Shown piece by piece: positions 1 through 64,000 of a stretch of DNA of 64,000 nucleotides (positions are counted from its first letter, which is position 1; the number at the start of each line of letters is the position of its first letter). The stretch is from contig NC_057746.1 in assembly GCF_004010195.1 (NCBI RefSeq), positions 536,901 through 600,900 on the forward strand, in the 5' to 3' direction. A program made the translations under genes and the position numbers. The notes under the pieces were generated by a model, which worked only from the letters and a program-made list of their open reading frames with translations, did not search any database and had not been told where the DNA came from. The stretch comes from Chiloscyllium plagiosum. Lineage: Eukaryota.

Positions 1-187
1 CTCTTAGACTCCCCATACTCACAGACCCTCAATCTCTAACTCCGCCACCCTCACAGCACCTCACTCTCCGACTTCCCCACCCTCACAGCCCTTCACACTC
101 TAACTCTCCCACCCTCACAGCCCCTCACTCTCTAACTCCTCCACCCTCACAGACCCTCAATCTCTAACCCCCCCACCCTCACAGACC
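1..187. repeat. 32-bp C-rich minisatellite, about 6 copies, running off the window start
   Basis: ccctcacag recurs at about 48, 80, 112, 144 and 176. Confidence 0.85.
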
Positions 188-235
188 GACTGTTTCGGAG
201 GTGTCTTACTCGAGAATCTGAAAGATGTTTGACCA

Positions 236-535
236 GCGGATCAGTGGTTAGCACTGTTGCCTCACAGCGTCAGGGACTAGGGTTTGATTCCAGCCTCAGG
301 TGACTGTATGGAGTTTGCACATTCTCCCCACAATTGCGGGAGTTTCCCCCAGGTGCTCCGGTTTCCTCCCACGATCCAAAGATGTGCAGGTCAGGTGAAT
401 TGGCCATGCATTAATGTAGTGTTAAATGCATTAGTCAGGGGAAAATATAAGGTAGGGGAATGGGTCTGGATTACTCTCCGGAGGGTCAGTGTGGACTTGT
501 TGGGCCTTTTTCCAATCTGTAGGGAACCTAATCTA
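236..535 (+). mobile_element. HE1-like tRNA-derived V-SINE
   Basis: tcagtggttagcac (A box), ggtttgattcc (B box) and V-domain ggagtttgcacattctccc...ggtgctccggtttcctccca. Confidence 0.85.
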
Positions 536-599
536 AATTTCCACACTATTTGAGTGAGAGAGATGCTTCGCCCAGTTAAAAATTCATAGCCAGTTAGAG

Positions 600-910
600 C
601 TTAGAATCATAGAATGCCTACAGTGTTAAAAGCGGCCATTTGTCCCATCGAGTTTACACCAGCCCTCTTAAGAACATCCCACTCAGAGCCATACCCTGAC
701 CTATCCCTGTAACCTCCCATTTATTTTGGCCAATCCACTAACCTACATATCCCTGGTGATTATGGACAATTATAGCATGGCCAATTCACTTAACTTTCAC
801 ATCTTTGGACTGTGGGAGGAAACCAGAGCACCCAGAGGAAACCCATACAGACATGGGGAGAACACGCAAACACCACACAGAAAGTTGCCCGAGTCTGGAA
901 TCAAACCACC
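600..910 (-). mobile_element. HE1-like SINE fragment
   Basis: Reverse complement of the V-domain (gggaggaaaccagagcaccc...caaacaccacacag). Confidence 0.8.
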
Positions 911-1997
911 ATACTTCTGCTCTGGAGCTGAAATAGCAGACACTGAGGGAGACGCAGCTAAAATGTGGTCAGCAGAATCCATCTCTCTTGCAGTTAACTA
1001 ATAAGTTTCCAAAACAGACAGATGAATGTGTAGGGGGAGGACACCACATCCTTGTTCACTGCACGAGAAGTGCTTTCTGCCATCTAGACAAGACGATGCT
1101 GAGGGAGTCGCTTCACCTCATTGAAAAGCTGCAGTACAGTGCAGCAGGGACTGGACAGCACCTGAGGGAAGCAGTGCCCCAACAGATATGGGACAGGTCT
1201 TTACCAACCCCCTCCCATAAGCAACAGGATAAGGAAAGTTAAATCTCCTGAGGTTTCACCACCTCTAGTGCAGTGTGAGTGTTATCAACTCTGATTATTG
1301 GATAAAGTGGGAATTGACAATTTTGGGGGATAACATAATATCATGGATAGGGAAACAACCCAAAAAATGCTGGAGAAGCTCAGCAGGTCTGATAGCATCT
1401 GTGGAGAGAAAAACAGAATTTTCATACGAGTTCCACGACCTCTTCCTCACAACTTGCAAACTTCCTATTTTTATTTCAGGTCGTCAGCATCTGCTTTTAT
1501 TTTAACTTCTTGTTGGCCAGCAGGAAAGAGAGAGTATGTACAACCACTTTCCAGTGAATTGGAGAACCACAGGGGTCTGTGCTGGGCCCTCAACCTTTTA
1601 GAATTTATCTCAATGACTTAGATGAGGGGACAAAGCTAAATTTAGCTAAACGTACAGATGACACATAGATAGACAGGGAAGTGCGTTATGAAGAAGGTAT
1701 AAAAATGACACAGATCAACATAGTTAGGTTGAGTGAATTGTCAAAAATCTGGCAGATATAGCATAATACTGGAAAATGTGAAGTTGTTTACTTTGACAAC
1801 AAGATTAAAAGAGCAGTATTATTTAGTTAGAGTAGATTCTAGGTGTTATAATGCATGAGTAACTAACATTGGTGTGCAGTATGTGATTAAGTAGACAAAT
1901 GGGATGCTATCCCTTATTACAAGAGGAATTGAACATGAATATGCTTTAGTTATCCAGGGCATTAATGAGGCCACATCTGCAGTTGTAGGCTCCTTTG

Positions 1998-2650
1998 TTA
2001 ACCCCTTACCCGGCAAAGACGAGTTAACTTGTCTTCAACCAATTTGCCTTTTTCAGAGTGCGACGAGTAAACTCGTCCAAAACATATAATTTCAAAAAAA
2101 GCCACAGACGAGTTTATACGTCAATTCTTGGCATTTCTGGGCCCTTCTCAGATAGAAACGAGTATACTCGGTGACTCATACATCTGGTAGCTGTGTCTCT
2201 TCCGCCTCAGGCATTGCAAGAAGCGCCAACGCACCGCTTTTGGGCACACACTGTCATTCGGTTTTTTCTGTTTTTGTTTAGAAATTACGCCCAGATATCG
2301 AGCTCAGAAGATGACAATGAGCATGAACCTTCTATTAGAAGCTTGGATACATCAGATGAGTGCAAGCTCGCCTGATAATGGCTATTCTCTCTCAAGTGAG
2401 GAGAGGAGGAGGAGGATGGACGAATTTGGTGTCGACATGTGGTGTCGGAAGAATGCATGCTTCCTCCACCACCACGCTTCCCATTCACTGGAAATCCTGG
2501 AATATCAATTGATCAAGACACAGCTGATATGACTCCTTTGGATTTTTTAGTCTTTTATGTGACAACAGAATTATTGATCGAGTTGTGGACGAAACTAATT
2601 GCTTTGCTGAACAAACTGGAGAAAGAGATTGTATGTGGCGCCCTGTAACA
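1998..2650 (+). mobile_element. piggyBac-like DNA transposon 5' fragment
   Basis: TTAA followed by CCCCTT at 1998-2007. Acidic N-terminal stretch, then FPFTGNPGI...TPLDFLVFYVTTELL, similar to piggyBac/PGBD N-termini. Confidence 0.6.
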
Positions 2651-3099
2651 AAGGCAGAAATTTGTTGGCATGGAAATGTGGCTGAAATGTGGTTGGCATG
2701 GAAATGCAGCAGGACTGTTACGTCAGCCTCAGTTGGCTGATTGAACGAGAGCATGAGGTAAGTTTTGTTCTGTTAGGGGCTTGACATGGGGAGTGCAGCA
2801 AGCATTGGCATTCCCATAATCCCTTCCTCAATGAAAAAGGTGCGGTACATCGCCAAATGCCTTCGTTTGTAAAGACCAGATTTGAGTGCGTGAAAATATA
2901 AAGTTTCTAGCATGCACAAGTGCAAGTGTCCCGGATAATCTTCAATTGGTTTCTGATGTAATTCTCAGCTGTGTAAGAACTATTTAGTAAATATTGTCTA
3001 ATAGCAGTCTCATGTGTAAAGTTGGAGATGGTACACTTGAGGCTTGTAAACATAGGCTGGTTGGGCACAATCAGTTTGTGGTCTGCTCAGGATGGTCAA

Positions 3100-4030
3100 A
3101 GGGATGTGTTGTTTGATGCAGTCAAAGATATGTTGTGATGTGTGTCCCATCAAAACTCATTTACTATATTATCGGTAGTCCCTGGACTGCAAATGAGTTC
3201 GGATCTTGAGTTCGTTCACAAGTTTATTTCTATGCAAGTCAGAACACAATGCAGCACAATATAGAATAGCCATTCATAAGTACAGGAAGTGTTCATATAT
3301 TGGATCTGTAAGATTACACCACTAAGTGGGATTGCATTTGTAAGTGTGAGAATTTGTCAGCCAGATGCTCATAAATTAGGGACCTCTTTGTGTTCTTATT
3401 TGTGTGCTCGGCAAGACCTTTTCCTGCCTTGACAGCAGCATCCTGTTGGTTCACAATTCCGTTTGTGTGGAAACTGCAAAGTCATAGCGTGAGATGACTG
3501 GCTCAGCTGCTCCGAATTTTGGATCATTTTCTCTTTCCAGGGTAGTCTGAGGTATACAGGTCACCTTTCAGGGTTGAAAGTGGAAGTCACAGCCTCTTTC
3601 AGGAGTTTGTACAAACACAGCGAATGTTGATCTGATCAGCGAATCTATTCTTGTGCAAGATCATCTTGATAGGCCCTATCTCAGCATCAAACTCACACGG
3701 TGAGCAGATGGATAGAGCTTTACCCACCAGTTTGCAGACAAGATTGATCTTGTGGTGTATGGAGCTGTAGGAATCCTAATATGTGATTGAAAGGAGTAAC
3801 GAATCCATTAGTAAATTTCTCAACAAACACTTTGAGTAAAGGGAACTTGTTTGACAGCTCCACCTTAACGGTAAATTTGAGCGTAGGATCGTGTTTCATA
3901 AGTTCTTTCATGACATCATTTGGTAATGCAAGTGAATACAGCCCCAGTCTGTCACTAAACAATAGTCTTTCACTTTTCTGTATGAACTTTGATCTTTCCT
4001 CATCATATACTTTTAATAAATCCAAAAAAT
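3100..4030 (-). mobile_element. Old Penelope-like RT fragment
   Basis: PTLKFTVKVELSNKFPLLKVFVEK resembles the PLE RT C-terminal segment. Heavily decayed. Confidence 0.55.
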
Positions 4031-5889
4031 CATAACATTTAAAATCCTTTTTTTGAAATCATGCAAACATGTGAATTGTGTTTATTTAGGGAAAATGTGA
4101 AAGCAAGTTGTTGCTGTTGATGAGACTGCTTCGTATTGTATAGTCTGAATTATCATACGATGGGTTATACATTGCAAATCCCAGGGTTGCTGTATATACT
4201 GATGACCAGAAATGTTCTGATTAGTACTTGCAGCAGCCTTTATCATTTTCAGTCACACTCTGATATGTAAGGATTGGAAGAGTAATAATTGGTAATCAGT
4301 ATGGAGAAAGTGTCAGAGTAAAAGCCTATCAGTCACTTAGTAATAAAATAGCAATGTACATGTAATTCAGTAAGGTGAGACATCCATCAGTTAGTAAATT
4401 ACTCTCCATGCAGATTTGTACAGGCATCTAAGAGTTGTTAGAGGTGACGCCAAGGTGATTAAATAATACTTTATTGGCATGCAGGTTATCGTTGATTAAA
4501 ATTAAATTAAATACAATTTCCAAGTAAATCACTTGATAAAGTACAGATGACTAAGGAATAGAAACAATTGTTGCAAGGCTACAGAAAATGAATTCAACTC
4601 AAACAGAAACTCAGCAGAAACTCAAAAATCTATTTTTTACCGAATTAAACTCCCGAACAATTGCAATAAGAATCTAGGCTACATTTTAGACAACTTGCTT
4701 TATTTAATAATTTAAGACTTTAGCAACAGAATAACATTACCAGGAACCACATTTGTCTTCATAACCGAGAAACATCATTTTAAAATAATTCCCTTTTTAA
4801 GTACTTGATGAAAATATCTGAAACCATAAAATTGTAATATAAGTGTATAAGAATAATCTGGTCAAAATGTTAATGTTGTGCATTATGATATGAGCCACCT
4901 GTTGTAGTTTCTGTTGGTTTCTGATGGTAGTTGCTGATTTCTTTATGTATCGATATCCAATGACCATAAACTGTCAATGTCTCCAACTTTAAAATAACAC
5001 AGAGTTAAAAACAGAAAGTAATGCAAACACACAACAGGCCAGTCGGTATTTGAAAAGAGAACATGGGAGTGAATCTTTTAGATTGAGATCCACCACAGTC
5101 AAAAATGAAAAGTTAATCCTACTTTTTCTGCTTTTTGTCCTGTTGCCAGGTTGGATTGTTTTATTTTGGATTTATCATTACTATTTCTTTCTACCTAACT
5201 GATCCTGAGCAGTTAACTCCCTCTCCTACAGAACTTACAAAAACCAATTGGATACTACTTGAAAGGGATCATTTACAGGGCTCTGGAGTAGGGGAAGACC
5301 TGGAATTAAATAGATAAATCTTCAAACAGCCAGTACAGACTGAACAGCCTCCTCTATTGTCTAATCAGTACATAATGGGTTTGAGGAACATATTTTTCTC
5401 CTCACGTGATTGATAACTTCCTGCAAAATATCCAGTGCAAGGGAGCACAGCAGAGGAACTCATTCATCACTTGTGCTGCACACATCAGTAATAACTCATC
5501 AAAACTCTCAGAGTAGTAGGGGCGTGGAACACACTGCTTGCAACAGTAGTACACTTGCTAAGTTTAAGGGCATTTAAATGGTCATTGGATAAACATATGG
5601 ATGAAAATGGAATAGTGTAGGATAGCTGGGCTCCAGATTGGTTCCACAGGTCGGCGCAACATCGAGGGCCAAAGGGCCTGTACTGCACTGTAATGTTCTA
5701 TGTTCCAAAACTATCTTTCTCCTCTACATGCAGCATCACAGTTATTTCTCCAACTGTGATGTAGTACCTCTTATGTTGCACAATTTCCAGTCTAGATCTT
5801 ATTCTGATGATCTTTCCTTTCACTATTTGAAACCCGGCAATGATATGCTTTCCAATTCAATATTTGTGAATAGCTTCTCTTGAATAGGG

Positions 5890-6240
5890 TACCATGGTGG
5901 CTCAGTGGTTAGCACTTTTGCGTCACAGTGACAGAGACTCCGGTTTAATTCTATCCTCGGGTGACTGTCTGTGTGGAGTTTGCACATTCTCCCCGTGTCT
6001 GTGTGGGTTTGCTCCGTGTGCTCTGATTTCCTCCCAAAATCCAAACATGTGCAGGTTCAGTGGACTGGCCATGCTGAATTACCCACAGCCTCTAGAGAGG
6101 TGTAGGCTAGGTGGGTTAGCCATGACAAATGCAGGGTCACAGGGATAAGAGGGGTGTGGGTCTGGATGGGGTGCTGTTCAGAGGTGTGGTCTTGACACAC
6201 AAAGGAACAAATGGCCTGTTTCCACACTAGGGTGATCCTA
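5890..6240 (+). mobile_element. HE1-like SINE just 3' of the gene A stop
   Basis: ggtggctcagtggttagcac plus V-domain. Confidence 0.85.
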
Positions 6241-6383
6241 TGAAATGCATTTATAAATGCATTCCCTTGTGAATGCAGCTTGCCATTCATATCGATTTCA
6301 ATTTCTATGCCCTGGCAATTATTATCAGTTCCTCCAAACTCTGGGGTACACAGACTAGTATTGGGTTGTAATGGGGAACTTTC

Positions 6384-6715
6384 TCAATGTGCATTGTGTT
6401 GTTCCAATAAACTCTGCATTGCCTCTTGTTCCTCACTGGTGGTTACGAATTCTGTTACATTGCTACCTAGATGATATTTCACTGTGTTTCTATCAGAAAC
6501 GTTGCTTGCAGGGTTTAATTTGTCTGTTTCTGAGGGACTCTCTTCTTCATTTGTGGCTTTATTCCCTCCCTCCAGGCCACGTGGATAGTTTGACTCTCTC
6601 TGTAAGGGCTGTGTTTTGAGCTGGGGCTCAGATTTGCTCATCAGCTTCAGTTCCACATTCTTATCCATGATTTCCTGCTGGCGGAGGGTGGGCCTGGTCT
6701 CCAGAAAGGGCTGAG
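6384..6715 (-). CDS. Gene A putative exon 6, long cytoplasmic tail (about 110 aa) to TGA
   Basis: Acceptor attaattccAG in the correct phase. Open hydrophilic frame AQPFLETRPTLRQQEIMDK...SEEQEAMQSLLEQHNAH* in non-repetitive DNA. No family motif confirms it. Confidence 0.55.
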
Positions 6716-7324
6716 CTGGAATTAATGATAATATTAAACCGATCAATCGCATTATAACTGAGGAAAATGTAAATGTGCCCATTAACAGGCCAGTAACAGT
6801 AAATATGGAATCATAACATTTCAATGTCATTTTCCAGAATTTAAATAGAATAGCTGTTGTAGATTTCCTCTTTAATTTTCTATTCACAACAATATAGAGC
6901 TTTGATTACAAACCTTTCTGAACTACACATTGCCCCGATGAGAGAGGGAGTTGGACTGAGGCAGACAGTGGGATAAAACAAAATGAAACAGTAAGAGAGG
7001 GAACTTCACTCTGAGGGTCGAGAGGGTTAGAAGAAAAGTGAAAAGTGGAGTCAGGATTGCTCAGTGAGCACTTTGCTGTTTTGTTTGGAATTGTGTCATT
7101 TATTGTGTAATCATAAGATTTTATTAATATTGGTAAAATTTACTAACGGTAATGGAATTCACAGGGAGTAGTAGATTTCAATAATTTAACATGAATGAAG
7201 AGAAAATAATAAATTAATTAACCGATAACAAAGATGGCAGGGCAGGTGATGTTACTGCAGAATTGCTCCTGAATGTTGGTGTGATCAGCACAAACACATC
7301 TCAGTCATTGTCTGTGCCTGAGAA

Positions 7325-8712
7325 CCATTGAAATGGTACAGCACAGAAGGGTTCCATTCAGCCCATGCTGATCCGAAGATACCCTGATTTCTTTCCTAAT
7401 CCCATTTTCCTAAACACAGCCCAGAATCTTGCAGCTTACAGAAGGAGCAGATCCAGGTACGTTTTAAAACTGGTAAGGGTCTCTACCTCCACCACTAACT
7501 CAGGTGGTGAATTCCAGATACCCACCACCTTCTTCTCACATCCCTTCCAACCTTGCTGCCACTTAGCTCGGATCTATGACCCTGAATTTTTAATCTCCTT
7601 GTCAAGGGAAACAGATTCTTCCTGTTGACTGTATCTCTACCTCACACTATTTTGTATCTCTCAATCATGTCACCCCTCAGCTTTCTCAGTCTCAAAGAAA
7701 ACCTCCCCAATCTCTTCAAACTCTCCTCATGGCTACGTTTTTACTGCACTGGCAACTTTCTAGTAAATCTCCTCTGCACTCTCTCCAGAGTAATTACTTC
7801 CTACCTCCGATGTGGTGACCAGATATGCACGCAATACTCCAGTAGACTCACTAATGTCTGATACATTTTCATCATTTATCTCCATTTTTGTATTCTCTCT
7901 GTCTGCCAGTGGAAGCCAGCATTCCATATGCCTTCTTTCCAACCATATCTACTTGCACACCAAGATCTTCTACTTCATCCACCCCTTTCAGTATATTCCC
8001 GTTTATTGTGTGTTCCCATTTACTGTTTGATCTCCGTCAATGTATTGCCTCACACCTATCAGGGTTGAACTCCATCTGCCACTTTCTTGCCCACTCCACC
8101 AACCTATCTATATCATTTCAGAGCTTACAGCTAATCTCTACACTATCCACTAAGTAGCTAATTTTTGTGTTTTCAGATTTCCCAGTTGTATCCCCATCCA
8201 CATTCAAGTCCAAATCGTTAATGTATAAATCCAACGACAGGGATCCCAACACTGAGTGCTGCAGAATACCCACTGGAAACAGCTTTCCATTCACAAAGGC
8301 AGCCACCACCATTACCCTTTGTTTCCTGTTACCGAGCTAACTTTAATCCAATTCAACCTCGTGTCCCATGGGTTTTTAATTTTTGACCAATTGGAATCTT
8401 GTTAAAGGCCTTACTTAAATCAATGCAAGCAACACCAATTACAACCCTCTGTGTCACTTCCATCGTCCTTGTGACTTCCTCAAAGAATTCAATCACATTT
8501 GAAAGACATGACCTTCCCTTACCACAGCCATGTTGACTATCCCTGACTCGTCCATGTTTTTCTAAGTAACAGTTTATGCTATCTTTCAGGATTGATTCTA
8601 ACAAGCTGCTCACAGCTGAATGAAGACTAACAGGCCTATAATTGTTTAGCATTTCTTTTGTACTCTTTTTAAATAATGAAATTAGATTTGCATTCCTCCA
8701 ATCGCAGAGCAT
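7325..8712 (-). mobile_element. Old CR1 LINE fragment
   Basis: NYRPVSL...SQHG...GRSCLSNVIEFFEEVT...DLSKAFNKIP. Confidence 0.85.
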
Positions 8713-10071
8713 TACAGCACAGAAACCGACTCTTCAGTACAACTCAGCCATGTTGAGTAAGTTTCCCAAAATATACATCTAGGAGACGAAATGCAATAAA
8801 ACATTACCAGGCTAATTCCTGGGATGGAAGTACAGACCTAGGAGGTCAATGTAAGTAGATTGGCCCTTTATTCTCTTGAGTTTGGAAGAAGGCGAGTTGA
8901 TCGCACATTCTTACAGGCTTCAACAGGGTAGAGGGAGGTAGAAATTAAGGACTGTGGGACTCGGTCTCAGAGTAAGGGGAAACTCATTGAGGACTGAGAT
9001 GGTGGAGACTTCTTTCACTCAGAGCCTGGTGATTCCTTGGAATTCTCTGTCCCAGAGGTTGGGAATACTCAATTGCTGAGTATGTTGAGACTAAGATCGA
9101 TAATGTTTGCCATATTAAAGAGCATCAAGGGATATGGGGATAGAGTCTAGAGTGTGGAGCTGGGAAAGCACAGCAAGGTCAGGCAGCATCCGAGGAGCAG
9201 GAGAATCGACATTTTGGGCATAAGCCCTTCATCAGGAAATAGTGCAGGAACATGGCGTAGATGATCAGCCATGGAATGGTGGAGTGGGTCTGTGAGCTGG
9301 CTCCCTGTTGTTCCTGTTTGTTACATCCTTAATCAATCTCCAAACTCACTTTCTAGATGACCAATGCTCACTATACTTTCGCTATTTTCCTTTGTAAATA
9401 TTTATAAATACCCTTACTGATTCTTTATTTCTAACTGGCATACTCTATTTTCCCTCATTAATCTGTTAGAAATTCTTTGCAGTCCATTACAATCTATCCA
9501 ATCTTCTGACAAGCTATCCATATTTATGGAACTGGGCACATTTTCTTTCAATTTCAGACTGCACTTAACTTCCTTCAATTAGCCACAAATGGCACATTCT
9601 TCCCTTAAATGGTATCCTCCAATGAGAAAGAGTCTTAGTATTCGGAAATATCTCCATGAATGGTTGCCACTGAATTTCCATTGACCTATCACTGAACCTA
9701 ATTTCCCTGTCTTTGTGCCCTCATAATGGCCCTTATTTAAGTTGATTTCAGTCCTGGTGTAGATGGTAACATATTATTAAGCATGAATAGGGGATTGATT
9801 ACCTAACAGGAAAGATAGATTACACAATTGTATAATTTTCAGGTTGGCAAGATGTGACGAGTGGGGTGTCACAGTGATCAATGCAGGGGCTCAATCATTT
9901 ACAATTTATATCATTGATTTGGTTTAAGGAACTAAAAATATGGTTACTAAATTTGCTGCTGATGATTAAAAAATGCAGGAAAATAAGACAGAGAAGTCTG
10001 CAGAGTGATATAAATAGACTGAGAGAAAGGGCAAAAATATAGCAGCTGGAGTATACTATGGGAAAATATGA

Positions 10072-10286
10072 GGAGAAAGTGAGGTCTGCAGATGCTGGAG
10101 ATCAGAGATGGAAATGTGTTGCTGGAAAAGCGCAGCAGGTCAGGCAGCATCTAGGGAACAGGAGAATCGACGTTTCGGGCATTAGCCCTTCATTCCTGAA
10201 GAAGGGCTAATGCCCGAAACGTCGATTCTCCTGTTCCCTAGATGCTGCCTGACCTGCTGCGCTTTTCCAGCAACACATTTCCATCA
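10072..10286. mobile_element. Penelope-derived hairpin insertion with 15-bp flanking direct repeat
   Basis: 85-bp arms 10107-10191 and 10201-10285 are reverse complements. TATGGGAAAATATGA at 10057-10071 and 10287-10301. Confidence 0.85.
10196..10223 (+). ncRNA. Minimal type I hammerhead ribozyme core
   Basis: CTGAAGA-A-GGGC-TAAT-GCCC-GAAAC-GTC. Confidence 0.6.
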
Positions 10287-10425
10287 TATGGGAAAATATG
10301 ACCTTGTCCACTTTGGCAGGAAGAACAGGAAGCAGTGTTTTATTTAAATAGAGGAAGATTGCAGTATTTGAAGGGCAGAGAGTTCTCAGTATTCTGATAC
10401 ATGATTCACAGAAAGTTAGGATGCA

Positions 10426-10925
10426 NNNNNNNNNNNNNNNNNNNNNNNNNNNNNNNNNNNNNNNNNNNNNNNNNNNNNNNNNNNNNNNNNNNNNNNNNNN
10501 NNNNNNNNNNNNNNNNNNNNNNNNNNNNNNNNNNNNNNNNNNNNNNNNNNNNNNNNNNNNNNNNNNNNNNNNNNNNNNNNNNNNNNNNNNNNNNNNNNNN
10601 NNNNNNNNNNNNNNNNNNNNNNNNNNNNNNNNNNNNNNNNNNNNNNNNNNNNNNNNNNNNNNNNNNNNNNNNNNNNNNNNNNNNNNNNNNNNNNNNNNNN
10701 NNNNNNNNNNNNNNNNNNNNNNNNNNNNNNNNNNNNNNNNNNNNNNNNNNNNNNNNNNNNNNNNNNNNNNNNNNNNNNNNNNNNNNNNNNNNNNNNNNNN
10801 NNNNNNNNNNNNNNNNNNNNNNNNNNNNNNNNNNNNNNNNNNNNNNNNNNNNNNNNNNNNNNNNNNNNNNNNNNNNNNNNNNNNNNNNNNNNNNNNNNNN
10901 NNNNNNNNNNNNNNNNNNNNNNNNN
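10426..10925. other. Assembly gap
   Basis: Run of N. Confidence 1.
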
Positions 10926-11518
10926 TGTGTATTAATCAGGAATGGGCGTGGATCTATTCAGTGATTTTTCAACAAAGTTTGCATCAAATCGTACCAAATT
11001 GTAATTTTTTTCTTGCATTTTATAAATGTTGTTACAATAAATGGAGATATTTTAGTATTAATGACAAAAGCTGTTCAGTATTATATTCTCCTTAGTTGCA
11101 GTCACATTGGCTAGATGATCATTTTCGTGGTTCAGCTGGGATGCCATTCATTTCCTGATGGCCTGTGGGACATGGGGATGATATCAATGTAGCTGCCCCC
11201 AACTGGGTCTTAAACTAATCCCAGCAATCGGAATGCAGCAGGATGCTGAGCCTTCACTGTGCTCACTCGATGCCAAGTTTATTCTTTCCTCGGTAGGGAA
11301 AACAAAATTACACACAATACTCCAGAACTGAGGCTCTCCAATTGTATCAGCATTTCCTTACCTCTGTCATTAAATCCTCTTGCAATAAAGACCAACATCC
11401 CATCGATGTTTGGTTTGACTATACATTTCACATCGCCATATTACACACGGTCAATTGACTCACTCTGTCCCACAATTCCACCTGACCCCCCCACTCTCTC
11501 TCTCTCTCTGAGTCTTAC

Positions 11519-11638
11519 CTCTCCATGGCTGTTTCCAGATGAGTATTCCAATTATCCCGACAAGAACAAATAATGCGCTGATTGTTGACCCGGTTAAGAT
11601 TCCGAGATGAAGGTATCCCACACTATTTTCTGGAATTT
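11519..11638 (-). CDS. Gene A exon 5, connecting peptide and transmembrane helix
   Basis: Acceptor tatgtttcAG, 120 nt, donor GTAAGA, phase 1-1. EIPENSVGYLHLGILTGSTISALFVLVGIIGILIWKQPWR is a hydrophobic run followed by basic stop-transfer residues. Confidence 0.85.
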
Positions 11639-12088
11639 CTGAAACATAATTGAATAATATCAGGATTGTTTCTCTGATCTTCAATATATTTTCAGTGTTC
11701 TGTTGGCCTAGTTTGATCCTGTTCTATCTTCCAGGAAGATGTTATCTAACCTCGGGATCAACATGACTGATATTTCCACATGGACAGTATACTGACTGAA
11801 AGCATCTCCATTTCAACTGAATTGCAGGTTAGCTCTTCACACAAACACCGTGATAAAAATCAATCCCCAACCTTGTTCGCAAACCGATAATGTACTGCAG
11901 GGGCAGAGTGAGGTTAGGGACATAGCAATTAAGGCATTCAAGACCTGAGCAGCTTGGCTGTCACTCCATTACTGATCTGAGGGAATGCTGCACTGCTCAG
12001 TGGCTGGGGGAACAATGCTGAGGCACGGCTGCATGGTGAAAGGGACACTGTCCATGGAGCTGTTGGAGGGGACATACTCAGGCAATGT

Positions 12089-12681
12089 TGCACTATTCTG
12101 AGGGAGTGCTGCACTGTTGGAGGGTCAGTACTGAGGGAGTGCCACACTGTCAGAGGGTCGGTACTAAGCGAGTGCCGCACTGTCGGAGAGTCAGTACTGA
12201 GGGAGTGCCACACTGTCAGAGGGTCAGTACTGAGCAAGTGCCGCACTGTTGGAGGGTCTGTACTGAGGGAGTGCTGCACTGTTGGAGGGTCAGTACTGAG
12301 GGAGTGCCACAATGTTGGAGGGTCAGTACTGAGGGAGTGCTGAACTGTTGGAGGGTCAGTACTGAGGGAGTGCCGCACTGTTGGAGGGTCAGTACTGATG
12401 GATGGAGATGTTGCACTGTCAGTGGGTCAGTACTGAGGGAGTGCTGCACTGTCAGAGGGTCAGTACTGAGGGAGTGCCACACTGTTGGAGGTCAGGACTG
12501 GGGGAGTGCCACACTGTTGGAGGTTCAGCACTGAGGGAGTGCCGCACTGTCAGCGGGTCAGTACTGACGGAGTGCCGCACTGTCAGCGGGTCAGTACTGA
12601 GGGACTGTTGCACTGTCAGCGGGTCAGTACTGAGGGAGTGCCGCACTGTCAGAGGGTCAGTACTGAGGGAATGCTGCACTG
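12089..12681. repeat. 33-bp minisatellite, about 18 copies
   Basis: Unit CACTGTTGGAGGGTCAGTACTGAGGGAGTGCC(A/G). Confidence 0.95.
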
Positions 12682-15600
12682 ACTAGTTTTCTGTTCTTGC
12701 TGCTGTGGGAATTGAATATTATGTAAATGGAGAAAGACTGCAGAAAGCTACAGCAAAGAGGGATTTGCGAATCCTCATGTATAAATCACAAAAGAAGCTA
12801 CCAGCCTAGTTCAGTGAGTGACAGGGAAGACACATGGGGTGTTGGTTTCAAAGGCTGGATGTTGTTCAAAGGGAATGGAGTGGAAAGGTCAGGAGGTTTT
12901 GCTAAAATTATACAAGGCAGTATTCAAGCCACGACTGGAATACCGTGATCAGTTTTGTATCCCCTATCTAAGGAAAGATATAAAACAGTTCAAAGAAGGT
13001 TCCCTAGGCTGACACCAGGTATTGAGTGACTGTTTCATGAGTAGGTATTGAGTTAGTTGGACACGTACTCATTGGAATTTAGGAGAATGAGAGGTGACCT
13101 TCTGGAAATATGCAAGATTTTGATGGACTTGACAAAGTAGATGCAGAAAGATGATTTCTCCTTCGGAGAGAGCTTGCACCAGAATATATATTTTCAGAAT
13201 TGGTTGTGCATTTAAAATAGAGATGACAAGGTCTCTCGTCTCCCAGAAGACAGTGCATCTGTGGAATTCATTGTCACAGAGATCTGATGAGGCTACAGGA
13301 GGGCAGGTCAGGAGCAACACCAGCTAAGTCTAAAACAGGTGTCAACCAAGTGAAGCCACAACATAGGACTACTTACCCATCAAACAGAGTAATCATCATG
13401 TGATAGGTAAGACTAAATGTTCCAGTAATAAATAGATTAGATCTAAACTCTGCAATCCTAACACACTCTATCATGAATCTTCATCACAACAGCTAAACGG
13501 TATGGAAGACCCACAAATATCTCTACCTTAAACAAAAGGAAGCCAATTAATAAGGTGTTGGTCTGGTAAAGCAAAATTTGTGGGTTCAAACTCTATCCAC
13601 ACTTCCAAATGACTGCCTGAAGCAAGTTCCTTGTATTCTGCATCCACTCAGAATTATACTGAAAGCTGCCTTGCTGTTCTGCCATGTACAATGTTTTCAA
13701 TCTCAATCTCAATTCGAAGTCAGGGAGGCAAAGGGAGCCAAGACGAAGAGTTTGTGGAACGTTTCAGGTTAGACCAGAGGGCAGACTGGACTAGACTTGA
13801 TACTGTGCAAAGTGATAACATTAATTAGTGAAAACTCTCCACTGCAACTGATGCTAAAGGTGTTCAACCATCTTCAACTGCTTCATCCATGAGCTGCCCT
13901 CTAATTTAAGGGACAATATTCAGTTTCATTGGTAACTCCCCAGGTGCTGAAGCAATCTGTGCGCATGTGCAACAAAACCTAGTTCCTATTTAGGCACTGG
14001 GTGGGAAGTGATAAGTAACCTTCATGCCACCCAGTGCCAAGCAATGTCCATCACCAATAATCCAATCAGTTTCCTTGATGTTCAATGACATGACCATCAC
14101 TACGTTTCTCACCACCAACATCCCAGGGTTACCATTTACCAGAATCTTAGCTGAACCAGTTATATCAATGCTGTGGCTGAACAGCAGGGCATTCTGCGAT
14201 GAGTAACTCACATTCTGTCTCCCCAACGCTTGCCCTGCTAGTCATAAGACAGCACTGCGGTAGCATACTCCCCAGTTACTTGGATGAGTGCAGCTTCAAT
14301 AACACTGAGGCATCTCAACACCATTCCTGACAGACCGGTCAGCTTGATTGGTATCCCATCCACCCCCTTCAACTTTCGCTCTCTCCATTACCTATACAGC
14401 AGAGCTGCAGTGGGTACAAATAAATATTATGCAATGCAGCAACTTGACAACCATTCCAAATACATGACTTCTGCTACCTAGAAGGACAAGAGCAGCAGAC
14501 CCAATGAGAACACCACCACCTACAAGCGTGCCCTCTAAGACATACACAGTCACCATGACTTCATCAAGCTCCTAGAATTCCCTTTCTAACTGCACTGTGG
14601 CTGCTCCGAAACCACAGGGGCTACAGCAGTTCGAGGAGGAAGCTCACTGCACCTTCTCAAGGCAGTTAGGGGGGAGTCAACAAATGTCCGTGACACCAAT
14701 AACCCGATGGAAGAATAAAGAAAATACAGGAGGTCTGTGCAGAATACCGTTGGGATAATGGGAAGTAGTGATATGATATTGGGAGCGGAGGGGCTCGTGG
14801 GGGTGATGAGAGGCAAGTAGAGGTGGTAATGGGATAGAGGGTGATAAAGAAATGAATATGATGATAAGATAATGGGGTTCGTGATGGGATGGTAGGGTTG
14901 TTTTTATATTCATCCATGGGATGAGGGAATTGCTAGATAGGCCAGCATTTATTGTCTTTCCAAAAGGGCAGTGCAAGTCAACTGCATTGCTGTGGGTCTG
15001 GAGTCATGTGTAGTCTAGGCCAGGTAACGATGGCAGATTTCCTTCCCAAAAAGGTATTAGTGAACCAGATAGGTTTTTCATGGTCATCATCAATCTCCTA
15101 ATTTCAGATTTTGAACTAAATTCAAATTCCACCATCTACCATGGCAGGATTCAAACCCGGGTCCTCAGAAAATTTCCTGGGTTTCTGGAGTCACAATCCA
15201 GTGCTAGTAACAGGCCATCATCTCCCATGGTGATGGGGTAGGAGGGTAACAAGTGTGCATTGAGAGACACAGTGAGAGTCAGGTGGATGAGGCAGTGAGT
15301 GTTTCCGAACCTGCTGTCATAGTGTCCTGATATCAAATACAACCGATCGCTTCACTTGATCTCACCTGCAATGTCACTCTTCCGAAAGGATTTAAGAAAA
15401 TGAGTATGAGATCTGCATGTCGAGGATACACTTTCCCTGTGTTCCTCTTATCATTTAAATGGGCTCAGCCATATTTATAAACATCAGTATTTACTTCCAT
15501 AACTAGATCCAACTTTAAGAACCGAGCTTTCTTTTCTTGTCTGATTGTTTAGAAAACCTAAATTCTCAAGGTATTCGATTCTAGTTCAGCAACATGTCAG

Positions 15601-16007
15601 AGATTTAACCTCAGGCTCTCCCTGAATTCTGTGTTTACATTCTCTCATGAGGATAAGTAGAAGCAGGAGTAGCGAGATCTGCTCACTCTACCTTTCAATA
15701 CAAACTTGGGTCATTTCATGCCTTAACCCCACTTTCCTGCTTATTCCCCAGATCCCTTCGTTCCCTGAGACACCAAACTCTGTCCACCTCAGACATAAAT
15801 ATATTCAGCAGTGGAACATTCACAGCCTTATAAAGGACACAATTCCAAAGATTCAAAATTCTTCTGAAGGGCCGTACATAGAACAAGGAACTCGCCAGTG
15901 TCTTGGGATTAGTAACTGCAGCCTGTATCTCATTCACTTTCCCTTCTCAGTCAAGCATGTACTCTCACACTCGTGCTGCCCCACATTTCCAGTGCAGTGT
16001 CCCTTAC

Positions 16008-16286
16008 CCCACTGATAGAGCTGGGCCTCTGCCAGGCTGCTGTGGTCAATGTGACAGGAGTATTGATCCTCATCCCCAGCATTGATCTCAATCTCTTTCT
16101 GGATCTGATGGGTCCCATCGTGGTTCGGTCGAACCCCCTAGGATTGGGTCTCAGACATGACCTCTCCATTCCTTAGCCAGGTCACCTCGATGTCTACAGG
16201 ATCAAACCCAGTGACCAGGCAGGAGAGAGTGAGCGGCTTGCCCTGACGACTGGGCTCCCTCCTGGAGATGAACACTTCAGGCTGAA
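16008..16286 (-). CDS. Gene A exon 4, alpha3 Ig C1-set domain with premature TAG
   Basis: Not in the ORF track. 279 nt between AG and GTAAGG: VQPEVFISRREPSRQGKPLTLSCLVTGFDPVDIEVTWLRNGEVMSETQS*GVRPNHDGTHQIQKEIEINAGDEDQYSCHIDHSSLAEAQLYQW. Both Ig cysteines, the core Trp, PNxDGT and YSCxxxH are present. Confidence 0.93.
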
Positions 16287-16402
16287 CTGTGATGGGAAAG
16301 GGTGAAAACACAAACAACGGACAGACACTGAATGGAATGGGAGAGCGGTTTCATAGATCAGTGAGGTTAGATCAGAACATGAAACAAAACTGAAATACAC
16401 AC

Positions 16403-16678
16403 CTTTCCTTTTAAGATATTCCTTTCCAATGCTTAAGCGTGATTTTAAACGTTCAACAAGTTCAACTTCCATCAGCCATTTCCAAAACTTGTTCCAGGAT
16501 TCATCAGAATCCCATTTCTGTTTAGTCTTCACTGCGTTGTGATGTGATGCGACCCATCGCATTCTGTCTGACTCCAAACTAATGTAGTCCTTTCCATCAA
16601 AGGCAACACTCATTGTTCTCTTAATGGAGCCATCTTCAGACAGCTCAACATTCCTTATCCATTGCAAAATGTGCATTC
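16403..16678 (-). CDS. Gene A exon 3, MHC class I alpha2 domain (no cysteines)
   Basis: Acceptor tctttgacAG, 276 nt, donor GTGTGT. GMHILQWIRNVELSEDGSIKRTMSVAFDGKDYISLESDRMRWVASHHNAVKTKQKWDSDESWNKFWKWLMEVELVERLKSRLSIGKEYLKRK contains HILQ, AFDGKDYI and TKQKW. Confidence 0.95.
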
Positions 16679-16944
16679 CTGTCAAAGATAAACAGGGAAA
16701 TAAATCAAATTTTCACGGGAGAAAGGTACTCAATGGGTTCAGTATTAGAGTAAATTTCTCTGATGGCTCAGAATTATACTCCCTGACACACATTTGCACC
16801 CATCATTACATTAGTAACACCCTCTGTGAACTTGGTATTACAGTCTTAGATCCCACAGTGGGCACTGTATTATACTCTGCAGGCTCAGATTTACAACAAT
16901 AAGTTTCTCTATGTTCAGTATTACAACAATGGGTCTCTCTGACT

Positions 16945-19165
16945 CATAGAGTCACAGAGATGTACAGCACAGAAACAGACCCTTCAGTCCAACCCATCCA
17001 TGCCAACCAGATATCCCAACCCAATCTAGTCCCACCTGCCAGCACTTGGCCCATATCCCTCCAAACCCTTCCTATTCATATACCCATCAGAGCACTTTAA
17101 ATGTTGCAATTGTACCAACCTCAACCACTTCCTCTGGCAGCTTATTCCATAGGTACCCGCCTCTGTGTGAAAAAGTTGCCCCTTAAGTCCCTTTCATATC
17201 TTTCCCCTCTCACCCTAAACCTACGCCCTCTAGTTCTGGATTCCCCCACCCCAGGGAAAAGACTTTGTTTATTTATCCTATCCATGCCCTTCATGCTTTT
17301 ATAAACTTCTATAACATTAGTTTAGATTCCCTACATGTGGGAATAGGCCCTTCGGCCCAACAAGTCCACACCGACCCTCTGAAGAGCAACCCACCCAGAC
17401 CCATTCCCCTACATTTACCTCTGACTAATCCGCCTAACACTAGTGGTAATTGAGCATGGCCAATTCCCCTAACCTGCACATCTTTGAACTGTGGGAGGAA
17501 ACAGGAGTACTCAGAGGAAACCCATGCAGACACGGGGAGAATGTGCAAACCCCACACAGACTGTTACCAGAGGCTGGAATTGAACCTGGGTCTCTGGTGC
17601 TCTGAGTCACCGTGCCGCCCCGGTGAGGTCACCTGGGGTCACCCCTTAGCCTCCGATGCTCCAGGGAAAACAGCCCCAACCTGTTCAGCCTCCCTCTATA
17701 GCTCAAACCGTCCAACCTTGATAACATCTTTGTAAATTGCTTCTGAACCTTTTCAAGTTTCACAACATCTTTCCGATAGGAAGGAGACCAGAATTGCACG
17801 CAATATTCAAACAGTGGCCGAACCAATGTCCTGTATAGCCGCAACATGACCTCCCAACTCCTGTACTCAATACTCTGACCAATAAAGGAAAGCATACCAA
17901 ACGTCTTCTTCATTATCCTATCTACCTGCGACTCCACTTTCAAAGAGCTATGAAGCTGTACCCCAAGGTCTCTTTATTCAGCAACACTCCCTAGGACCTT
18001 ACCATTAAGTGTATAAGTCCTGCTAAGATTTGCTTTCCCAAAATGCAGCACCTCACATTTATCCGAATTAAACTCCATCTGCCACTCCTCAGCCCATTGG
18101 CCCATCTGATCAAGATCCTGTTGTAATCTGAAGTAACCCTCTTCACTGTCCACTACATCTCCAATTTTGGTGTCATCTGCAAACTTACTAACTGTATCTC
18201 TTATGCTCACATCCAAATCATTTATATAAATGATGAAAAGTAGAGGGCCCAGCACAGATCCTTGTGGCACTCCACTGGTCACAAGCCTCCAGTCTGAAAA
18301 ACAATCCTGCACCACCACCCTCTGTCTTCTACCTTTGAGCCAATACTGTATCCAAATGGCTAGTTCTCCCTGCATTCCATGAGATCTAATCTTGCTAATC
18401 AGTCTCCCACGGGGAACCTTGTCAAACACCTTACTGATGTCCATATAGATCATGTCAATCGCTCTGCCCTCATCAATCCTCTTTGTTACTTCTTCAAAAA
18501 GCCATGTTGACTATCCCTAATCAGTCCTTGCCTTTTCAAATACATGTACATCCTGTCCCTCAGGATTCCCTCCAACAACTTGCCCACCACTGAGGTCAGG
18601 CTCACTGGTCTATAGTTCCCTGGCTTGTCCTTACCACCCTTCTTAAACAGTGGCACCACATTTGCCAACCTCCAGTCTTCTGGCACCTCACCAGTGACTA
18701 TTGATGATACAAATATCTCATCAAAGAGCCCACTTCTCTAGCTTCCCACAGAGTTCTAGGGTACACTTGATCAGGTTCTGGGGATTTATCCACTTTTATG
18801 TGTTTCAAGACATCCAGCACTTCCTCCTCTGTAATATGGACATTTTCAACATGTTTCCCTACATTCTATATCTTCCATATCCTTTTCCACAGTAAACACT
18901 GATGCAAAATATTCATTTAGTTTCTCCCCCATCTCATGCGGCTCCATACAAAGGCCGCCTTGCTGATCTTTGAGGGGCCCTATTCTCTCCCTCGTTACCC
19001 TTTTGTCCTTAATGTATTTGTAAAAACCCTTTGGATTCTCCTTAACCCTATTTGCCAAAGCTATCTCATGTCCCCTTTTTGCCCTCCTGATTTCACTCTT
19101 AAGTATATTCCTACTGCCTTTATACTCTCCTAAGGGTTCATTCGCTCTATCCTGTCTGTACCTGA
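16945..19165 (-). mobile_element. CR1/HER1-like LINE, 5'-truncated, interrupted by a SINE
   Basis: [34 protein letters not shown] and YRTLVRPLFEYCVQFWSP. SINE at about 17320-17620. Confidence 0.92.
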
Positions 19166-20889
19166 CATGGGTTCAGTATGATGTGAATAAATACCTGTGA
19201 GCTGTGCCTTGCAATAATGGATACACTATGTACTCATACATTAATAAAACCCTTGTGTCTGTGCCATCTTTGAAAGGGCACTGTGCACCTGAATAAATAT
19301 TGGCAATCTGCTGCTGCCCATCATTGGCAACCTAATGGCACAGTAGCCATAAAGGCATATTCCCCATAGCACACGGCTGACATTATTTACATCACACGTA
19401 CAATTCCATTCTCTCACCTCAGTCACTGTTTAACCACCACACTGGACCCGTCCTTGGCAGAGTCCTGGCTGAACACCCTCTAAGGCAGTATTACATTGAC
19501 CCTAATGCAACTTGCCATTGTCCAGTGGGGATACATCACAGAGAGGCAAGCAAGCAGACATTTCCAACCACAAACGTGACCTTTTATTTACCAAAACTGA
19601 AATGAAGCCAACAGAGGCTGAATTACATCCCACAGTACCAACCAGGTTTTGGTATCATGACCGAAAAATGTTCCAGTCCACAATGGTCTGCTGCAACCAG
19701 TCTCTTCAATGAGGTTCTGTCAAGTGTGTTTTGTTTGTGCAGCTGAGCTCTGTCATGGTCAATGTCAGCTTCCCCTGGGTGTGGAAGAAGGTGACACTGC
19801 ACCTCAGTAAGGTTAATTAAATTACATAAAGAAACGGCCAAGTATTAGTTTTTTAAGTGTCGAAGGAGACATGAGAGGGACGTCCGAGGACCACATCCCA
19901 ACGGACAGTCCTTTAGGAAAAATGTTAAGAGATTGGAAGTACAATCCTCAGACATGAGGAAATGATAAAAAAAAAGATAAAATGTCAATTGAAAACAGCC
20001 TTACAGTCAGGAGGAACTTCGTGTCAGAAGGGCTACTGAGGGTACACTTCGTAACTAACTTATAGCCAGACATCCAAAAATATATTCAAACCCTAGAGGA
20101 GTCATTGTGGGAAGCTCAAAGTGTCTTGAGATACGGTGTCTCTGTGTGTGTGTGTGTGTGTGCGTGTGTGAGTGAGAGAGAGAGAAAAGAGCTGTACAGC
20201 TGGTAGAAAGTTTAACCCGTTGTGATTCAGTTTGAATGCACATTTGTTTGTTGGTGATTTGAGTGTTTGTGATTCGGCCATTATTCATGCATTAGAAGTT
20301 TTTTTTTAATGACCTATAGCATGGTAGTTGAGCGGTGGCTGGTCGGGACTACTTGGGAGGACTAGTTTTGGATTTGAATCAGGGGACTAAAAACCGGGTA
20401 GTTGTGGTGGATTTCAAGGTTGGGAGCTGTATGCATTTCACATTTTGAATATTAAACACTGAATAAATGAATTTATAATATATAAATATATATTTACAAG
20501 TAAGATTCCAAAATGTATAGTTAGGAACAGGCTTTAAAGAAAAGCAAGCATAAATTGATAAATTGTATTTGAGATTACAGGGAGCAAGAAATATTGCAAT
20601 ATTTATTTTTAAAAAATCAAGGTCTAAACAAACATTGCGTGATGAGGAATGGCCATGACGTGGCCCTAAGGCTGTTCAGTTGGTTAAATGGGCTCAGCAA
20701 TTGATCTGGCAACGTAACATGGGAAGCAGAAACAAAAAGGCAAAAATAATGCTAGCCCACGGTTGATGAGGTAATAAAGAAAAGGACAAAACTAAAAGGA
20801 GAAGGAAACCGGAATGGTGGTGGGCAGCATGTTGAACATAAAGGGAGGAGAAGGGATCGGGGAGGAGATGTGAAGGGGTCTGGTGAATA

Positions 20890-21170
20890 GGAACAAGGAT
20901 CGAAGTGGAAATCCCCACAGGTGGGATGTAATTACTGTGAAAGGACGGGTCACTTTAAGGGAGAGTGTCCAGATCCGAAAAAGGACGTAAAGGCAGTACC
21001 GTTTATGAACCTTGATGAAGAATAGGGATGTCAGGAGATCCTGCCCCCGGGGACTCACCAGGAACCCTTGATAAATTTAAAGGTGGGACCTTACAAAGAG
21101 GACGTAGTTTTCCAAGTCGATACGGGGGCAGCAAGGTCATCCTTAAATTTTAAGCCCAAGGCAGTGGGAA
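20890..21170 (+). pseudogene. gag: ERV gag C-terminus, gag-pro TAG junction and protease N-terminus
   Basis: CNYCERTGHFKGEC (CX2CX4HX4C) at 20927-20968. TAG at 21023-21025 is followed in frame by ...HQEPLINLKVGP...FQVDTGAARSS. Confidence 0.88.
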
Positions 21171-21469
21171 CGAAAGAGTTATTTGGATTATGGTGACAGT
21201 TTTGTGATGAGAGGCACGAAGAATCAGTTTTGCGCTCATGACAAAATACTGCCACCAAATTGGGGATTGAATTAACTGCAAATGGTGCTATGGAATCTGT
21301 TCAGGTTCTTAAAAATGAATGTGCTCGAGCAAAACAATTACAGAAACAGAATCAACGCAAGATCCGCTGAAACTCAGGCTAAAGGGACTTTGAGTAACTG
21401 ATTATACAGTGGTGACGCGAGTGCGGGATTATATATTAAGTCTTTTTGTGCTTCAGGGTTATGTTACTA

Positions 21470-23332
21470 GCTCTCCCCCACATCAGGTACGGACCATACT
21501 AAATCAGAAAGCAGGACAATGGCTCACAGACTCTCGGATCTTGAAATATGAGACAATCTTAATAGAACAGGATGACCTTGTGTTAGTCACAGACAGTTGC
21601 TTGAATCCAGCTGCATTTCTGTGGTGGGGAGAGGGGGGTGGCCCTTGGCAATCCAGAACATGATTGCCTTGACATTACTGAATATCAGACTAAAGTACTG
21701 ATGAACTTAAGAGAGGTACCGTTGCATGCGGGAGCTCAGTTGTTTATCGATGGGTCCTCCCAGTGATTGAGGGTAAAAGGCATTATGGATATGCTGTAGT
21801 AGACGGGATAGAGGGAAGCGTTATCGAGGCTGAAAGACTGCCTGACGGCTGGTCGGCCCGGGCTTGTGGGCTCTGTGCCCTGGGGGGAGCTCTCGGAACC
21901 TTGGAGGGCAGGGGAGGAGCGGTGTGTACCGACTCCAGGTGTGCGTTTGGAGTGGTACATACCTTTGGAGGGATTTGGCAGGAAAGAGGACTGATAAATA
22001 GCAGAGGAAAAGAACTAGCTCATGAGGAATCGATAAAACAAGTGCTGGAATCCTTTTACTCCCGAGAGAAATAGCAATAGTTCATATAAACGGACATCAG
22101 AAGGGGAATGAACCGGAAACAAGGGGAAATAGACTGGCCGATGAGGGAGCAGTGATCTCCTCCCTAATATCTGCAATTCCAGATCTCCAGGGTACCCCGT
22201 TGTTTACTGCAAAGGAGGAAAAGGGACTAAAAGATTTAGGAGCTGCAAAGACAGCAGATGGGCACTGGATGTTACCCGATGGGAGGGAAATGTTGAATAA
22301 AATGATGATGCAAGAGATTATAGCTGTCCTACATCAGGGGAGTCACTGGGGAGTGATGTGATTTAGTCGTAAGGAAACATGGATGTAAGGGATTATATAC
22401 ATTGGCAAAACAGATATGCCAATGGGTGTACAACTTGCCAAAAGATTAATAAGAAAGTAATGAGAGGGGGCTCCAAGAGGAGGAAGAAACCCAGGGGTGA
22501 GACCCTTCCAAAGAATACAGGTGGATTACACCGAACTACCCCCAGTAGGGAAACAAAAGTACTTATTAGTCCTAATGGATCACCTACCTGGGTGGGTGGA
22601 GGCATTTCCAATGTCCTAAGCTACCTCGAAGGGAGTAGTGAAAACTCTTTTAGAACATATAATCCCTCGATATGGAGTGGTGGAAAGTATAGATTCAGAC
22701 CAAGGTAGCCATTTTACCTCTAAGATCCTACAAGAAGTAATGGCGGGATTAGAGATCTCTTGGGAATTCCACACCCCTTGACACCAACCTTCCTCTGGAC
22801 GGGTGGAACGAATGAATCAAACCTTAAAGAAGCAATTGTCTAGGCTAGTCCTGGAGACTCGATTACCATGGACAAAATGTTTACCTAACGCATTGCTACG
22901 CATTAGGACTGCGCCTAGACGTGATATAGGCCTCTCTCCTTATGAGATGATGTTTGGATTACCTTTCTTGGGTGGAAGAGGGGAATTACCAACTGTAGAG
23001 TTCAATAATAAGTTTTTAAAGAACTATATTGTGGCGCTCGGCTCTTCTTTGTCGGTCCTTAGGAAGAAGGGTCTGTTGACCCAGATACCTCCACTTGAGT
23101 TCGACAACCGGGTGACTGGGTCCTGATCAAGACCTGGAAAGATACCAAACTCCACCTGAGCTGGGAGGGACCATTCCTAACCCTCCTGACTACTGAGACA
23201 GCTATCCGGACTGCTGAGAAAGGGTGGAGTCATCACACTCACGTTAAAGGTCCTGTGAACGCCCCATTGGCGGAGTGGCACGCCCGTCCTACAGACAGCC
23301 CTCTGAAAATTAAGCTGAGAAAGAAGGAATGA
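21470..23332 (+). pseudogene. pol: ERV pol remnant: connection, RNase H, integrase
   Basis: PHQVRTILNQKAGQWLTDSRILKYE; LFIDGSS; LHQGSHWG; SSGRVERMNQTLKKQLSRLVLETRLPWTKCLPNALLRIRTAPRRDIGLSPYEMMFG. Several frameshifts and stops. Confidence 0.92.
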
Positions 23333-24700
23333 ACTGAGACAAAAGACTCTTAATGTTTGATGATATCTATTGTTATTAATTGTAAGGGCTGCGTGGACTC
23401 ACCTCTCCCTGGCACCTAAAAGATTAAGACAGAATGGTAGGCAGGGGTCAGAGATGGGCGGGTACTGGTATAGTATTGTGATGTTAGTAGTACTGACTGT
23501 TCAAGGAAGCGGGCACTACACTGTGCCAAAATTATGCTAAACAAGAGGGACTTGCCGACTGTTGGGTCTGTGCAGAGGTCCCACACCATGGTGAATCTGG
23601 AATCCCCACCTCGGTAATACCGCATACCAAAAGGGAAGTGTACGATGTACAACAATTTGACTCGGGCTCAAATAATACAAAGTGGAAATCTGAAAGAAGC
23701 AAATATAACTTTGTGGGATGGTTCCCTAGACCAGCCCCGAAAACTCAGGGTGTTATCGATAGCCTTAGAGTTTCCCCACCGAAGGGAGCAGTGAATACCA
23801 CCTGTTTTTGTAATCAGAATGACGCCGCACCCTTCCAATTAGGAAAATCATCTTGAGTCTACACCAACTAAGCTACAGCCACGACCACTCCTCGAATATT
23901 AAACGGAACATATTGGGTATGCGGTCTGAAGGCCGATCCATTTATTCCCGGGGAAAAATACATTCGCGTGAAAACACTGCCTCAAGACGAGAAAGGCTGG
24001 AGTGGCTGCTGTTACTTCGCTTATATAGTCCCTCACCTGGGAATAGAAAAACATGAGCCCAACCTGAGAAAGGAAGGGGGATAAGACGTAAGACCCGAGA
24101 GGTCTCTGAAGGAGACCGCCTGCTGTGGACACTACTCCCAAACTACGGCACTACAAGGGCAGGGGTGGAAATACAGAAACTGGCGGCTGCCCTTGAAAAT
24201 TTAATTAATGATACCACCGGCGCAATGGGAGAAACTCAATCCCAAATATCGGCCATAACCACCGAAATGATTGCCACAAGACTAACAGTTTTACAGATTC
24301 GAATGGCTTTAGACTATCTTTTGGCCGAAAAAGGGGGAACCTGTGCTCTGATTGGTAAGGAATGTTGCACCTTCATCCCAGACATCTCTTCCATAGTGGA
24401 AGATAAGGCAGAAATAGTAAAGAAAAAGATAAGCAATATAAGATGAAGGATGGGGATGGGGTGACCAGAGACTGACTGGTTGGGGAAAATGGTTAGTTAA
24501 TTTAGGCATTTATGTATTACTAATAATAGTAGGTCTATTGATAGGGTTTAATGTGTTAAAATGGATAATGACTAAGCTGGTAATGTCTTTGGGAGGACAA
24601 CAATCAATAATGGTCATGACAATAGCACAAGCGCAATAAAGATTACTCCTAGAGTTTGAAAAAGACAGACTTAGAAGGACAGAAATGGCTAGATTGTGAA
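23330..24700 (+). pseudogene. env: ERV env remnant, gamma-type TM
   Basis: Furin-like RRKTR at 24084-24098, a heptad repeat, then LQIRMALDYLLAEKGGTCALIGKECC (immunosuppressive domain plus CX6CC) at 24291-24368. SU and membrane anchor are disrupted. Confidence 0.9.
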
Positions 24701-24781
24701 CCCCTGCACTATAGGGTGAAAAGAGGTTAGAAAATAAAATTGCAAAAACAACAAATGGTTAAAGAAAAGAAATGGGGGAGT

Positions 24782-25394
24782 TGTAAGAAATGGGGAAGTG
24801 TGTTGGTTTTGCTGCAGATATAGAAAAGCAAGAGTGTGTATGTGCAGGAAAGAGGTACAAGAAAAATATTAGTTAAGCAAGCATTAGGGAAATGTTTCTT
24901 AATCCTTAATGTATAATAGTGGATAATTGAATACTAACTTTACTGCAGAATTTCTTCATAACATTTGAAATAATAGTCTCAGCAAAATAGTTGAGATAGC
25001 TGAAACGGATAGACTAAGCACTAAAAGATACATTGTTAAAACGTATGTTCAGGAATGGAATGTACCTATGGACAAGTAAAGTGAAGAAGGAACATCAAGA
25101 TACATGTTTAGCCTTGTGTCAGCACTTACAGAGGGAAAGGTTGCCAACTTCGAGAGAAGGGGGCAATAAGGGTGGAGCACAGCTGGGCAATGGCAGAATA
25201 CTAAGAAAGATGGGGTAATGTAGGAATCGGGAGAGATGACCTCACGCAACTCAAAGGTATAACTGTGTCGTACTTTGAATTCTCTTTGCTCATTTGCTTC
25301 TGCAATTGATGCCCTTACTTGCAAGTTCGTAATAAATTGTCTTGTTTCCAGTTTTGGTGGTCTCGTCTAAATTTTATTAAGTTTGTTTCTAACA
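24782..25394 (+). repeat. ERV 3' LTR
   Basis: Purine-rich tract AAAGAAAAGAAATGGGGGAG (24761-24780), then TGTAAG...; AATAAA at 25331; ends ...CTAACA. The right end is inferred because no second LTR is available to compare. Confidence 0.65.
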
Positions 25395-26724
25395 GTTGTG
25401 AGTGCAACAGCGTTCTTCCCAGGAGGAAGATGAGGACATTGAGTAGGAAGAACATCACCATTTGCATGATAGAGCAGCATCGGACACAGTGAGCTAAAAG
25501 TTAACTGGCAGCCGATTCCAAGTGTTAGATCAAGTCGCGATTCACTGATTGTCAATTTGTTGCTGCCCTCAAAAGGCAAGTAGACCTTGTTTAGTCTCAA
25601 AAGCAACTGCTCATTTATGTTGGTTCTTTCTTCGTTTTGTGTAATAAACGTTGACAGTAATGACTATTTGACTTTACAATATTCAGGGAAAAATGAACAT
25701 TCCTTCAAAATTCTAACATTGTGTGTTGCTTTATTCCTGTAGCTGCGTTACAACGACAATTATCAGCCAGGTAATGATTTGAAATGCAACATTTTCGAAT
25801 GAGAGAAATTAGAATGAGAATTAGAATTAGAATCTCTGCAGTCTGGCAACAGACCCTTCGGCCCAACAGGTCCACACTGACCCTCCAAAGAATATCTCAC
25901 CCAGACCCATTCCCCTACCCTGAGTACGAGAGATTTCCCCTGACTAATGCACCGAGCTTACACATCCCTGAACAGTATGGGTAATTTAGCATGGACAAGT
26001 CACATTTTTATAAATGTGAGATTTTACTTACAAGTGAAGTGTCGCTGTACCATCCTGTGCCCTCTCACTAAGTCAAGGTGTAGTCCTGGGTGCAGGGAGA
26101 TTGGCCTATCGGGGACTCTGTTGGCTGTGAAGGTTTAGGTGGACCACCCTGATGGGGAAGGGAGAGGTGTTTGTGGCTGGAGCTCCCAGCCACACTAAGA
26201 TCGAATGGGCTTCCTCCTACAAGTGGGTGCCAGACAGCATTACCCTGTCTCCTTGACAGAAAGGAACTCCTGGAGTAAGGTCAAAATCCCTTGCACACTC
26301 TTGCCTTGCTGTTGATACTGGGCACCAATGGCGACTATATTGGAGTACAGGTCTGTATCAGTTTCTGTAGCCACTGAATGTTCTACTTGACTTCAAGGTA
26401 GCGGCATGGTAGGAGGGCTGAGCCGGGGGCCCATCAGCTTTCTTTCTCCTTCTTTTCTTTTTTTTTTAAACCTTTGCTCTTTTGCTTTTTGTCTTTGTTT
26501 TCTGCCGAGCCTGGGAAGTGACGGATGAAGGAGGAGGTCTCCAGCACCAGCAACACCAGGATGAACTGGACACAGCTCCAACCCAACCAGGGGGTCTCCC
26601 GGCAAGACAGGGGAGCAGGTCCTGGGCTGACTCCCCCTGGACCAGACTTGCAGGCTAGGCCAAGGTTCCAGGCCTGCACCTAGGCTTGGGGCCTGAAAGA
26701 GCACAAACAGATGGCAGGTTGGCA

Positions 26725-27095
26725 ACAGCATCTGGAGGAGGGTTAGATGAGGAATAGGACGTATGGGATCCTGCATATCTGGAGGAAGGTTGGATGGAGA
26801 ACAGGAGGTATGGGACCCTGCACATCTGGAGGAGGGTTGGATGGGGAACAGGGAGTATGGGACCCTGCATATCGGGAGGAGAGTTGGATGGTGGACAGGA
26901 TGTCTGGGACCCTGCATATCGGGAGGAGGGTTGGATGCTGGGTGGGGGATATCAGACCCTGCACACCTGGATGAGCATGGGATGGGGGACAGGGGTGTAT
27001 CGGACCCTGCACGTCTGGAGAAGGGGGTGTGGGTCCCTACACATCTGGAGGAGAGTTGGATGGGAACAGGGGGTATGGGTCCCTACACATATCCA
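26725..27095. repeat. 47-bp minisatellite, about 8 copies
   Basis: ggaccctgca recurs at 26813, 26860 and 26907. Confidence 0.9.
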
Positions 27096-28299
27096 GACCC
27101 AGCTCAGACACGGCGGTCACAGGAGTGGCAACAGCAGAGTCCTGGAGCCCGTTATAGAGACCCTGGGGCTTGTTTCACAGACTCTCGCCAAGCAGCAATG
27201 AGAAGAGAGAAAGACCAATTCTATTGCAGTAAAACTTTGCGTTATATTGAGTGTTTCAAATGGCGCTGAGTGTGGTGACACTATGTTTCAAACACCTTTT
27301 ACTGTATTTTTATATAGATGTGACAATAAATCTCAATCTCAATCACAGTCGCCCACCTGTCCATGGAGACAGTCAGACACATATGCCAGAGCTGGCACAG
27401 CACCCAGTTTATGAAGTGACACCTGCTTGCTGCTCCTTTGTCTGGTTATGGATTTGCACAAAGTTGTAATGGGCTTCCCTCTTGCCTGGAGCTGAGCAGG
27501 GTCCTGGGCCCTGGTCGGCCTAAAAGTGCCAGCAGCCTGGGCTGGGTCAGTGATGTGTTCCTCACTGAACGTTAGCCTACACACCCACTGGGGTCTTGGT
27601 ACATGACCTGTCAGAGGCTGCTGAAGACAGCCTTATCCTGCGAGGGATCAGTGGCTTCTCCCTCGGAGGGGGAGGAGAAAGGGGAGAGTTACCGGAGGAT
27701 GCAGCTCGTGCCTGCAGAAGGTAAGCGAGGGGATTGCACGACTGTGGTCAAAGCTTGAGCAAGCTAAGCGGACATTTAGTGCAGAGTTTGATGGGAGCAC
27801 AGCATGGTGGGTCTTGTTGTCCGCTAGGACATGCTGAGATCAACATCAGCCCACAAGCATTCACGGTCTCTCATCCTTCCCACATGAGGGGGCTGACAAG
27901 ACAAACATTGGCCTCTCCATGACCCGTCGTGGTGATTCCTCCCAAAACAATACAAAGGGAGGGACTGAGTGAGCTGAATGTGGCTGTTGGTTAGGGATGA
28001 GGAAAGCTCCAAACGGACCCCACCACCAAGGATATATTTCCCTCCCCTCCCCTCCCAAAACAATACAAAGGGAGGGACTGAGTGAGCTGAATGTGGCTGT
28101 TGGTTAGGGATGAGGAAAGCTCACAAGATGTGTGAGTAGGAAACAGAGAGCAAAACAGGGCCGGTAAGTTGCGGGGATGGGCTGGGTCACAGCCTTTGAG
28201 TGGAATTGCCGCATGCAATAGTGAGAGTGTAAGGGCATGAGCGTTGGTGGGAGGTGGGTGCAGTGGCGGAGTTAGAATGGGTGTGAGACAGCAAAGAGA

Positions 28300-28600
28300 A
28301 TATGGCAGCACTTAGCTTTGCAGTGCAGAAGGCGTCAGACTTTCTTGAAACATTGCTGTGTGTTCCTCTGGATCATGGATGTGCCACTGACCCAGACAGT
28401 AACCTCAGAGCAGGGCCTGGTACTGTGGTCTCCTCTGGATCAATGGTGCTGGAAGAGCACAGGAGTTCAGGCAGCATACCCTGTGGTCTCCTCTAGCAGC
28501 CCTGGAGAAAGACGATGACCCTCCTGTCCACCAGCAGGGCCTCCAGGTGTAGATAGCTAAAGCAGTATGCTAGCTTGGGTCTCTCAGACACCTCCTTTAG
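28300..28600 (-). mobile_element. Harbinger-type Myb/SANT-like domain remnant
   Basis: FSYLHLEALLVDRRVIVF...EVTVWVSGTSMIQRNTQQCFKKV. Interrupted by a 44-bp Penelope-like piece flanked by CTGTGGTCTCCTCT repeats (28423-28436, 28481-28494). Confidence 0.5.
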
Positions 28601-30043
28601 AAACTGGGTGATGGCACAAACTGTGACGGATAATAGTTGGCCTATAGCATTTGAAAGGGCGCACAGCCTCAGTTTAAATATGGCCTTGGCGATGTAACCA
28701 CAAGACAGTCTCAGTCCTGCTAACCATTACCGCCACTACTGAGTGCAAGAGCATGTGGGAGCAGGATTCGAGCCACCCGACGCATGGAGGAAGAACGCCT
28801 CATCCTCCGTCTTGTGATCCTCCAACCACACCAGATCAATGTGGATTTCACCAGTTTCCTCATCTCCCCTTCCCCCCACCTTGTCCCAGATCCACCCTTC
28901 CAACTCAGCACCGTCCTCTTGAACTGTCCCACCTGTCCATCTCCCTTCCCACCTTTCCACTCCACCTTCCACTCTGACCTATCCCCACCTCCAGCCCCAC
29001 TCCCCCCCCATCATTCCTGATGCAGAGCTCATGCCCAAAACGTCGACTCTCCTGCTCCTCGGATGCTGCCTGACTGGCTGTGCTTTTCCAGCACCACACT
29101 CTCCAACTCTGGAGTCTAGAAGAGTGAGGGGCTACTTGACCGAAGTGTGTAAGATCTTGAATACTGTTGAGAAAGTGGATGTGCAAAGGACTTTCTCTTA
29201 GCGGTGAGTCTAGAATGAAGGGCACGGCTTTAAAATGAGGTCTCCCTCTTTCAGGACAGAGAAGAGGAGAATTTTGTTTCTCTCCAAGGATTGGGAAACT
29301 CTGGAACTCCTGGCATCAGAAGATGGAGGAAGCGGAGTGATTATATATTTTTAAGACTGAGTCAATAGATTCCTTTTGGGCAAGGGAATGCGAGAGTTAT
29401 TGGGAGTCGTTTGAAATGCAGAATTCAAAACACAAATGAAAAAAAAACAAATCAAACAGCCCCTGGCTCCAGTTTCATATGACAAAGTTACCATTGCTCG
29501 TGGAGGTAAATCCCTAATAAAGCCTCCAAAAACTGACATTTAGCCAAAATATGAGAAAACTCAGTCCACCATATTCCTGCCATTTCCTGTTGTTCCAGCT
29601 GGAGGTGCTGCTCACAATCAATGTGACCAAACGAATCACCCTGAGCAAGTAATACCCTCGACACATAGAACCCTGCATTACCAAACACAAGAGTGTGCAG
29701 CTTTCCAAAGTTAAAGCGTATCATTCCAAATCCTGGGAACCAAATACACCAACATGGCAGGTTGATGAGCATAATGAGTTGTACATGAACCTCCAAATGA
29801 TATTTGATAAAGTGCCAATAACAGGCTTGTCAGCAATGTCAAAGGTAATGGAATAAAAAGGACGTTGCAGCATTAATAGGAACTTGCCGAGTGACAAGGA
29901 ACAGGGTAGTGATTAACGGTTGTTTATAAGAATGGAACCAATTATATGTATACAGGAATTTCCCAGGGAATGAAGCATTGCTTTTGTTGAGCAGTAATCA
30001 TGATATAGACATGGATAGATAGGGTACAATCTCTCCTGTATTC

Positions 30044-30071
30044 CTGATGAAGGGGTTTTGCCCGAAACGTC
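30044..30071 (+). ncRNA. Minimal type I hammerhead ribozyme core
   Basis: CTGATGA-A-GGGG-TTTT-GCCC-GAAAC-GTC, with one stem II mismatch. Confidence 0.55.
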
Positions 30072-30249
30072 GATTTTACTGCTCCTTGGATGCTGCCTGA
30101 ACTGCTGTGCTCTTCCAGCACCACTAATCCAGAATACAATCTCAAAGCATGCAGGTGAACTAAAATATGGATTTATTGTCAACTGCAGGACTGATATTGT
30201 TAAACTTCAAGAGGACATAGATTAATGAGTGGTCAGATAAGTAGCAGAT

Positions 30250-30657
30250 CTTGGAGTGCAGGTTCATAGCTCCTTGAAAGTGGAGTCACAGGTACATAGG
30301 ATAGTGAAGAAGGCGATTGGTATGCTTTCCTTTATTGGTCAGAGCATTGAGTACAGGAGTTGGGAGGTCATGTTGCAGATGTACAGGACATTGGCTAGGC
30401 CACTGTTGGAATATTGTGTGCAATTCTAGTCTCCTTCCTATTGGAAAGATGTGAAACTTGAAAAGGTTCAGAAAGGATTTACAAGGATGTTGCCAGGGTT
30501 GGAGGTACAGAGAAACAGAGAGAGGCTGAACAGGCTGGGGCTGTTTTCCCTGGAGGGTTGGAGGCTGAGGGGTGACCTTACAAAATTACGAGGGGCATGG
30601 ATAGGATAATTAGACAAAGTCTTTTCCCTGGGGTAGGGGAGTCCAGAACTAGAGGGC
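30250..30657 (+). mobile_element. CR1/HER1-like LINE fragment running into a gap
   Basis: Reverse-complement match to the 17630-17950 and 38700-39120 LINE sequence. Confidence 0.85.
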
Positions 30658-31493
30658 NNNNNNNNNNNNNNNNNNNNNNNNNNNNNNNNNNNNNNNNNNN
30701 NNNNNNNNNNNNNNNNNNNNNNNNNNNNNNNNNNNNNNNNNNNNNNNNNNNNNNNNNNNNNNNNNNNNNNNNNNNNNNNNNNNNNNNNNNNNNNNNNNNN
30801 NNNNNNNNNNNNNNNNNNNNNNNNNNNNNNNNNNNNNNNNNNNNNNNNNNNNNNNNNNNNNNNNNNNNNNNNNNNNNNNNNNNNNNNNNNNNNNNNNNNN
30901 NNNNNNNNNNNNNNNNNNNNNNNNNNNNNNNNNNNNNNNNNNNNNNNNNNNNNNNNNNNNNNNNNNNNNNNNNNNNNNNNNNNNNNNNNNNNNNNNNNNN
31001 NNNNNNNNNNNNNNNNNNNNNNNNNNNNNNNNNNNNNNNNNNNNNNNNNNNNNNNNNNNNNNNNNNNNNNNNNNNNNNNNNNNNNNNNNNNNNNNNNNNN
31101 NNNNNNNNNNNNNNNNNNNNNNNNNNNNNNNNNNNNNNNNNNNNNNNNNNNNNNNNNNNNNNNNNNNNNNNNNNNNNNNNNNNNNNNNNNNNNNNNNNNN
31201 NNNNNNNNNNNNNNNNNNNNNNNNNNNNNNNNNNNNNNNNNNNNNNNNNNNNNNNNNNNNNNNNNNNNNNNNNNNNNNNNNNNNNNNNNNNNNNNNNNNN
31301 NNNNNNNNNNNNNNNNNNNNNNNNNNNNNNNNNNNNNNNNNNNNNNNNNNNNNNNNNNNNNNNNNNNNNNNNNNNNNNNNNNNNNNNNNNNNNNNNNNNN
31401 NNNNNNNNNNNNNNNNNNNNNNNNNNNNNNNNNNNNNNNNNNNNNNNNNNNNNNNNNNNNNNNNNNNNNNNNNNNNNNNNNNNNNNNNNNNNN
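30658..31493. other. Assembly gap
   Basis: Run of N, flanked by a LINE and a TG-rich microsatellite. Confidence 1.
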
Positions 31494-33114
31494 TGTGGGT
31501 GTGGTATGATGCATGTGGTGTGTGTGTGTGTGTGTAGTGTGGTGGGTATGATGCGGTCTGTGTATGTGTGTGGGGTATATGTATGGTGTGTGTGGTGTGG
31601 CGTTTGTGGTGTGGTGTGGTGTGTGTGTGTGGTCAGGACAATTCTGCTCAGACACAATCATTTGATTTCTTTTCTATTGGCCAGTTGTGTGGGTTCAGGA
31701 GAGCTCAACATCGCAACAGCTCCTTGATAGGCTCTGGCCTTGCATATGGACAATAGAGAAGCGGAAAACGCCTAAATCTCTCTCTGTCTCTCATATTCTC
31801 ACTTATAATTTCCCTGCAAACTGTTCTCCTTGAAAATTCTCTTGTGGAGAATGAAAAGGAAAAAGAAATAATAAAACCTTCAGAGGCACAAGATTCTGAA
31901 CCAATGAATAAAGGCCTGAGAACCAGTATCGCCACAACCTCATGTCATTAGCACAGAACTGGAAGGAGTCAAGAGAAAACAATCACTATTATTTAGGCTC
32001 CAGATTGGTGCCGGAATTGTGCTTCTCTAGCAGTTTTTTGTCTTCCCGTCCTATAATATTGGTCTTTTTTTTGTGCGTCTGTATGTGTCTGGGAATTTTA
32101 AAAGGGGAGAGAGTTTAACTTACAGAATTCTAAGTTAGCAATTGATGATTCTTTCTTCCTATTGGTTAAGATCAGTTTGACCGTAACTAATAGTTATTTC
32201 CTTGTTAATTGAAAAGCTTGGTGTGCATGACCTGAGTTACAGGGTTGGTTAGAATTCGGCAATTTGTAGTTTACTCAAATTTTCACACTTATAATGCCTG
32301 TGGGAAAAGTGAGGCTGGATTTCCAGCTCACGACCCCTGTGAGTTGTTCGACTTCTTCCGGGTAGAATTGGTAGATTGTACAGGGAGAAACTGTTCCCAT
32401 TCACGGAAAGGTGAAAGATCAGGGGTCACCCAGTTTCTGGGACTGGCAAAGGAACCGCTGGCAACCTGAGCGAAAACTGTGCCCGTCACAGCTCAGTTGG
32501 TAACACTCTTGCATCTTAGTCACAAGGATTTGGCTTCAAGCTGTACTGTAGGCCTCAACTCAGGGCTGATCCTCCCAGGAGAGTATTAGGGGAACGCTGC
32601 TGTCTGAAGGTGTCATCCCTTTAATAAAATGTGAAACCAACACCCCACCTGCCTGTGTGGGTATAAAAGCTCTATTTAGAAGTAAAATGGGGCTATTTGC
32701 CCCAGTATCCAGCCAAAATGTATCCCTTACCTAACATGACAAAAGCAGGTGATCTGATATGGTCACACTTCTGTCTGGGGAAGTTAATTGTGCACATGCT
32801 GACTGCCACATTTCCAGTATGCGATAGTTCTACAATTCAGAAGCACTTATACAGCCTCAATGTGCTTTTAGATATTTAGTAGTTGCGAGAATCCCTATAT
32901 AAATACAAGGCTTTCCTTTTAAAAATGGTGTGTTCTCGTAGTGTGGAAAGTGCTTCCTGAGAGTGGAGACGGACTTAACAGAGGCATTCAAGAGGCAGCC
33001 AGATGCTTATACATTGAGAAAAGGGGAGCATGACAATGTCAAGGAAGGTTGAAGGAGTGGGAATGAGCACAGTTACTTATATACAGAGCCAGATTAGATT
33101 CCACAGGCTGAATC

Positions 33115-33670
33115 ATAGTCATAGTGTCTTACAGCAAGGAGACAAACCTTTCAGTTCAACCAGTCCATGCCAGAACATGATCCCATAAAAAACTACTCTC
33201 ACCTGCCTGCTCCTGGCTCATATCCCTTTAAACCATTCCTATTCATGTACTTATCCAAGTGTCTTTGAAACATTGTAATTGTACCCACATCCACCACTTC
33301 CTCAGGTAGTTTGTTCCTCCATGCAAACAAATTGTCCATGTCTTTTTTAAATCTCTCTCTTCTCACCTTAAAAATATGCCCTCTACTCTGGAAATACTCT
33401 ATCCTAGTGAAAAGATACCTCCCATTAACATTATCTGTACCCCTCGTGACTTTATAAACCTCTAGAAAGTCACCTCTCAACCTCCTAAGTGCCAGTCAAA
33501 ATAAAAGTCCCAGCCTTTATCTATAAATCAAAATTTCCATATCTAGCAGCATCCTGGTAAAATTTCTTCTGAACTCTCTCCAGCTTAATAATGTCCTTCC
33601 TGTAACAGGGTGACCAGAACTGGACACACTTCTCCTGAAGAGGCCTCACCAATGTCCCGTACAAACTCAA
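33115..33670 (-). mobile_element. CR1 LINE 3' fragment
   Basis: LYGTLVRPLQEKCVQFWSP; RGDFLEVYKV. Confidence 0.85.
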
Positions 33671-33888
33671 TGCCTTATTTCTGTGTTGCAAACATTCTAT
33701 GATTCTATAATGAGCTAATTGAACATATTGGATGTCCAGACATCTATTTTTAATATGGGTAACAAATGTGGCCAGGGTGACCCACATATGGGTACATTCT
33801 CATATTCCATTCTGTTGTATAACTGGCAGCTCTCTGGTACCTATTAAACAGGACAGCTCTGGGGGGGAATCTGAGTTGATAATCTTAC

Positions 33889-34149
33889 CTGATGTTTGGT
33901 TTGTCCCCTTCATTATTGTGTTCAGATTTTCCTTAGCCATGGTCGAAAGTGTATTCCCTTGATTTGTGAGGTATTCCCAGTACTCCTCATCAAAAGAATC
34001 CATCATCCACTGCTGCCGGGGGACTGTCCGCCTGATCTCACTATCATAATAGGTCACTGGAACTCCATTGATCATTGTTACACCAAAATACTCAGGTAGT
34101 TCAGCAACGCCAGAGGTTGCCAGAAATGCCGTAGTAATGGTATTGCTCT
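33889..34149 (-). CDS. Gene A exon 2, MHC class I alpha1 domain
   Basis: Acceptor ttttacAG, 261 nt, donor GTAAGA. Translation ESNTITTAFLATSGVAELPEYFGVTMINGVPVTYYDSEIRRTVPRQQWMMDSFDEEYWEYLTNQGNTLSTMAKENLNTIMKGTNQTS has class I motifs LPEY, YDS, PR.QWM, EYW and the N86 sequon NQT. Confidence 0.95.
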
Positions 34150-34470
34150 CTGTAAAACAAACGATTAAAGAGACAAGTCATTTACAACAACACCAGCTGA
34201 ACAAGTAAATCCCAGCCCTATAACCACACTGGGCCCAGAGAGACAGACACAGAGAGATGGAGGGATATACAGTCCTGCACAGAAAGGCGCAGGCACACAC
34301 ACTGCAGAGACAATTGCAAATACCAATTCATCTCCTATTTTGCGACACGTTTCCTCCAGATTTCCACCACCAGTAAAATCCCAGTGAATTTCCAGTCCAC
34401 ACCCAGGGCTGGAGAAATGAGAGAGAGAGAGAGAGAGAGATAAGAACGGGAAGCTGAATTCTGTACTTAC

Positions 34471-34522
34471 CGGGAGAGACCCGGGAAAAGCACAGGGAGA
34501 TGGAGAGAAGGATCAGCACCAT
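34471..34522 (-). CDS. Gene A exon 1, signal peptide MVLILLSISLCFSRVSP
   Basis: ATG at 34522, 17 mostly hydrophobic codons plus 1 nt, then donor GTAAGT. Closely similar to the gene B leader. Confidence 0.9.
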
Positions 34523-34631
34523 TCTGGGAACCCACAGGGATTGGGAGAGAAACAGCCTGGGGAGGACGGAGGGGAATAGCCGGAACAAGGTTATCAGCGC
34601 TCTATTTTCCGCTGAATTTGAAAACACACCA

Positions 34632-34736
34632 TTTCCTGAAAGAGAAACCCCAGCACCAGAGAAGAGCAGGGGGTTTGTTCGTAAAAGGGTATCCAATCAA
34701 AATGACATGTCGCCGTCCGTCATGAGTTACCAAGAG
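34632..34736 (-). promoter_or_regulatory. Gene A promoter: X1-X2-Y module plus ISRE-like element
   Basis: In gene sense: TCTTGGTAACTCATGACG (RFX half-site GGTAAC plus CRE half-site TGACG at 34718-34722), exactly 20 nt, then ATTGG (CCAAT at 34693-34697). GAAAGAGAAACC at 34638-34649. Confidence 0.7.
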
Positions 34737-35549
34737 ATCAAACTCGGGCTCAGTCAGCACTGAGACAGAAGCTCAGGCGCAGCTTTCAGATTTTGTTGGT
34801 GTGGGGGCTGGAGTCGGTGACTAAGACAGTACCGCTTTGCTGAGGTGACTCAGTCTATCACAAGTCCCTCTATCACATGTCTGTCAACCTCTTAGGCACA
34901 GACAACAATCTGCCCAGAAACAGAAATAGCTGGAGCTACCCAGCAGGTCTGGTAACTTCTGTGAGCAGAAATAAAAGAGTCTAGTGACGCTCCTCCTGGA
35001 CCAGGTCTCTCACTGGCCGCAGCAGTGGAGTATCGGGCTCCCAGAAACTGCCAGTCAGTCAGAAAGCAGCAGCTTCCGGGTACCAGGGGACAGCTCAGTG
35101 ACTCCGGTCCAGAAGTGATCCAGCCTTTTAAGTGTTTTGTTTCACTTCCCGCCGGACTGGGGCTTTGCAGGGGCTGGGAAGTGGGGAGATGTCAGAGACA
35201 ATAGCAAGAGGCTGCAATCCATGCCTCAGAATGGGACCATTGGAGCTAGTCTCCTAACTTACCTCATATCTGACAAGCAAGTCACCACAGTATCCCAGGG
35301 CTGGTTTTTACTGGTAATACAGTATATACTTGTTGGCTTTCGGGGTTCAGTGATCACAGTTACCTAATATAGACAGTCAACCATTTATTACAATTTTTCA
35401 TAGTTTACTAATTTTAAGAGTTTGTAAAGAAGTACAGCTTAGACATGATACATTAGTTAATAGGACAAATAAAGTATATCACTGTGACAATTGGGGATGG
35501 TTCACTGATACCAGAGGACAAACAGGTCATTATGGAAGGTTTCAGTCCT

Positions 35550-36280
35550 TTTTTATTTCAAAAGTATACTTTATTCATAAAAAAATGTCTTTATATACAT
35601 ATAGTCAGTGAAGCAGTTCGGTTCTCTACAGTAGTATATGAAGGAACAAACGAATATTGGAGTTCGACTCTTTCCAACAAACGAACCCAACCCATTTCAT
35701 ATTTGTACAAGACTGTATTTACATATACGTGAAGCACCAGGAGGGTCCAATAACTGAACAGATCCCCATTTACTTTCACCTCAGACGGTGGTCTTTCCCC
35801 CATTGTGCTTCGGCAGCTGTTACCCAAACTGTAGTGCGTCCTTTAACACATAGTCCTGGACCTTGGAATGTGCTAGTCTGCAACACTCAGGTCAACGCCT
35901 TGTTCTGGAAGACCAACCAGTTTCGGGCAGGTCAAAGAGCATCTTTCTCTGAGTTGGTCCTTCAGGCGCAGTCCATGTTTGTTTAGGTGTGCATCCTGCG
36001 GATCAGCCCTGTGTCACAGAGCTGCTAGGGATACACCTTGACAGAAACCACTGTATCTTTCTTTGCAAAGGCACAATCCAGCAGGAGACTGTGAAGGTAA
36101 CATCGTACTCTCGAGTCAGAATGTTAGGGAAATCTTCCCTCAGTCTTCCTCCTCTCCTCCTGGTCTGTCTTCTACCTGACTGGTGAGGATTGCTGCATGG
36201 AGACTGCTGTGGGGACCATCCGATGAGAACTGCACCTTAAGGAATTTCTCCTGCCCCTGGCACTTATTGTTATGCCCTAT
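35550..36280 (-). mobile_element. Tx1/L1-like LINE 3' fragment
   Basis: Similar to 51870-52830 (KDAL...NWLVFQNK), with an A-rich tail on the minus strand. Confidence 0.55.
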
Positions 36281-38407
36281 TGCTAGGGGCAGCTACCTTA
36301 GATTGGGTCAGTCGATTGTCTGAACCTTTTTGGCCAATGGCCATATGACAATACTCATAGTGTCAGCTGAGCCCCTTATTGTCCCATTGCCCACCTTCAG
36401 CTGACAGTTAGTTTACCTTCCTTATTAAGAACAAAACCTTTGTGTTTTCAAAAACAACACACTGATAACAGAGTGCCTTTGGCACCATAAATTGTCAGCA
36501 CTGCTTGAATGGGCATTATGACCTCTGTGTTTTACATAATTCTTCCCTTTGTTTTCAAACGCTCGAAATTTGGAAAGCTAATCACTGCTGTTAATGCCTG
36601 TTAAAATGAAATTTCATGCTACATCATAAATACAAGGAGAATTCTGTTTTTCAGTGACCACAATATCCAACTGGACCCAGGCCAATTTTGGAGAGTTTCA
36701 TTGAGTCATAGAGACATACAGCACGGAAATATACCCATGCCGATCAGATATCCTAACCTAATCTAATCCCATTTGCCAGGACTTGGCCCATATCCCTCTA
36801 ATCCCTTCCTATTCATATACCCATTCAAATGCCTTTTAAATGTTGTAATTGTACCAGCCTCCACCACTTCCTCTGGCAGTTCATTCCATACACGCACCAA
36901 TCTCTGTTTGAAAAAGTTGCCCCTTTGGTCCCTTTATAAATCTTTCCCCTCTCACCCTGAACCTATGCCCTCTACTTCTGGATTTCCCCAGCCTATGAGT
37001 GAGACTTGTTGCCTGTGTGGTGCTATCTAACCTCTCTTCAGCTGCAGAAAGGAACTCCACTGTCTGGATCTACCAGGAGTGGGTGGCACCTCTAAAATAC
37101 AGTTGTGCAGCAGGTGAAGTGCTGTCAACTTATGTTATGGACCAGACCCTCTCAAAATATTTTAAGAAGGTATCCTAGATCCTAAATGTTTACTTATTTT
37201 AAATGCAAACGTAATTTGCAGTGTTCCAGATGCAATGCGACCTGTCAAACTACTCAATATTAAGTGAAACGCAATTTCTTTAAACACTGCTGTTAAAATA
37301 CAAGCAAAGGAAACAGAATTCAGAATAACTTGACTCAATCGGAAAACTTAACTGAATAATAGATACAGTGATTAATACTAATTAACTGTTCCAATATAAT
37401 AACATCCCATAGACACATTCCTTGGCAAAAAAAACACATTCCGAAAAGTAGATTTGTCTCCCAGGTAACCCAGCAGGAGGGAGAATCCCTGGCTTTCAGC
37501 TGTAACAGAGAGAGAGGGAAAAGATAGCTTCCAATTCTTTGAGCCCATAACATCAACTGCTTAAAGCTAAACCCAAAAAACTTTTAACAAATCTAGAAAA
37601 ACCTCATATGCGTGAGAGTTGGCCCCACCCATTCAGGCTGCTTCAATTATTCCAACTTTAAAAAGAAAATCCCAGGGCCGCCCAAGCTGTTTACTTTAGC
37701 GGTTATGTAGACTACCTCTGCCTTACAACCATTCTTTGAAAAAACCAGAACACAATAATCTCTTAGAGCCACATTACAGTCTGGAGCTGTCTTGCCAGGT
37801 TTCTTCTTCTGAAAGATGGCAAACAGACTGATAGCCAATTACCGACAGACAGCTGGAGACCATAGTGGACAGGGTGATGCAGAGCAGGGCTGTCTCTCCT
37901 CCTCCTCCAGGACTGATTGGAGATATCATGTGACTCATGCTACCATCTTCTGTCTGCTATCTCGCATTCACTATTGGTACAGGCTGCACCTTCCCCTCAT
38001 ACTAATGCAGGAAGCTTCTTCTCGCACACACTCTCACACCAGCCTCCACTAAGCCAGCATGGTCTCTCTGTGCTGCCAGCTCATTCACTCAAGACACCCT
38101 GCTATCCCTTCCCAGCCTGCACCTGTTCCAGGGCCTTCGAGGGCCCAGAGTAGGGCAGACAGTGGCAAGATGGATGTCGGCGTGCCCACTGTACATCTCC
38201 TCAGCTCCTACCTGGTGAAGATCACACTATTTCTGTCGTGATGCCAACATCTTCATTTTCTGCCAATCAATTATGAATCATTGCCCATTTTGCTGTGCTG
38301 CTCTTCCATTACCCTCATTATAGTTATCCCAACTTCAACCCCTCTCTTGGACTGCATTTATCCCTTGTCTGTTGGAGGTACCAGTGGAATCTGCATGCAC
38401 TCTACTG

Positions 38408-39200
38408 TCATAGAGTTATAGAGAGTCATAGAGATGTACAGCATGGAAACAGACCATTCATTCCAAATTGTCCATGCCCACCAGATATCCTAACCTAATA
38501 TAATCCTATTTGCCAGCACCCGGCCCATATCCCTCCAAACCCTTCCTATTCATATACCCATCCAAATGCCTCTTAAATGTTGCAATTGTACCAGCTTCCA
38601 CCACATCCTCTGGCAGCTCATTCCATACACGTACCACCCTCTGTGTGAAAAGGTTGCCCCTTAGGTCTCTTTTATATCTTTCCCCTCTCACCCTAAACCT
38701 ATGCCCTCTAGTTCTGGACTCCTCCATCCCAGGGAAAAGACTTTGTCTATTTATATTATCTATGCCCCTCATGATTTCATTAACCTCTCTAAGGTCACCC
38801 CTCAGCCTCCAATGCGCCAGGGAAAATAACCCCAGTCTGTTCAACCTCTGCCTATAGCTCAAATCCTCCAAACCTGGCAACATCTTTGTAAATCTTTTCT
38901 GAACCCTTTCAAGTTTCACAACATCTTTCCGATAGGAAGGAGACCAGAATTGCACGCAATATTCCAACAGTGGCCTAACCAATGTCCTGTACAGCCGCAA
39001 CATGACCTCCCAACTCCTGTACTCAATACTCTGACCAATAAAGGAAAGCATACCAAACACTGCCTTCACTATCCTATCTACCTGCAACTCCACTTTCAAG
39101 GAACTATGAACCTGCACTTCAAGGTCTTCTTTGTTCAGCAATACTCCCTAGGACCTTACCATTAAGTGTTTAAGTCCTGCCCTGATTTGCTTTTCCAAAT
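38408..39200 (-). mobile_element. CR1/HER1-like LINE 3' fragment
   Basis: 211-aa ORF with LYRTLVRPLLEYCVQFWSP...LERVQKRFTKM...WNELP; tail of ctctatga-like repeats. Confidence 0.92.
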
Positions 39201-39409
39201 GCATGAGGCCAGAAGTCTTCTAGTCTACTTTGGAGGAGGAAGTCACAGCTACCTCAGAATCAAGACTGTCCTCCTGCACCCTCCACCAACTCAGACACTG
39301 AGACCTCAGTGGGTGTTCCAACTCGATTCCTGTTGGGAGAACATACTGAGTGAACATTGCACTGCCATTTCTCCACTGCTGCTCAAGGCAAAAATGCCTC
39401 AGGTCACTG

Positions 39410-40040
39410 ATCACAGAGTCACAGAATCATAGAGATGTACAGCACGGAAACAGACCCTTCAGTCCAACCTGTCCATGCCGACCAGATATCCCAACCCAAT
39501 CTAGTCCCACCTGCCAGCACCCAGCCCATATCCCTCCAAACCCTTCCTATTCATATACCCATCCAAATGCCTCTTAAATGTTGCAATTGTACCAGCTTCC
39601 ACCACATCCTCTGGCAGCTCATTCCATACACGTACCACCCTCTGCGTGGAAAAGTTGCCCCTTAGGTCTCTTTTATATCTTTCCCCTCTCACCCTAAACC
39701 TATGCCCTCTAGTTCTGGACTCCCCGACCCCAGGGAAAAGACTTTGTCTCCTTATTCTATCCATGCCCCTCATAATTTTGTAAACCTCTATAAGGTCACC
39801 CCTCAGCCTCCGACGCTCCAGGGAAAACAGCCCCAGCCTGTTCAGCCTCTCCCTGTCGCTCAGATCCTCCAACCCTGGCAACATCTTTTTTGAACCCTTT
39901 AAAGTTTCACAACATCTTTCCGATAGGAAGGAGACCAGAATTGCACGCAATATTCCATCATTGGCCGAACCAATGTCCAGTACAGCCACAACTTGACCTC
40001 CCAACTCCTGTACTCAATACTCTGACCAATAAAGGAAAGT
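39410..40040 (-). mobile_element. CR1/HER1-like LINE 3' fragment
   Basis: Same 3' end as 38408-39200 (LERRRLRGDLIEVYKIM...WNELP). Confidence 0.9.
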
Positions 40041-40529
40041 ACTGTCAGAAACCAGGCGACTGCTCAAACCCCCAGCAAGTGACGACCTCCCTGGTGTCGG
40101 CAATAACTGCTTCATAAAAATGCCCGAGCAGACACAGGAGCAGCAGGCAGGTTTGTTGGAAGGTAATCTTCCTCAAGGGCTGTGGGACTCTGCCAACATT
40201 GTTTGCATCATGCTGCCTCTTGGTATCTGAGTGTCTGGGGTAGTTTGGTCGCTGCAATGTCCTGGACAGCCAGATCCAGACCAATCAGTGTCTGCTGGAT
40301 GATTACACAAAGCTGCACCTCAGCCTTCTAACCATTGATGCTTAGGACCAACAGCACAGCAACAAGGGTGTCGAGGAATCTTAACCTTCACTCCATGTAG
40401 CTCTTCCTCATAAGGAGACAAGGCAGTGACAGTAGGCGAAATGAAACTCAGTGCAAGCTGGAAGAACAACATCCCGTTTCTCACATGGGTTTCCTGCAGC
40501 CTTCAGGACTCAATATCGAGTTCAAGGCT

Positions 40530-41860
40530 TAGAACATAGAACATTACAGCTCAGTATAGGTTCTTTGGCCCTCGATATTGCACCAGTCTGTGAAACCGAC
40601 ATGAAGCCCATCTAACCTGCACTATTCCATTTTCATCCATGTGTTTATCCAATGACCATTTAAATGCTCTTAAAGTTGCAAATCTACTACTGTTGCAAGC
40701 AGGGCGTTCCACGCTCTTAAAACTCTCTGAGTAAAGAAGCTACCTCTCACATCTGTTCTATATCTATCACCCCTCAGTTTAAAGCTATGACCCCTTGTGC
40801 TAGCCATCACCATCCAAGTAAAAAGGCTCTCTGTCCACCTGATCTAACCCTCGGATTATCTTATACGTCTCAATTAAGACACCTCTCAACCTTCTCTCTA
40901 ACAAAAACAGCCTCAAGTCCCTCAGCCTTTCCTCATGGGCCCTTCCCTCCAAACCAGACAAAATCCGAGTAAATCTCCTCTGAACCCTTTCCAAAGCTTC
41001 CACATCCTTCCTATAATGTGGTGACCAGAACTGTACACAATACTCCAACTGCGGCCGCACCAGAGTTTTGTACAGCTGCAGCATGACCTCATGGCTCCGG
41101 AACTCAGTCCCTCTCCCAACAAAAGCTAACACACTGCATGCTTTCTTAACAACCCTTCATCAGGAATGTGGCCTCATTCCTGAGGAAGGGCTTTTGCCCG
41201 AAACTGATTTTCCTACACCTGGGATGCTGCCTGACCTGCTGTGCTTTTCCAGCACCACTCTAACCTTGACTCTGATCTCAAGCATCTGCAGCACCAACTT
41301 TCGCCTTCTTAACAACCCTATCAACCTGGGTGGTAACTTTCAGGGATCTATGTACATGGACACCAAGATCTCTCTGCTCATCTACACTACCAAGAATATT
41401 ACCATTAGCCCAGTACTCTTTATTCTTGTTGCTCCTTCCAAAGTGAATCACCTCAAACATTTCTGCATTAAACTCCACTTGCCACCTTACAGCCAGATTC
41501 TGCAGCTTATCTATGTCCCTTTGTGACCTACAATATCATTTGGCACTGTCCACAACTGTACTGACCTGTGTCATCTGCAACTTTACCAAGCCATCCTTCT
41601 ACACCCTCATCCAGGTCATTTATAAAAATGACAAAGAGCAGTGGCCCAAAACAGATCCTTGTGGTACACCACGAGAAATTGAACTCCAGGATGAACATTT
41701 CCCATCAACCACCACCCTCTGTCTCCTTTCAGCAAGCCAATTACTGATCCAAACTGCTAAATCACTGTCAATCCCAAGTCTCGGTATTTTGTGCAATGGC
41801 CTGCCATGGGGAACCTTATCAAATGCCTTACTGAAATCCATATACACCATATCAACCACT
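40530..41860 (-). mobile_element. CR1 LINE fragment with nested Penelope-derived insert (about 41155-41300)
   Basis: VYMDFSKAFDKVPH, GVPQGSVLG and LYKTLVRPQLEYCVQFWSP. Confidence 0.9.
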
Positions 41861-42622
41861 TGAGCACCATCTTTCATTTCCGGACCCCAAACCCGACACA
41901 CCAGGCCTTGTCATCACATGAGCAGCGAACCCATTGTCAGCTACAAATGGTCCCTATTAACAGGAATGATTCGCCCAGGCTGAACTTCTTACAATCCTGT
42001 GTCTGCCCAGCTCCTGGTCTCTCTCTCTCCCTCTCTGGATTCCATCTCCACCTATCGTTTACACCATCCCCCCAACCACACCCACCCAATCAGCAGATGA
42101 ATACCATCCTTTACCTTGTCATCATCATTTCTGAAGTGAGGTCGCTGGAATTGAAGCGTTAACTTTGTTCTCTCTCCACTGTTGCCAAACCTGCTGAGTT
42201 TTTCTAGCAAGTTCTGAGTTTATTTCTGATCGTCAGCATGTTTCCTTTTCTTTTTGTTTCGTGACGATAGTTAGCCAGCCAGAGCAGAAACCCCACAGAG
42301 ATTTTCCAGTAAAACTCTTTGACTTTGTCATGTGGCACTGATGATGAGTACTTTTCCTAGGCTGGCCTCCTCTCCCTGCGCCCTCAAAGACCCTTTGGCT
42401 TGTTCACCTTCTGAGTGACACTTTGATGGAATACCCCATAGCCATTTACCGTGAACAAAGGATGTCATGTGTGTGTGCATTCAGCACCGGCACCAGGACT
42501 ATGGGTGGACACCAGACCTGCTCACCTCCTGTGCAATCTCCAGCCGGGCTACCTTGGTCTCCTGTTCCCAAGCATGGGGAAGAACACTTCGTATCCTGCT
42601 CCGAGGAGGACCTGCTAGGAGG

Positions 42623-44505
42623 CATTACAAACTGTCAGGTACCAGTCATTGTAAACCGTAGGGTATCAGTCATTCCAAAGTGTAGGGAACCAGTCATTGC
42701 AAACTGTCGGGTCCCAGTCATTGCAAACTGTCAGGTCCCATCATTGCAAACTGTCAGGTCCCAGTCATTGCAAACTGTCAGGTCCCAGACATTGCAAACT
42801 GTCAGGTCCCAGTCATTGCAAACTGTCAGGTCCCAGTCATTGCAAACTGTCGGGTAGCAGTCATTGCAAACTGTCGAGTACCAGTCATTGCAAACTGTCG
42901 GGTCCCAGTCATTGCAAACTGTCAGATACCAGTCATTGCAAACTGTCGGGTCCCAGTTATTGCAAACTGTCGGGTCCCAGTCATTACAAACTGTCGGGTC
43001 CTAGTTATTGCAAACTGTCGAGTACCAGCCATTGCAAACTGTCAGGTCCCAGTCATTGCAAACTGTCGGGTACCAGTCATTGCAAACTGTCGAGTACCAG
43101 TCATTGCAAACTGTCAGGTCCCAGTCATTGCAAACTGTCGGGTACCAGTCATTGCAAACTGTCGAGTACCAGTCATTGCAAACTGTCAGGTCCCAGTCAT
43201 TGCAAACTGTCGGGTACCAGTCATTGCAAACTGTCGAGTACCAGCCATTACAAACTGTCAGGTCCCAGTCATTGCAAACTGTCGGGTACCAGCCATTGCA
43301 AACTGTCAGGCATTACAAACTGTCAGGTCCCAGTCATTGCAAACTGTCGGGTCCCAGTTATTGCAAACTGTTGGGTACCAGTCATTGCAAACTGTCAGGT
43401 CCCAGCCATTGCAAACTGTCGGGTACCAGTCATTGCAAACTGTCGAGTACCAGTCATTACAAACTGTCAGGTCCCAATCATTGCAAACTGTCGGGTCCCA
43501 GTCATTGCAAACTGTCGAGTACCAGTCATTGCAAACTGTCAGGTCCCAGTCATTGCAAACTGTCGGGTACCAGTCATTGCAAACTGTCGAGTACCAGTCA
43601 TTACAAACTGTCAGGTCCCAATCATTGCAAACTGTCGGGTCCCAGTCATTGCAAACTGTCGAGTACCAGTCATTGCAAACTGTCAGGTCCCAGCCATTGC
43701 AAACTGTCGGGTCCCAGTTATTGCAAACTGTCGAGTACCAGCCATTGCAAACTGTCGAGTACCAGTTATTGCAAACTGTCAGGTCCCAGTCATTGCAAAC
43801 TGTCAGGTCCCAGCCATTGCAAACTGTCGAGTACCAGCCATTGCAAACTGTCGGATCCCAGTCATTTCAAACTGTCAGGTCCCAGTCATTTCAAACTGTC
43901 AGGTCCCAGTCATTTCAAACTGTCGAGTACCAGTCATTTCAAACTGTCGGGTCCCAGTTATTGCAAACTGTCGAGTACCAGTCATTTCAAACTGTCAGGT
44001 CCCAGTCATTGCAAACTGTCAGGTCCCAGTCATTGCAAACTGTCGGGTACTAGTCAATTCAAACTCTAGGGTACCGGTCATTGCAAACTATAAGTTACCC
44101 ATCATTGTAAACTGTAGGGTACCAGTCAGTGCAAATTGTAGAGTACTGGTCAATTCAAACTGTAGGGCACCGGTCATTGCAAACTGTAGAGTACCGGTCA
44201 TTGTAAACTGTTGGATACCGGTTATTGCAAACTGTAGTGACCAAGCATTGCAAACTGTAGGGCATCATTGCAAACTGTCGGGTCCCAGTCATTGCAAACT
44301 GTCGGGTACTGGTCAATTCAAACTGTAGGGCACCGGTTATTGCAAACTGTAGAGTACCGGTCATTGTAAACTGTTGGATACCGGTTATTGCAAACTGTAG
44401 TGACCAAGCATTGCAAACTGTAGGGCACCGGTCATTGCAAACTGTAAGGTCCTGGTCATAGTAAGCTGTTGAATACTAGTTATTGCAAACTGTTGGGTAC
44501 TGGCC
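42623..44505. repeat. 24-bp minisatellite, about 78 copies
   Basis: Unit GTCATTGCAAACTGTC(A/G)(G/A)GT(C/A)CCA with more diverged ends. Confidence 0.97.
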
Positions 44506-44790
44506 ATCACAATGTTGATTGCATTCTTTGAGGAAGTGACAGGAGGACCGATGAGGGTAGTGTAGTTGCTGATGTCTACATGGATTTTAGTAAAGCATTT
44601 GACAAGGTCCCACATCGTAGACAGGTCAAAAAATTAAAAGCCCACGAATTCAGGGTAATGTGTCGAACTAGATTCAAAGTTGGTTTAGTAACCGGAGAAA
44701 GTGAGGACTACAGATGATGGAGATCAGAGTCGAGAGTGTGGTGCTGGAAAAACACAGCAGGTCAGGCAGCATCCAAGGAGCAGGAGAATC

Positions 44791-44818
44791 GACGTTTCGG
44801 GCATAAGCCCTTCATCAG
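44791..44818 (-). ncRNA. Minimal type I hammerhead ribozyme core
   Basis: Minus strand reads CTGATGA-A-GGGC-TTAT-GCCC-GAAAC-GTC. Confidence 0.62.
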
Positions 44819-45599
44819 GGATGAGGCTTGTGGGCCGGGGGCTGAGAGACAAATGGGAGGGGAGGGGGTGGGGTTGGGGGAAGGGAGCTGAGAAAACGAT
44901 AGGTAGATGAAGATGAGGGAGAAGGTTCAAGGGTGGAGTGGATAAATGGGAAAGGTGATGGACAGGTCAGAAGGGCAGTGCCAAGTTGGAGGCTTGGGAC
45001 TGAAATAAGCTGGGAGGAGGGATAGTGAGGAAACAGTTGAAATCCACATTGATCCTGTGTGGTTGCAGGGTCCCAAGGCGGAATATGAGGCGTTCTTCCT
45101 CCAGGTGTCAGGTGGTAAGGGCTTGGTGGTGGAGGAGGCCCAGGACCTGCATGCCCTTAGTGACGTGGGAGGGGGAGTTGTTGTCCTGTTAGTAACAGGA
45201 AACAAAGGATAATACTCTTGGCTGACCTTGCAAATGGAAAGCTTTCTCACGGTATCGTGCAGTGTTGGGATCCATGCTGTTGGTTTTATACATTAATGAT
45301 TTGGACTTGACCATTGGGGGTGGGGAGGGGTTAGGGAGTGGGAGTTGGTGGAGAGGCAGGGTGTGGGGATGGTACCACAACTGGGAAGTTTGCAGCCACC
45401 ACGATAATTGGCCCTCGAGTGGATCGTGTACAGGCTAGCTGTAAATCCAAAATGGGGATGGTGGCATGGGCAGGCAAGTGGCAGGTGGAGTTCAACTCTG
45501 ATAGCATATGAGGTAATGCATTGAGGGAGATCAAACACTAAAACCAAATGTTTGTGCAACGGGAATATACTGCGAGAGGTTGATGAAGTAGGAGATCAA

Positions 45600-47085
45600 A
45601 GTTTGTGCGAAAATTTGTAGCTCGGGTGCTCATTGCTGTGGTTCTGTTCGCCGAGCTGGAAGTTTTTGTTGCAAAAGTTTCGTCCCCTGTCTAGGTGACA
45701 TCATCAGTGCTTGGGAGCCTCCTGCGAAGCGCTTCTTTGATGTTTCCTCCGGTGTTTATAGTGGTCTGTCCCTGCCGCTTCCGGTTGAAGACAGGAAGGC
45801 AGCTAACAATCCGCATACATGAACATCAACTAGCCACGAAACGACACGACCAGCTATCCTTAGTAACCACACACGCAGACAACAAGCAACATGAATTCGA
45901 CTGAGACAACACTACTATCATAGGGCAAGCCAAACAGAGAACAGCCAGGGAATTCCTAGAGGCATAGCATTCATCCACAAACTCCATCAACAAACACATC
46001 GACCTGGACCCAATATACCAACCACTACAGCGGACAGCTGAAACTGACAACCGGAAGCGGCAGGGACAAACCACTATAAACACCGGAGGAAACATCAAAG
46101 AAGCGCTTCGCAGCAGGCTCCCAAGCACTGATGATGTCNNNNNNNNNNNNNNNNNNNNNNNNNNNNNNNNNNNNNNNNNNNNNNNNNNNNNNNNNNNNNN
46201 NNNNNNNNNNNNNNNNNNNNNNNNNNNNNNNNNNNNNNNNNNNNNNNNNNNNNNNNNNNNNNNNNNNNNNNNNNNNNNNNNNNNNNNNNNNNNNNNNNNN
46301 NNNNNNNNNNNNNNNNNNNNNNNNNNNNNNNNNNNNNNNNNNNNNNNNNNNNNNNNNNNNNNNNNNNNNNNNNNNNNNNNNNNNNNNNNNNNNNNNNNNN
46401 NNNNNNNNNNNNNNNNNNNNNNNNNNNNNNNNNNNNNNNNNNNNNNNNNNNNNNNNNNNNNNNNNNNNNNNNNNNNNNNNNNNNNNNNNNNNNNNNNNNN
46501 NNNNNNNNNNNNNNNNNNNNNNNNNNNNNNNNNNNNNNNNNNNNNNNNNNNNNNNNNNNNNNNNNNNNNNNNNNNNNNNNNNNNNNNNNNNNNNNNNNNN
46601 NNNNNNNNNNNNNNNNNNNNNNNNNNNNNNNNNNNNNNNNNNNNNNNNNNNNNNNNNNNNNNNNNNNNNNNNNNNNNNNNNNNNNNNNNNNNNNNNNNNN
46701 NNNNNNNNNNNNNNNNNNNNNNNNNNNNNNNNNNNNNNNNNNNNNNNNNNNNNNNNNNNNNNNNNNNNNNNNNNNNNNNNNNNNNNNNNNNNNNNNNNNN
46801 NNNNNNNNNNNAATACCTTGTTCCTCTTCTTCTTTTTGCAGTCCTGGTGTGCTGCAGTGTGTTGTGGCCCTTTTGAATAGTGTCCTGATGCAGCTTCGTT
46901 TGTGTGTGTTGGGGTGGTTACTTTCATAGTTTATGACTTGGTCTGTGTGTGTGGCTTTCCTGTATACCCTTGTAGTGAATTCTCCGTACGGCGTTCTCTG
47001 TACCATCACGTCTGGGAATGGGAGTTGGCTATCCTTTTCTTCTTCTCTCGTGAATCGGATTCCTGTGAGTGTGGCGTTGGAGATC
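45600..47085. mobile_element. Second Penelope-like family: inverted terminal segment, endonuclease end and RT fragment across a gap
   Basis: KTGRQLTIRIHEHQ (+). An approximately 90-bp inverted repeat pairs 45697-45787 with 46048-46138. IRFTREEEKDSQLPFPDVMV...VYRKATHTDQ (-, 46811-47085). Confidence 0.85.
46139..46810. other. Assembly gap
   Basis: Run of N. Confidence 1.
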
Positions 47086-47430
47086 TTGGGGTGCAAGTAG
47101 CTAAGGTAATGAAGAAGGTATATGGAATGCACTTCTTCATTGGTAGAGGTGTAGAATAGACAAATAGGGAACTAATGATGAAACTGTATAAGACACTGGT
47201 GAGACAGTAACGGGAGTATTGTGTGCAGTTCTGGTTGGAAAGCGAGAGGAAAGATCATCAGAATAAGATCAAGACCAGAAATTGTGCAGTATTGGAGGTG
47301 CCATGCCCGAGTTTGGGAAATGATTGTGACATTTGTGATGAGCTATTACTCATGTGTGCAGCACAAGTGACGAATAAGTTCCTCTGCTGCACTCCCATGC
47401 ACTGGATCTGCTGCAGGGAGTTATCAGTCA

Positions 47431-47645
47431 AGGTTAGAGTGGTGCTGGAAAAGCACAGCAGGTCAGGCAGCATCCGAGGAGCAGGAAAATTGATGTTTCA
47501 GGCAGGAGCCTAATTCCTGATGAAGAACCCCTGCCCGAAACGTCGATTTTCCCACGCCTCAGATGCTGCCTGACCTGCTATGCTTTTCCAACACCACTTT
47601 AATCTTGACTCTAATCGCCAGCATCTGCAGTCCTCACTTTGGGCT
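47431..47645. mobile_element. Older Penelope-derived hairpin insertion with 19-bp flanking direct repeat
   Basis: Imperfect inverted arms. TGCAGGGAGTTAT(C/T)AGTCA at 47412-47430 and 47646-47664. Confidence 0.75.
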
Positions 47646-47699
47646 TGCAGGGAGTTATTAGTCAGTGAGAGAAGGTTTGGAGGTAATAATATTTGCAAT

Positions 47700-48960
47700 A
47701 ATGAGAATGCCATTATTTGAGAAGTTTGACTTGTTCGATCCTGCTGTTGGAATCTGGGTCCCATGTGTGGGAAGAGTACGTCATTTTTTCCAGACAAATA
47801 ATATGGGGTAGTCAAAAGCAAGGAGTAATTCTCCCGACATTGTGTAGATCCACAGGTTTTCACAGTTATTAGGATCCTATCTCGCCCAGAGGCACCAGAT
47901 AATAAAACTATTCAAGGGTCAATGGATTTAGTTAAGGAACATTACAACTTCAAGCTGCCTCTAATTCTGAGTCGTTATTGATTTTCTCACATGTAAGGAC
48001 AGCTCCCTACCATCCCTTGTCTGATAGTCTAATGGAAAGAGTGGCCCAAAGTTTGCAGGCAGGCTTAAAGAAACTTGATACCAAACTGTCTCAGTTCCTG
48101 TTTCATTATGGGACCATCCCTCATGCAACTGCAGGGCTAGCTCCAGCAGAGTTGTGAATAGGGACAAGACACCACACCAGGTTAAACCTGAGATTCCTAA
48201 ACCCGTGGGTGAGGGCGAAATGGCATCAGGAATGCCAATACTGAACACAAGACTCCTCCACCGGAGAGAGACAGATTATTTTGTGGGTTGACATTCGGTG
48301 TTGAAACCACGGGAGTGGCCTTGCATGGGTGAGAGTTGAGGTCGGCGCGAGGTCAGCTCCCATGATGTAGGTCCTGACCAATCCTGTGGATCAGATGAAA
48401 GCTCTAATTAACAAACAGGACAGGAGCAGAACAATACTGAGCCCCTCAGTACACACAGGAAAGCTGTCAGAACCCATGGATCCTCCCCCTCTGCCTAGCA
48501 TCAAAGAATACTCTAAGGATAGAGATGTACATGTGAATGTCACAGCCTCAATGCCATTACCAACTGAAGAAGGTGATGAATTTTGGCCAAGACACTCCAG
48601 GTGCAAGAGGCGGGCTTTGATCCACTTCACGCCATCAGTATCCGAGAGAGAGTCAGAGGAACTGGACCGGAGTGAAAATACCCTAAGAGAATAAAGATCG
48701 GGCCTATTTGCCAGAACGTAGAGGGGGAGGGATGCAGTGATTGGAATGAGGTCAGCCAGATGGACCTCAAAGAATATGAGCTCCCTGATTGGACCAGGTT
48801 TAACAGCCCCACTCAGGGAGTCCTGGCTGATAGATGTAAGCAGGAATGTCAGGGGTTCTGTTCACTTTAACAGCTCACTGGGTCAGTATCATGTACTGTG
48901 CACCTGTAAATAAAGGGTGACCTGGTGACAGGATACCAACCTTCATGAAGTCATTTCAAA
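47700..48960 (+). mobile_element. Gypsy-like LTR retrotransposon remnant
   Basis: Gag-like start MPLFEKFDLFDPAVG and an integrase-end-like segment. Purine tract AGAGGGGGAGGGA precedes a TG...CA segment (about 48733-48958) containing AATAAA. Confidence 0.5.
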
Positions 48961-50514
48961 GTCTGTGGAGGGGAACAGTCACACACCCTCCACCCACTCT
49001 CCTGATCTGACCCTTGGCTTTCAGAGCTGTGAGTAAAGATTGAAAAGGCCTCATGGCTCTGAGTAAAGCAGTTGTTATGATCCCAGCTTGTGTTAGTACT
49101 GAACAAGTCAGACCCCAGAATGATATCTGACCTGATAGATATTTTTGTTAATTCATTTTACACAGTAAGCTTCTATCTCATTGTTAAAAACCAAACCTGC
49201 AAACCTTGTGGATTTGTGCTTCAGTGTCTGACACCACGTTAAATAAACCAGAAACAGGAGCAGGCATTCTAAGGGCATCAGCGATGTGAGCCTTAGCATT
49301 TAACAGCAGAAACACATGAGGAGTCCAGTGAGACATCCCTCCTCACATTCAGAACATCTCACTGTCTCTCTTATAAGTTTGTCAAACAGCAAGGTGAGAT
49401 TCTCACTAGGCAGATGTTGTTTTTCTATATCTGTGTCTGAAATTCACAAATGGTTCTGATATGTACTGGCTTCTGAAATAGGCATGGCGAACAGAACACA
49501 GCAAATCTGAGTTTCATGGATTCAGGGCAAGATGTCGGAGGGTAAGGGGCCGTGAAGGTGGGGGATTTAGGAGTTGAGGGGCTATGAGACTGGTGGGTCA
49601 GGGGATGAGGTGCTGTTAGTGTGAGGGAGGTGAGGGACTGTGAAGGTGGGAGTTTAGAGTGGTGAGGGGCTATGAGGATGGGGTGTCAGGGGTCGGGGTG
49701 AGGGTTGGGGTCCGTCTGTAAATAAAAAAATGAGATGACGAACACATTCCGCCCTGGATTTTCTACACCAGCTGGTGCCAGACTTCAGACCAACAGAATG
49801 ATTGAGGTTGAGGTTCCCTCCAGTACCAACCCAGAGCTGCTGACCAGCTCCTGCCAGGACAGGCAGACCAGGGACTCTCCAACTGGGCTGTTTATTCTGG
49901 GTTCAGACTGGTCTGCATGGGTTTTACTGGACAGGTACACACCTACTAAATGCAGTCGGGGGGCAGGAAACTGGGACGATCTGAATTGAGCGGGAATACT
50001 TTATTCCAGTAATTTGTGGGGTTTTTTTTAAATAAGATGCTGATCGGCTTCCTGTCACCTTCAATAGGAAAGGTGGGGAACATTTGAAGGTGCAGAGATT
50101 GAATTGAGAAAGTTTATTTGCTGACAAAGGTCTGAAGTTTTCTCTCTCTCTCTCTCTCCCCCAGATCATCATTCTCACCCCCTCCCTGTCCAGAAGGTCA
50201 CATCCCCAACCTCCCTGTTTATATTTCACACCCAGATCCTCACCCTCCCTGTGGCTGACCGTCCTGGGAACTGGGGAGCAGACCTGGGTATCCCCTTCCT
50301 TGGGGATTTTTATGGAGATAACCAATCAGCTCCTCCCCCTCTCCTTTTGCAGCTTGGAATCCGGAAATGAGTAGATTTCAGCGTTCACAGTAAAATGGAG
50401 CCTCGATAAGCTTGTTGTGTTTTGTTTGATTTCTCTTCAGTTTATAAACACGAGTTGTTCCCCACCCCCCGAGCCTTCCATTCCCAGTCCCCGATGGACT
50501 GGTGCCCTCCCAGA

Positions 50515-50566
50515 ATGTTGCTGATCCTTTTTTCCATCTCCTGGTGTTTCTCCCGGGTCTCTGCGG
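50515..50566 (+). CDS. Gene B exon 1, signal peptide MLLILFSISWCFSRVSA
   Basis: 52 nt from ATG to donor GTGAGT, the same length and phase as gene A exon 1. The intron start gtgagtacagaattcag matches gene A gtaagtacagaattcag. Confidence 0.85.
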
Positions 50567-50624
50567 GTGAGTACAGAATTCAGTTTTCCATTCTCACTTT
50601 CGCTTCTGCACCTTGGGGAAATCA

Positions 50625-51745
50625 TAGAAGATGGAACATTTCAGCGCAGTACAGGCCCTTCGGCCCTCGATGTTGTGCTGACCTGTGAGATTAATCTGAT
50701 GCCCATCTAACCTACACCGTTCCATTATGATCCATCTGTGTGTCCAGTGCCCATTTAAATGCCCTTAACGTCAGCGGGTGGACTACTGTTGCAGGCCCGC
50801 CATTCCACGCCTCTACTATTCTCTGAGTGAAGAAACTACCCCTGATATTTATCCTAAGTCTATTACCCCACAATTTAAAGCTGTGTGCCCTCGTTTTAGC
50901 CATCACCATCCGAGGAAAAGGGCTCTCACTGTCCACCCTGTCTGACCCTCTGATTATCTTATACGTCTCGATTAAGTCACCTCTCAACCTTCTTTCCAAT
51001 GAAAACAGCCTCAGGTCCCTCAGCCTTTCCTCGTAAGGCCTTCCCTCCATACCAGGCAACATCCTGGTAAATCTCCTCCGAACCCTTTCCAAAGCTTCCA
51101 CATCCTTCCTATAATGTGGTGACCAGAACTGAACGCAATACTTCGGGTGTGGCCTTACCAGTGTCTTGTACAACTGAAGTATGACTTCATGTCTCTGAAA
51201 CTCAATCCTGCGCCAATAAATGCCAACACACCGTTTGCCTTCTTAACAGCCCTATCAACCTGGGTGGCAACTTTCAGGGATTTCTGTACCTGGACACTGA
51301 GATCTCTCTGTTCATCCACACTGCCAAGAAGTTTACCATTAGCCCAGTACTCTGCATTTGTGTTACATCTTCTGAAGTGAACTACCTCACACTTTTCTGC
51401 ATTAAACTCCACTTACCATTTCTCAGCCCAGCTCTGCATCTTATCTACATCCCTCTGTAACTTCCAACATCCTTCGGCACTATCCACAACTCTGCCTACT
51501 TTAGTGTCATCTGCAAATTAATAACCCATCCTTCTACGCTCACTTTTCAATTATAAAAATGACAAATAGCAGTGGCCCCAAGACAGAACTTTGTGGCACA
51601 CCACTGGAAACTGAACTCTAGGATGAACATTTCCCAGGGTAAAAACAATGACTGCAGATTCTGGAAACCAGATTCCCGTCAACCACCACCCTCTCTTCTT
51701 TCAGCTCGCCAATTTCTCATCCAAACTGCTAAATCACCTTTGTAC
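50625..51745 (-). mobile_element. CR1 LINE 3' fragment directly after the gene B leader
   Basis: MEFNAEKCEVVHF; YKTLVRPHPKYCVQFWSPHYRKDVEALERV. Confidence 0.9.
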
Positions 51746-51869
51746 CCGAAAATCTGTATTTCCTTGGGATTTTTTGAGGAATGGGATTGTCAGTGCCTGT
51801 AGGAAACGTGTGTAAAAATACTGCATTATCTTGTGGAGAGCTGGTCTCTGTGTCTACATTTTTAATTTC

Positions 51870-52830
51870 AAAAATATTGATTACTGTATTCATATAAAAT
51901 ATCTTTATATACAGGGAGAGTCACTAATGCAGTTTGGTTCTGTAGAGTAGCAGATGAAGAAACAAAAAAAATTGGAGTTTTACTCTATTGGATAAAAAAA
52001 ACCAAGACATTTCTTGCTTGTACAAGACTATATTTACATATATTATTTGAGACACGGGCAGGGTTTGGGAAGTGAACAGACCCCCATTTACCTTCAGCAG
52101 AAAGACCTTACATGTACTTCTCCACTGTACCTTGACTACAGTTGCTCCAAGCCTCAGCGCATCCCTCAGCACTTACTCCTGGACCTTGGGATGTCTGCAA
52201 CACTTGGACGGGGTTAACTCCTTGCTCTGGAAGACCAACAAGTTTCAGGCAAACCAAAGAGCGTCTGTCACCGAGGTGATGGTCCTCCAGGTGCAGTTGA
52301 CGTTTGTCTCGGTGTGCGTCCCAGGGAACAGACTGCAAAGCACAAAATCCCACGCCAGGGTGCTATTTGGGACAAACCTCCACACTGCATCTTTCTCCAG
52401 ACTTGCTTTGCAAAGGTAGATTCCAGTAGGAGGTGTGTCGAGCTCCCCCATACGGCCACTTCAGTGTGTGATGGCATACATGAAGGATCTCACAGACAGT
52501 GCCCTTCTCCCCCCCCCAGCCAAGCTGGTGTCTTGGTGCTGGTTGGAACGTTCTGGTGATGAGGCATTCTGTAAGGCACTAATTAGGTTCTACACAAGTG
52601 AGCAATGTGGTGCTTTCAGATTGATGACTGTGTAAACAGAGCTCATCATCTGTGGGAGCTCCTGCTTTGCCCTGGTCACCAGGCCATGCTTGAGTTTGGG
52701 TGTGTGGAGCCTGAGTTGTCCAGGGCCCAGGAGGGTGACCGAGGGACAGAGGCTGGAGTGTAGAAGGATCACTGAGGTGGGGGATAACTGTGAATGGATG
52801 TGGTGCAGCAACTGCTCGGAGAGGTTTCAC
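51870..52830 (-). mobile_element. Tx1/L1-like LINE 3' fragment
   Basis: HLLLE...LFPGTHTETNVNCTWRTITSVTDALWFA...LRDALRLGA. Confidence 0.6.
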
Positions 52831-53113
52831 ATTGCAGGGAGCTCACTAAAGAGCAAGGTGAATGTGTCAATGGTGGGGTGCTGGTATTAAATGGAGGGTT
52901 ACACTGAATGGGGGGAGTGCGGGGGTCAGTGAGCTCAATTGACTGGGCAGTTGGTTTGATATGCCTCAGCTTTGGTTCATTCCTGTAGCTGTTATGGTTA
53001 CCATGACAGTCCCACTTTCTCAATCTCACCCCTTGCCTGAGTCATGGTGACCCTCAGGTTAAACCCACTCCCAGTTGTTTCTCCCTGTTGAGAGGGCAGC
53101 CCTTTCCCCTTTA

Positions 53114-53768
53114 NNNNNNNNNNNNNNNNNNNNNNNNNNNNNNNNNNNNNNNNNNNNNNNNNNNNNNNNNNNNNNNNNNNNNNNNNNNNNNNNNNNNNNN
53201 NNNNNNNNNNNNNNNNNNNNNNNNNNNNNNNNNNNNNNNNNNNNNNNNNNNNNNNNNNNNNNNNNNNNNNNNNNNNNNNNNNNNNNNNNNNNNNNNNNNN
53301 NNNNNNNNNNNNNNNNNNNNNNNNNNNNNNNNNNNNNNNNNNNNNNNNNNNNNNNNNNNNNNNNNNNNNNNNNNNNNNNNNNNNNNNNNNNNNNNNNNNN
53401 NNNNNNNNNNNNNNNNNNNNNNNNNNNNNNNNNNNNNNNNNNNNNNNNNNNNNNNNNNNNNNNNNNNNNNNNNNNNNNNNNNNNNNNNNNNNNNNNNNNN
53501 NNNNNNNNNNNNNNNNNNNNNNNNNNNNNNNNNNNNNNNNNNNNNNNNNNNNNNNNNNNNNNNNNNNNNNNNNNNNNNNNNNNNNNNNNNNNNNNNNNNN
53601 NNNNNNNNNNNNNNNNNNNNNNNNNNNNNNNNNNNNNNNNNNNNNNNNNNNNNNNNNNNNNNNNNNNNNNNNNNNNNNNNNNNNNNNNNNNNNNNNNNNN
53701 NNNNNNNNNNNNNNNNNNNNNNNNNNNNNNNNNNNNNNNNNNNNNNNNNNNNNNNNNNNNNNNNNNNN
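53114..53768. other. Assembly gap
   Basis: Run of N. Confidence 1.
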
Positions 53769-54080
53769 GAGAAATCTGAGTTCATCCTTTGTGGTTGGAG
53801 GGTTCCCAGGCAGAAGATGAGGCGCTCTTCCTCCAACCGTCGTGTTGCCATGGTTTGGCGATGGAAGAGTCCAAGGACCTGCATGTCCTTGGTGGAGTGG
53901 GAGGGGGAGTTAAAGTGTTGGGCTACGGGGTGGTTGGGTTGGTTGGTCTGGGTGTCCCAGAGGTGTTCTCTGAAACGTTCCGCAAGTAGACGGCCTGTCT
54001 CCCCAATATAGAGGAGGCCACATCGGGTGCAGCGGATGCAGTAAATGATGTGTGTGGAGGTGCAGGTGAATTTGTGGTTC
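53769..54080 (-). mobile_element. Penelope-like element, GIY-YIG endonuclease fragment
   Basis: FTCTSTHIIYCIRCTRCGLLYIGETGRLLAERFREHL. Related 3' fragments at about 28750-29110 and 44695-45180. Confidence 0.9.
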
Positions 54081-56034
54081 TCTGTCATGTGGTAACATTC
54101 ACACCACAAAAATGCCAGGCAGTGACTGTCTTCATTAAGAGACAATGTAATCATTGTCCCTGACCTTCAATGGCATCACCATCATTGAATCCTCATTATC
54201 GACATTCTGGGATTTACTGTTGACCAGAAACTGAAGTGGACAGACTATATAAATACAGGTGGCTAGAAGAACAGGGCAGAGGTAAGGAATATTGTGGCAA
54301 GTAACTTGCCCCCTGATTCCCCAGACAGTGTCTACAAGGCACAAGGCAGGAGTGTGATGGAATACTCCTCACTTGCCTGGATTGGGGCAGCTCCAACAAC
54401 GCTCAAGAAGCTTGACACCTTTCAGGACAAAGCAACCCGCTTAATTTTCATCACATCCACCTCTCCACCACCAATGTATTTGATACCCATGTGTCCCCAG
54501 TGTAACATGATATCTTGGCATAATGCTTCTGGTACTGGGATGTCATTTTAAACAAAATGACTTGTCAAGGTGCACAAAGCTAGTCCCTGTGTGGCCAATA
54601 TGAATGAATATCCACATACTGTCAGGCCATTCATGAATACTGACCTTTTGGAACTTGTAGCTGGTCATCTTGTGGCAGTTGCAATTTGCAACTTTTTACC
54701 CTGGCTCTGGCCAAAGTGTACCAATTCACCATTGACATTGTAGACAATGTTGAAAATGTTTTGAATGTGCAGATCAATAGGAATATCTCTGACATTGTGG
54801 GTGTGATGTAAAGTGAGTGATTCCTGTGTAGAAATATGTATGTTTTGTACATTTTGGCTTTTTGAATTTTGAACTAGTGACATATGGGTTTTGTGTATCC
54901 GAAAGAGTTTAATGAGTAACCTGTTACCAATTTGATGACATGGTAGTCGTAGTTGTTGCCACTTAGCTGAGTTGTTCTCTTCAACTTTTACCTTCCCAGT
55001 ACCTTTCACTGGAAGAACAGTCTATCACATATACACACATTGCAGGGATGCTGTGCTTTTCCAGCACGACACTCTAGATACACGCATTGCAGTTGGTTTT
55101 ATAACCCCCTTGTCTTGAGTATACCCGGCATGAAAATACACAAATGAGACTTCAGTTTCATGTAGGCATCACTGGCTAGGTTAGCGTTTATTGCTCATCC
55201 CTAATTTCTCAGAGGGCTGTGAACTGTTAGCCACATTGCTGTGGGTTTGTAGTCACACGTAGGCCAGCCCAGGTAAGGATGGCAGTCTCCTTCCCTCAAG
55301 GACATTAGTGAAGCTGATGGGGTTTTTATTTCCCCTCAGTAATGGTTTCATGGTCATCGTTAGACTTTTTAAACTTCAGATTGTACTGAATTAAAATTCG
55401 ATCAACCATAATAGGATTCATACTGGCAGCCCCAGAACATTATCTGAGTCTTAATAGTTTTAATCGGATTAATAGTTTAGTAATTAGTAGCACAGGATTG
55501 GTACAAGCTCCACATGGCACGTGAGGAAAATTGTCTCCATTCTCAATTTCTTGCGCCATGCCTGAGCAGATTTCCTGCCATGTGATTGGCTGGCAGTGAG
55601 GGAGTGAAGTTGCTTCACACTAATAACTATAATAATTAAATGCAGTCCTTGGTTTCTAAAGTATTAGCCTGCCTGAGTTTCAGCATCTTGGTTACTGGTG
55701 ACAGATGATTCACAGTTTATTTTAAGGTTAAAAATCATTATAGTCCAACAGGTTTATTTGGAAGTATCCAAATAAACCTATAACCTGGTGTTGTGTGATT
55801 TTTAACTTTTGTCCACCCCAGTTCAGCACTGGCGCCTCCACAACATTGTTTATTTTAGATGATTTTACTCCAGAGACTAACCCACCATTGAAGCTCAGGT
55901 TCTGCAGTTTGAATTCAAGAAAAGTGTTAAGCCAGTGGTAAAACAGACAGGTAAGAGGCTGGAAGAACACAGCGAGCCAGGCAGCATCAGGAGGTGGAGA
56001 AGTCGATGTTTCGGGTGTAACCCTTTTTCAGGAC

Positions 56035-56200
56035 TTCAGTAAAATGGAACCTTGATAATCTACTGTTGTCGTTTTCTCCAGAGTATAAACAGTAACTGAT
56101 GCCTCGTTTCTGTCTGGAAGAGGGATAGTGGAATCTCAGAATGCTACTCACTATTTTCCCTCTCCATGTTTTTCCTGGATCATTCTAGATAAAATCAGAA
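56035..56200 (+). pseudogene. Decayed copy of class I proximal promoter and leader exon
   Basis: cagtaaaatggaaccttgataa resembles cagtaaaatggagcctcgataa (about 50388-50409). cagaATG at 56141 begins a 48-nt leader-like segment (4 nt short) whose donor position reads ATAAAA instead of GT. Confidence 0.7.
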
Positions 56201-56814
56201 GTTGGTGATCTGTTCGCAATGATGCCTCCTTGGCTGCTTCTAATCTATGAAGATTGTTCCGCACTACAAAGGACATTTTTTTTAAAAACAAAATGTGAAA
56301 TTCCTGTATCATGGAAGCAGGTCATTTGGTCCAATCCTCTGAACAGCATCCCATCCAGACCCACTGCACCTACTGTATCCTTGCATTGCCCATGGCTACT
56401 CCGCCTAGCCTGCACATCTTTGCACTACGGGGAGATGCAGGAAGAACGTGCAAACTCCACGCAGACAGACACCAGAGGGTGGAATCAAATCCAGTCCCTG
56501 GTGAAGTGAGGCGCTGTGTGTTGATTTGTTATGACAGAAGTATGGCTGCACATTTCTGAAGGAGGTAAAATCAGAATCGCCTGCCAGAAATGCGGAGGTC
56601 GTTTTTTATGTCAAAAAAAGAGAATGGAGTGTGTTCCTATCTGGGTGTTATTATCAGAAAATCCACTGTCGGCAGTCCTGGTTGTAGCTGCTTTTTGAGA
56701 TGGTGGATTTGACAGTTTGAGTGACTCCTGTCATTGATTATAGGGCTTTTGGGAATGGGCTTTGCTTGATCGAGTACACAAACCTGACCCTTTCACTTTT
56801 GTTTAAATCTACAG

Positions 56815-57075
56815 ACAGAAAAATCTTCACTGCAGCTTTTATGGCTGTCTCTGGCACAACTGACCTGCCTGAATATGTTGGTGTGGGAATGATCAATGGA
56901 GTTCCTGTGGCCCGTTATGACAGTGACACCCGTCAGACAGTCTCCTTGCAGCGGTGGATGACAGATGCGTACGATGCTAATTACTGGAAAATTCTCACAA
57001 AGCAAGGGGACGAACATTCTGCCAAGGCAAGGAGGGATCTGAGGACGGTAATGAAATGTACAAACCAAACATCAG
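56815..57075 (+). CDS. Gene B exon 2, MHC class I alpha1 domain
   Basis: Acceptor ctacAG, 261 nt, donor GTAAGA. DRKIFTAAFMAVSGTTDLPEYVGVGMINGVPVARYDSDTRQTVSLQRWMTDAYDANYWKILTKQGDEHSAKARRDLRTVMKCTNQTS aligns without gaps to gene A a1 (47/87 identical by manual count). No downstream exons seen before the window end. Confidence 0.93.
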
Positions 57076-57159
57076 GTAAGACCACTGATACAGATTCTCC
57101 CACTAACTACCCTGTTTAAAGCAGATCAGACTATGACTACAGTTAGACTGCAATATGTG

Positions 57160-57490
57160 AATCATAGAATCCCTACAGTGTCGAGGCAGGCCCTTCGGCC
57201 CAACCAGTCCACACTGACCCTCTGAAGAGTAACCCACCTAGAGCCATTCTCCTATCCTATATTTACCCCTGACTAATGCACCTATCCTGCACATCCCTGA
57301 AAACTATGGGCAATTTAGCATGGCCAGTTCACCTAACCTGCACATCTTTGGACTCTGGGAGGAAACCAGAGCAAACCCACATAAACACAGGGAGAATGTG
57401 CAAACTCCACACAGACAGTCACCTGAGGCTGGAATTGAACCTGGGTCTCTGGAGCTGTAAGGCAGCAGTGCTAACCACTGAGCCACCAGG
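57160..57490 (-). mobile_element. HE1-like SINE
   Basis: Reverse complement of the A box, B box, V-domain and 3' tail. Confidence 0.85.
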
Positions 57491-57939
57491 TTGAGACTGA
57501 GACATGCACGATTTGGGACACTCTGACCACAACTGTATGAGACAGCTGTGGAGTGGCTACCTAGTGACCAATAGGCAGCAAATTCTTCACTGATGCACGT
57601 TATCATATGGAATTATGGGAATTATAATGGGAAACAAGGAAATGGCAATGACTTTGAACGAATGCTGTAAACTTCAAATAGAAGACACCAAATCTTAAAA
57701 ATAGAAGAAAATCCTGAGAGAAAAAAGGATCTTAAACTAAACATTGTCACTACAGAAAAAGTGCAAGATAAGCTAATGAGCCCAAAGGTTGCATCCCTAG
57801 ATTCTTAAATAGTTGCAGAGATGGTGGGTACATTGGTTGTAATTGCCAGTGCACTAGTTAATTAAATCTAGGCTGGGCTGATTTAGACAGATTTTTGTTC
57901 CACAAATGAGTGATAGATTGTCAGTGGCAAGAAACAGAG

Positions 57940-60900
57940 AACATAGAATATTACAGCACAGTACAGGCACTTCAGCCCTCAATGTTGCGCCGACCTGTGA
58001 AACCAATATGAAGCCCATCTAACCGACATTATTCCAGTTTCATCCACATGTTATCCAATGACAGTTTAAATGCCCTTAAATTTGGCGAGTCAACTATTAT
58101 TGCAGGCAGGGCATTCCATGCCCCTACTCATCTCTGAGTAAAGAAACTACCTCTGATATCTGTCCTATATCTATCACCCCTCAATGAAAGCTATGTCCCC
58201 TCATGGGAGCCATCACCATCCAAGAAAAAACGCTCTCCCTGTCCACCCTATCTAACCCTCTGATTATCTTATATGTCTCTATTAAGTCACCTCTCAACCT
58301 TCTTCTCTCTATTGAAAATAGCCTTTCCTCATGGGACCTCCCCCCCCCATACCAGGCAATATCCGAGTAAATCTCCTCTGAACCCTTTCTGAAGCTTCCA
58401 CATCCTTCCTATCATTTTGTGACCAGAAATGTACGCAATATTCTAAATGCGGCCATACCAGAGTTTTGTACAACTGCAGCATGACCTCATAGTTCCGAAA
58501 CTCAATCCCTCTATTAATGAGAGCTAACACACCGTATGCCTTCTTAACAACCCTGTCGACCTGGGTGGCAACTTTCAGGGATCAATGTAATGGACACTGA
58601 GATCTCTCTGCTCATTTACACTACCAAGAATCTTACCATTAGCCCAGTACTCTTTATTCCTGCTGCTCCTTCCAAAGTGAATCACCTCAAACATTTCCAC
58701 ATTAAACTCCATTTGCCACCTCTCAACTCAGCTCTGCAGCTTATCTATGTCCCTCTGTAACCTACAACATCCTTCAGCACTATCCACAACTGTGCTGAAC
58801 TTAGTGGCATCTGCAAATTTATTAGCCAATCCTTCTACGCCCTCATCCAGGTCATTTATAAAAATGACAAACAGCAGTGGCCCCAAAACAGATCCTTGCG
58901 GTACCCCACTAGTACTTGAACTCCAGGATGAACATTTACCATCAACCACCACCCTCTGTCTTCTTTCAGCTAGCCAATTTCTGATCCAAACCCCTGGATC
59001 ACGCTCAGTCGGATGCCTCTGTATTTTGTGCAGTAGACTACCATAGGGAACCTTATCAAACACCTGACTGAAATCCATATACACCACATCAACCACTTTA
59101 CCCTCATCCACCTGTTTGGCCACCTTCTCAAAGAACTCATTAAGGTTTGTAAGGCACGACCTACCTTCATAGAACTGTGTTGACTATATCTAATCAACTT
59201 ATTCTTTTCCAGACGATTATAAATCCTATTTTCTTATAATCTTTTCCAACATTTTACCCACAACCGAAGTAAGGCTCACTGGTCTATAATTACCAGGGTT
59301 ATCTCTACTCCCCTTCGAGAACAAGGGGACACCATTTGCTACTCTCCAGTCTTCTGGCACTATTCCTGTAGACAATGATGACATAAAGATCAAAGCCAAA
59401 AGGCTCTGCAATCTGCACCCTGGCTTCCCAGAGAATCCTTGGATAAATCCCATCCGGAGGGGACCTACCTATTTTCACACTTCCCAGAATTACTAACACC
59501 TCCTCCTTGTGTACCTCAATCCCATCTAGTCCAGTAGCCTGTACCTCAGTATTCTCCTCGACAACATTGTCTTTTTCCAGTGTGAATACTGACGAAAAAT
59601 ATTCATTTAGTGCTTCCCTGATCTCCTCTGACTCCATGCACAACTTCCCACTACTGTCTTTGATTAGCCCTAATCTTACTCTAGTCATTCTTTTATTCCA
59701 TATACCGATAGAAAGCTTTAAGGTTTTCCGTGATCCTACCTGGCAATGACTTCTCATGTCCCTTCCTGGCTCTTCTTAGCTCTCTCTTTAGGTCTTTCCT
59801 GGCGAACTTGTAACTCTCAAGCGCCCTAACTGAGCCTTCACGTCTCATCCTTACGTAAGCGTTCCTCGTCCTCTTGACAAGAGATTCAACTTCTATATTA
59901 AGCCACAGCTCTCTCACTCGACCACTTCCTCCCTGCCTGACAGGTACATACTTATCAAGGACACACAGTAGCTGTTCTTTGAATAAGCCCCACATTTCAA
60001 TTGTGCCTATCCCCTGCAGTTTCCTTTCCCATCCTATGCACCTTAAATCTTGCCTAATCGCATCATAATTGCCTTTCTCCCAGTTATAACTCTTGCCCTG
60101 TGGTATAGATTATCCCCTTGCATCACTAAAGTAAACATAACCGAATTGTGGTCACTACCAGCAAAGTGCTCACCTTATAACACCACCGTTACTCTCGCTC
60201 CTATCTAGAATTATCTTTGCTATCCTTTCCTCTACATCTCTGGAACTATCTGGAGGCCTATGGAAAACTCCCAACAGGGTGACGTCTCCTCTCCTGTTTC
60301 TAACCTCAGCCCATACTACCTCAGTAGACCAGTCCTCATCAAACGTCCTTTCTGCCACTGTAATACTGCCCTTGACTAACAATGCCACACCTCCCCTTCT
60401 TTTACCATCTTCTCTGTTCTTACTGAAACATCTAAATCCCGGAACCTGCAACAACCATTCCTGTCCCTGCTCTATCCATGTCTCCGAAATGGCCACAACA
60501 TTGAAGTCCCAGATATCAACCCATGCTGCAAGTTCACCCACCTTATTCCGGATGCTCCTGGCGTTGAAGTAGACACCCTTCAAATCACTTTCCTGCTTGC
60601 TGGTGAATTCTTGTGACCTTGCAACGATATTTTTGACCTCCCTACTCTCAACCTCCTGTACACTGGAGCGACAATTCAGGTTCCCATCCCCCAGCTGAAT
60701 TAGTTTAAACCACTCCAAAGAGTATTAGCAAATATCCCCCCCCCAGGATATTGGTACCCCTGTGGTTCAGGTGTAGACCATCCTGTTTGTAGAGGTCCCA
60801 CCTACCCCAGAGAGAGCCTCAATTATCCAGGTATCCAAATGCCTCCTGCAACATCCCGGTAGCCACTTGGTCAACTCTTCTCTCTCCCTATTCCTCGCCT

Positions 60901-61555
60901 CACTAGCATGTGACATAGGCAACGAACCAGAGATAACAACTTTGTTTGCTCTAGCACTAAGCTTCCACCCTAGCTCCCTGAATGTCTGCCTTAACTCCCC
61001 ATCTCTCTCTCCCTACCTGTGTCATTGGTGCCTATGTAGACCACGACTTGGGGCTGCTCCCCCTCCCCCTCAAGGATCCTGAAAACACGAACTCCAGCAC
61101 CCTGGAGGCAACACACCAACTGTGAGTCTCCCTCGTCCCCACAGAACCTCCTATCTGTCCCCCTTACTATGGAGTCCTCAACGACTAATGGTCTGCTCCT
61201 CTTCCCCCTTCCCTTCTGAGCAGCAGGGACAGACTCTGTGCCAGAGACCTGTACCCCATTGCTTACCCCTGCTAGGTCATCTCTGCCCCCCCCCCCCCAA
61301 CAGTATCCAAAACAGTATACTTGTTATTGAGGGGAATGGCCACAGGGGATCCCTGCACTGCCTGCCAGTTCCCTTTCCATCCCCTGACTGTAACCCATCT
61401 GTCTTTTTCTTGTACCCGAGGTGTGACTACCTCCCTGCAACTCCTCTCAATAACCCCCTCTCCCTCCTGAATGATCCAAAGTACATCCAGCTCCAGCTCC
61501 AGTTCCCTCACACGGTTTTCGAGGAGCTGGAGTTGGGTGCACTTCCTGCACATGA
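57940..61555 (-). mobile_element. CR1-clade LINE, long degenerate copy (ORF1 remnant, APE endonuclease, RT)
   Basis: CRKCTQLQLLENRVRELELEL (ORF1); YFNARSIRNK...VAISETW (APE); PGNYRPVSLTSVVGK; [20 protein letters not shown]; LEYCVHFWS. Confidence 0.93.
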
Positions 61556-61892
61556 AGTCAAAGTGGAGTTCAGGCCATAATCAATTCGACAATGAATAGC
61601 AGGGCAGACCCAAAGACAAATGACTTGCTCCTATTGTTCTGGACCAGGCCAGCCCCCCTCCAAACATTTCAAGAAGCCCAGATCCTAACTTTGCCAGTTG
61701 TTTTAAGCAAGTGTACAGTGGATATTCCAGGAAAACATCAGCTGTTTTCAGCAAAACAGAATTTATTTAAAGATTACCGAATGAAACACAGAGAACAAAA
61801 AACAGAATACCAAGCAACTTATCCTATCCGAAAACCCACCAGATCATCCCACTGAATGATGCTGTTGCAACAATCCTGATAAGTACCCTTTA

Positions 61893-62205
61893 GGGTGGCA
61901 CGGTGGCTCAGTGGGGTTAGCACTGCTGCTTCACAGCACCAGGGTCCCAGGTTCGATTCTCAGCCTTGGGTGACTGACTGTGTGGAGTTTGCACATTCTC
62001 CCAGTGTCTGCGTGGGTTTCATCTGGGTGCTCCAGTTTCCTCCCACAGTCCAAAGATGTGCAGGTTAGGTAAATTGGCTATGCTAAATTGTCCATAGTGT
62101 TAGGCGTATTAGTCAGAGGGAAATGGGTCTGTCTGGGTTACAGGGTCGGTGTGGACTTGTTGGGCCGAAGGGCCTGTTTCCATACTGGAGGGAATTTAAT
62201 CTAAT
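61893..62205 (+). mobile_element. HE1-like SINE, near full length
   Basis: ggcacggtggctcagtgg...ggttcgattc...V-domain...gggccgaagggcctgtttcc. A second, truncated copy lies at about 62418-62536. Confidence 0.88.
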
Positions 62206-62570
62206 CTTGACACAAAAGGTAAAATCATAAACACAAGTTCTAACAAAATGGAAGTCAGACAGAGAGGACTGGCCTGAGCTTGCTGATCAATCCAGCAGCT
62301 TTTCACACTACAGCTACAAAAAAAAAACCAAACCAGAGAAAAGCTGAGCTGGGAGAACTGGCCACTCCCCTTTTCATTGTACAGGTGTTTTATTAAAACA
62401 TTTGAAAAAAAAAGTGTGCGGCATGGTGGCTCAGTGGTTCGCACTGCTGCCTCACAGTGCCAGTCTTGGGCAACTGTCTGTGTGGAGTTTGCTCATTCTC
62501 CCCATGTCTGCGTGGGTTTCCTCCCACAGTCCAAAGAGTTTTCCCTGGAGCGTCGGAGGCTGAGGGGTGA

Positions 62571-63070
62571 NNNNNNNNNNNNNNNNNNNNNNNNNNNNNN
62601 NNNNNNNNNNNNNNNNNNNNNNNNNNNNNNNNNNNNNNNNNNNNNNNNNNNNNNNNNNNNNNNNNNNNNNNNNNNNNNNNNNNNNNNNNNNNNNNNNNNN
62701 NNNNNNNNNNNNNNNNNNNNNNNNNNNNNNNNNNNNNNNNNNNNNNNNNNNNNNNNNNNNNNNNNNNNNNNNNNNNNNNNNNNNNNNNNNNNNNNNNNNN
62801 NNNNNNNNNNNNNNNNNNNNNNNNNNNNNNNNNNNNNNNNNNNNNNNNNNNNNNNNNNNNNNNNNNNNNNNNNNNNNNNNNNNNNNNNNNNNNNNNNNNN
62901 NNNNNNNNNNNNNNNNNNNNNNNNNNNNNNNNNNNNNNNNNNNNNNNNNNNNNNNNNNNNNNNNNNNNNNNNNNNNNNNNNNNNNNNNNNNNNNNNNNNN
63001 NNNNNNNNNNNNNNNNNNNNNNNNNNNNNNNNNNNNNNNNNNNNNNNNNNNNNNNNNNNNNNNNNNNNNN
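62571..63070. other. Assembly gap
   Basis: Run of N. Confidence 1.
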
Positions 63071-63609
63071 CCCTGTCTGTGAAATGTGGGTCATGTATTC
63101 AGACCACATTATGATCTGGAATCACTTTTCCCTGAGCTACCTGACACTGCCAATGGAGATCAGGTGGTTAAACAAGATCCTGACACTAAAGTCCGTCTAA
63201 AAACTGAGCTGCCAGCTATCGATGCTCTGACCATGAATCACGGTGACAATGTTCAGCTCATGTGGTTCCAGTGTCTGAGGATCTAATCCTGAAGATGGTG
63301 TTTTCTGGGTAATTTCAGAGTGAACAGTAAGATTATAATGTCTGTTTAAAAGTGACTCTGACACAAAGCAACACAGATATTTGTCATTGGGAACAAGTTG
63401 TTGAAGATGAGAAAGGGTGAGGGAAACCAGCCCTGAAGATCCCTTCGACTGTGAGAGCCATCACCTTGCTGACACTGGATGGAGCCACTCCTGGGGAAAG
63501 TCTCACCTGAAGAATCAGGATTCTGACCTGGTGGATCTGGGATCCACTGTTCAATTTGTGGAACCACATTCCCAAGAAAAATCTATCTCAATCCTTTGAT
63601 AAAAACCGG

Positions 63610-64000
63610 TTATAGAGTCATGGAGATGTACAGCACAGAAACAGACAGTACGGTCCAACACATCCAAGCTGACCAGTTATCTCAACGTCATCCAGTCCCA
63701 CTTGCCAGTACCCGGCCCATATCCCTCCAAACCCTTCCTGTTCATTTAACCTTCCAGATGCCTTTTAAATGCAATTGTACCAGCCTCCACCATTTCCTCC
63801 GCCAGCTCATTCCATACACGTAACATACTCCATGTGAAAACGTTGTCCTAGAGGTCTCTTTTAGATCTTTCCCCTCTCATCCACAACCTATGCCCTCCAG
63901 TTCTGGACTCCTCCACCCCAGGGAAAATATTTTGTTTTATCCTATCCATGCCCCTCATGATTTTATCAACCTCTCAGGACACCCCTTAGTCTCTGACACT
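63610..64000 (-). mobile_element. CR1/HER1-like LINE 3' fragment
   Basis: Similar to 38420-38800. Confidence 0.85.

What the first reader, a model, noticed from the sequence alone, without database searches (positions are those of the whole stretch)
16403..34149. Half-conserved binding groove: C-terminal anchors kept, N-terminal pocket rebuilt, a2 helix rich in Trp
By manual alignment to HLA numbering, T143, K146, W147, Y123 and Y59 are kept, but Y7->T (A in gene B), Y159->L, W167->R, Y171->R and Y/R84->G. The a2 helix reads SWNKFWKWLM and position 97 is W. Inference: the A pocket cannot anchor a peptide N-terminus in the classical way. The two arginines plus the aromatic residues suggest an anionic or amphipathic non-peptide ligand, an N-terminally extended or modified peptide, or a closed groove.
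Basis: partly seen in the sequence, partly recalled or inferred. Interest (0 to 1): 0.75.

Follow-up and report, generated by a model that had tools for sequence, protein, structure and literature searches.

The report
Shark UEA-type MHC-I, arginine-pocket subclade
This is one copy of a large shark-wide family of non-classical immune display (MHC class I) genes, likely the published UEA lineage; the altered groove residues are real but shared by relatives, and three arginines fixed at one end of the groove would likely hold a negatively charged ligand that nobody has identified.

Summary
All residue calls are confirmed (Y7T, Y159L, W167R, Y171R, R84G; Y59, Y123, T143, K146, W147 kept; W97). 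They are not peculiar to this gene. It belongs to a multicopy shark class Ib family: of 53 aligned members none has Y7, W167 or C101, and W147/W152/W156/M114 are near-universal. A published nurse-shark reference (PMC10751288 supplement) is 66% identical in alpha2 and 86% in alpha3 with the same Trp helix. The family is most likely UEA; the defining paper was not available. The scan already reported this family on other shark DNA.

Added here: R99, R167, R171, E/D163, G24 and G67 are invariant in a well-supported 13-protein subclade from five shark orders, while 3 of those 13 have lost T143 and K146. So the basic A/B end is the stable feature and the 'kept' C-terminal anchors are dispensable. 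The best guess is an anion-binding, MR1-like pocket (about 40%); HLA-F-like long peptides and a filled groove remain open. This copy has a TAG in alpha3, not seen in other runs, though alpha3 contigs collapse paralogs. Groove geometry could not be computed. New member of a known kind.

The parts
34471..34522 (-). Gene A leader exon (ATG at 34522)
   Evidence: tblastn to P0049 16/17 identical, GT donor
33889..34149 (-). Gene A alpha1 exon (T7, G24, Y59, L63, G67, G84; NQT glycosylation site at 86)
   Evidence: Pfam MHC_I E 4e-7; AG/GT borders; residues
16403..16678 (-). Gene A alpha2 exon (W97, R99, V101, M114, Y123, T143, K146, W147, W152, W156, W158, L159, L164, R167, R171); no cysteine
   Evidence: Pfam MHC_I E 1.5e-15; alignments to PDB class I chains; spliced contigs
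16653..16655 (-). R99 codon
   Evidence: numbering
16449..16451 (-). R167 codon (CGT)
16437..16439 (-). R171 codon (CGC)
16008..16286 (-). Gene A alpha3 exon (Ig C1-set)
   Evidence: Pfam C1-set E 1.8e-9 on the part before the stop; tblastn 91% to P0049
16138..16140 (-). In-frame TAG in alpha3 (codon 246 of 440; Ser in the ortholog)
   Evidence: not seen in laid contigs of 6 runs, which collapse paralogs
11519..11638 (-). Gene A connecting peptide/transmembrane exon
   Evidence: tblastn 87% to P0049; AG/GT
6384..6715 (-). Gene A cytoplasmic exon (about 110 aa tail; no YxxPhi or acidic dileucine motif found)
50515..50566 (+). Gene B leader exon (head-to-head paralog)
56815..57075 (+). Gene B alpha1 exon (A7); its alpha2 is not in the window
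   Evidence: Pfam MHC_I E 4e-8; 90% to P0018

Best explanation
This is a six-exon shark non-classical MHC class I gene, likely of the UEA lineage, from a subclade in which the N-terminal end of the groove carries three fixed arginines that would likely bind a small anionic ligand rather than a peptide N-terminus. Shown: gene structure; splicing in public runs; class I fold predicted for the intact ortholog; family-wide loss of Y7, W167 and the alpha2 disulfide; invariance of R99, R167, R171, E/D163, Y59, L63, G24 and G67 across 13 proteins from five shark orders. Inferred, from recalled HLA pocket maps: small residues (T7, G24, T34, T45, G67) open a cavity at the A/B end, the arginines line it, and W97/M114/W147/W152/W156 wall off the middle of the groove. 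That layout resembles MR1, where an aromatic cradle plus two Arg holds small metabolites, including a phosphate, at the A' end while F' stays empty. The protein would pair with b2m, load a phosphate-, carboxylate- or sulfate-bearing ligand, and display it to innate-like T cells or NK-type receptors. This assembled copy has an alpha3 stop and would be a null allele, or make only an alpha3-skipped form, unless the stop is an assembly error.
For: Gene model and single stop. Spliced alpha1-alpha2 and alpha2-alpha3 contigs. 36 of 80 and 68 of 167 candidates are homologs, and every named one is a shark protein. Family clade 100/99, separate from the UAA, UBA, UDA and UGA-type rows (lineage names matched by eye to the references). 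The published nurse-shark reference has the same alpha2 helix, W97, R99, V101 and L164; by my hand count it is 61/92 identical in alpha2 and 80/93 in alpha3. UEA is described as the multicopy lineage beside UDA and as one of two expanded shark Ib families. Arg subclade 100/99. A-end net charge +2.5 versus +0.3 in the other 40 family rows and -0.4 in 56 other class I rows. 9 of 11 subclade-diagnostic residues map to the A/B end. 3 of 13 members lack T143 and K146. MR1 pocket chemistry (PMC12058573 passages). AF2 model of the ortholog: pLDDT 94, TM 0.89-0.94 to classical bird and shark class I chains.
Against: No ligand data, and no coordinates were available to measure the groove. A-end identity in the subclade (0.75) only equals its non-pocket background (0.735). 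The contrast comes from the rest of the family diversifying there (0.38 versus 0.648), and 58 of 178 columns are invariant in the subclade anyway. The 13 rows represent only 3-4 paralog lineages. R167 and R171 could be neutralised by E163/E166 or point to solvent. 10 of 13 keep T143/K146/W147 and a hydrophobic F pocket, as an HLA-F-like peptide binder would. There is no equivalent of MR1 Lys43 among the pocket residues examined. The published reference is labelled 'UCA' and the supplement never uses 'UEA'; equating them is my inference plus recall of Almeida 2021.
Confidence: 0.42

Rival explanations
1. HLA-F-like peptide display: long or N-terminally overhanging peptides are anchored only at the C-terminal end (T143/K146/W147, hydrophobic F pocket), and the arginines favour acidic or phosphorylated residues near the N-terminal end.
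For: T143/K146/W147 are kept in the window and in 10 of 13 subclade rows; N77 in 11 of 13; hydrophobic 95/116/123. HLA-F blocks the A pocket and anchors 7-30+ mers at the C terminus (PMC6524545 and PMC7590165 passages). Xenopus XNC4 is said to bind 12-16 mers (PMC12562908 passage, cited there as unpublished).
Against: R84 is absent in 13 of 13, and 3 of 13 lack T143 and K146 while keeping all three Arg. Four Trp plus M114 crowd the middle of the groove (inferred).
Confidence: 0.25
2. Filled or empty groove: the Trp/Met core closes the cleft and replaces the lost disulfide as a stabiliser, and the arginines form a surface patch for a receptor (MIC/HFE/FcRn-like; recalled).
For: W147 53/53, W152 52/53, W156 53/53, M114 53/53 and C101 0/53 are fixed together across the family.
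Against: The rest of the family is strongly diversified at A and B pocket positions (0.38 and 0.37 versus 0.65 background), which suggests ligand contact. The model superposes on open-groove class I at 1.5-2.1 A, though AF2 is biased towards that shape.
Confidence: 0.18
3. Lipid or lipopeptide presentation like CD1, shark UFA/UGA, chicken YF1 or Mamu-B*098, with the arginines binding the head group.
For: Small B-pocket residues. R66/E163, the pair that roofs the pocket in Mamu-B*098, occurs in 6 of 13 subclade rows. UFA/UGA are reported to bind lipids (personal communication there).
Against: Pocket hydropathy is -0.15, like ordinary class I (-0.09) and below UGA (+0.48). Mamu-B*098 needs small residues at 9, 97 and 99, whereas here they are F/Y, mostly W, and R. 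The window has Q66.
Confidence: 0.12
4. The substitutions are decay in a pseudogene and mean nothing.
For: In-frame TAG in alpha3; 8/93 differences from the ortholog in alpha3 versus 6/179 in alpha1+alpha2 (Fisher p 0.08).
Against: The intact ortholog P0049 differs at none of the positions named in the finding, and the same set is in Mustelus P0003.
Confidence: 0.02

Closest known systems
Shark UEA non-classical class I lineage (Almeida et al. 2021, PMID 34301841; seen only as a citation; described in passages of PMC10751288 and PMC12562908)
   Same: Multicopy, shark-only in my searches, distinct from UAA/UBA/UDA/UGA. Matches the nurse-shark reference labelled 'Gcirratum_UCA_NODE_26056' in the PMC10751288 supplement (66% alpha2, 86% alpha3, hand count), including W97, R99, V101, W152, W156 and L164.
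   Different: That reference has Q159, L167 and Y171, so it lies outside the R167/R171 subclade. Whether the subclade equals one of the published UEA sublineages (recalled from the abstract) could not be checked.
Dogfish UCA (Squalus acanthias AF515705)
   Same: Also lacks both alpha2 cysteines and has W152 and W156.
   Different: Only about 29/92 identical in alpha2 (hand count); lacks T143, K146 and W147.
Classical shark UAA (6LUP; Triakis P0124)
   Same: Same predicted fold (TM 0.89) and exon plan.
   Different: UAA keeps 5/5 N-end and 4/4 C-end anchors and the disulfide; this gene keeps 1/5 and 3/4 and has no disulfide.
MR1 (works-like analogue, not a relative)
   Same: Aromatic plus arginine pocket at the A' end; F' end without a known ligand.
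   Different: MR1 uses Arg9/Arg94/Lys43 and keeps Tyr7; here the Arg are at 99/167/171, with no pocket Lys and no disulfide.
HLA-F
   Same: A pocket unusable, C-terminal anchoring possible.
   Different: HLA-F blocks the pocket with W62; here the pocket residues are replaced by small and basic ones.
Shark UGA (PDB 9CH4) and UFA
   Same: Non-classical shark class I; best PDB hit for alpha1; rmsd 1.7 A.
   Different: Separate clade, keeps the disulfide, more hydrophobic and acidic at the A end.

Membership tests
MHC class I heavy chain | Leader-alpha1-alpha2-alpha3-TM-tail exon plan and class I fold | tested here: met
   model of the ortholog
Classical class Ia (UAA) | Conserved peptide-terminus anchors Y7, Y59, Y159, W167, Y171, R/Y84, T143, K146, W147 | tested here: not met
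   4 of 9 kept
Classical class Ia (UAA) | C101-C164 disulfide | tested here: not met
   V101, L164
Shark UEA | Groups with the published reference of the lineage | tested here: inconclusive
   High by-eye identity to the nurse-shark reference, but that entry is labelled UCA and no sequence labelled UEA was available
Shark UEA | Multicopy gene family | tested here: met
   Two genes in the window; many proteins per species on one chromosome-scale contig
Shark UEA | Distinct from UAA, UBA, UDA, UGA | tested here: met
   Family clade 100/99 on a long branch; UFA was not in the tree
Shark UEA | Present in sharks, absent from rays and chimaeras (recalled) | tested here: inconclusive
   All named family hits are sharks; the one ray hit examined is UAA-type; absence was not tested on ray genomes
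Shark UEA | Loss of most canonical anchor residues (recalled) | tested here: met
   Y7 0/53, W167 0/53, Y159 10/53
Shark UEA | MHC-linked cluster near UDA, BRD2, B2M | not testable with these tools
   No genome is held for the window and no marker gene was recognised in it; white shark has 13 MHC-Ib genes in both orientations at 79.63-80.21 Mb beside B2M, not mapped to my accessions
Shark UBA | UAA-derived, keeps the alpha2 disulfide, UAA-like alpha3 | tested here: not met
   UBA-type P0133 groups with UAA, away from the window; reference sequences differ
MR1-like metabolite presenter (function) | Small-molecule ligand bound in an aromatic/basic A' pocket | not testable with these tools
   Sequence pattern only
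CD1-like lipid presenter (UFA/UGA) | Hydrophobic groove lining | tested here: inconclusive
   Mean hydropathy -0.15 versus +0.48 for two UGA rows, on a classical-pocket position list; no volume measured

The most novel reading that the evidence does not exclude
The R99/R167/R171 subclade is an ancient shark class Ib type, kept in both shark superorders, that independently evolved an MR1-like anion clamp at the A/B end of the groove and presents a conserved phosphorylated or carboxylated microbial metabolite to innate-like T cells. In the most extreme form the clamp holds a peptide's C-terminal carboxylate, i.e. reversed peptide polarity in a class I groove (about 0.04 on its own).
Probability: 0.2. 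Interest if true: 0.72.

Novelty: new member of a known kind. Interest (0 to 1): 0.27.

Why it matters
The ligands of the expanded shark class Ib families are unknown (PMC10751288 section 9). The family itself is published, so this window adds little as a discovery. What is useful is a target: a subclade whose A/B end stayed constant across five orders while the rest of the family diversified there, with intact orthologs available. It is the most tractable member for ligand elution. An anionic metabolite ligand would show that MR1-type metabolite surveillance arose independently in cartilaginous fish, and a structure would show how a class I groove folds without the alpha2 disulfide.

Tried and rejected
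Misalignment as the cause of the substitutions: rejected. Pseudogene decay: rejected for the groove. UAA, UBA, UDA or UGA membership: rejected. The UEA paper was not held under DOI, PMC id or PubMed id, so what it and its supplements say on sublineages, the disulfide and arginines is unseen. Searches for held text on UEA groove features or a UFA/UGA structure paper found only brief mentions; this does not show that the subclade is unpublished. Groove volume and electrostatics: the model's coordinates were not exposed, and the fold searches give no residue-level alignment. Testing the TAG in other runs was inconclusive. All laid contigs of X1, X2, X3, X4, X7 and X13 and 3 of 3 raw reads of X21 read the Ser codon, but alpha3 depth is many times alpha2 depth, so paralogs are collapsed; X22 laid 0 reads. 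No holder was on record as RNA; splicing was seen only in contigs. The G-F-D-P change in alpha3 is not private decay: it occurs in laid contigs and in 6 stored proteins. The whole genome was not available. The ORF at 3723-4058 had no Pfam or Atlas hit. No complex prediction was run, since no binding claim rests on it.
Full report
Gene anatomy. The interval spans two exons of one minus-strand MHC class I gene. Six exons were found, all internal borders AG/GT and phase 1: leader 34522-34471, alpha1 34149-33889, alpha2 16678-16403, alpha3 16286-16008, TM 11638-11519 and cytoplasmic 6715-6384. Together they give 440 codons with one internal stop at codon 246, in alpha3. Pfam recognises alpha1, alpha2 and the first half of alpha3. 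Contigs from public runs X2 and X4 match alpha2 with no differences and continue directly into the end of alpha1; the X2 contig also skips the 116-base intron into alpha3. The gene is therefore transcribed and spliced as modelled in some samples. A head-to-head paralog (gene B) contributes a leader (50515-50566) and alpha1 (56815-57075); no alpha2 for it lies in the window. The closest proteins are from bamboo and epaulette sharks: P0049 differs at 4/87 alpha1 and 2/92 alpha2 residues.

Observation. All residue calls hold. The register of 159/167/171 is fixed by gapless HMMER alignments to solved class I chains, by constant helix length in 102 of 109 rows, by the Cys columns (56 of 56 outgroup rows) and by the published alignment containing HLA-A2. 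Position 7 is fixed by the alignment to 9CH4 and the multiple alignment. The finding omitted R99 and the loss of C101 and C164.

Family. Two searches gave 36 of 80 and 68 of 167 candidates; every named hit is a shark protein, and one hit is unnamed. I aligned 53 family rows (the ortholog plus 52 proteins, at most one per 90% cluster; fused models, most partial sequences and some further clusters were left out) with 56 other class I proteins picked from the 150 representatives. In the 53: Y7 0, W167 0, C101 0, C164 3, Y159 10, Y59 24, Y171 34, T143 40, W97 42, K146 48, W152 52, W147 53, W156 53, M114 53. The half-conserved groove and the Trp-rich helix are thus family traits. In a tree of 67 rows the family is one clade (100/99), apart from the UAA-, UBA-, UDA- and UGA-type rows; treekit warns that the long family branch meets the UGA branch, so the deep position is unsure.

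Known lineage. PMC10751288 (passages, section 9 and parts of the supplement read) describes a cluster with single-copy UDA and multicopy UEA. Its query file holds a nurse-shark sequence labelled UCA_NODE_26056 that by hand count is 61/92 identical to the window in alpha2 and 80/93 in alpha3, with W97, R99, V101, W152, W156 and L164. The dogfish UCA in the same file is only about 29/92 identical. PMC12562908 (passages) names UBA and UEA as the two expanded shark Ib families, and UBA is excluded by the tree. UEA is therefore the likely name (about 85-90%). The defining paper was not held; that UEA lacks the invariant residues, is shark-only and has three sublineages is my recall of its abstract. 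Three earlier scan reports reached the same family call on other shark DNA, seen after I had written my reading.

What is specific to this gene's branch. R167 with R171 occurs in 14 of 53 rows. Thirteen of these form, with the window, a clade supported 100/99 that includes Heptranchias, Heterodontus, orectolobiform, lamniform and carcharhiniform sharks (order names from my knowledge); the fourteenth, P0008, groups elsewhere and looks mosaic. In the 13, Y59, L63, G24, G67, R99, R167 and R171 are invariant and 163 is E or D. Net charge over ten A-pocket positions is +2 to +3, against +0.3 in the other 40 family rows and -0.4 in the 56 other class I rows. Nine of 11 clade-diagnostic residues (Y22, G24, V33, W51, Y59, G67, L164, R167, R171) map to the A/B end (pocket lists recalled from HLA structures). 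At the F end, identity is only 0.55, position 84 is G/N/S/C, and 3 of 13, the gene-B type, have I143 and E/N146. Caveats: A-end identity in the clade (0.75) equals its background (0.735), the rows are related, and a third of all columns are invariant. The safe statement is that this end was not diversified in this clade, whereas it was in the rest of the family (0.38 versus 0.648).

Structure. AF2 of the intact ortholog's ectodomain gave mean pLDDT 94.4 and pTM 0.81 with ordinary class I secondary structure. It superposes over its full length on chicken BF2, duck, shark UAA (6LUP), shark UGA (9CH4) and YF1 at 1.5-2.1 A, with Z 28-30 and no clear winner. This shows the fold only.

Mechanism. 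Y7, Y59, Y159 and Y171 hold the peptide N-terminus and W167 walls the groove (PMC8236899 section 18 and passages). With four of the five gone and three positive charges added, binding a free amino group there is unlikely. I commit to an anion-binding A/B pocket beside an aromatic mid-groove wall, analogous to MR1, where Arg9/Arg94 and an aromatic cradle bind metabolites including a phosphate ester and F' has no known ligand (PMC12058573 passages): about 0.4. Rivals: HLA-F-like long peptides (PMC6524545 and PMC7590165 passages), 0.25; filled groove, 0.18; lipid or lipopeptide as in YF1 or Mamu-B*098 (PMC12212280 and PMC4735555 passages), 0.12, weakened by average hydropathy and by large residues at 9, 97 and 99. 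Passages of PMC9586880 and PMC6769792 added nothing on this family.

The stop. TAG replaces Ser between the two alpha3 cysteines. If real, it would likely trigger decay or leave a secreted fragment; skipping the 279-base exon would keep the frame, and alpha3-less isoforms are annotated for some relatives. No laid contig from six runs shows it, but alpha3 is nearly identical among paralogs and collapses. Null allele and assembly error cannot be told apart.

Verdict. A real observation on a new member of a known, multicopy shark class Ib lineage whose ligand is unknown. The arginine subclade is a useful, testable refinement that may already be in the paper I could not read. Interest 0.27.

Noticed in passing
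window 21400-24800 (+), inside intron 2 of gene A: Fragmented retrovirus-like remnant in many stop-bounded pieces; one piece hits Pfam TLV_coat (env, E 2.4e-7), four other pieces (pol- and env-like by eye) had no Pfam hit at E 0.001. No LTR pair of 60 nt or more was found in the intron.
   Followed up: partly
window 17629-19172 (-): LINE-type reverse transcriptase remnant (Pfam RVT_1 E 1e-21); similar fragments by eye at 38.5-41.9, 50.7-51.4 and 58.3-60.7 kb.
   Followed up: partly
family-wide; window 16008-16286: The alpha3 exon is strongly homogenised among paralogs (77-91% protein identity to the window for the proteins tested, versus 56-97% for alpha2), which points to concerted evolution and makes short-read assemblies of this exon unreliable.
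   Followed up: partly
window 6384-6715 (-): The Arg subclade tends to have longer C-terminal regions (median about 122 residues after the alpha3 HSSL motif versus about 67 in the rest). The window's 110-aa tail has no YxxPhi or acidic dileucine motif and is nearly the same as the tail of gene-B-type proteins.
   Followed up: partly
window 34522 / 50515: Genes A and B are head-to-head here, whereas a fused Hemiscyllium model (P0049) has their orthologs in tandem on one strand; an assembly gap lies between them at 46139-46811. Inversion or scaffolding difference.
   Followed up: no
P0008 (Mustelus asterias): Alpha2 carries the Arg-subclade signature while the protein groups outside the subclade: probable exon shuffling or gene conversion between paralogs.
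   Followed up: no
window 26682-27010; 11980-12680; 42650-44470: Tandem repeats: a 47-nt unit in intron 2 and longer arrays evident from repetitive translations.
   Followed up: no
window 3723-4058 (-): 111-codon stop-free frame with protein-like composition; no Pfam or Atlas hit. Possibly an exon of a neighbouring gene.
   Followed up: partly

What the first reader, a model, noticed from the sequence alone, without database searches (positions are those of the whole stretch)
16403..16678. MHC class I alpha2 domain with no cysteines: the C101-C164 disulfide is lost
Seen: the exon is full length (276 nt), open and contains no Cys. The C101 position reads QWIRNVEL (usually Q.MYGC.L) and the C164 position reads EVELVERLK (usually EGTC.EWL). 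Known: this disulfide is nearly invariant in class I. Inference: both partners became aliphatic residues while D119/G120/D122 and Q96 (b2m-contact region) were kept, which looks like lineage-level remodelling rather than random decay. It could be a new lineage, or a member of an already named shark nonclassical lineage (UBA to UGA); I cannot tell which from here.
Basis: partly seen in the sequence, partly recalled or inferred. Interest (0 to 1): 0.85.

Follow-up and report, generated by a model that had tools for sequence, protein, structure and literature searches.

The report
Shark class I gene without groove disulfide
This exon belongs to a large shark-only family of MHC class I-like genes that all lost a normally near-universal disulfide bond, so the loss is an old family trait and not decay of this one copy.

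Summary
Window 16403-16678, minus strand, is a 276-nt, phase-1, open alpha2 exon with no Cys. It matches Pfam MHC_I at 1.5e-15. Val sits at the C101 position and Leu at the C164 position.

It is not private decay. In 89 alpha2 domains of close relatives from 13 shark species, position 101 is never Cys (V82 A3 I2 L2). Position 164 is L30 F23 C9 Y8 S7 G5 and others. Of 164 other class I alpha2 domains, none lacks both Cys.

The Cys101-less rows form one clade. The window pairs with Mustelus asterias P0160, which is 86% identical in alpha2.

The family is multicopy, was found only in sharks, and lies beside a UDA-like gene. It is therefore most likely the published UEA lineage. I could not confirm the name, because the UEA paper is not held.

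The window gene has six exons with good splice sites, and it is transcribed and spliced in RNA-like runs. Its alpha3 exon carries one in-frame TAG in this assembly. Public contigs could neither confirm nor refute that stop.

Other first-stage notes (s1-886227, s1-886078, s1-883701) flagged Cys-less alpha2 domains elsewhere in this genome.

Verdict: real, family-wide, and probably a new member of a known kind.

The parts
34471..34522 (-). Leader (signal peptide) coding exon: ATG at 34522-34520, donor GT at 34470-34469
   Evidence: Read. The hydrophobic leader resembles the leaders of family proteins.
33889..34149 (-). alpha1 exon: 261 nt, phase 1, open, no Cys, N-Q-T glycosylation motif at its end
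   Evidence: Pfam MHC_I 4.2e-07. 80% identical to P0160 alpha1, and 11 of 11 family-conserved columns kept. Its 3' end is joined to the alpha2 exon in contigs of runs X3 and X15.
16403..16678 (-). alpha2 exon (the finding): 276 nt, phase 1, open, Cys-free
   Evidence: Found with 0 differences over 16490-16681 in contigs of four runs.
16647..16649 (-). GTT codon = Val at the position of Cys101
   Evidence: Alignment to 7cpo_A. Family column: V82 A3 I2 L2 of 89.
16458..16460 (-). CTT codon = Leu at the position of Cys164
   Evidence: Alignment to 7cpo_A. Family column: L30 F23 C9 Y8 S7 G5 D3 and others, of 89.
16008..16286 (-). alpha3 exon (C1-set Ig domain): 279 nt, phase 1, both Ig Cys kept, one in-frame TAG
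   Evidence: Pfam C1-set 2.5e-09 for the part before the stop. 65 of 67 family-conserved columns kept.
16138..16140 (-). In-frame TAG where intact relatives have Ser (..SSG..)
   Evidence: All contigs of four runs read G, not T, at 16139 (= TCG Ser). Those contigs are high-depth, paralog-collapsed alpha3 sequence.
11519..11638 (-). Connecting peptide / transmembrane exon: 120 nt, phase 1, open
   Evidence: tblastn with P0160, P0151 and P0154.
6384..6715 (-). Long cytoplasmic-tail exon (about 110 aa) ending in TGA at 6386-6384
   Evidence: 43% identical over 114 residues to the tail of Heterodontus P0003 and 77% to that of C. punctatum P0166. No Pfam match.

Best explanation
The exon is the alpha2 exon of one copy of a large, shark-restricted family of nonclassical MHC class I genes, most likely the lineage published as UEA. 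The covalent bond that ties the alpha2 helix to the floor of the groove (C101-C164) was given up at the base of this family. Cys101 became Val once and stayed so. The orphaned Cys164 was then replaced many times, mostly by large hydrophobic residues: Leu in the sublineage of this gene, Phe or Tyr in others. A minority of copies still keep it unpaired. By inference, the Val/Leu pair fills the disulfide's site by hydrophobic packing. The predicted fold of the intact Mustelus relative is a normal class I fold, so the helix is held non-covalently. By inference from recalled knowledge of class I assembly, such a molecule would fold without the oxidoreductase step that classical class I needs. The equivalents of Y159, W167 and Y171 are L, R and R, so it is not a classical peptide presenter. 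The T-K-x-K-W motif, Q96 and D-G-K-D are kept. The window copy is a complete six-exon gene that is transcribed and spliced. In this assembly it carries one nonsense codon in alpha3, so it is either a very young pseudogene or null allele, or the stop is private to the assembled haplotype.
For: Shown:
- Exon anatomy and the absence of Cys.
- V and L at the two Cys columns.
- 0 of 89 family alpha2 domains have Cys at 101 and 9 of 89 have it at 164. Among 164 other class I alpha2 domains, 163 and 159 have Cys at those positions and none lacks both.
- All 90 Cys101-less rows form one clade. SH-aLRT is 95 with all columns and 90.4 with the two trait columns masked. There is 1 change at 101 and 7-8 Cys/non-Cys changes at 164.
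- The window is sister to Mustelus P0160 (98-99), inside a 27-row clade (support 93) that is nearly all V/L and spans Galeomorphii and Squalomorphii.
- All 100 hits at E<=1e-60 to P0160 come from 13 shark species or, in one case, an unnamed JGI contig; none is a ray or chimaera.
- The window keeps 11/11, 33/36 and 65/67 family-conserved columns in alpha1, alpha2 and alpha3.
- Contigs of X3 and X15 cover exons only and carry the alpha1-alpha2 and alpha2-alpha3 junctions.
- The AlphaFold2 model of P0160 has block-mean pLDDT of 89 or more from residue 21 to 290. Its best PDB matches are classical class I, with TM 0.93-0.95 and rmsd 1.6-2.0 A.

For the UEA name:
- MBE 2023 says shark MHC-Ib comprises multicopy UEA beside single-copy UDA, plus a separate multicopy UBA cluster.
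- Cells 2025 says UBA derives from UAA and UEA is more ancient.
- The family here is about 35% identical to UAA.
- In C. plagiosum and H. francisci it shares a contig with a UDA-like gene (the cluster of nurse shark QGX07421.1), with protein accession numbers 17 and 28 apart.
Against: - No sequence labelled UEA was available, so the name rests on elimination and on my recall of the 2021 abstract.
- The alpha2-only trees have 89-91 columns and many unresolved forks. The trees warn of a long-branch contact with the lungfish row.
- The 89 domains are representatives of 90%-identity clusters and include isoforms, so they are not 89 genes.
- The packing of Val against Leu is inferred from homology. 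The fold tool gives no coordinates, and AlphaFold2 is not sensitive to a missing disulfide.
- The TAG means this particular copy may make no full-length protein.
- No contig in four runs shows the window's own alpha3 letters at 16139, 16241, 16248 or 16250. The stop therefore has no independent support and no independent refutation.
Confidence: 0.8

Rival explanations
1. Random decay: the gene is a dead copy, and both Cys were lost by drift after it was inactivated.
For: There is an in-frame TAG in alpha3. A reverse-transcriptase fragment sits in the 17-kb first intron. No annotated ortholog was found in four annotated orectolobiform genomes.
Against: The same two substitutions occur in predicted intact proteins of 13 shark species, and position 101 is never Cys in 89 domains. 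The window keeps 33 of 36 family-conserved alpha2 columns, and all other exons are open with good splice sites. The gene is transcribed and spliced.
Confidence: 0.03
2. A new, unnamed class I lineage, distinct from UBA, UCA, UDA, UEA, UFA and UGA.
For: No protein in the searches carries a lineage name; all are automatic 'F10 alpha chain-like' labels. In the held literature I found no text on UEA sequence features.
Against: With about 100 clusters, this is by far the largest class I family in every shark genome searched. A survey that maps 'all MHC-Ib genes' names only UEA and UBA as multicopy. UBA is said to derive from UAA, yet this family is only about 35% identical to UAA and sits on a long branch. 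UFA and UGA are single or low copy. By my recall, UCA is limited to Squaliformes.
Confidence: 0.12
3. The gene is functional, and the TAG is a null allele or an error of the assembled haplotype.
For: It is a single substitution in an otherwise well-kept gene. Spliced alpha1-alpha2-alpha3 transcripts exist in two runs. Every contig that covers 16139 in four runs reads the Ser codon.
Against: Those alpha3 contigs have depths of about 300 to several thousand, against 12-41 for the unique parts. They also differ from the window at 2-6 alpha3 sites in all, the stop site included. They therefore come mostly from paralogs, and contigs drop rare variants. Substitution errors are unusual in long-read assemblies (general knowledge).
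Confidence: 0.45

Closest known systems
Shark nonclassical MHC class I lineage UEA (Almeida et al. 2021, J Immunol 207:824; paper not held, abstract recalled; named in PMC10751288 and PMC12562908)
   Same: It is a multicopy family and was found in sharks only. It maps on the chromosome that holds the other class I genes, beside a UDA-like gene. It is far from classical UAA, and most peptide N-terminus anchors are lost.
   Different: Nothing was shown to differ. Identity with published UEA sequences could not be tested. I could not see whether the paper reports the missing alpha2 disulfide.
Classical class I: shark class I 6lup_A, the unidentified chain 7cpo_A, and chicken BF2 chains in the PDB
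   Same: The exon plan, domain order and predicted fold are the same (TM 0.90-0.95). Q96, D-G-K-D, T-K-x-K-W and the alpha3 Ig disulfide are kept.
   Different: There is no C101-C164 bond. Gly100 is replaced by Ser/Thr/Ile/Asn. There are two family-invariant Trp in the alpha2 helix. The Y159, W167 and Y171 equivalents are changed. The cytoplasmic tail is long.
MHC class II alpha1 domain (a groove domain that naturally has no intradomain disulfide; passage in PMC8010645)
   Same: It is a groove half-domain of helix on sheet that is held without a covalent link.
   Different: It is a different chain and a different domain. The class I alpha2 counterpart in class II is beta1 (general knowledge), and the passage says beta1 keeps its two canonical Cys.
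Scattered class I alpha2 domains that lack one Cys (6 of 164 non-family domains: P0087, P0001 twice, P0012, P0034, P0004)
   Same: One partner of the pair is replaced.
   Different: Each lacks only one Cys. They are isolated copies inside predicted tandem fusions and do not form a family. None lacks both.

Membership tests
MHC class I heavy chain | alpha1 and alpha2 match the MHC_I profile above the curated cut-off | tested here: met
   alpha2 scores 57.6 bits and alpha1 30.1 bits, against a cut-off of 28.3.
MHC class I heavy chain | Membrane-proximal C1-set Ig domain with its two Cys | tested here: met
   C1-set at 2.5e-09. Both Cys are present, but one in-frame TAG lies between them.
MHC class I heavy chain | One exon per domain, phase-1 introns, in the order leader / alpha1 / alpha2 / alpha3 / TM / tail | tested here: met
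MHC class I heavy chain | alpha2 Cys pair, described as 'conserved in most MHC molecules' (PMC4364491, passages) | tested here: not met
   The exon has no Cys. This is a hallmark and not a requirement. It is also absent from all 89 family domains as a pair.
Classical (peptide-presenting) class I, UAA | Conserved residues that bind the peptide termini | tested here: not met
   The Y159, W167 and Y171 equivalents are L, R and R. The T143/K146/W147-equivalent motif is kept. HLA numbering is approximate, because shark chains differ from it by single-residue indels.
Shark UEA | Multicopy in sharks | tested here: met
   100 clusters at E<=1e-60 across 13 species, with up to about 20 clusters on one chromosome-size contig. 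Isoforms inflate the count.
Shark UEA | Not found in rays or chimaeras (recalled from the 2021 abstract) | tested here: met
   No ray or chimaera protein appears among the family hits. The Mobula and Callorhinchus hits keep both Cys and fall outside the clade. This is limited by the word-based candidate step and by 50% cluster representatives.
Shark UEA | Lies in the MHC-Ib cluster next to single-copy UDA (PMC10751288, section 9) | tested here: inconclusive
   The family and a UDA-like gene share a contig and have close accession numbers in C. plagiosum and H. francisci. The window itself holds no flanking marker gene that I identified.
Shark UEA | Sequence identity with the published UEA entries | not testable with these tools
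   PMC8454915, PMC7002201 and the DOI are not held. No hit carries a UEA label.
Shark UDA | Groups with nurse shark QGX07421.1 and chimaera class I (the UDA label is my recall) | tested here: not met
   31% alpha2 identity. They form a separate starred clade and both keep the Cys pair.
Shark UFA/UGA (CD1-like) | Single or low copy (PMC12562908, passage) | tested here: not met
   The family is highly multicopy. No UFA or UGA sequence was available for comparison.

The most novel reading that the evidence does not exclude
The family-wide loss of the alpha2 disulfide may never have been described. If so, this would be the first whole vertebrate class I family known to do without the C101-C164 bond. 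The loss has a readable order: Cys101 to Val once at the base, then the orphan Cys164 replaced at least seven times. It is accompanied by family-specific changes around the site (Gly100 lost, two invariant Trp in the helix). It would be a natural test case for class I folding without the redox step of the peptide-loading complex.
Probability: 0.3. Interest if true: 0.6.

Novelty: new member of a known kind. Interest (0 to 1): 0.35.

Why it matters
The C101-C164 bond is treated as a hallmark of class I and class I-like molecules. In classical molecules its formation is part of quality control during assembly (recalled knowledge). This family has about a hundred sequence clusters and spans both shark superorders. 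It shows that the bond can be given up for good while the rest of the domain stays under constraint. It also shows which residues take its place. That gives structural immunologists ready-made natural variants (V/L, V/F, V/Y, V/G, and V with an orphan Cys) for testing how a groove behaves without the staple. It also gives annotators a simple marker, Val at 101, for assigning shark class Ib genes. For this window the practical result is an exon-level gene model and a warning that the copy has a stop codon in alpha3.

Tried and rejected
I looked for a second alpha2 or alpha3 copy in the window and found none. The only other family exon is an alpha1 on the plus strand at 56808-57077.

Conservation was judged at protein level only.

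I tried to read the two J Immunol papers that define UDA and UEA, by PMC id and by DOI. They are not held.

Seven of my seven full-text searches, plus passages of eight held papers, gave no statement on whether UEA keeps the alpha2 Cys pair. I cannot say whether the loss is in print. I did not ask for supplements, which are closed. Those of PMC10751288 list the coordinates and accessions of the mapped genes and would settle the name.

I tried to verify the TAG with public runs. Only Logan contigs were available for the holders, and the alpha3 contigs are dominated by paralogs. The result is inconclusive.

A second family search with the closest relative, P0160, found no extra ortholog.

I considered that a Cys might merely be shifted in the alignment. 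I rejected this because the exon has no Cys at all. I also considered that alpha1 supplies a replacement Cys. I rejected this because the window's alpha1 has none.

Every search used single exons, and alpha3 was used as two pieces split at the stop. The fold is of the database protein P0160.

Full report
**What is there.** The finding's coordinates hold an exon on the minus strand. Read from 16678 down to 16403, it has an AG acceptor, a GT donor, 276 nt and phase 1, and its 91 codons are open and contain no Cys. The peptide matches the second half of Pfam MHC_I, profile positions 93-179 of 179, at E 1.5e-15. Its best solved relatives are class I heavy chains. In the gap-free alignment to 7cpo_A, the window's Val (codon 16649-16647) faces the first alpha2 Cys and its Leu (codon 16460-16458) faces the second.

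**The gene around it.** With family proteins as guides and by reading the borders, I found six exons, all with AG/GT borders and in phase 1:
- leader, 34522-34471
- alpha1, 34149-33889
- alpha2, 16678-16403
- alpha3, 16286-16008
- transmembrane, 11638-11519
- a long tail exon, 6715-6384

The first intron is 17 kb. It holds a masked gap and a reverse-transcriptase fragment (RVT_1, 1.3e-21). Every exon is open except alpha3, which has one TAG at 16140-16138 where intact relatives read Ser. All searches were done exon by exon.

**Is the Cys loss private or shared?** A phmmer search of the alpha2 peptide against 1.84 billion cluster representatives gave 391 hits at E<=0.001. The closest hits that are not predicted tandem fusions are shark proteins whose alpha2 domains lack the Cys pair. 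Word-based searches with two of them, P0003 and P0160, returned the same set. The 100 clusters at E<=1e-60 to P0160 all come from 13 shark species or, in one case, an unnamed JGI contig.

From the 263 proteins then held, phmmer found 293 alpha2-like stretches in 257 proteins. I kept the 253 that covered query positions 12 to 85 and dropped 40 partial ones. The two Cys columns read as follows:

| alpha2 domains | position 101 | position 164 |
|---|---|---|
| 89 domains at least 50% identical to the window, from 87 proteins | V 82, A 3, I 2, L 2; Cys in 0 | L 30, F 23, C 9, Y 8, S 7, G 5, D 3; W, H, T, V once each |
| the other 164 domains | Cys in 163 | Cys in 159 |

In the second group, six domains lack one Cys and none lacks both. 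These rows are 90%-identity cluster representatives and include isoforms, so they do not count genes.

**Tree.** An alpha2 tree was built from the window plus the 107 rows for which I had a species label. The 146 unlabelled rows were left out. All 90 Cys101-less rows fall on one side of a long branch, with SH-aLRT 95. With the two trait columns masked, support is 90.4.
- Position 101 needs one change. Cys versus non-Cys at 164 needs 7-8 changes inside the family.
- The simplest reading is that Cys101 was lost once at the base, and the orphan Cys164 was then replaced repeatedly. The trees have only 89-91 columns, are poorly resolved, and warn of a long-branch contact with the lungfish row.
- The window is sister to Mustelus asterias P0160 (support 98-99; 86% identical in alpha2).
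- The pair sits in a 27-row clade (support 93) that is nearly all V/L. That clade holds Heptranchias (Squalomorphii) as well as galeomorph sharks. The state seen in the window is therefore old.

**State of this copy.** The window keeps 11 of 11 (alpha1), 33 of 36 (alpha2) and 65 of 67 (alpha3) columns that are at least 90% conserved in the family. One of the three alpha2 changes is shared with P0160.

Logan contigs of four runs were laid on 15900-16800.
- The stretch 16490-16681, which covers most of the alpha2 exon, is present with 0 differences in all four.
- Runs X3 (organism A) and X15 (organism B) cover exons only. They carry the 16286-to-16403 joint, which is the GT..AG intron on the minus strand removed.
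- They also carry a loose end at 16681 that equals the 3' end of the alpha1 exon. The gene is therefore transcribed and spliced from alpha1 through alpha3.
- At 16139, the middle letter of the TAG, every contig in all four runs reads the Ser codon.
- Those alpha3 contigs have depths of about 300 to several thousand, against 12-41 for unique sequence. They also differ from the window at 2-6 alpha3 sites in all, the stop site included. They are paralog-dominated, and contigs drop rare variants.

The stop is thus neither confirmed nor refuted. I put roughly even odds on a young pseudogene or null allele against a functional gene.

**How it probably works.** AlphaFold2 on the intact relative P0160, with a 101-row alignment, gives block-mean pLDDT of 89 or more from residue 21 to 290. 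The residue at position 101 lies in a floor strand and the residue at 164 lies in the long alpha2 helix. Foldseek finds classical class I chains at TM 0.93-0.95 and rmsd 1.6-2.0 A.

By homology, the Val/Ile and Leu side chains occupy the disulfide's site. This step is inferred, since no coordinates were available.

Family-specific changes surround the site:
- Gly100 becomes Ser, Thr, Ile or Asn.
- Met98 becomes Ile.
- There are two invariant Trp in the helix.

The N-terminal anchor equivalents are changed (Y159, W167 and Y171 read L, R and R), while T-K-x-K-W is kept. HLA numbers are approximate here. The molecule is therefore nonclassical. Its ligand is unknown.

**Name.** Section 9 of PMC10751288, read whole, says shark MHC-Ib genes form a cluster with single-copy UDA and multicopy UEA, plus a separate multicopy UBA cluster. 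A passage of PMC12562908 says UBA derives from UAA, UEA is more ancient, and UDA, UFA and UGA are single-copy.
- The family here is the large one. It is about 35% identical to UAA.
- It shares contigs, and has nearby accession numbers, with a UDA-like gene. That gene is in the cluster of nurse shark QGX07421.1, which groups with chimaera sequences.
- By elimination the family is UEA. My recall of the 2021 abstract (sharks only, very large family, three sublineages) agrees.
- The paper is not held and no hit is labelled UEA.

**Novelty.** I found no held text that says whether UEA lacks the alpha2 Cys pair, using the searches and passages of PMC10751288, PMC12562908, PMC6523485, PMC8713811, PMC8010645, PMC9586880, PMC11958417 and PMC4364491. 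Grimholt et al. [quoted passage not shown] The loss is therefore unusual, but the defining paper very likely shows it in its alignments.

I rate the finding as a new member of a known kind. Other first-stage notes flagged Cys-less alpha2 domains elsewhere in this genome. I could not read those places.

**Limits.** Runs and organisms are coded. From the plus-strand alpha1 exon, which is 94% identical to a C. punctatum protein, the genome is from a shark close to Chiloscyllium.

Noticed in passing
window 56808-57077 (+), with a leader-like match at 50494-50565 (+): This is the alpha1 exon of a second family gene on the opposite strand. It is 94% identical to C. punctatum P0166 and 90% to H. ocellatum P0163. 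Its alpha2 is not in the window. This points to a species close to Chiloscyllium.
   Followed up: partly
window 6384-6715 (-): A tail exon of about 110 aa, acidic and Ser/Thr-rich, with no Pfam match. It is conserved with the tails of P0003, P0154, P0166 and P0161. It seems typical of the V/L sublineage.
   Followed up: partly
window 16203 (-), alpha3: The conserved G-F-Y-P motif of the Ig domain reads G-F-D-P here. The same variant occurs in C. plagiosum P0010 and in much of the contig depth of run X1, so several paralogs share it.
   Followed up: partly
window 16008-16286, run X1: In a DNA-type run the alpha3 exon has summed contig depth in the thousands, against about 12 for the unique flanks. 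Nearly identical alpha3 exons must exist in very many copies in this genome.
   Followed up: no
P0010 (C. plagiosum XP_043533873): Its predicted protein leaves the alpha3 frame right after the same ..SSG.. site where the window has its stop. It then follows the frame of window ORF 15951-16169. This is either a second damaged copy at the same spot or a prediction artefact.
   Followed up: no
P0003 versus P0151 (Heterodontus francisci isoforms X2 and X1): Isoform X2 skips the transmembrane exon and joins alpha3 directly to the tail. This suggests a possible soluble form in this sublineage.
   Followed up: no
window 17629-19058 (-): There are reverse-transcriptase ORF fragments of a retroelement inside the 17-kb alpha1-alpha2 intron (RVT_1, 1.3e-21 for 17977-18453).
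   Followed up: partly
window 11938-12686, both strands: There are long ORFs made of a repeated unit of about 10 residues on both strands. This is a tandem repeat in the alpha3-TM intron and is not coding.
   Followed up: no
PDB 9ch4_A: The best solved match of the alpha1 exon (3.4e-12) is an 'Ig-like domain-containing protein' of 268 aa. It may be one of the recently solved shark nonclassical molecules. It was not among the top 60 for alpha2.
   Followed up: no
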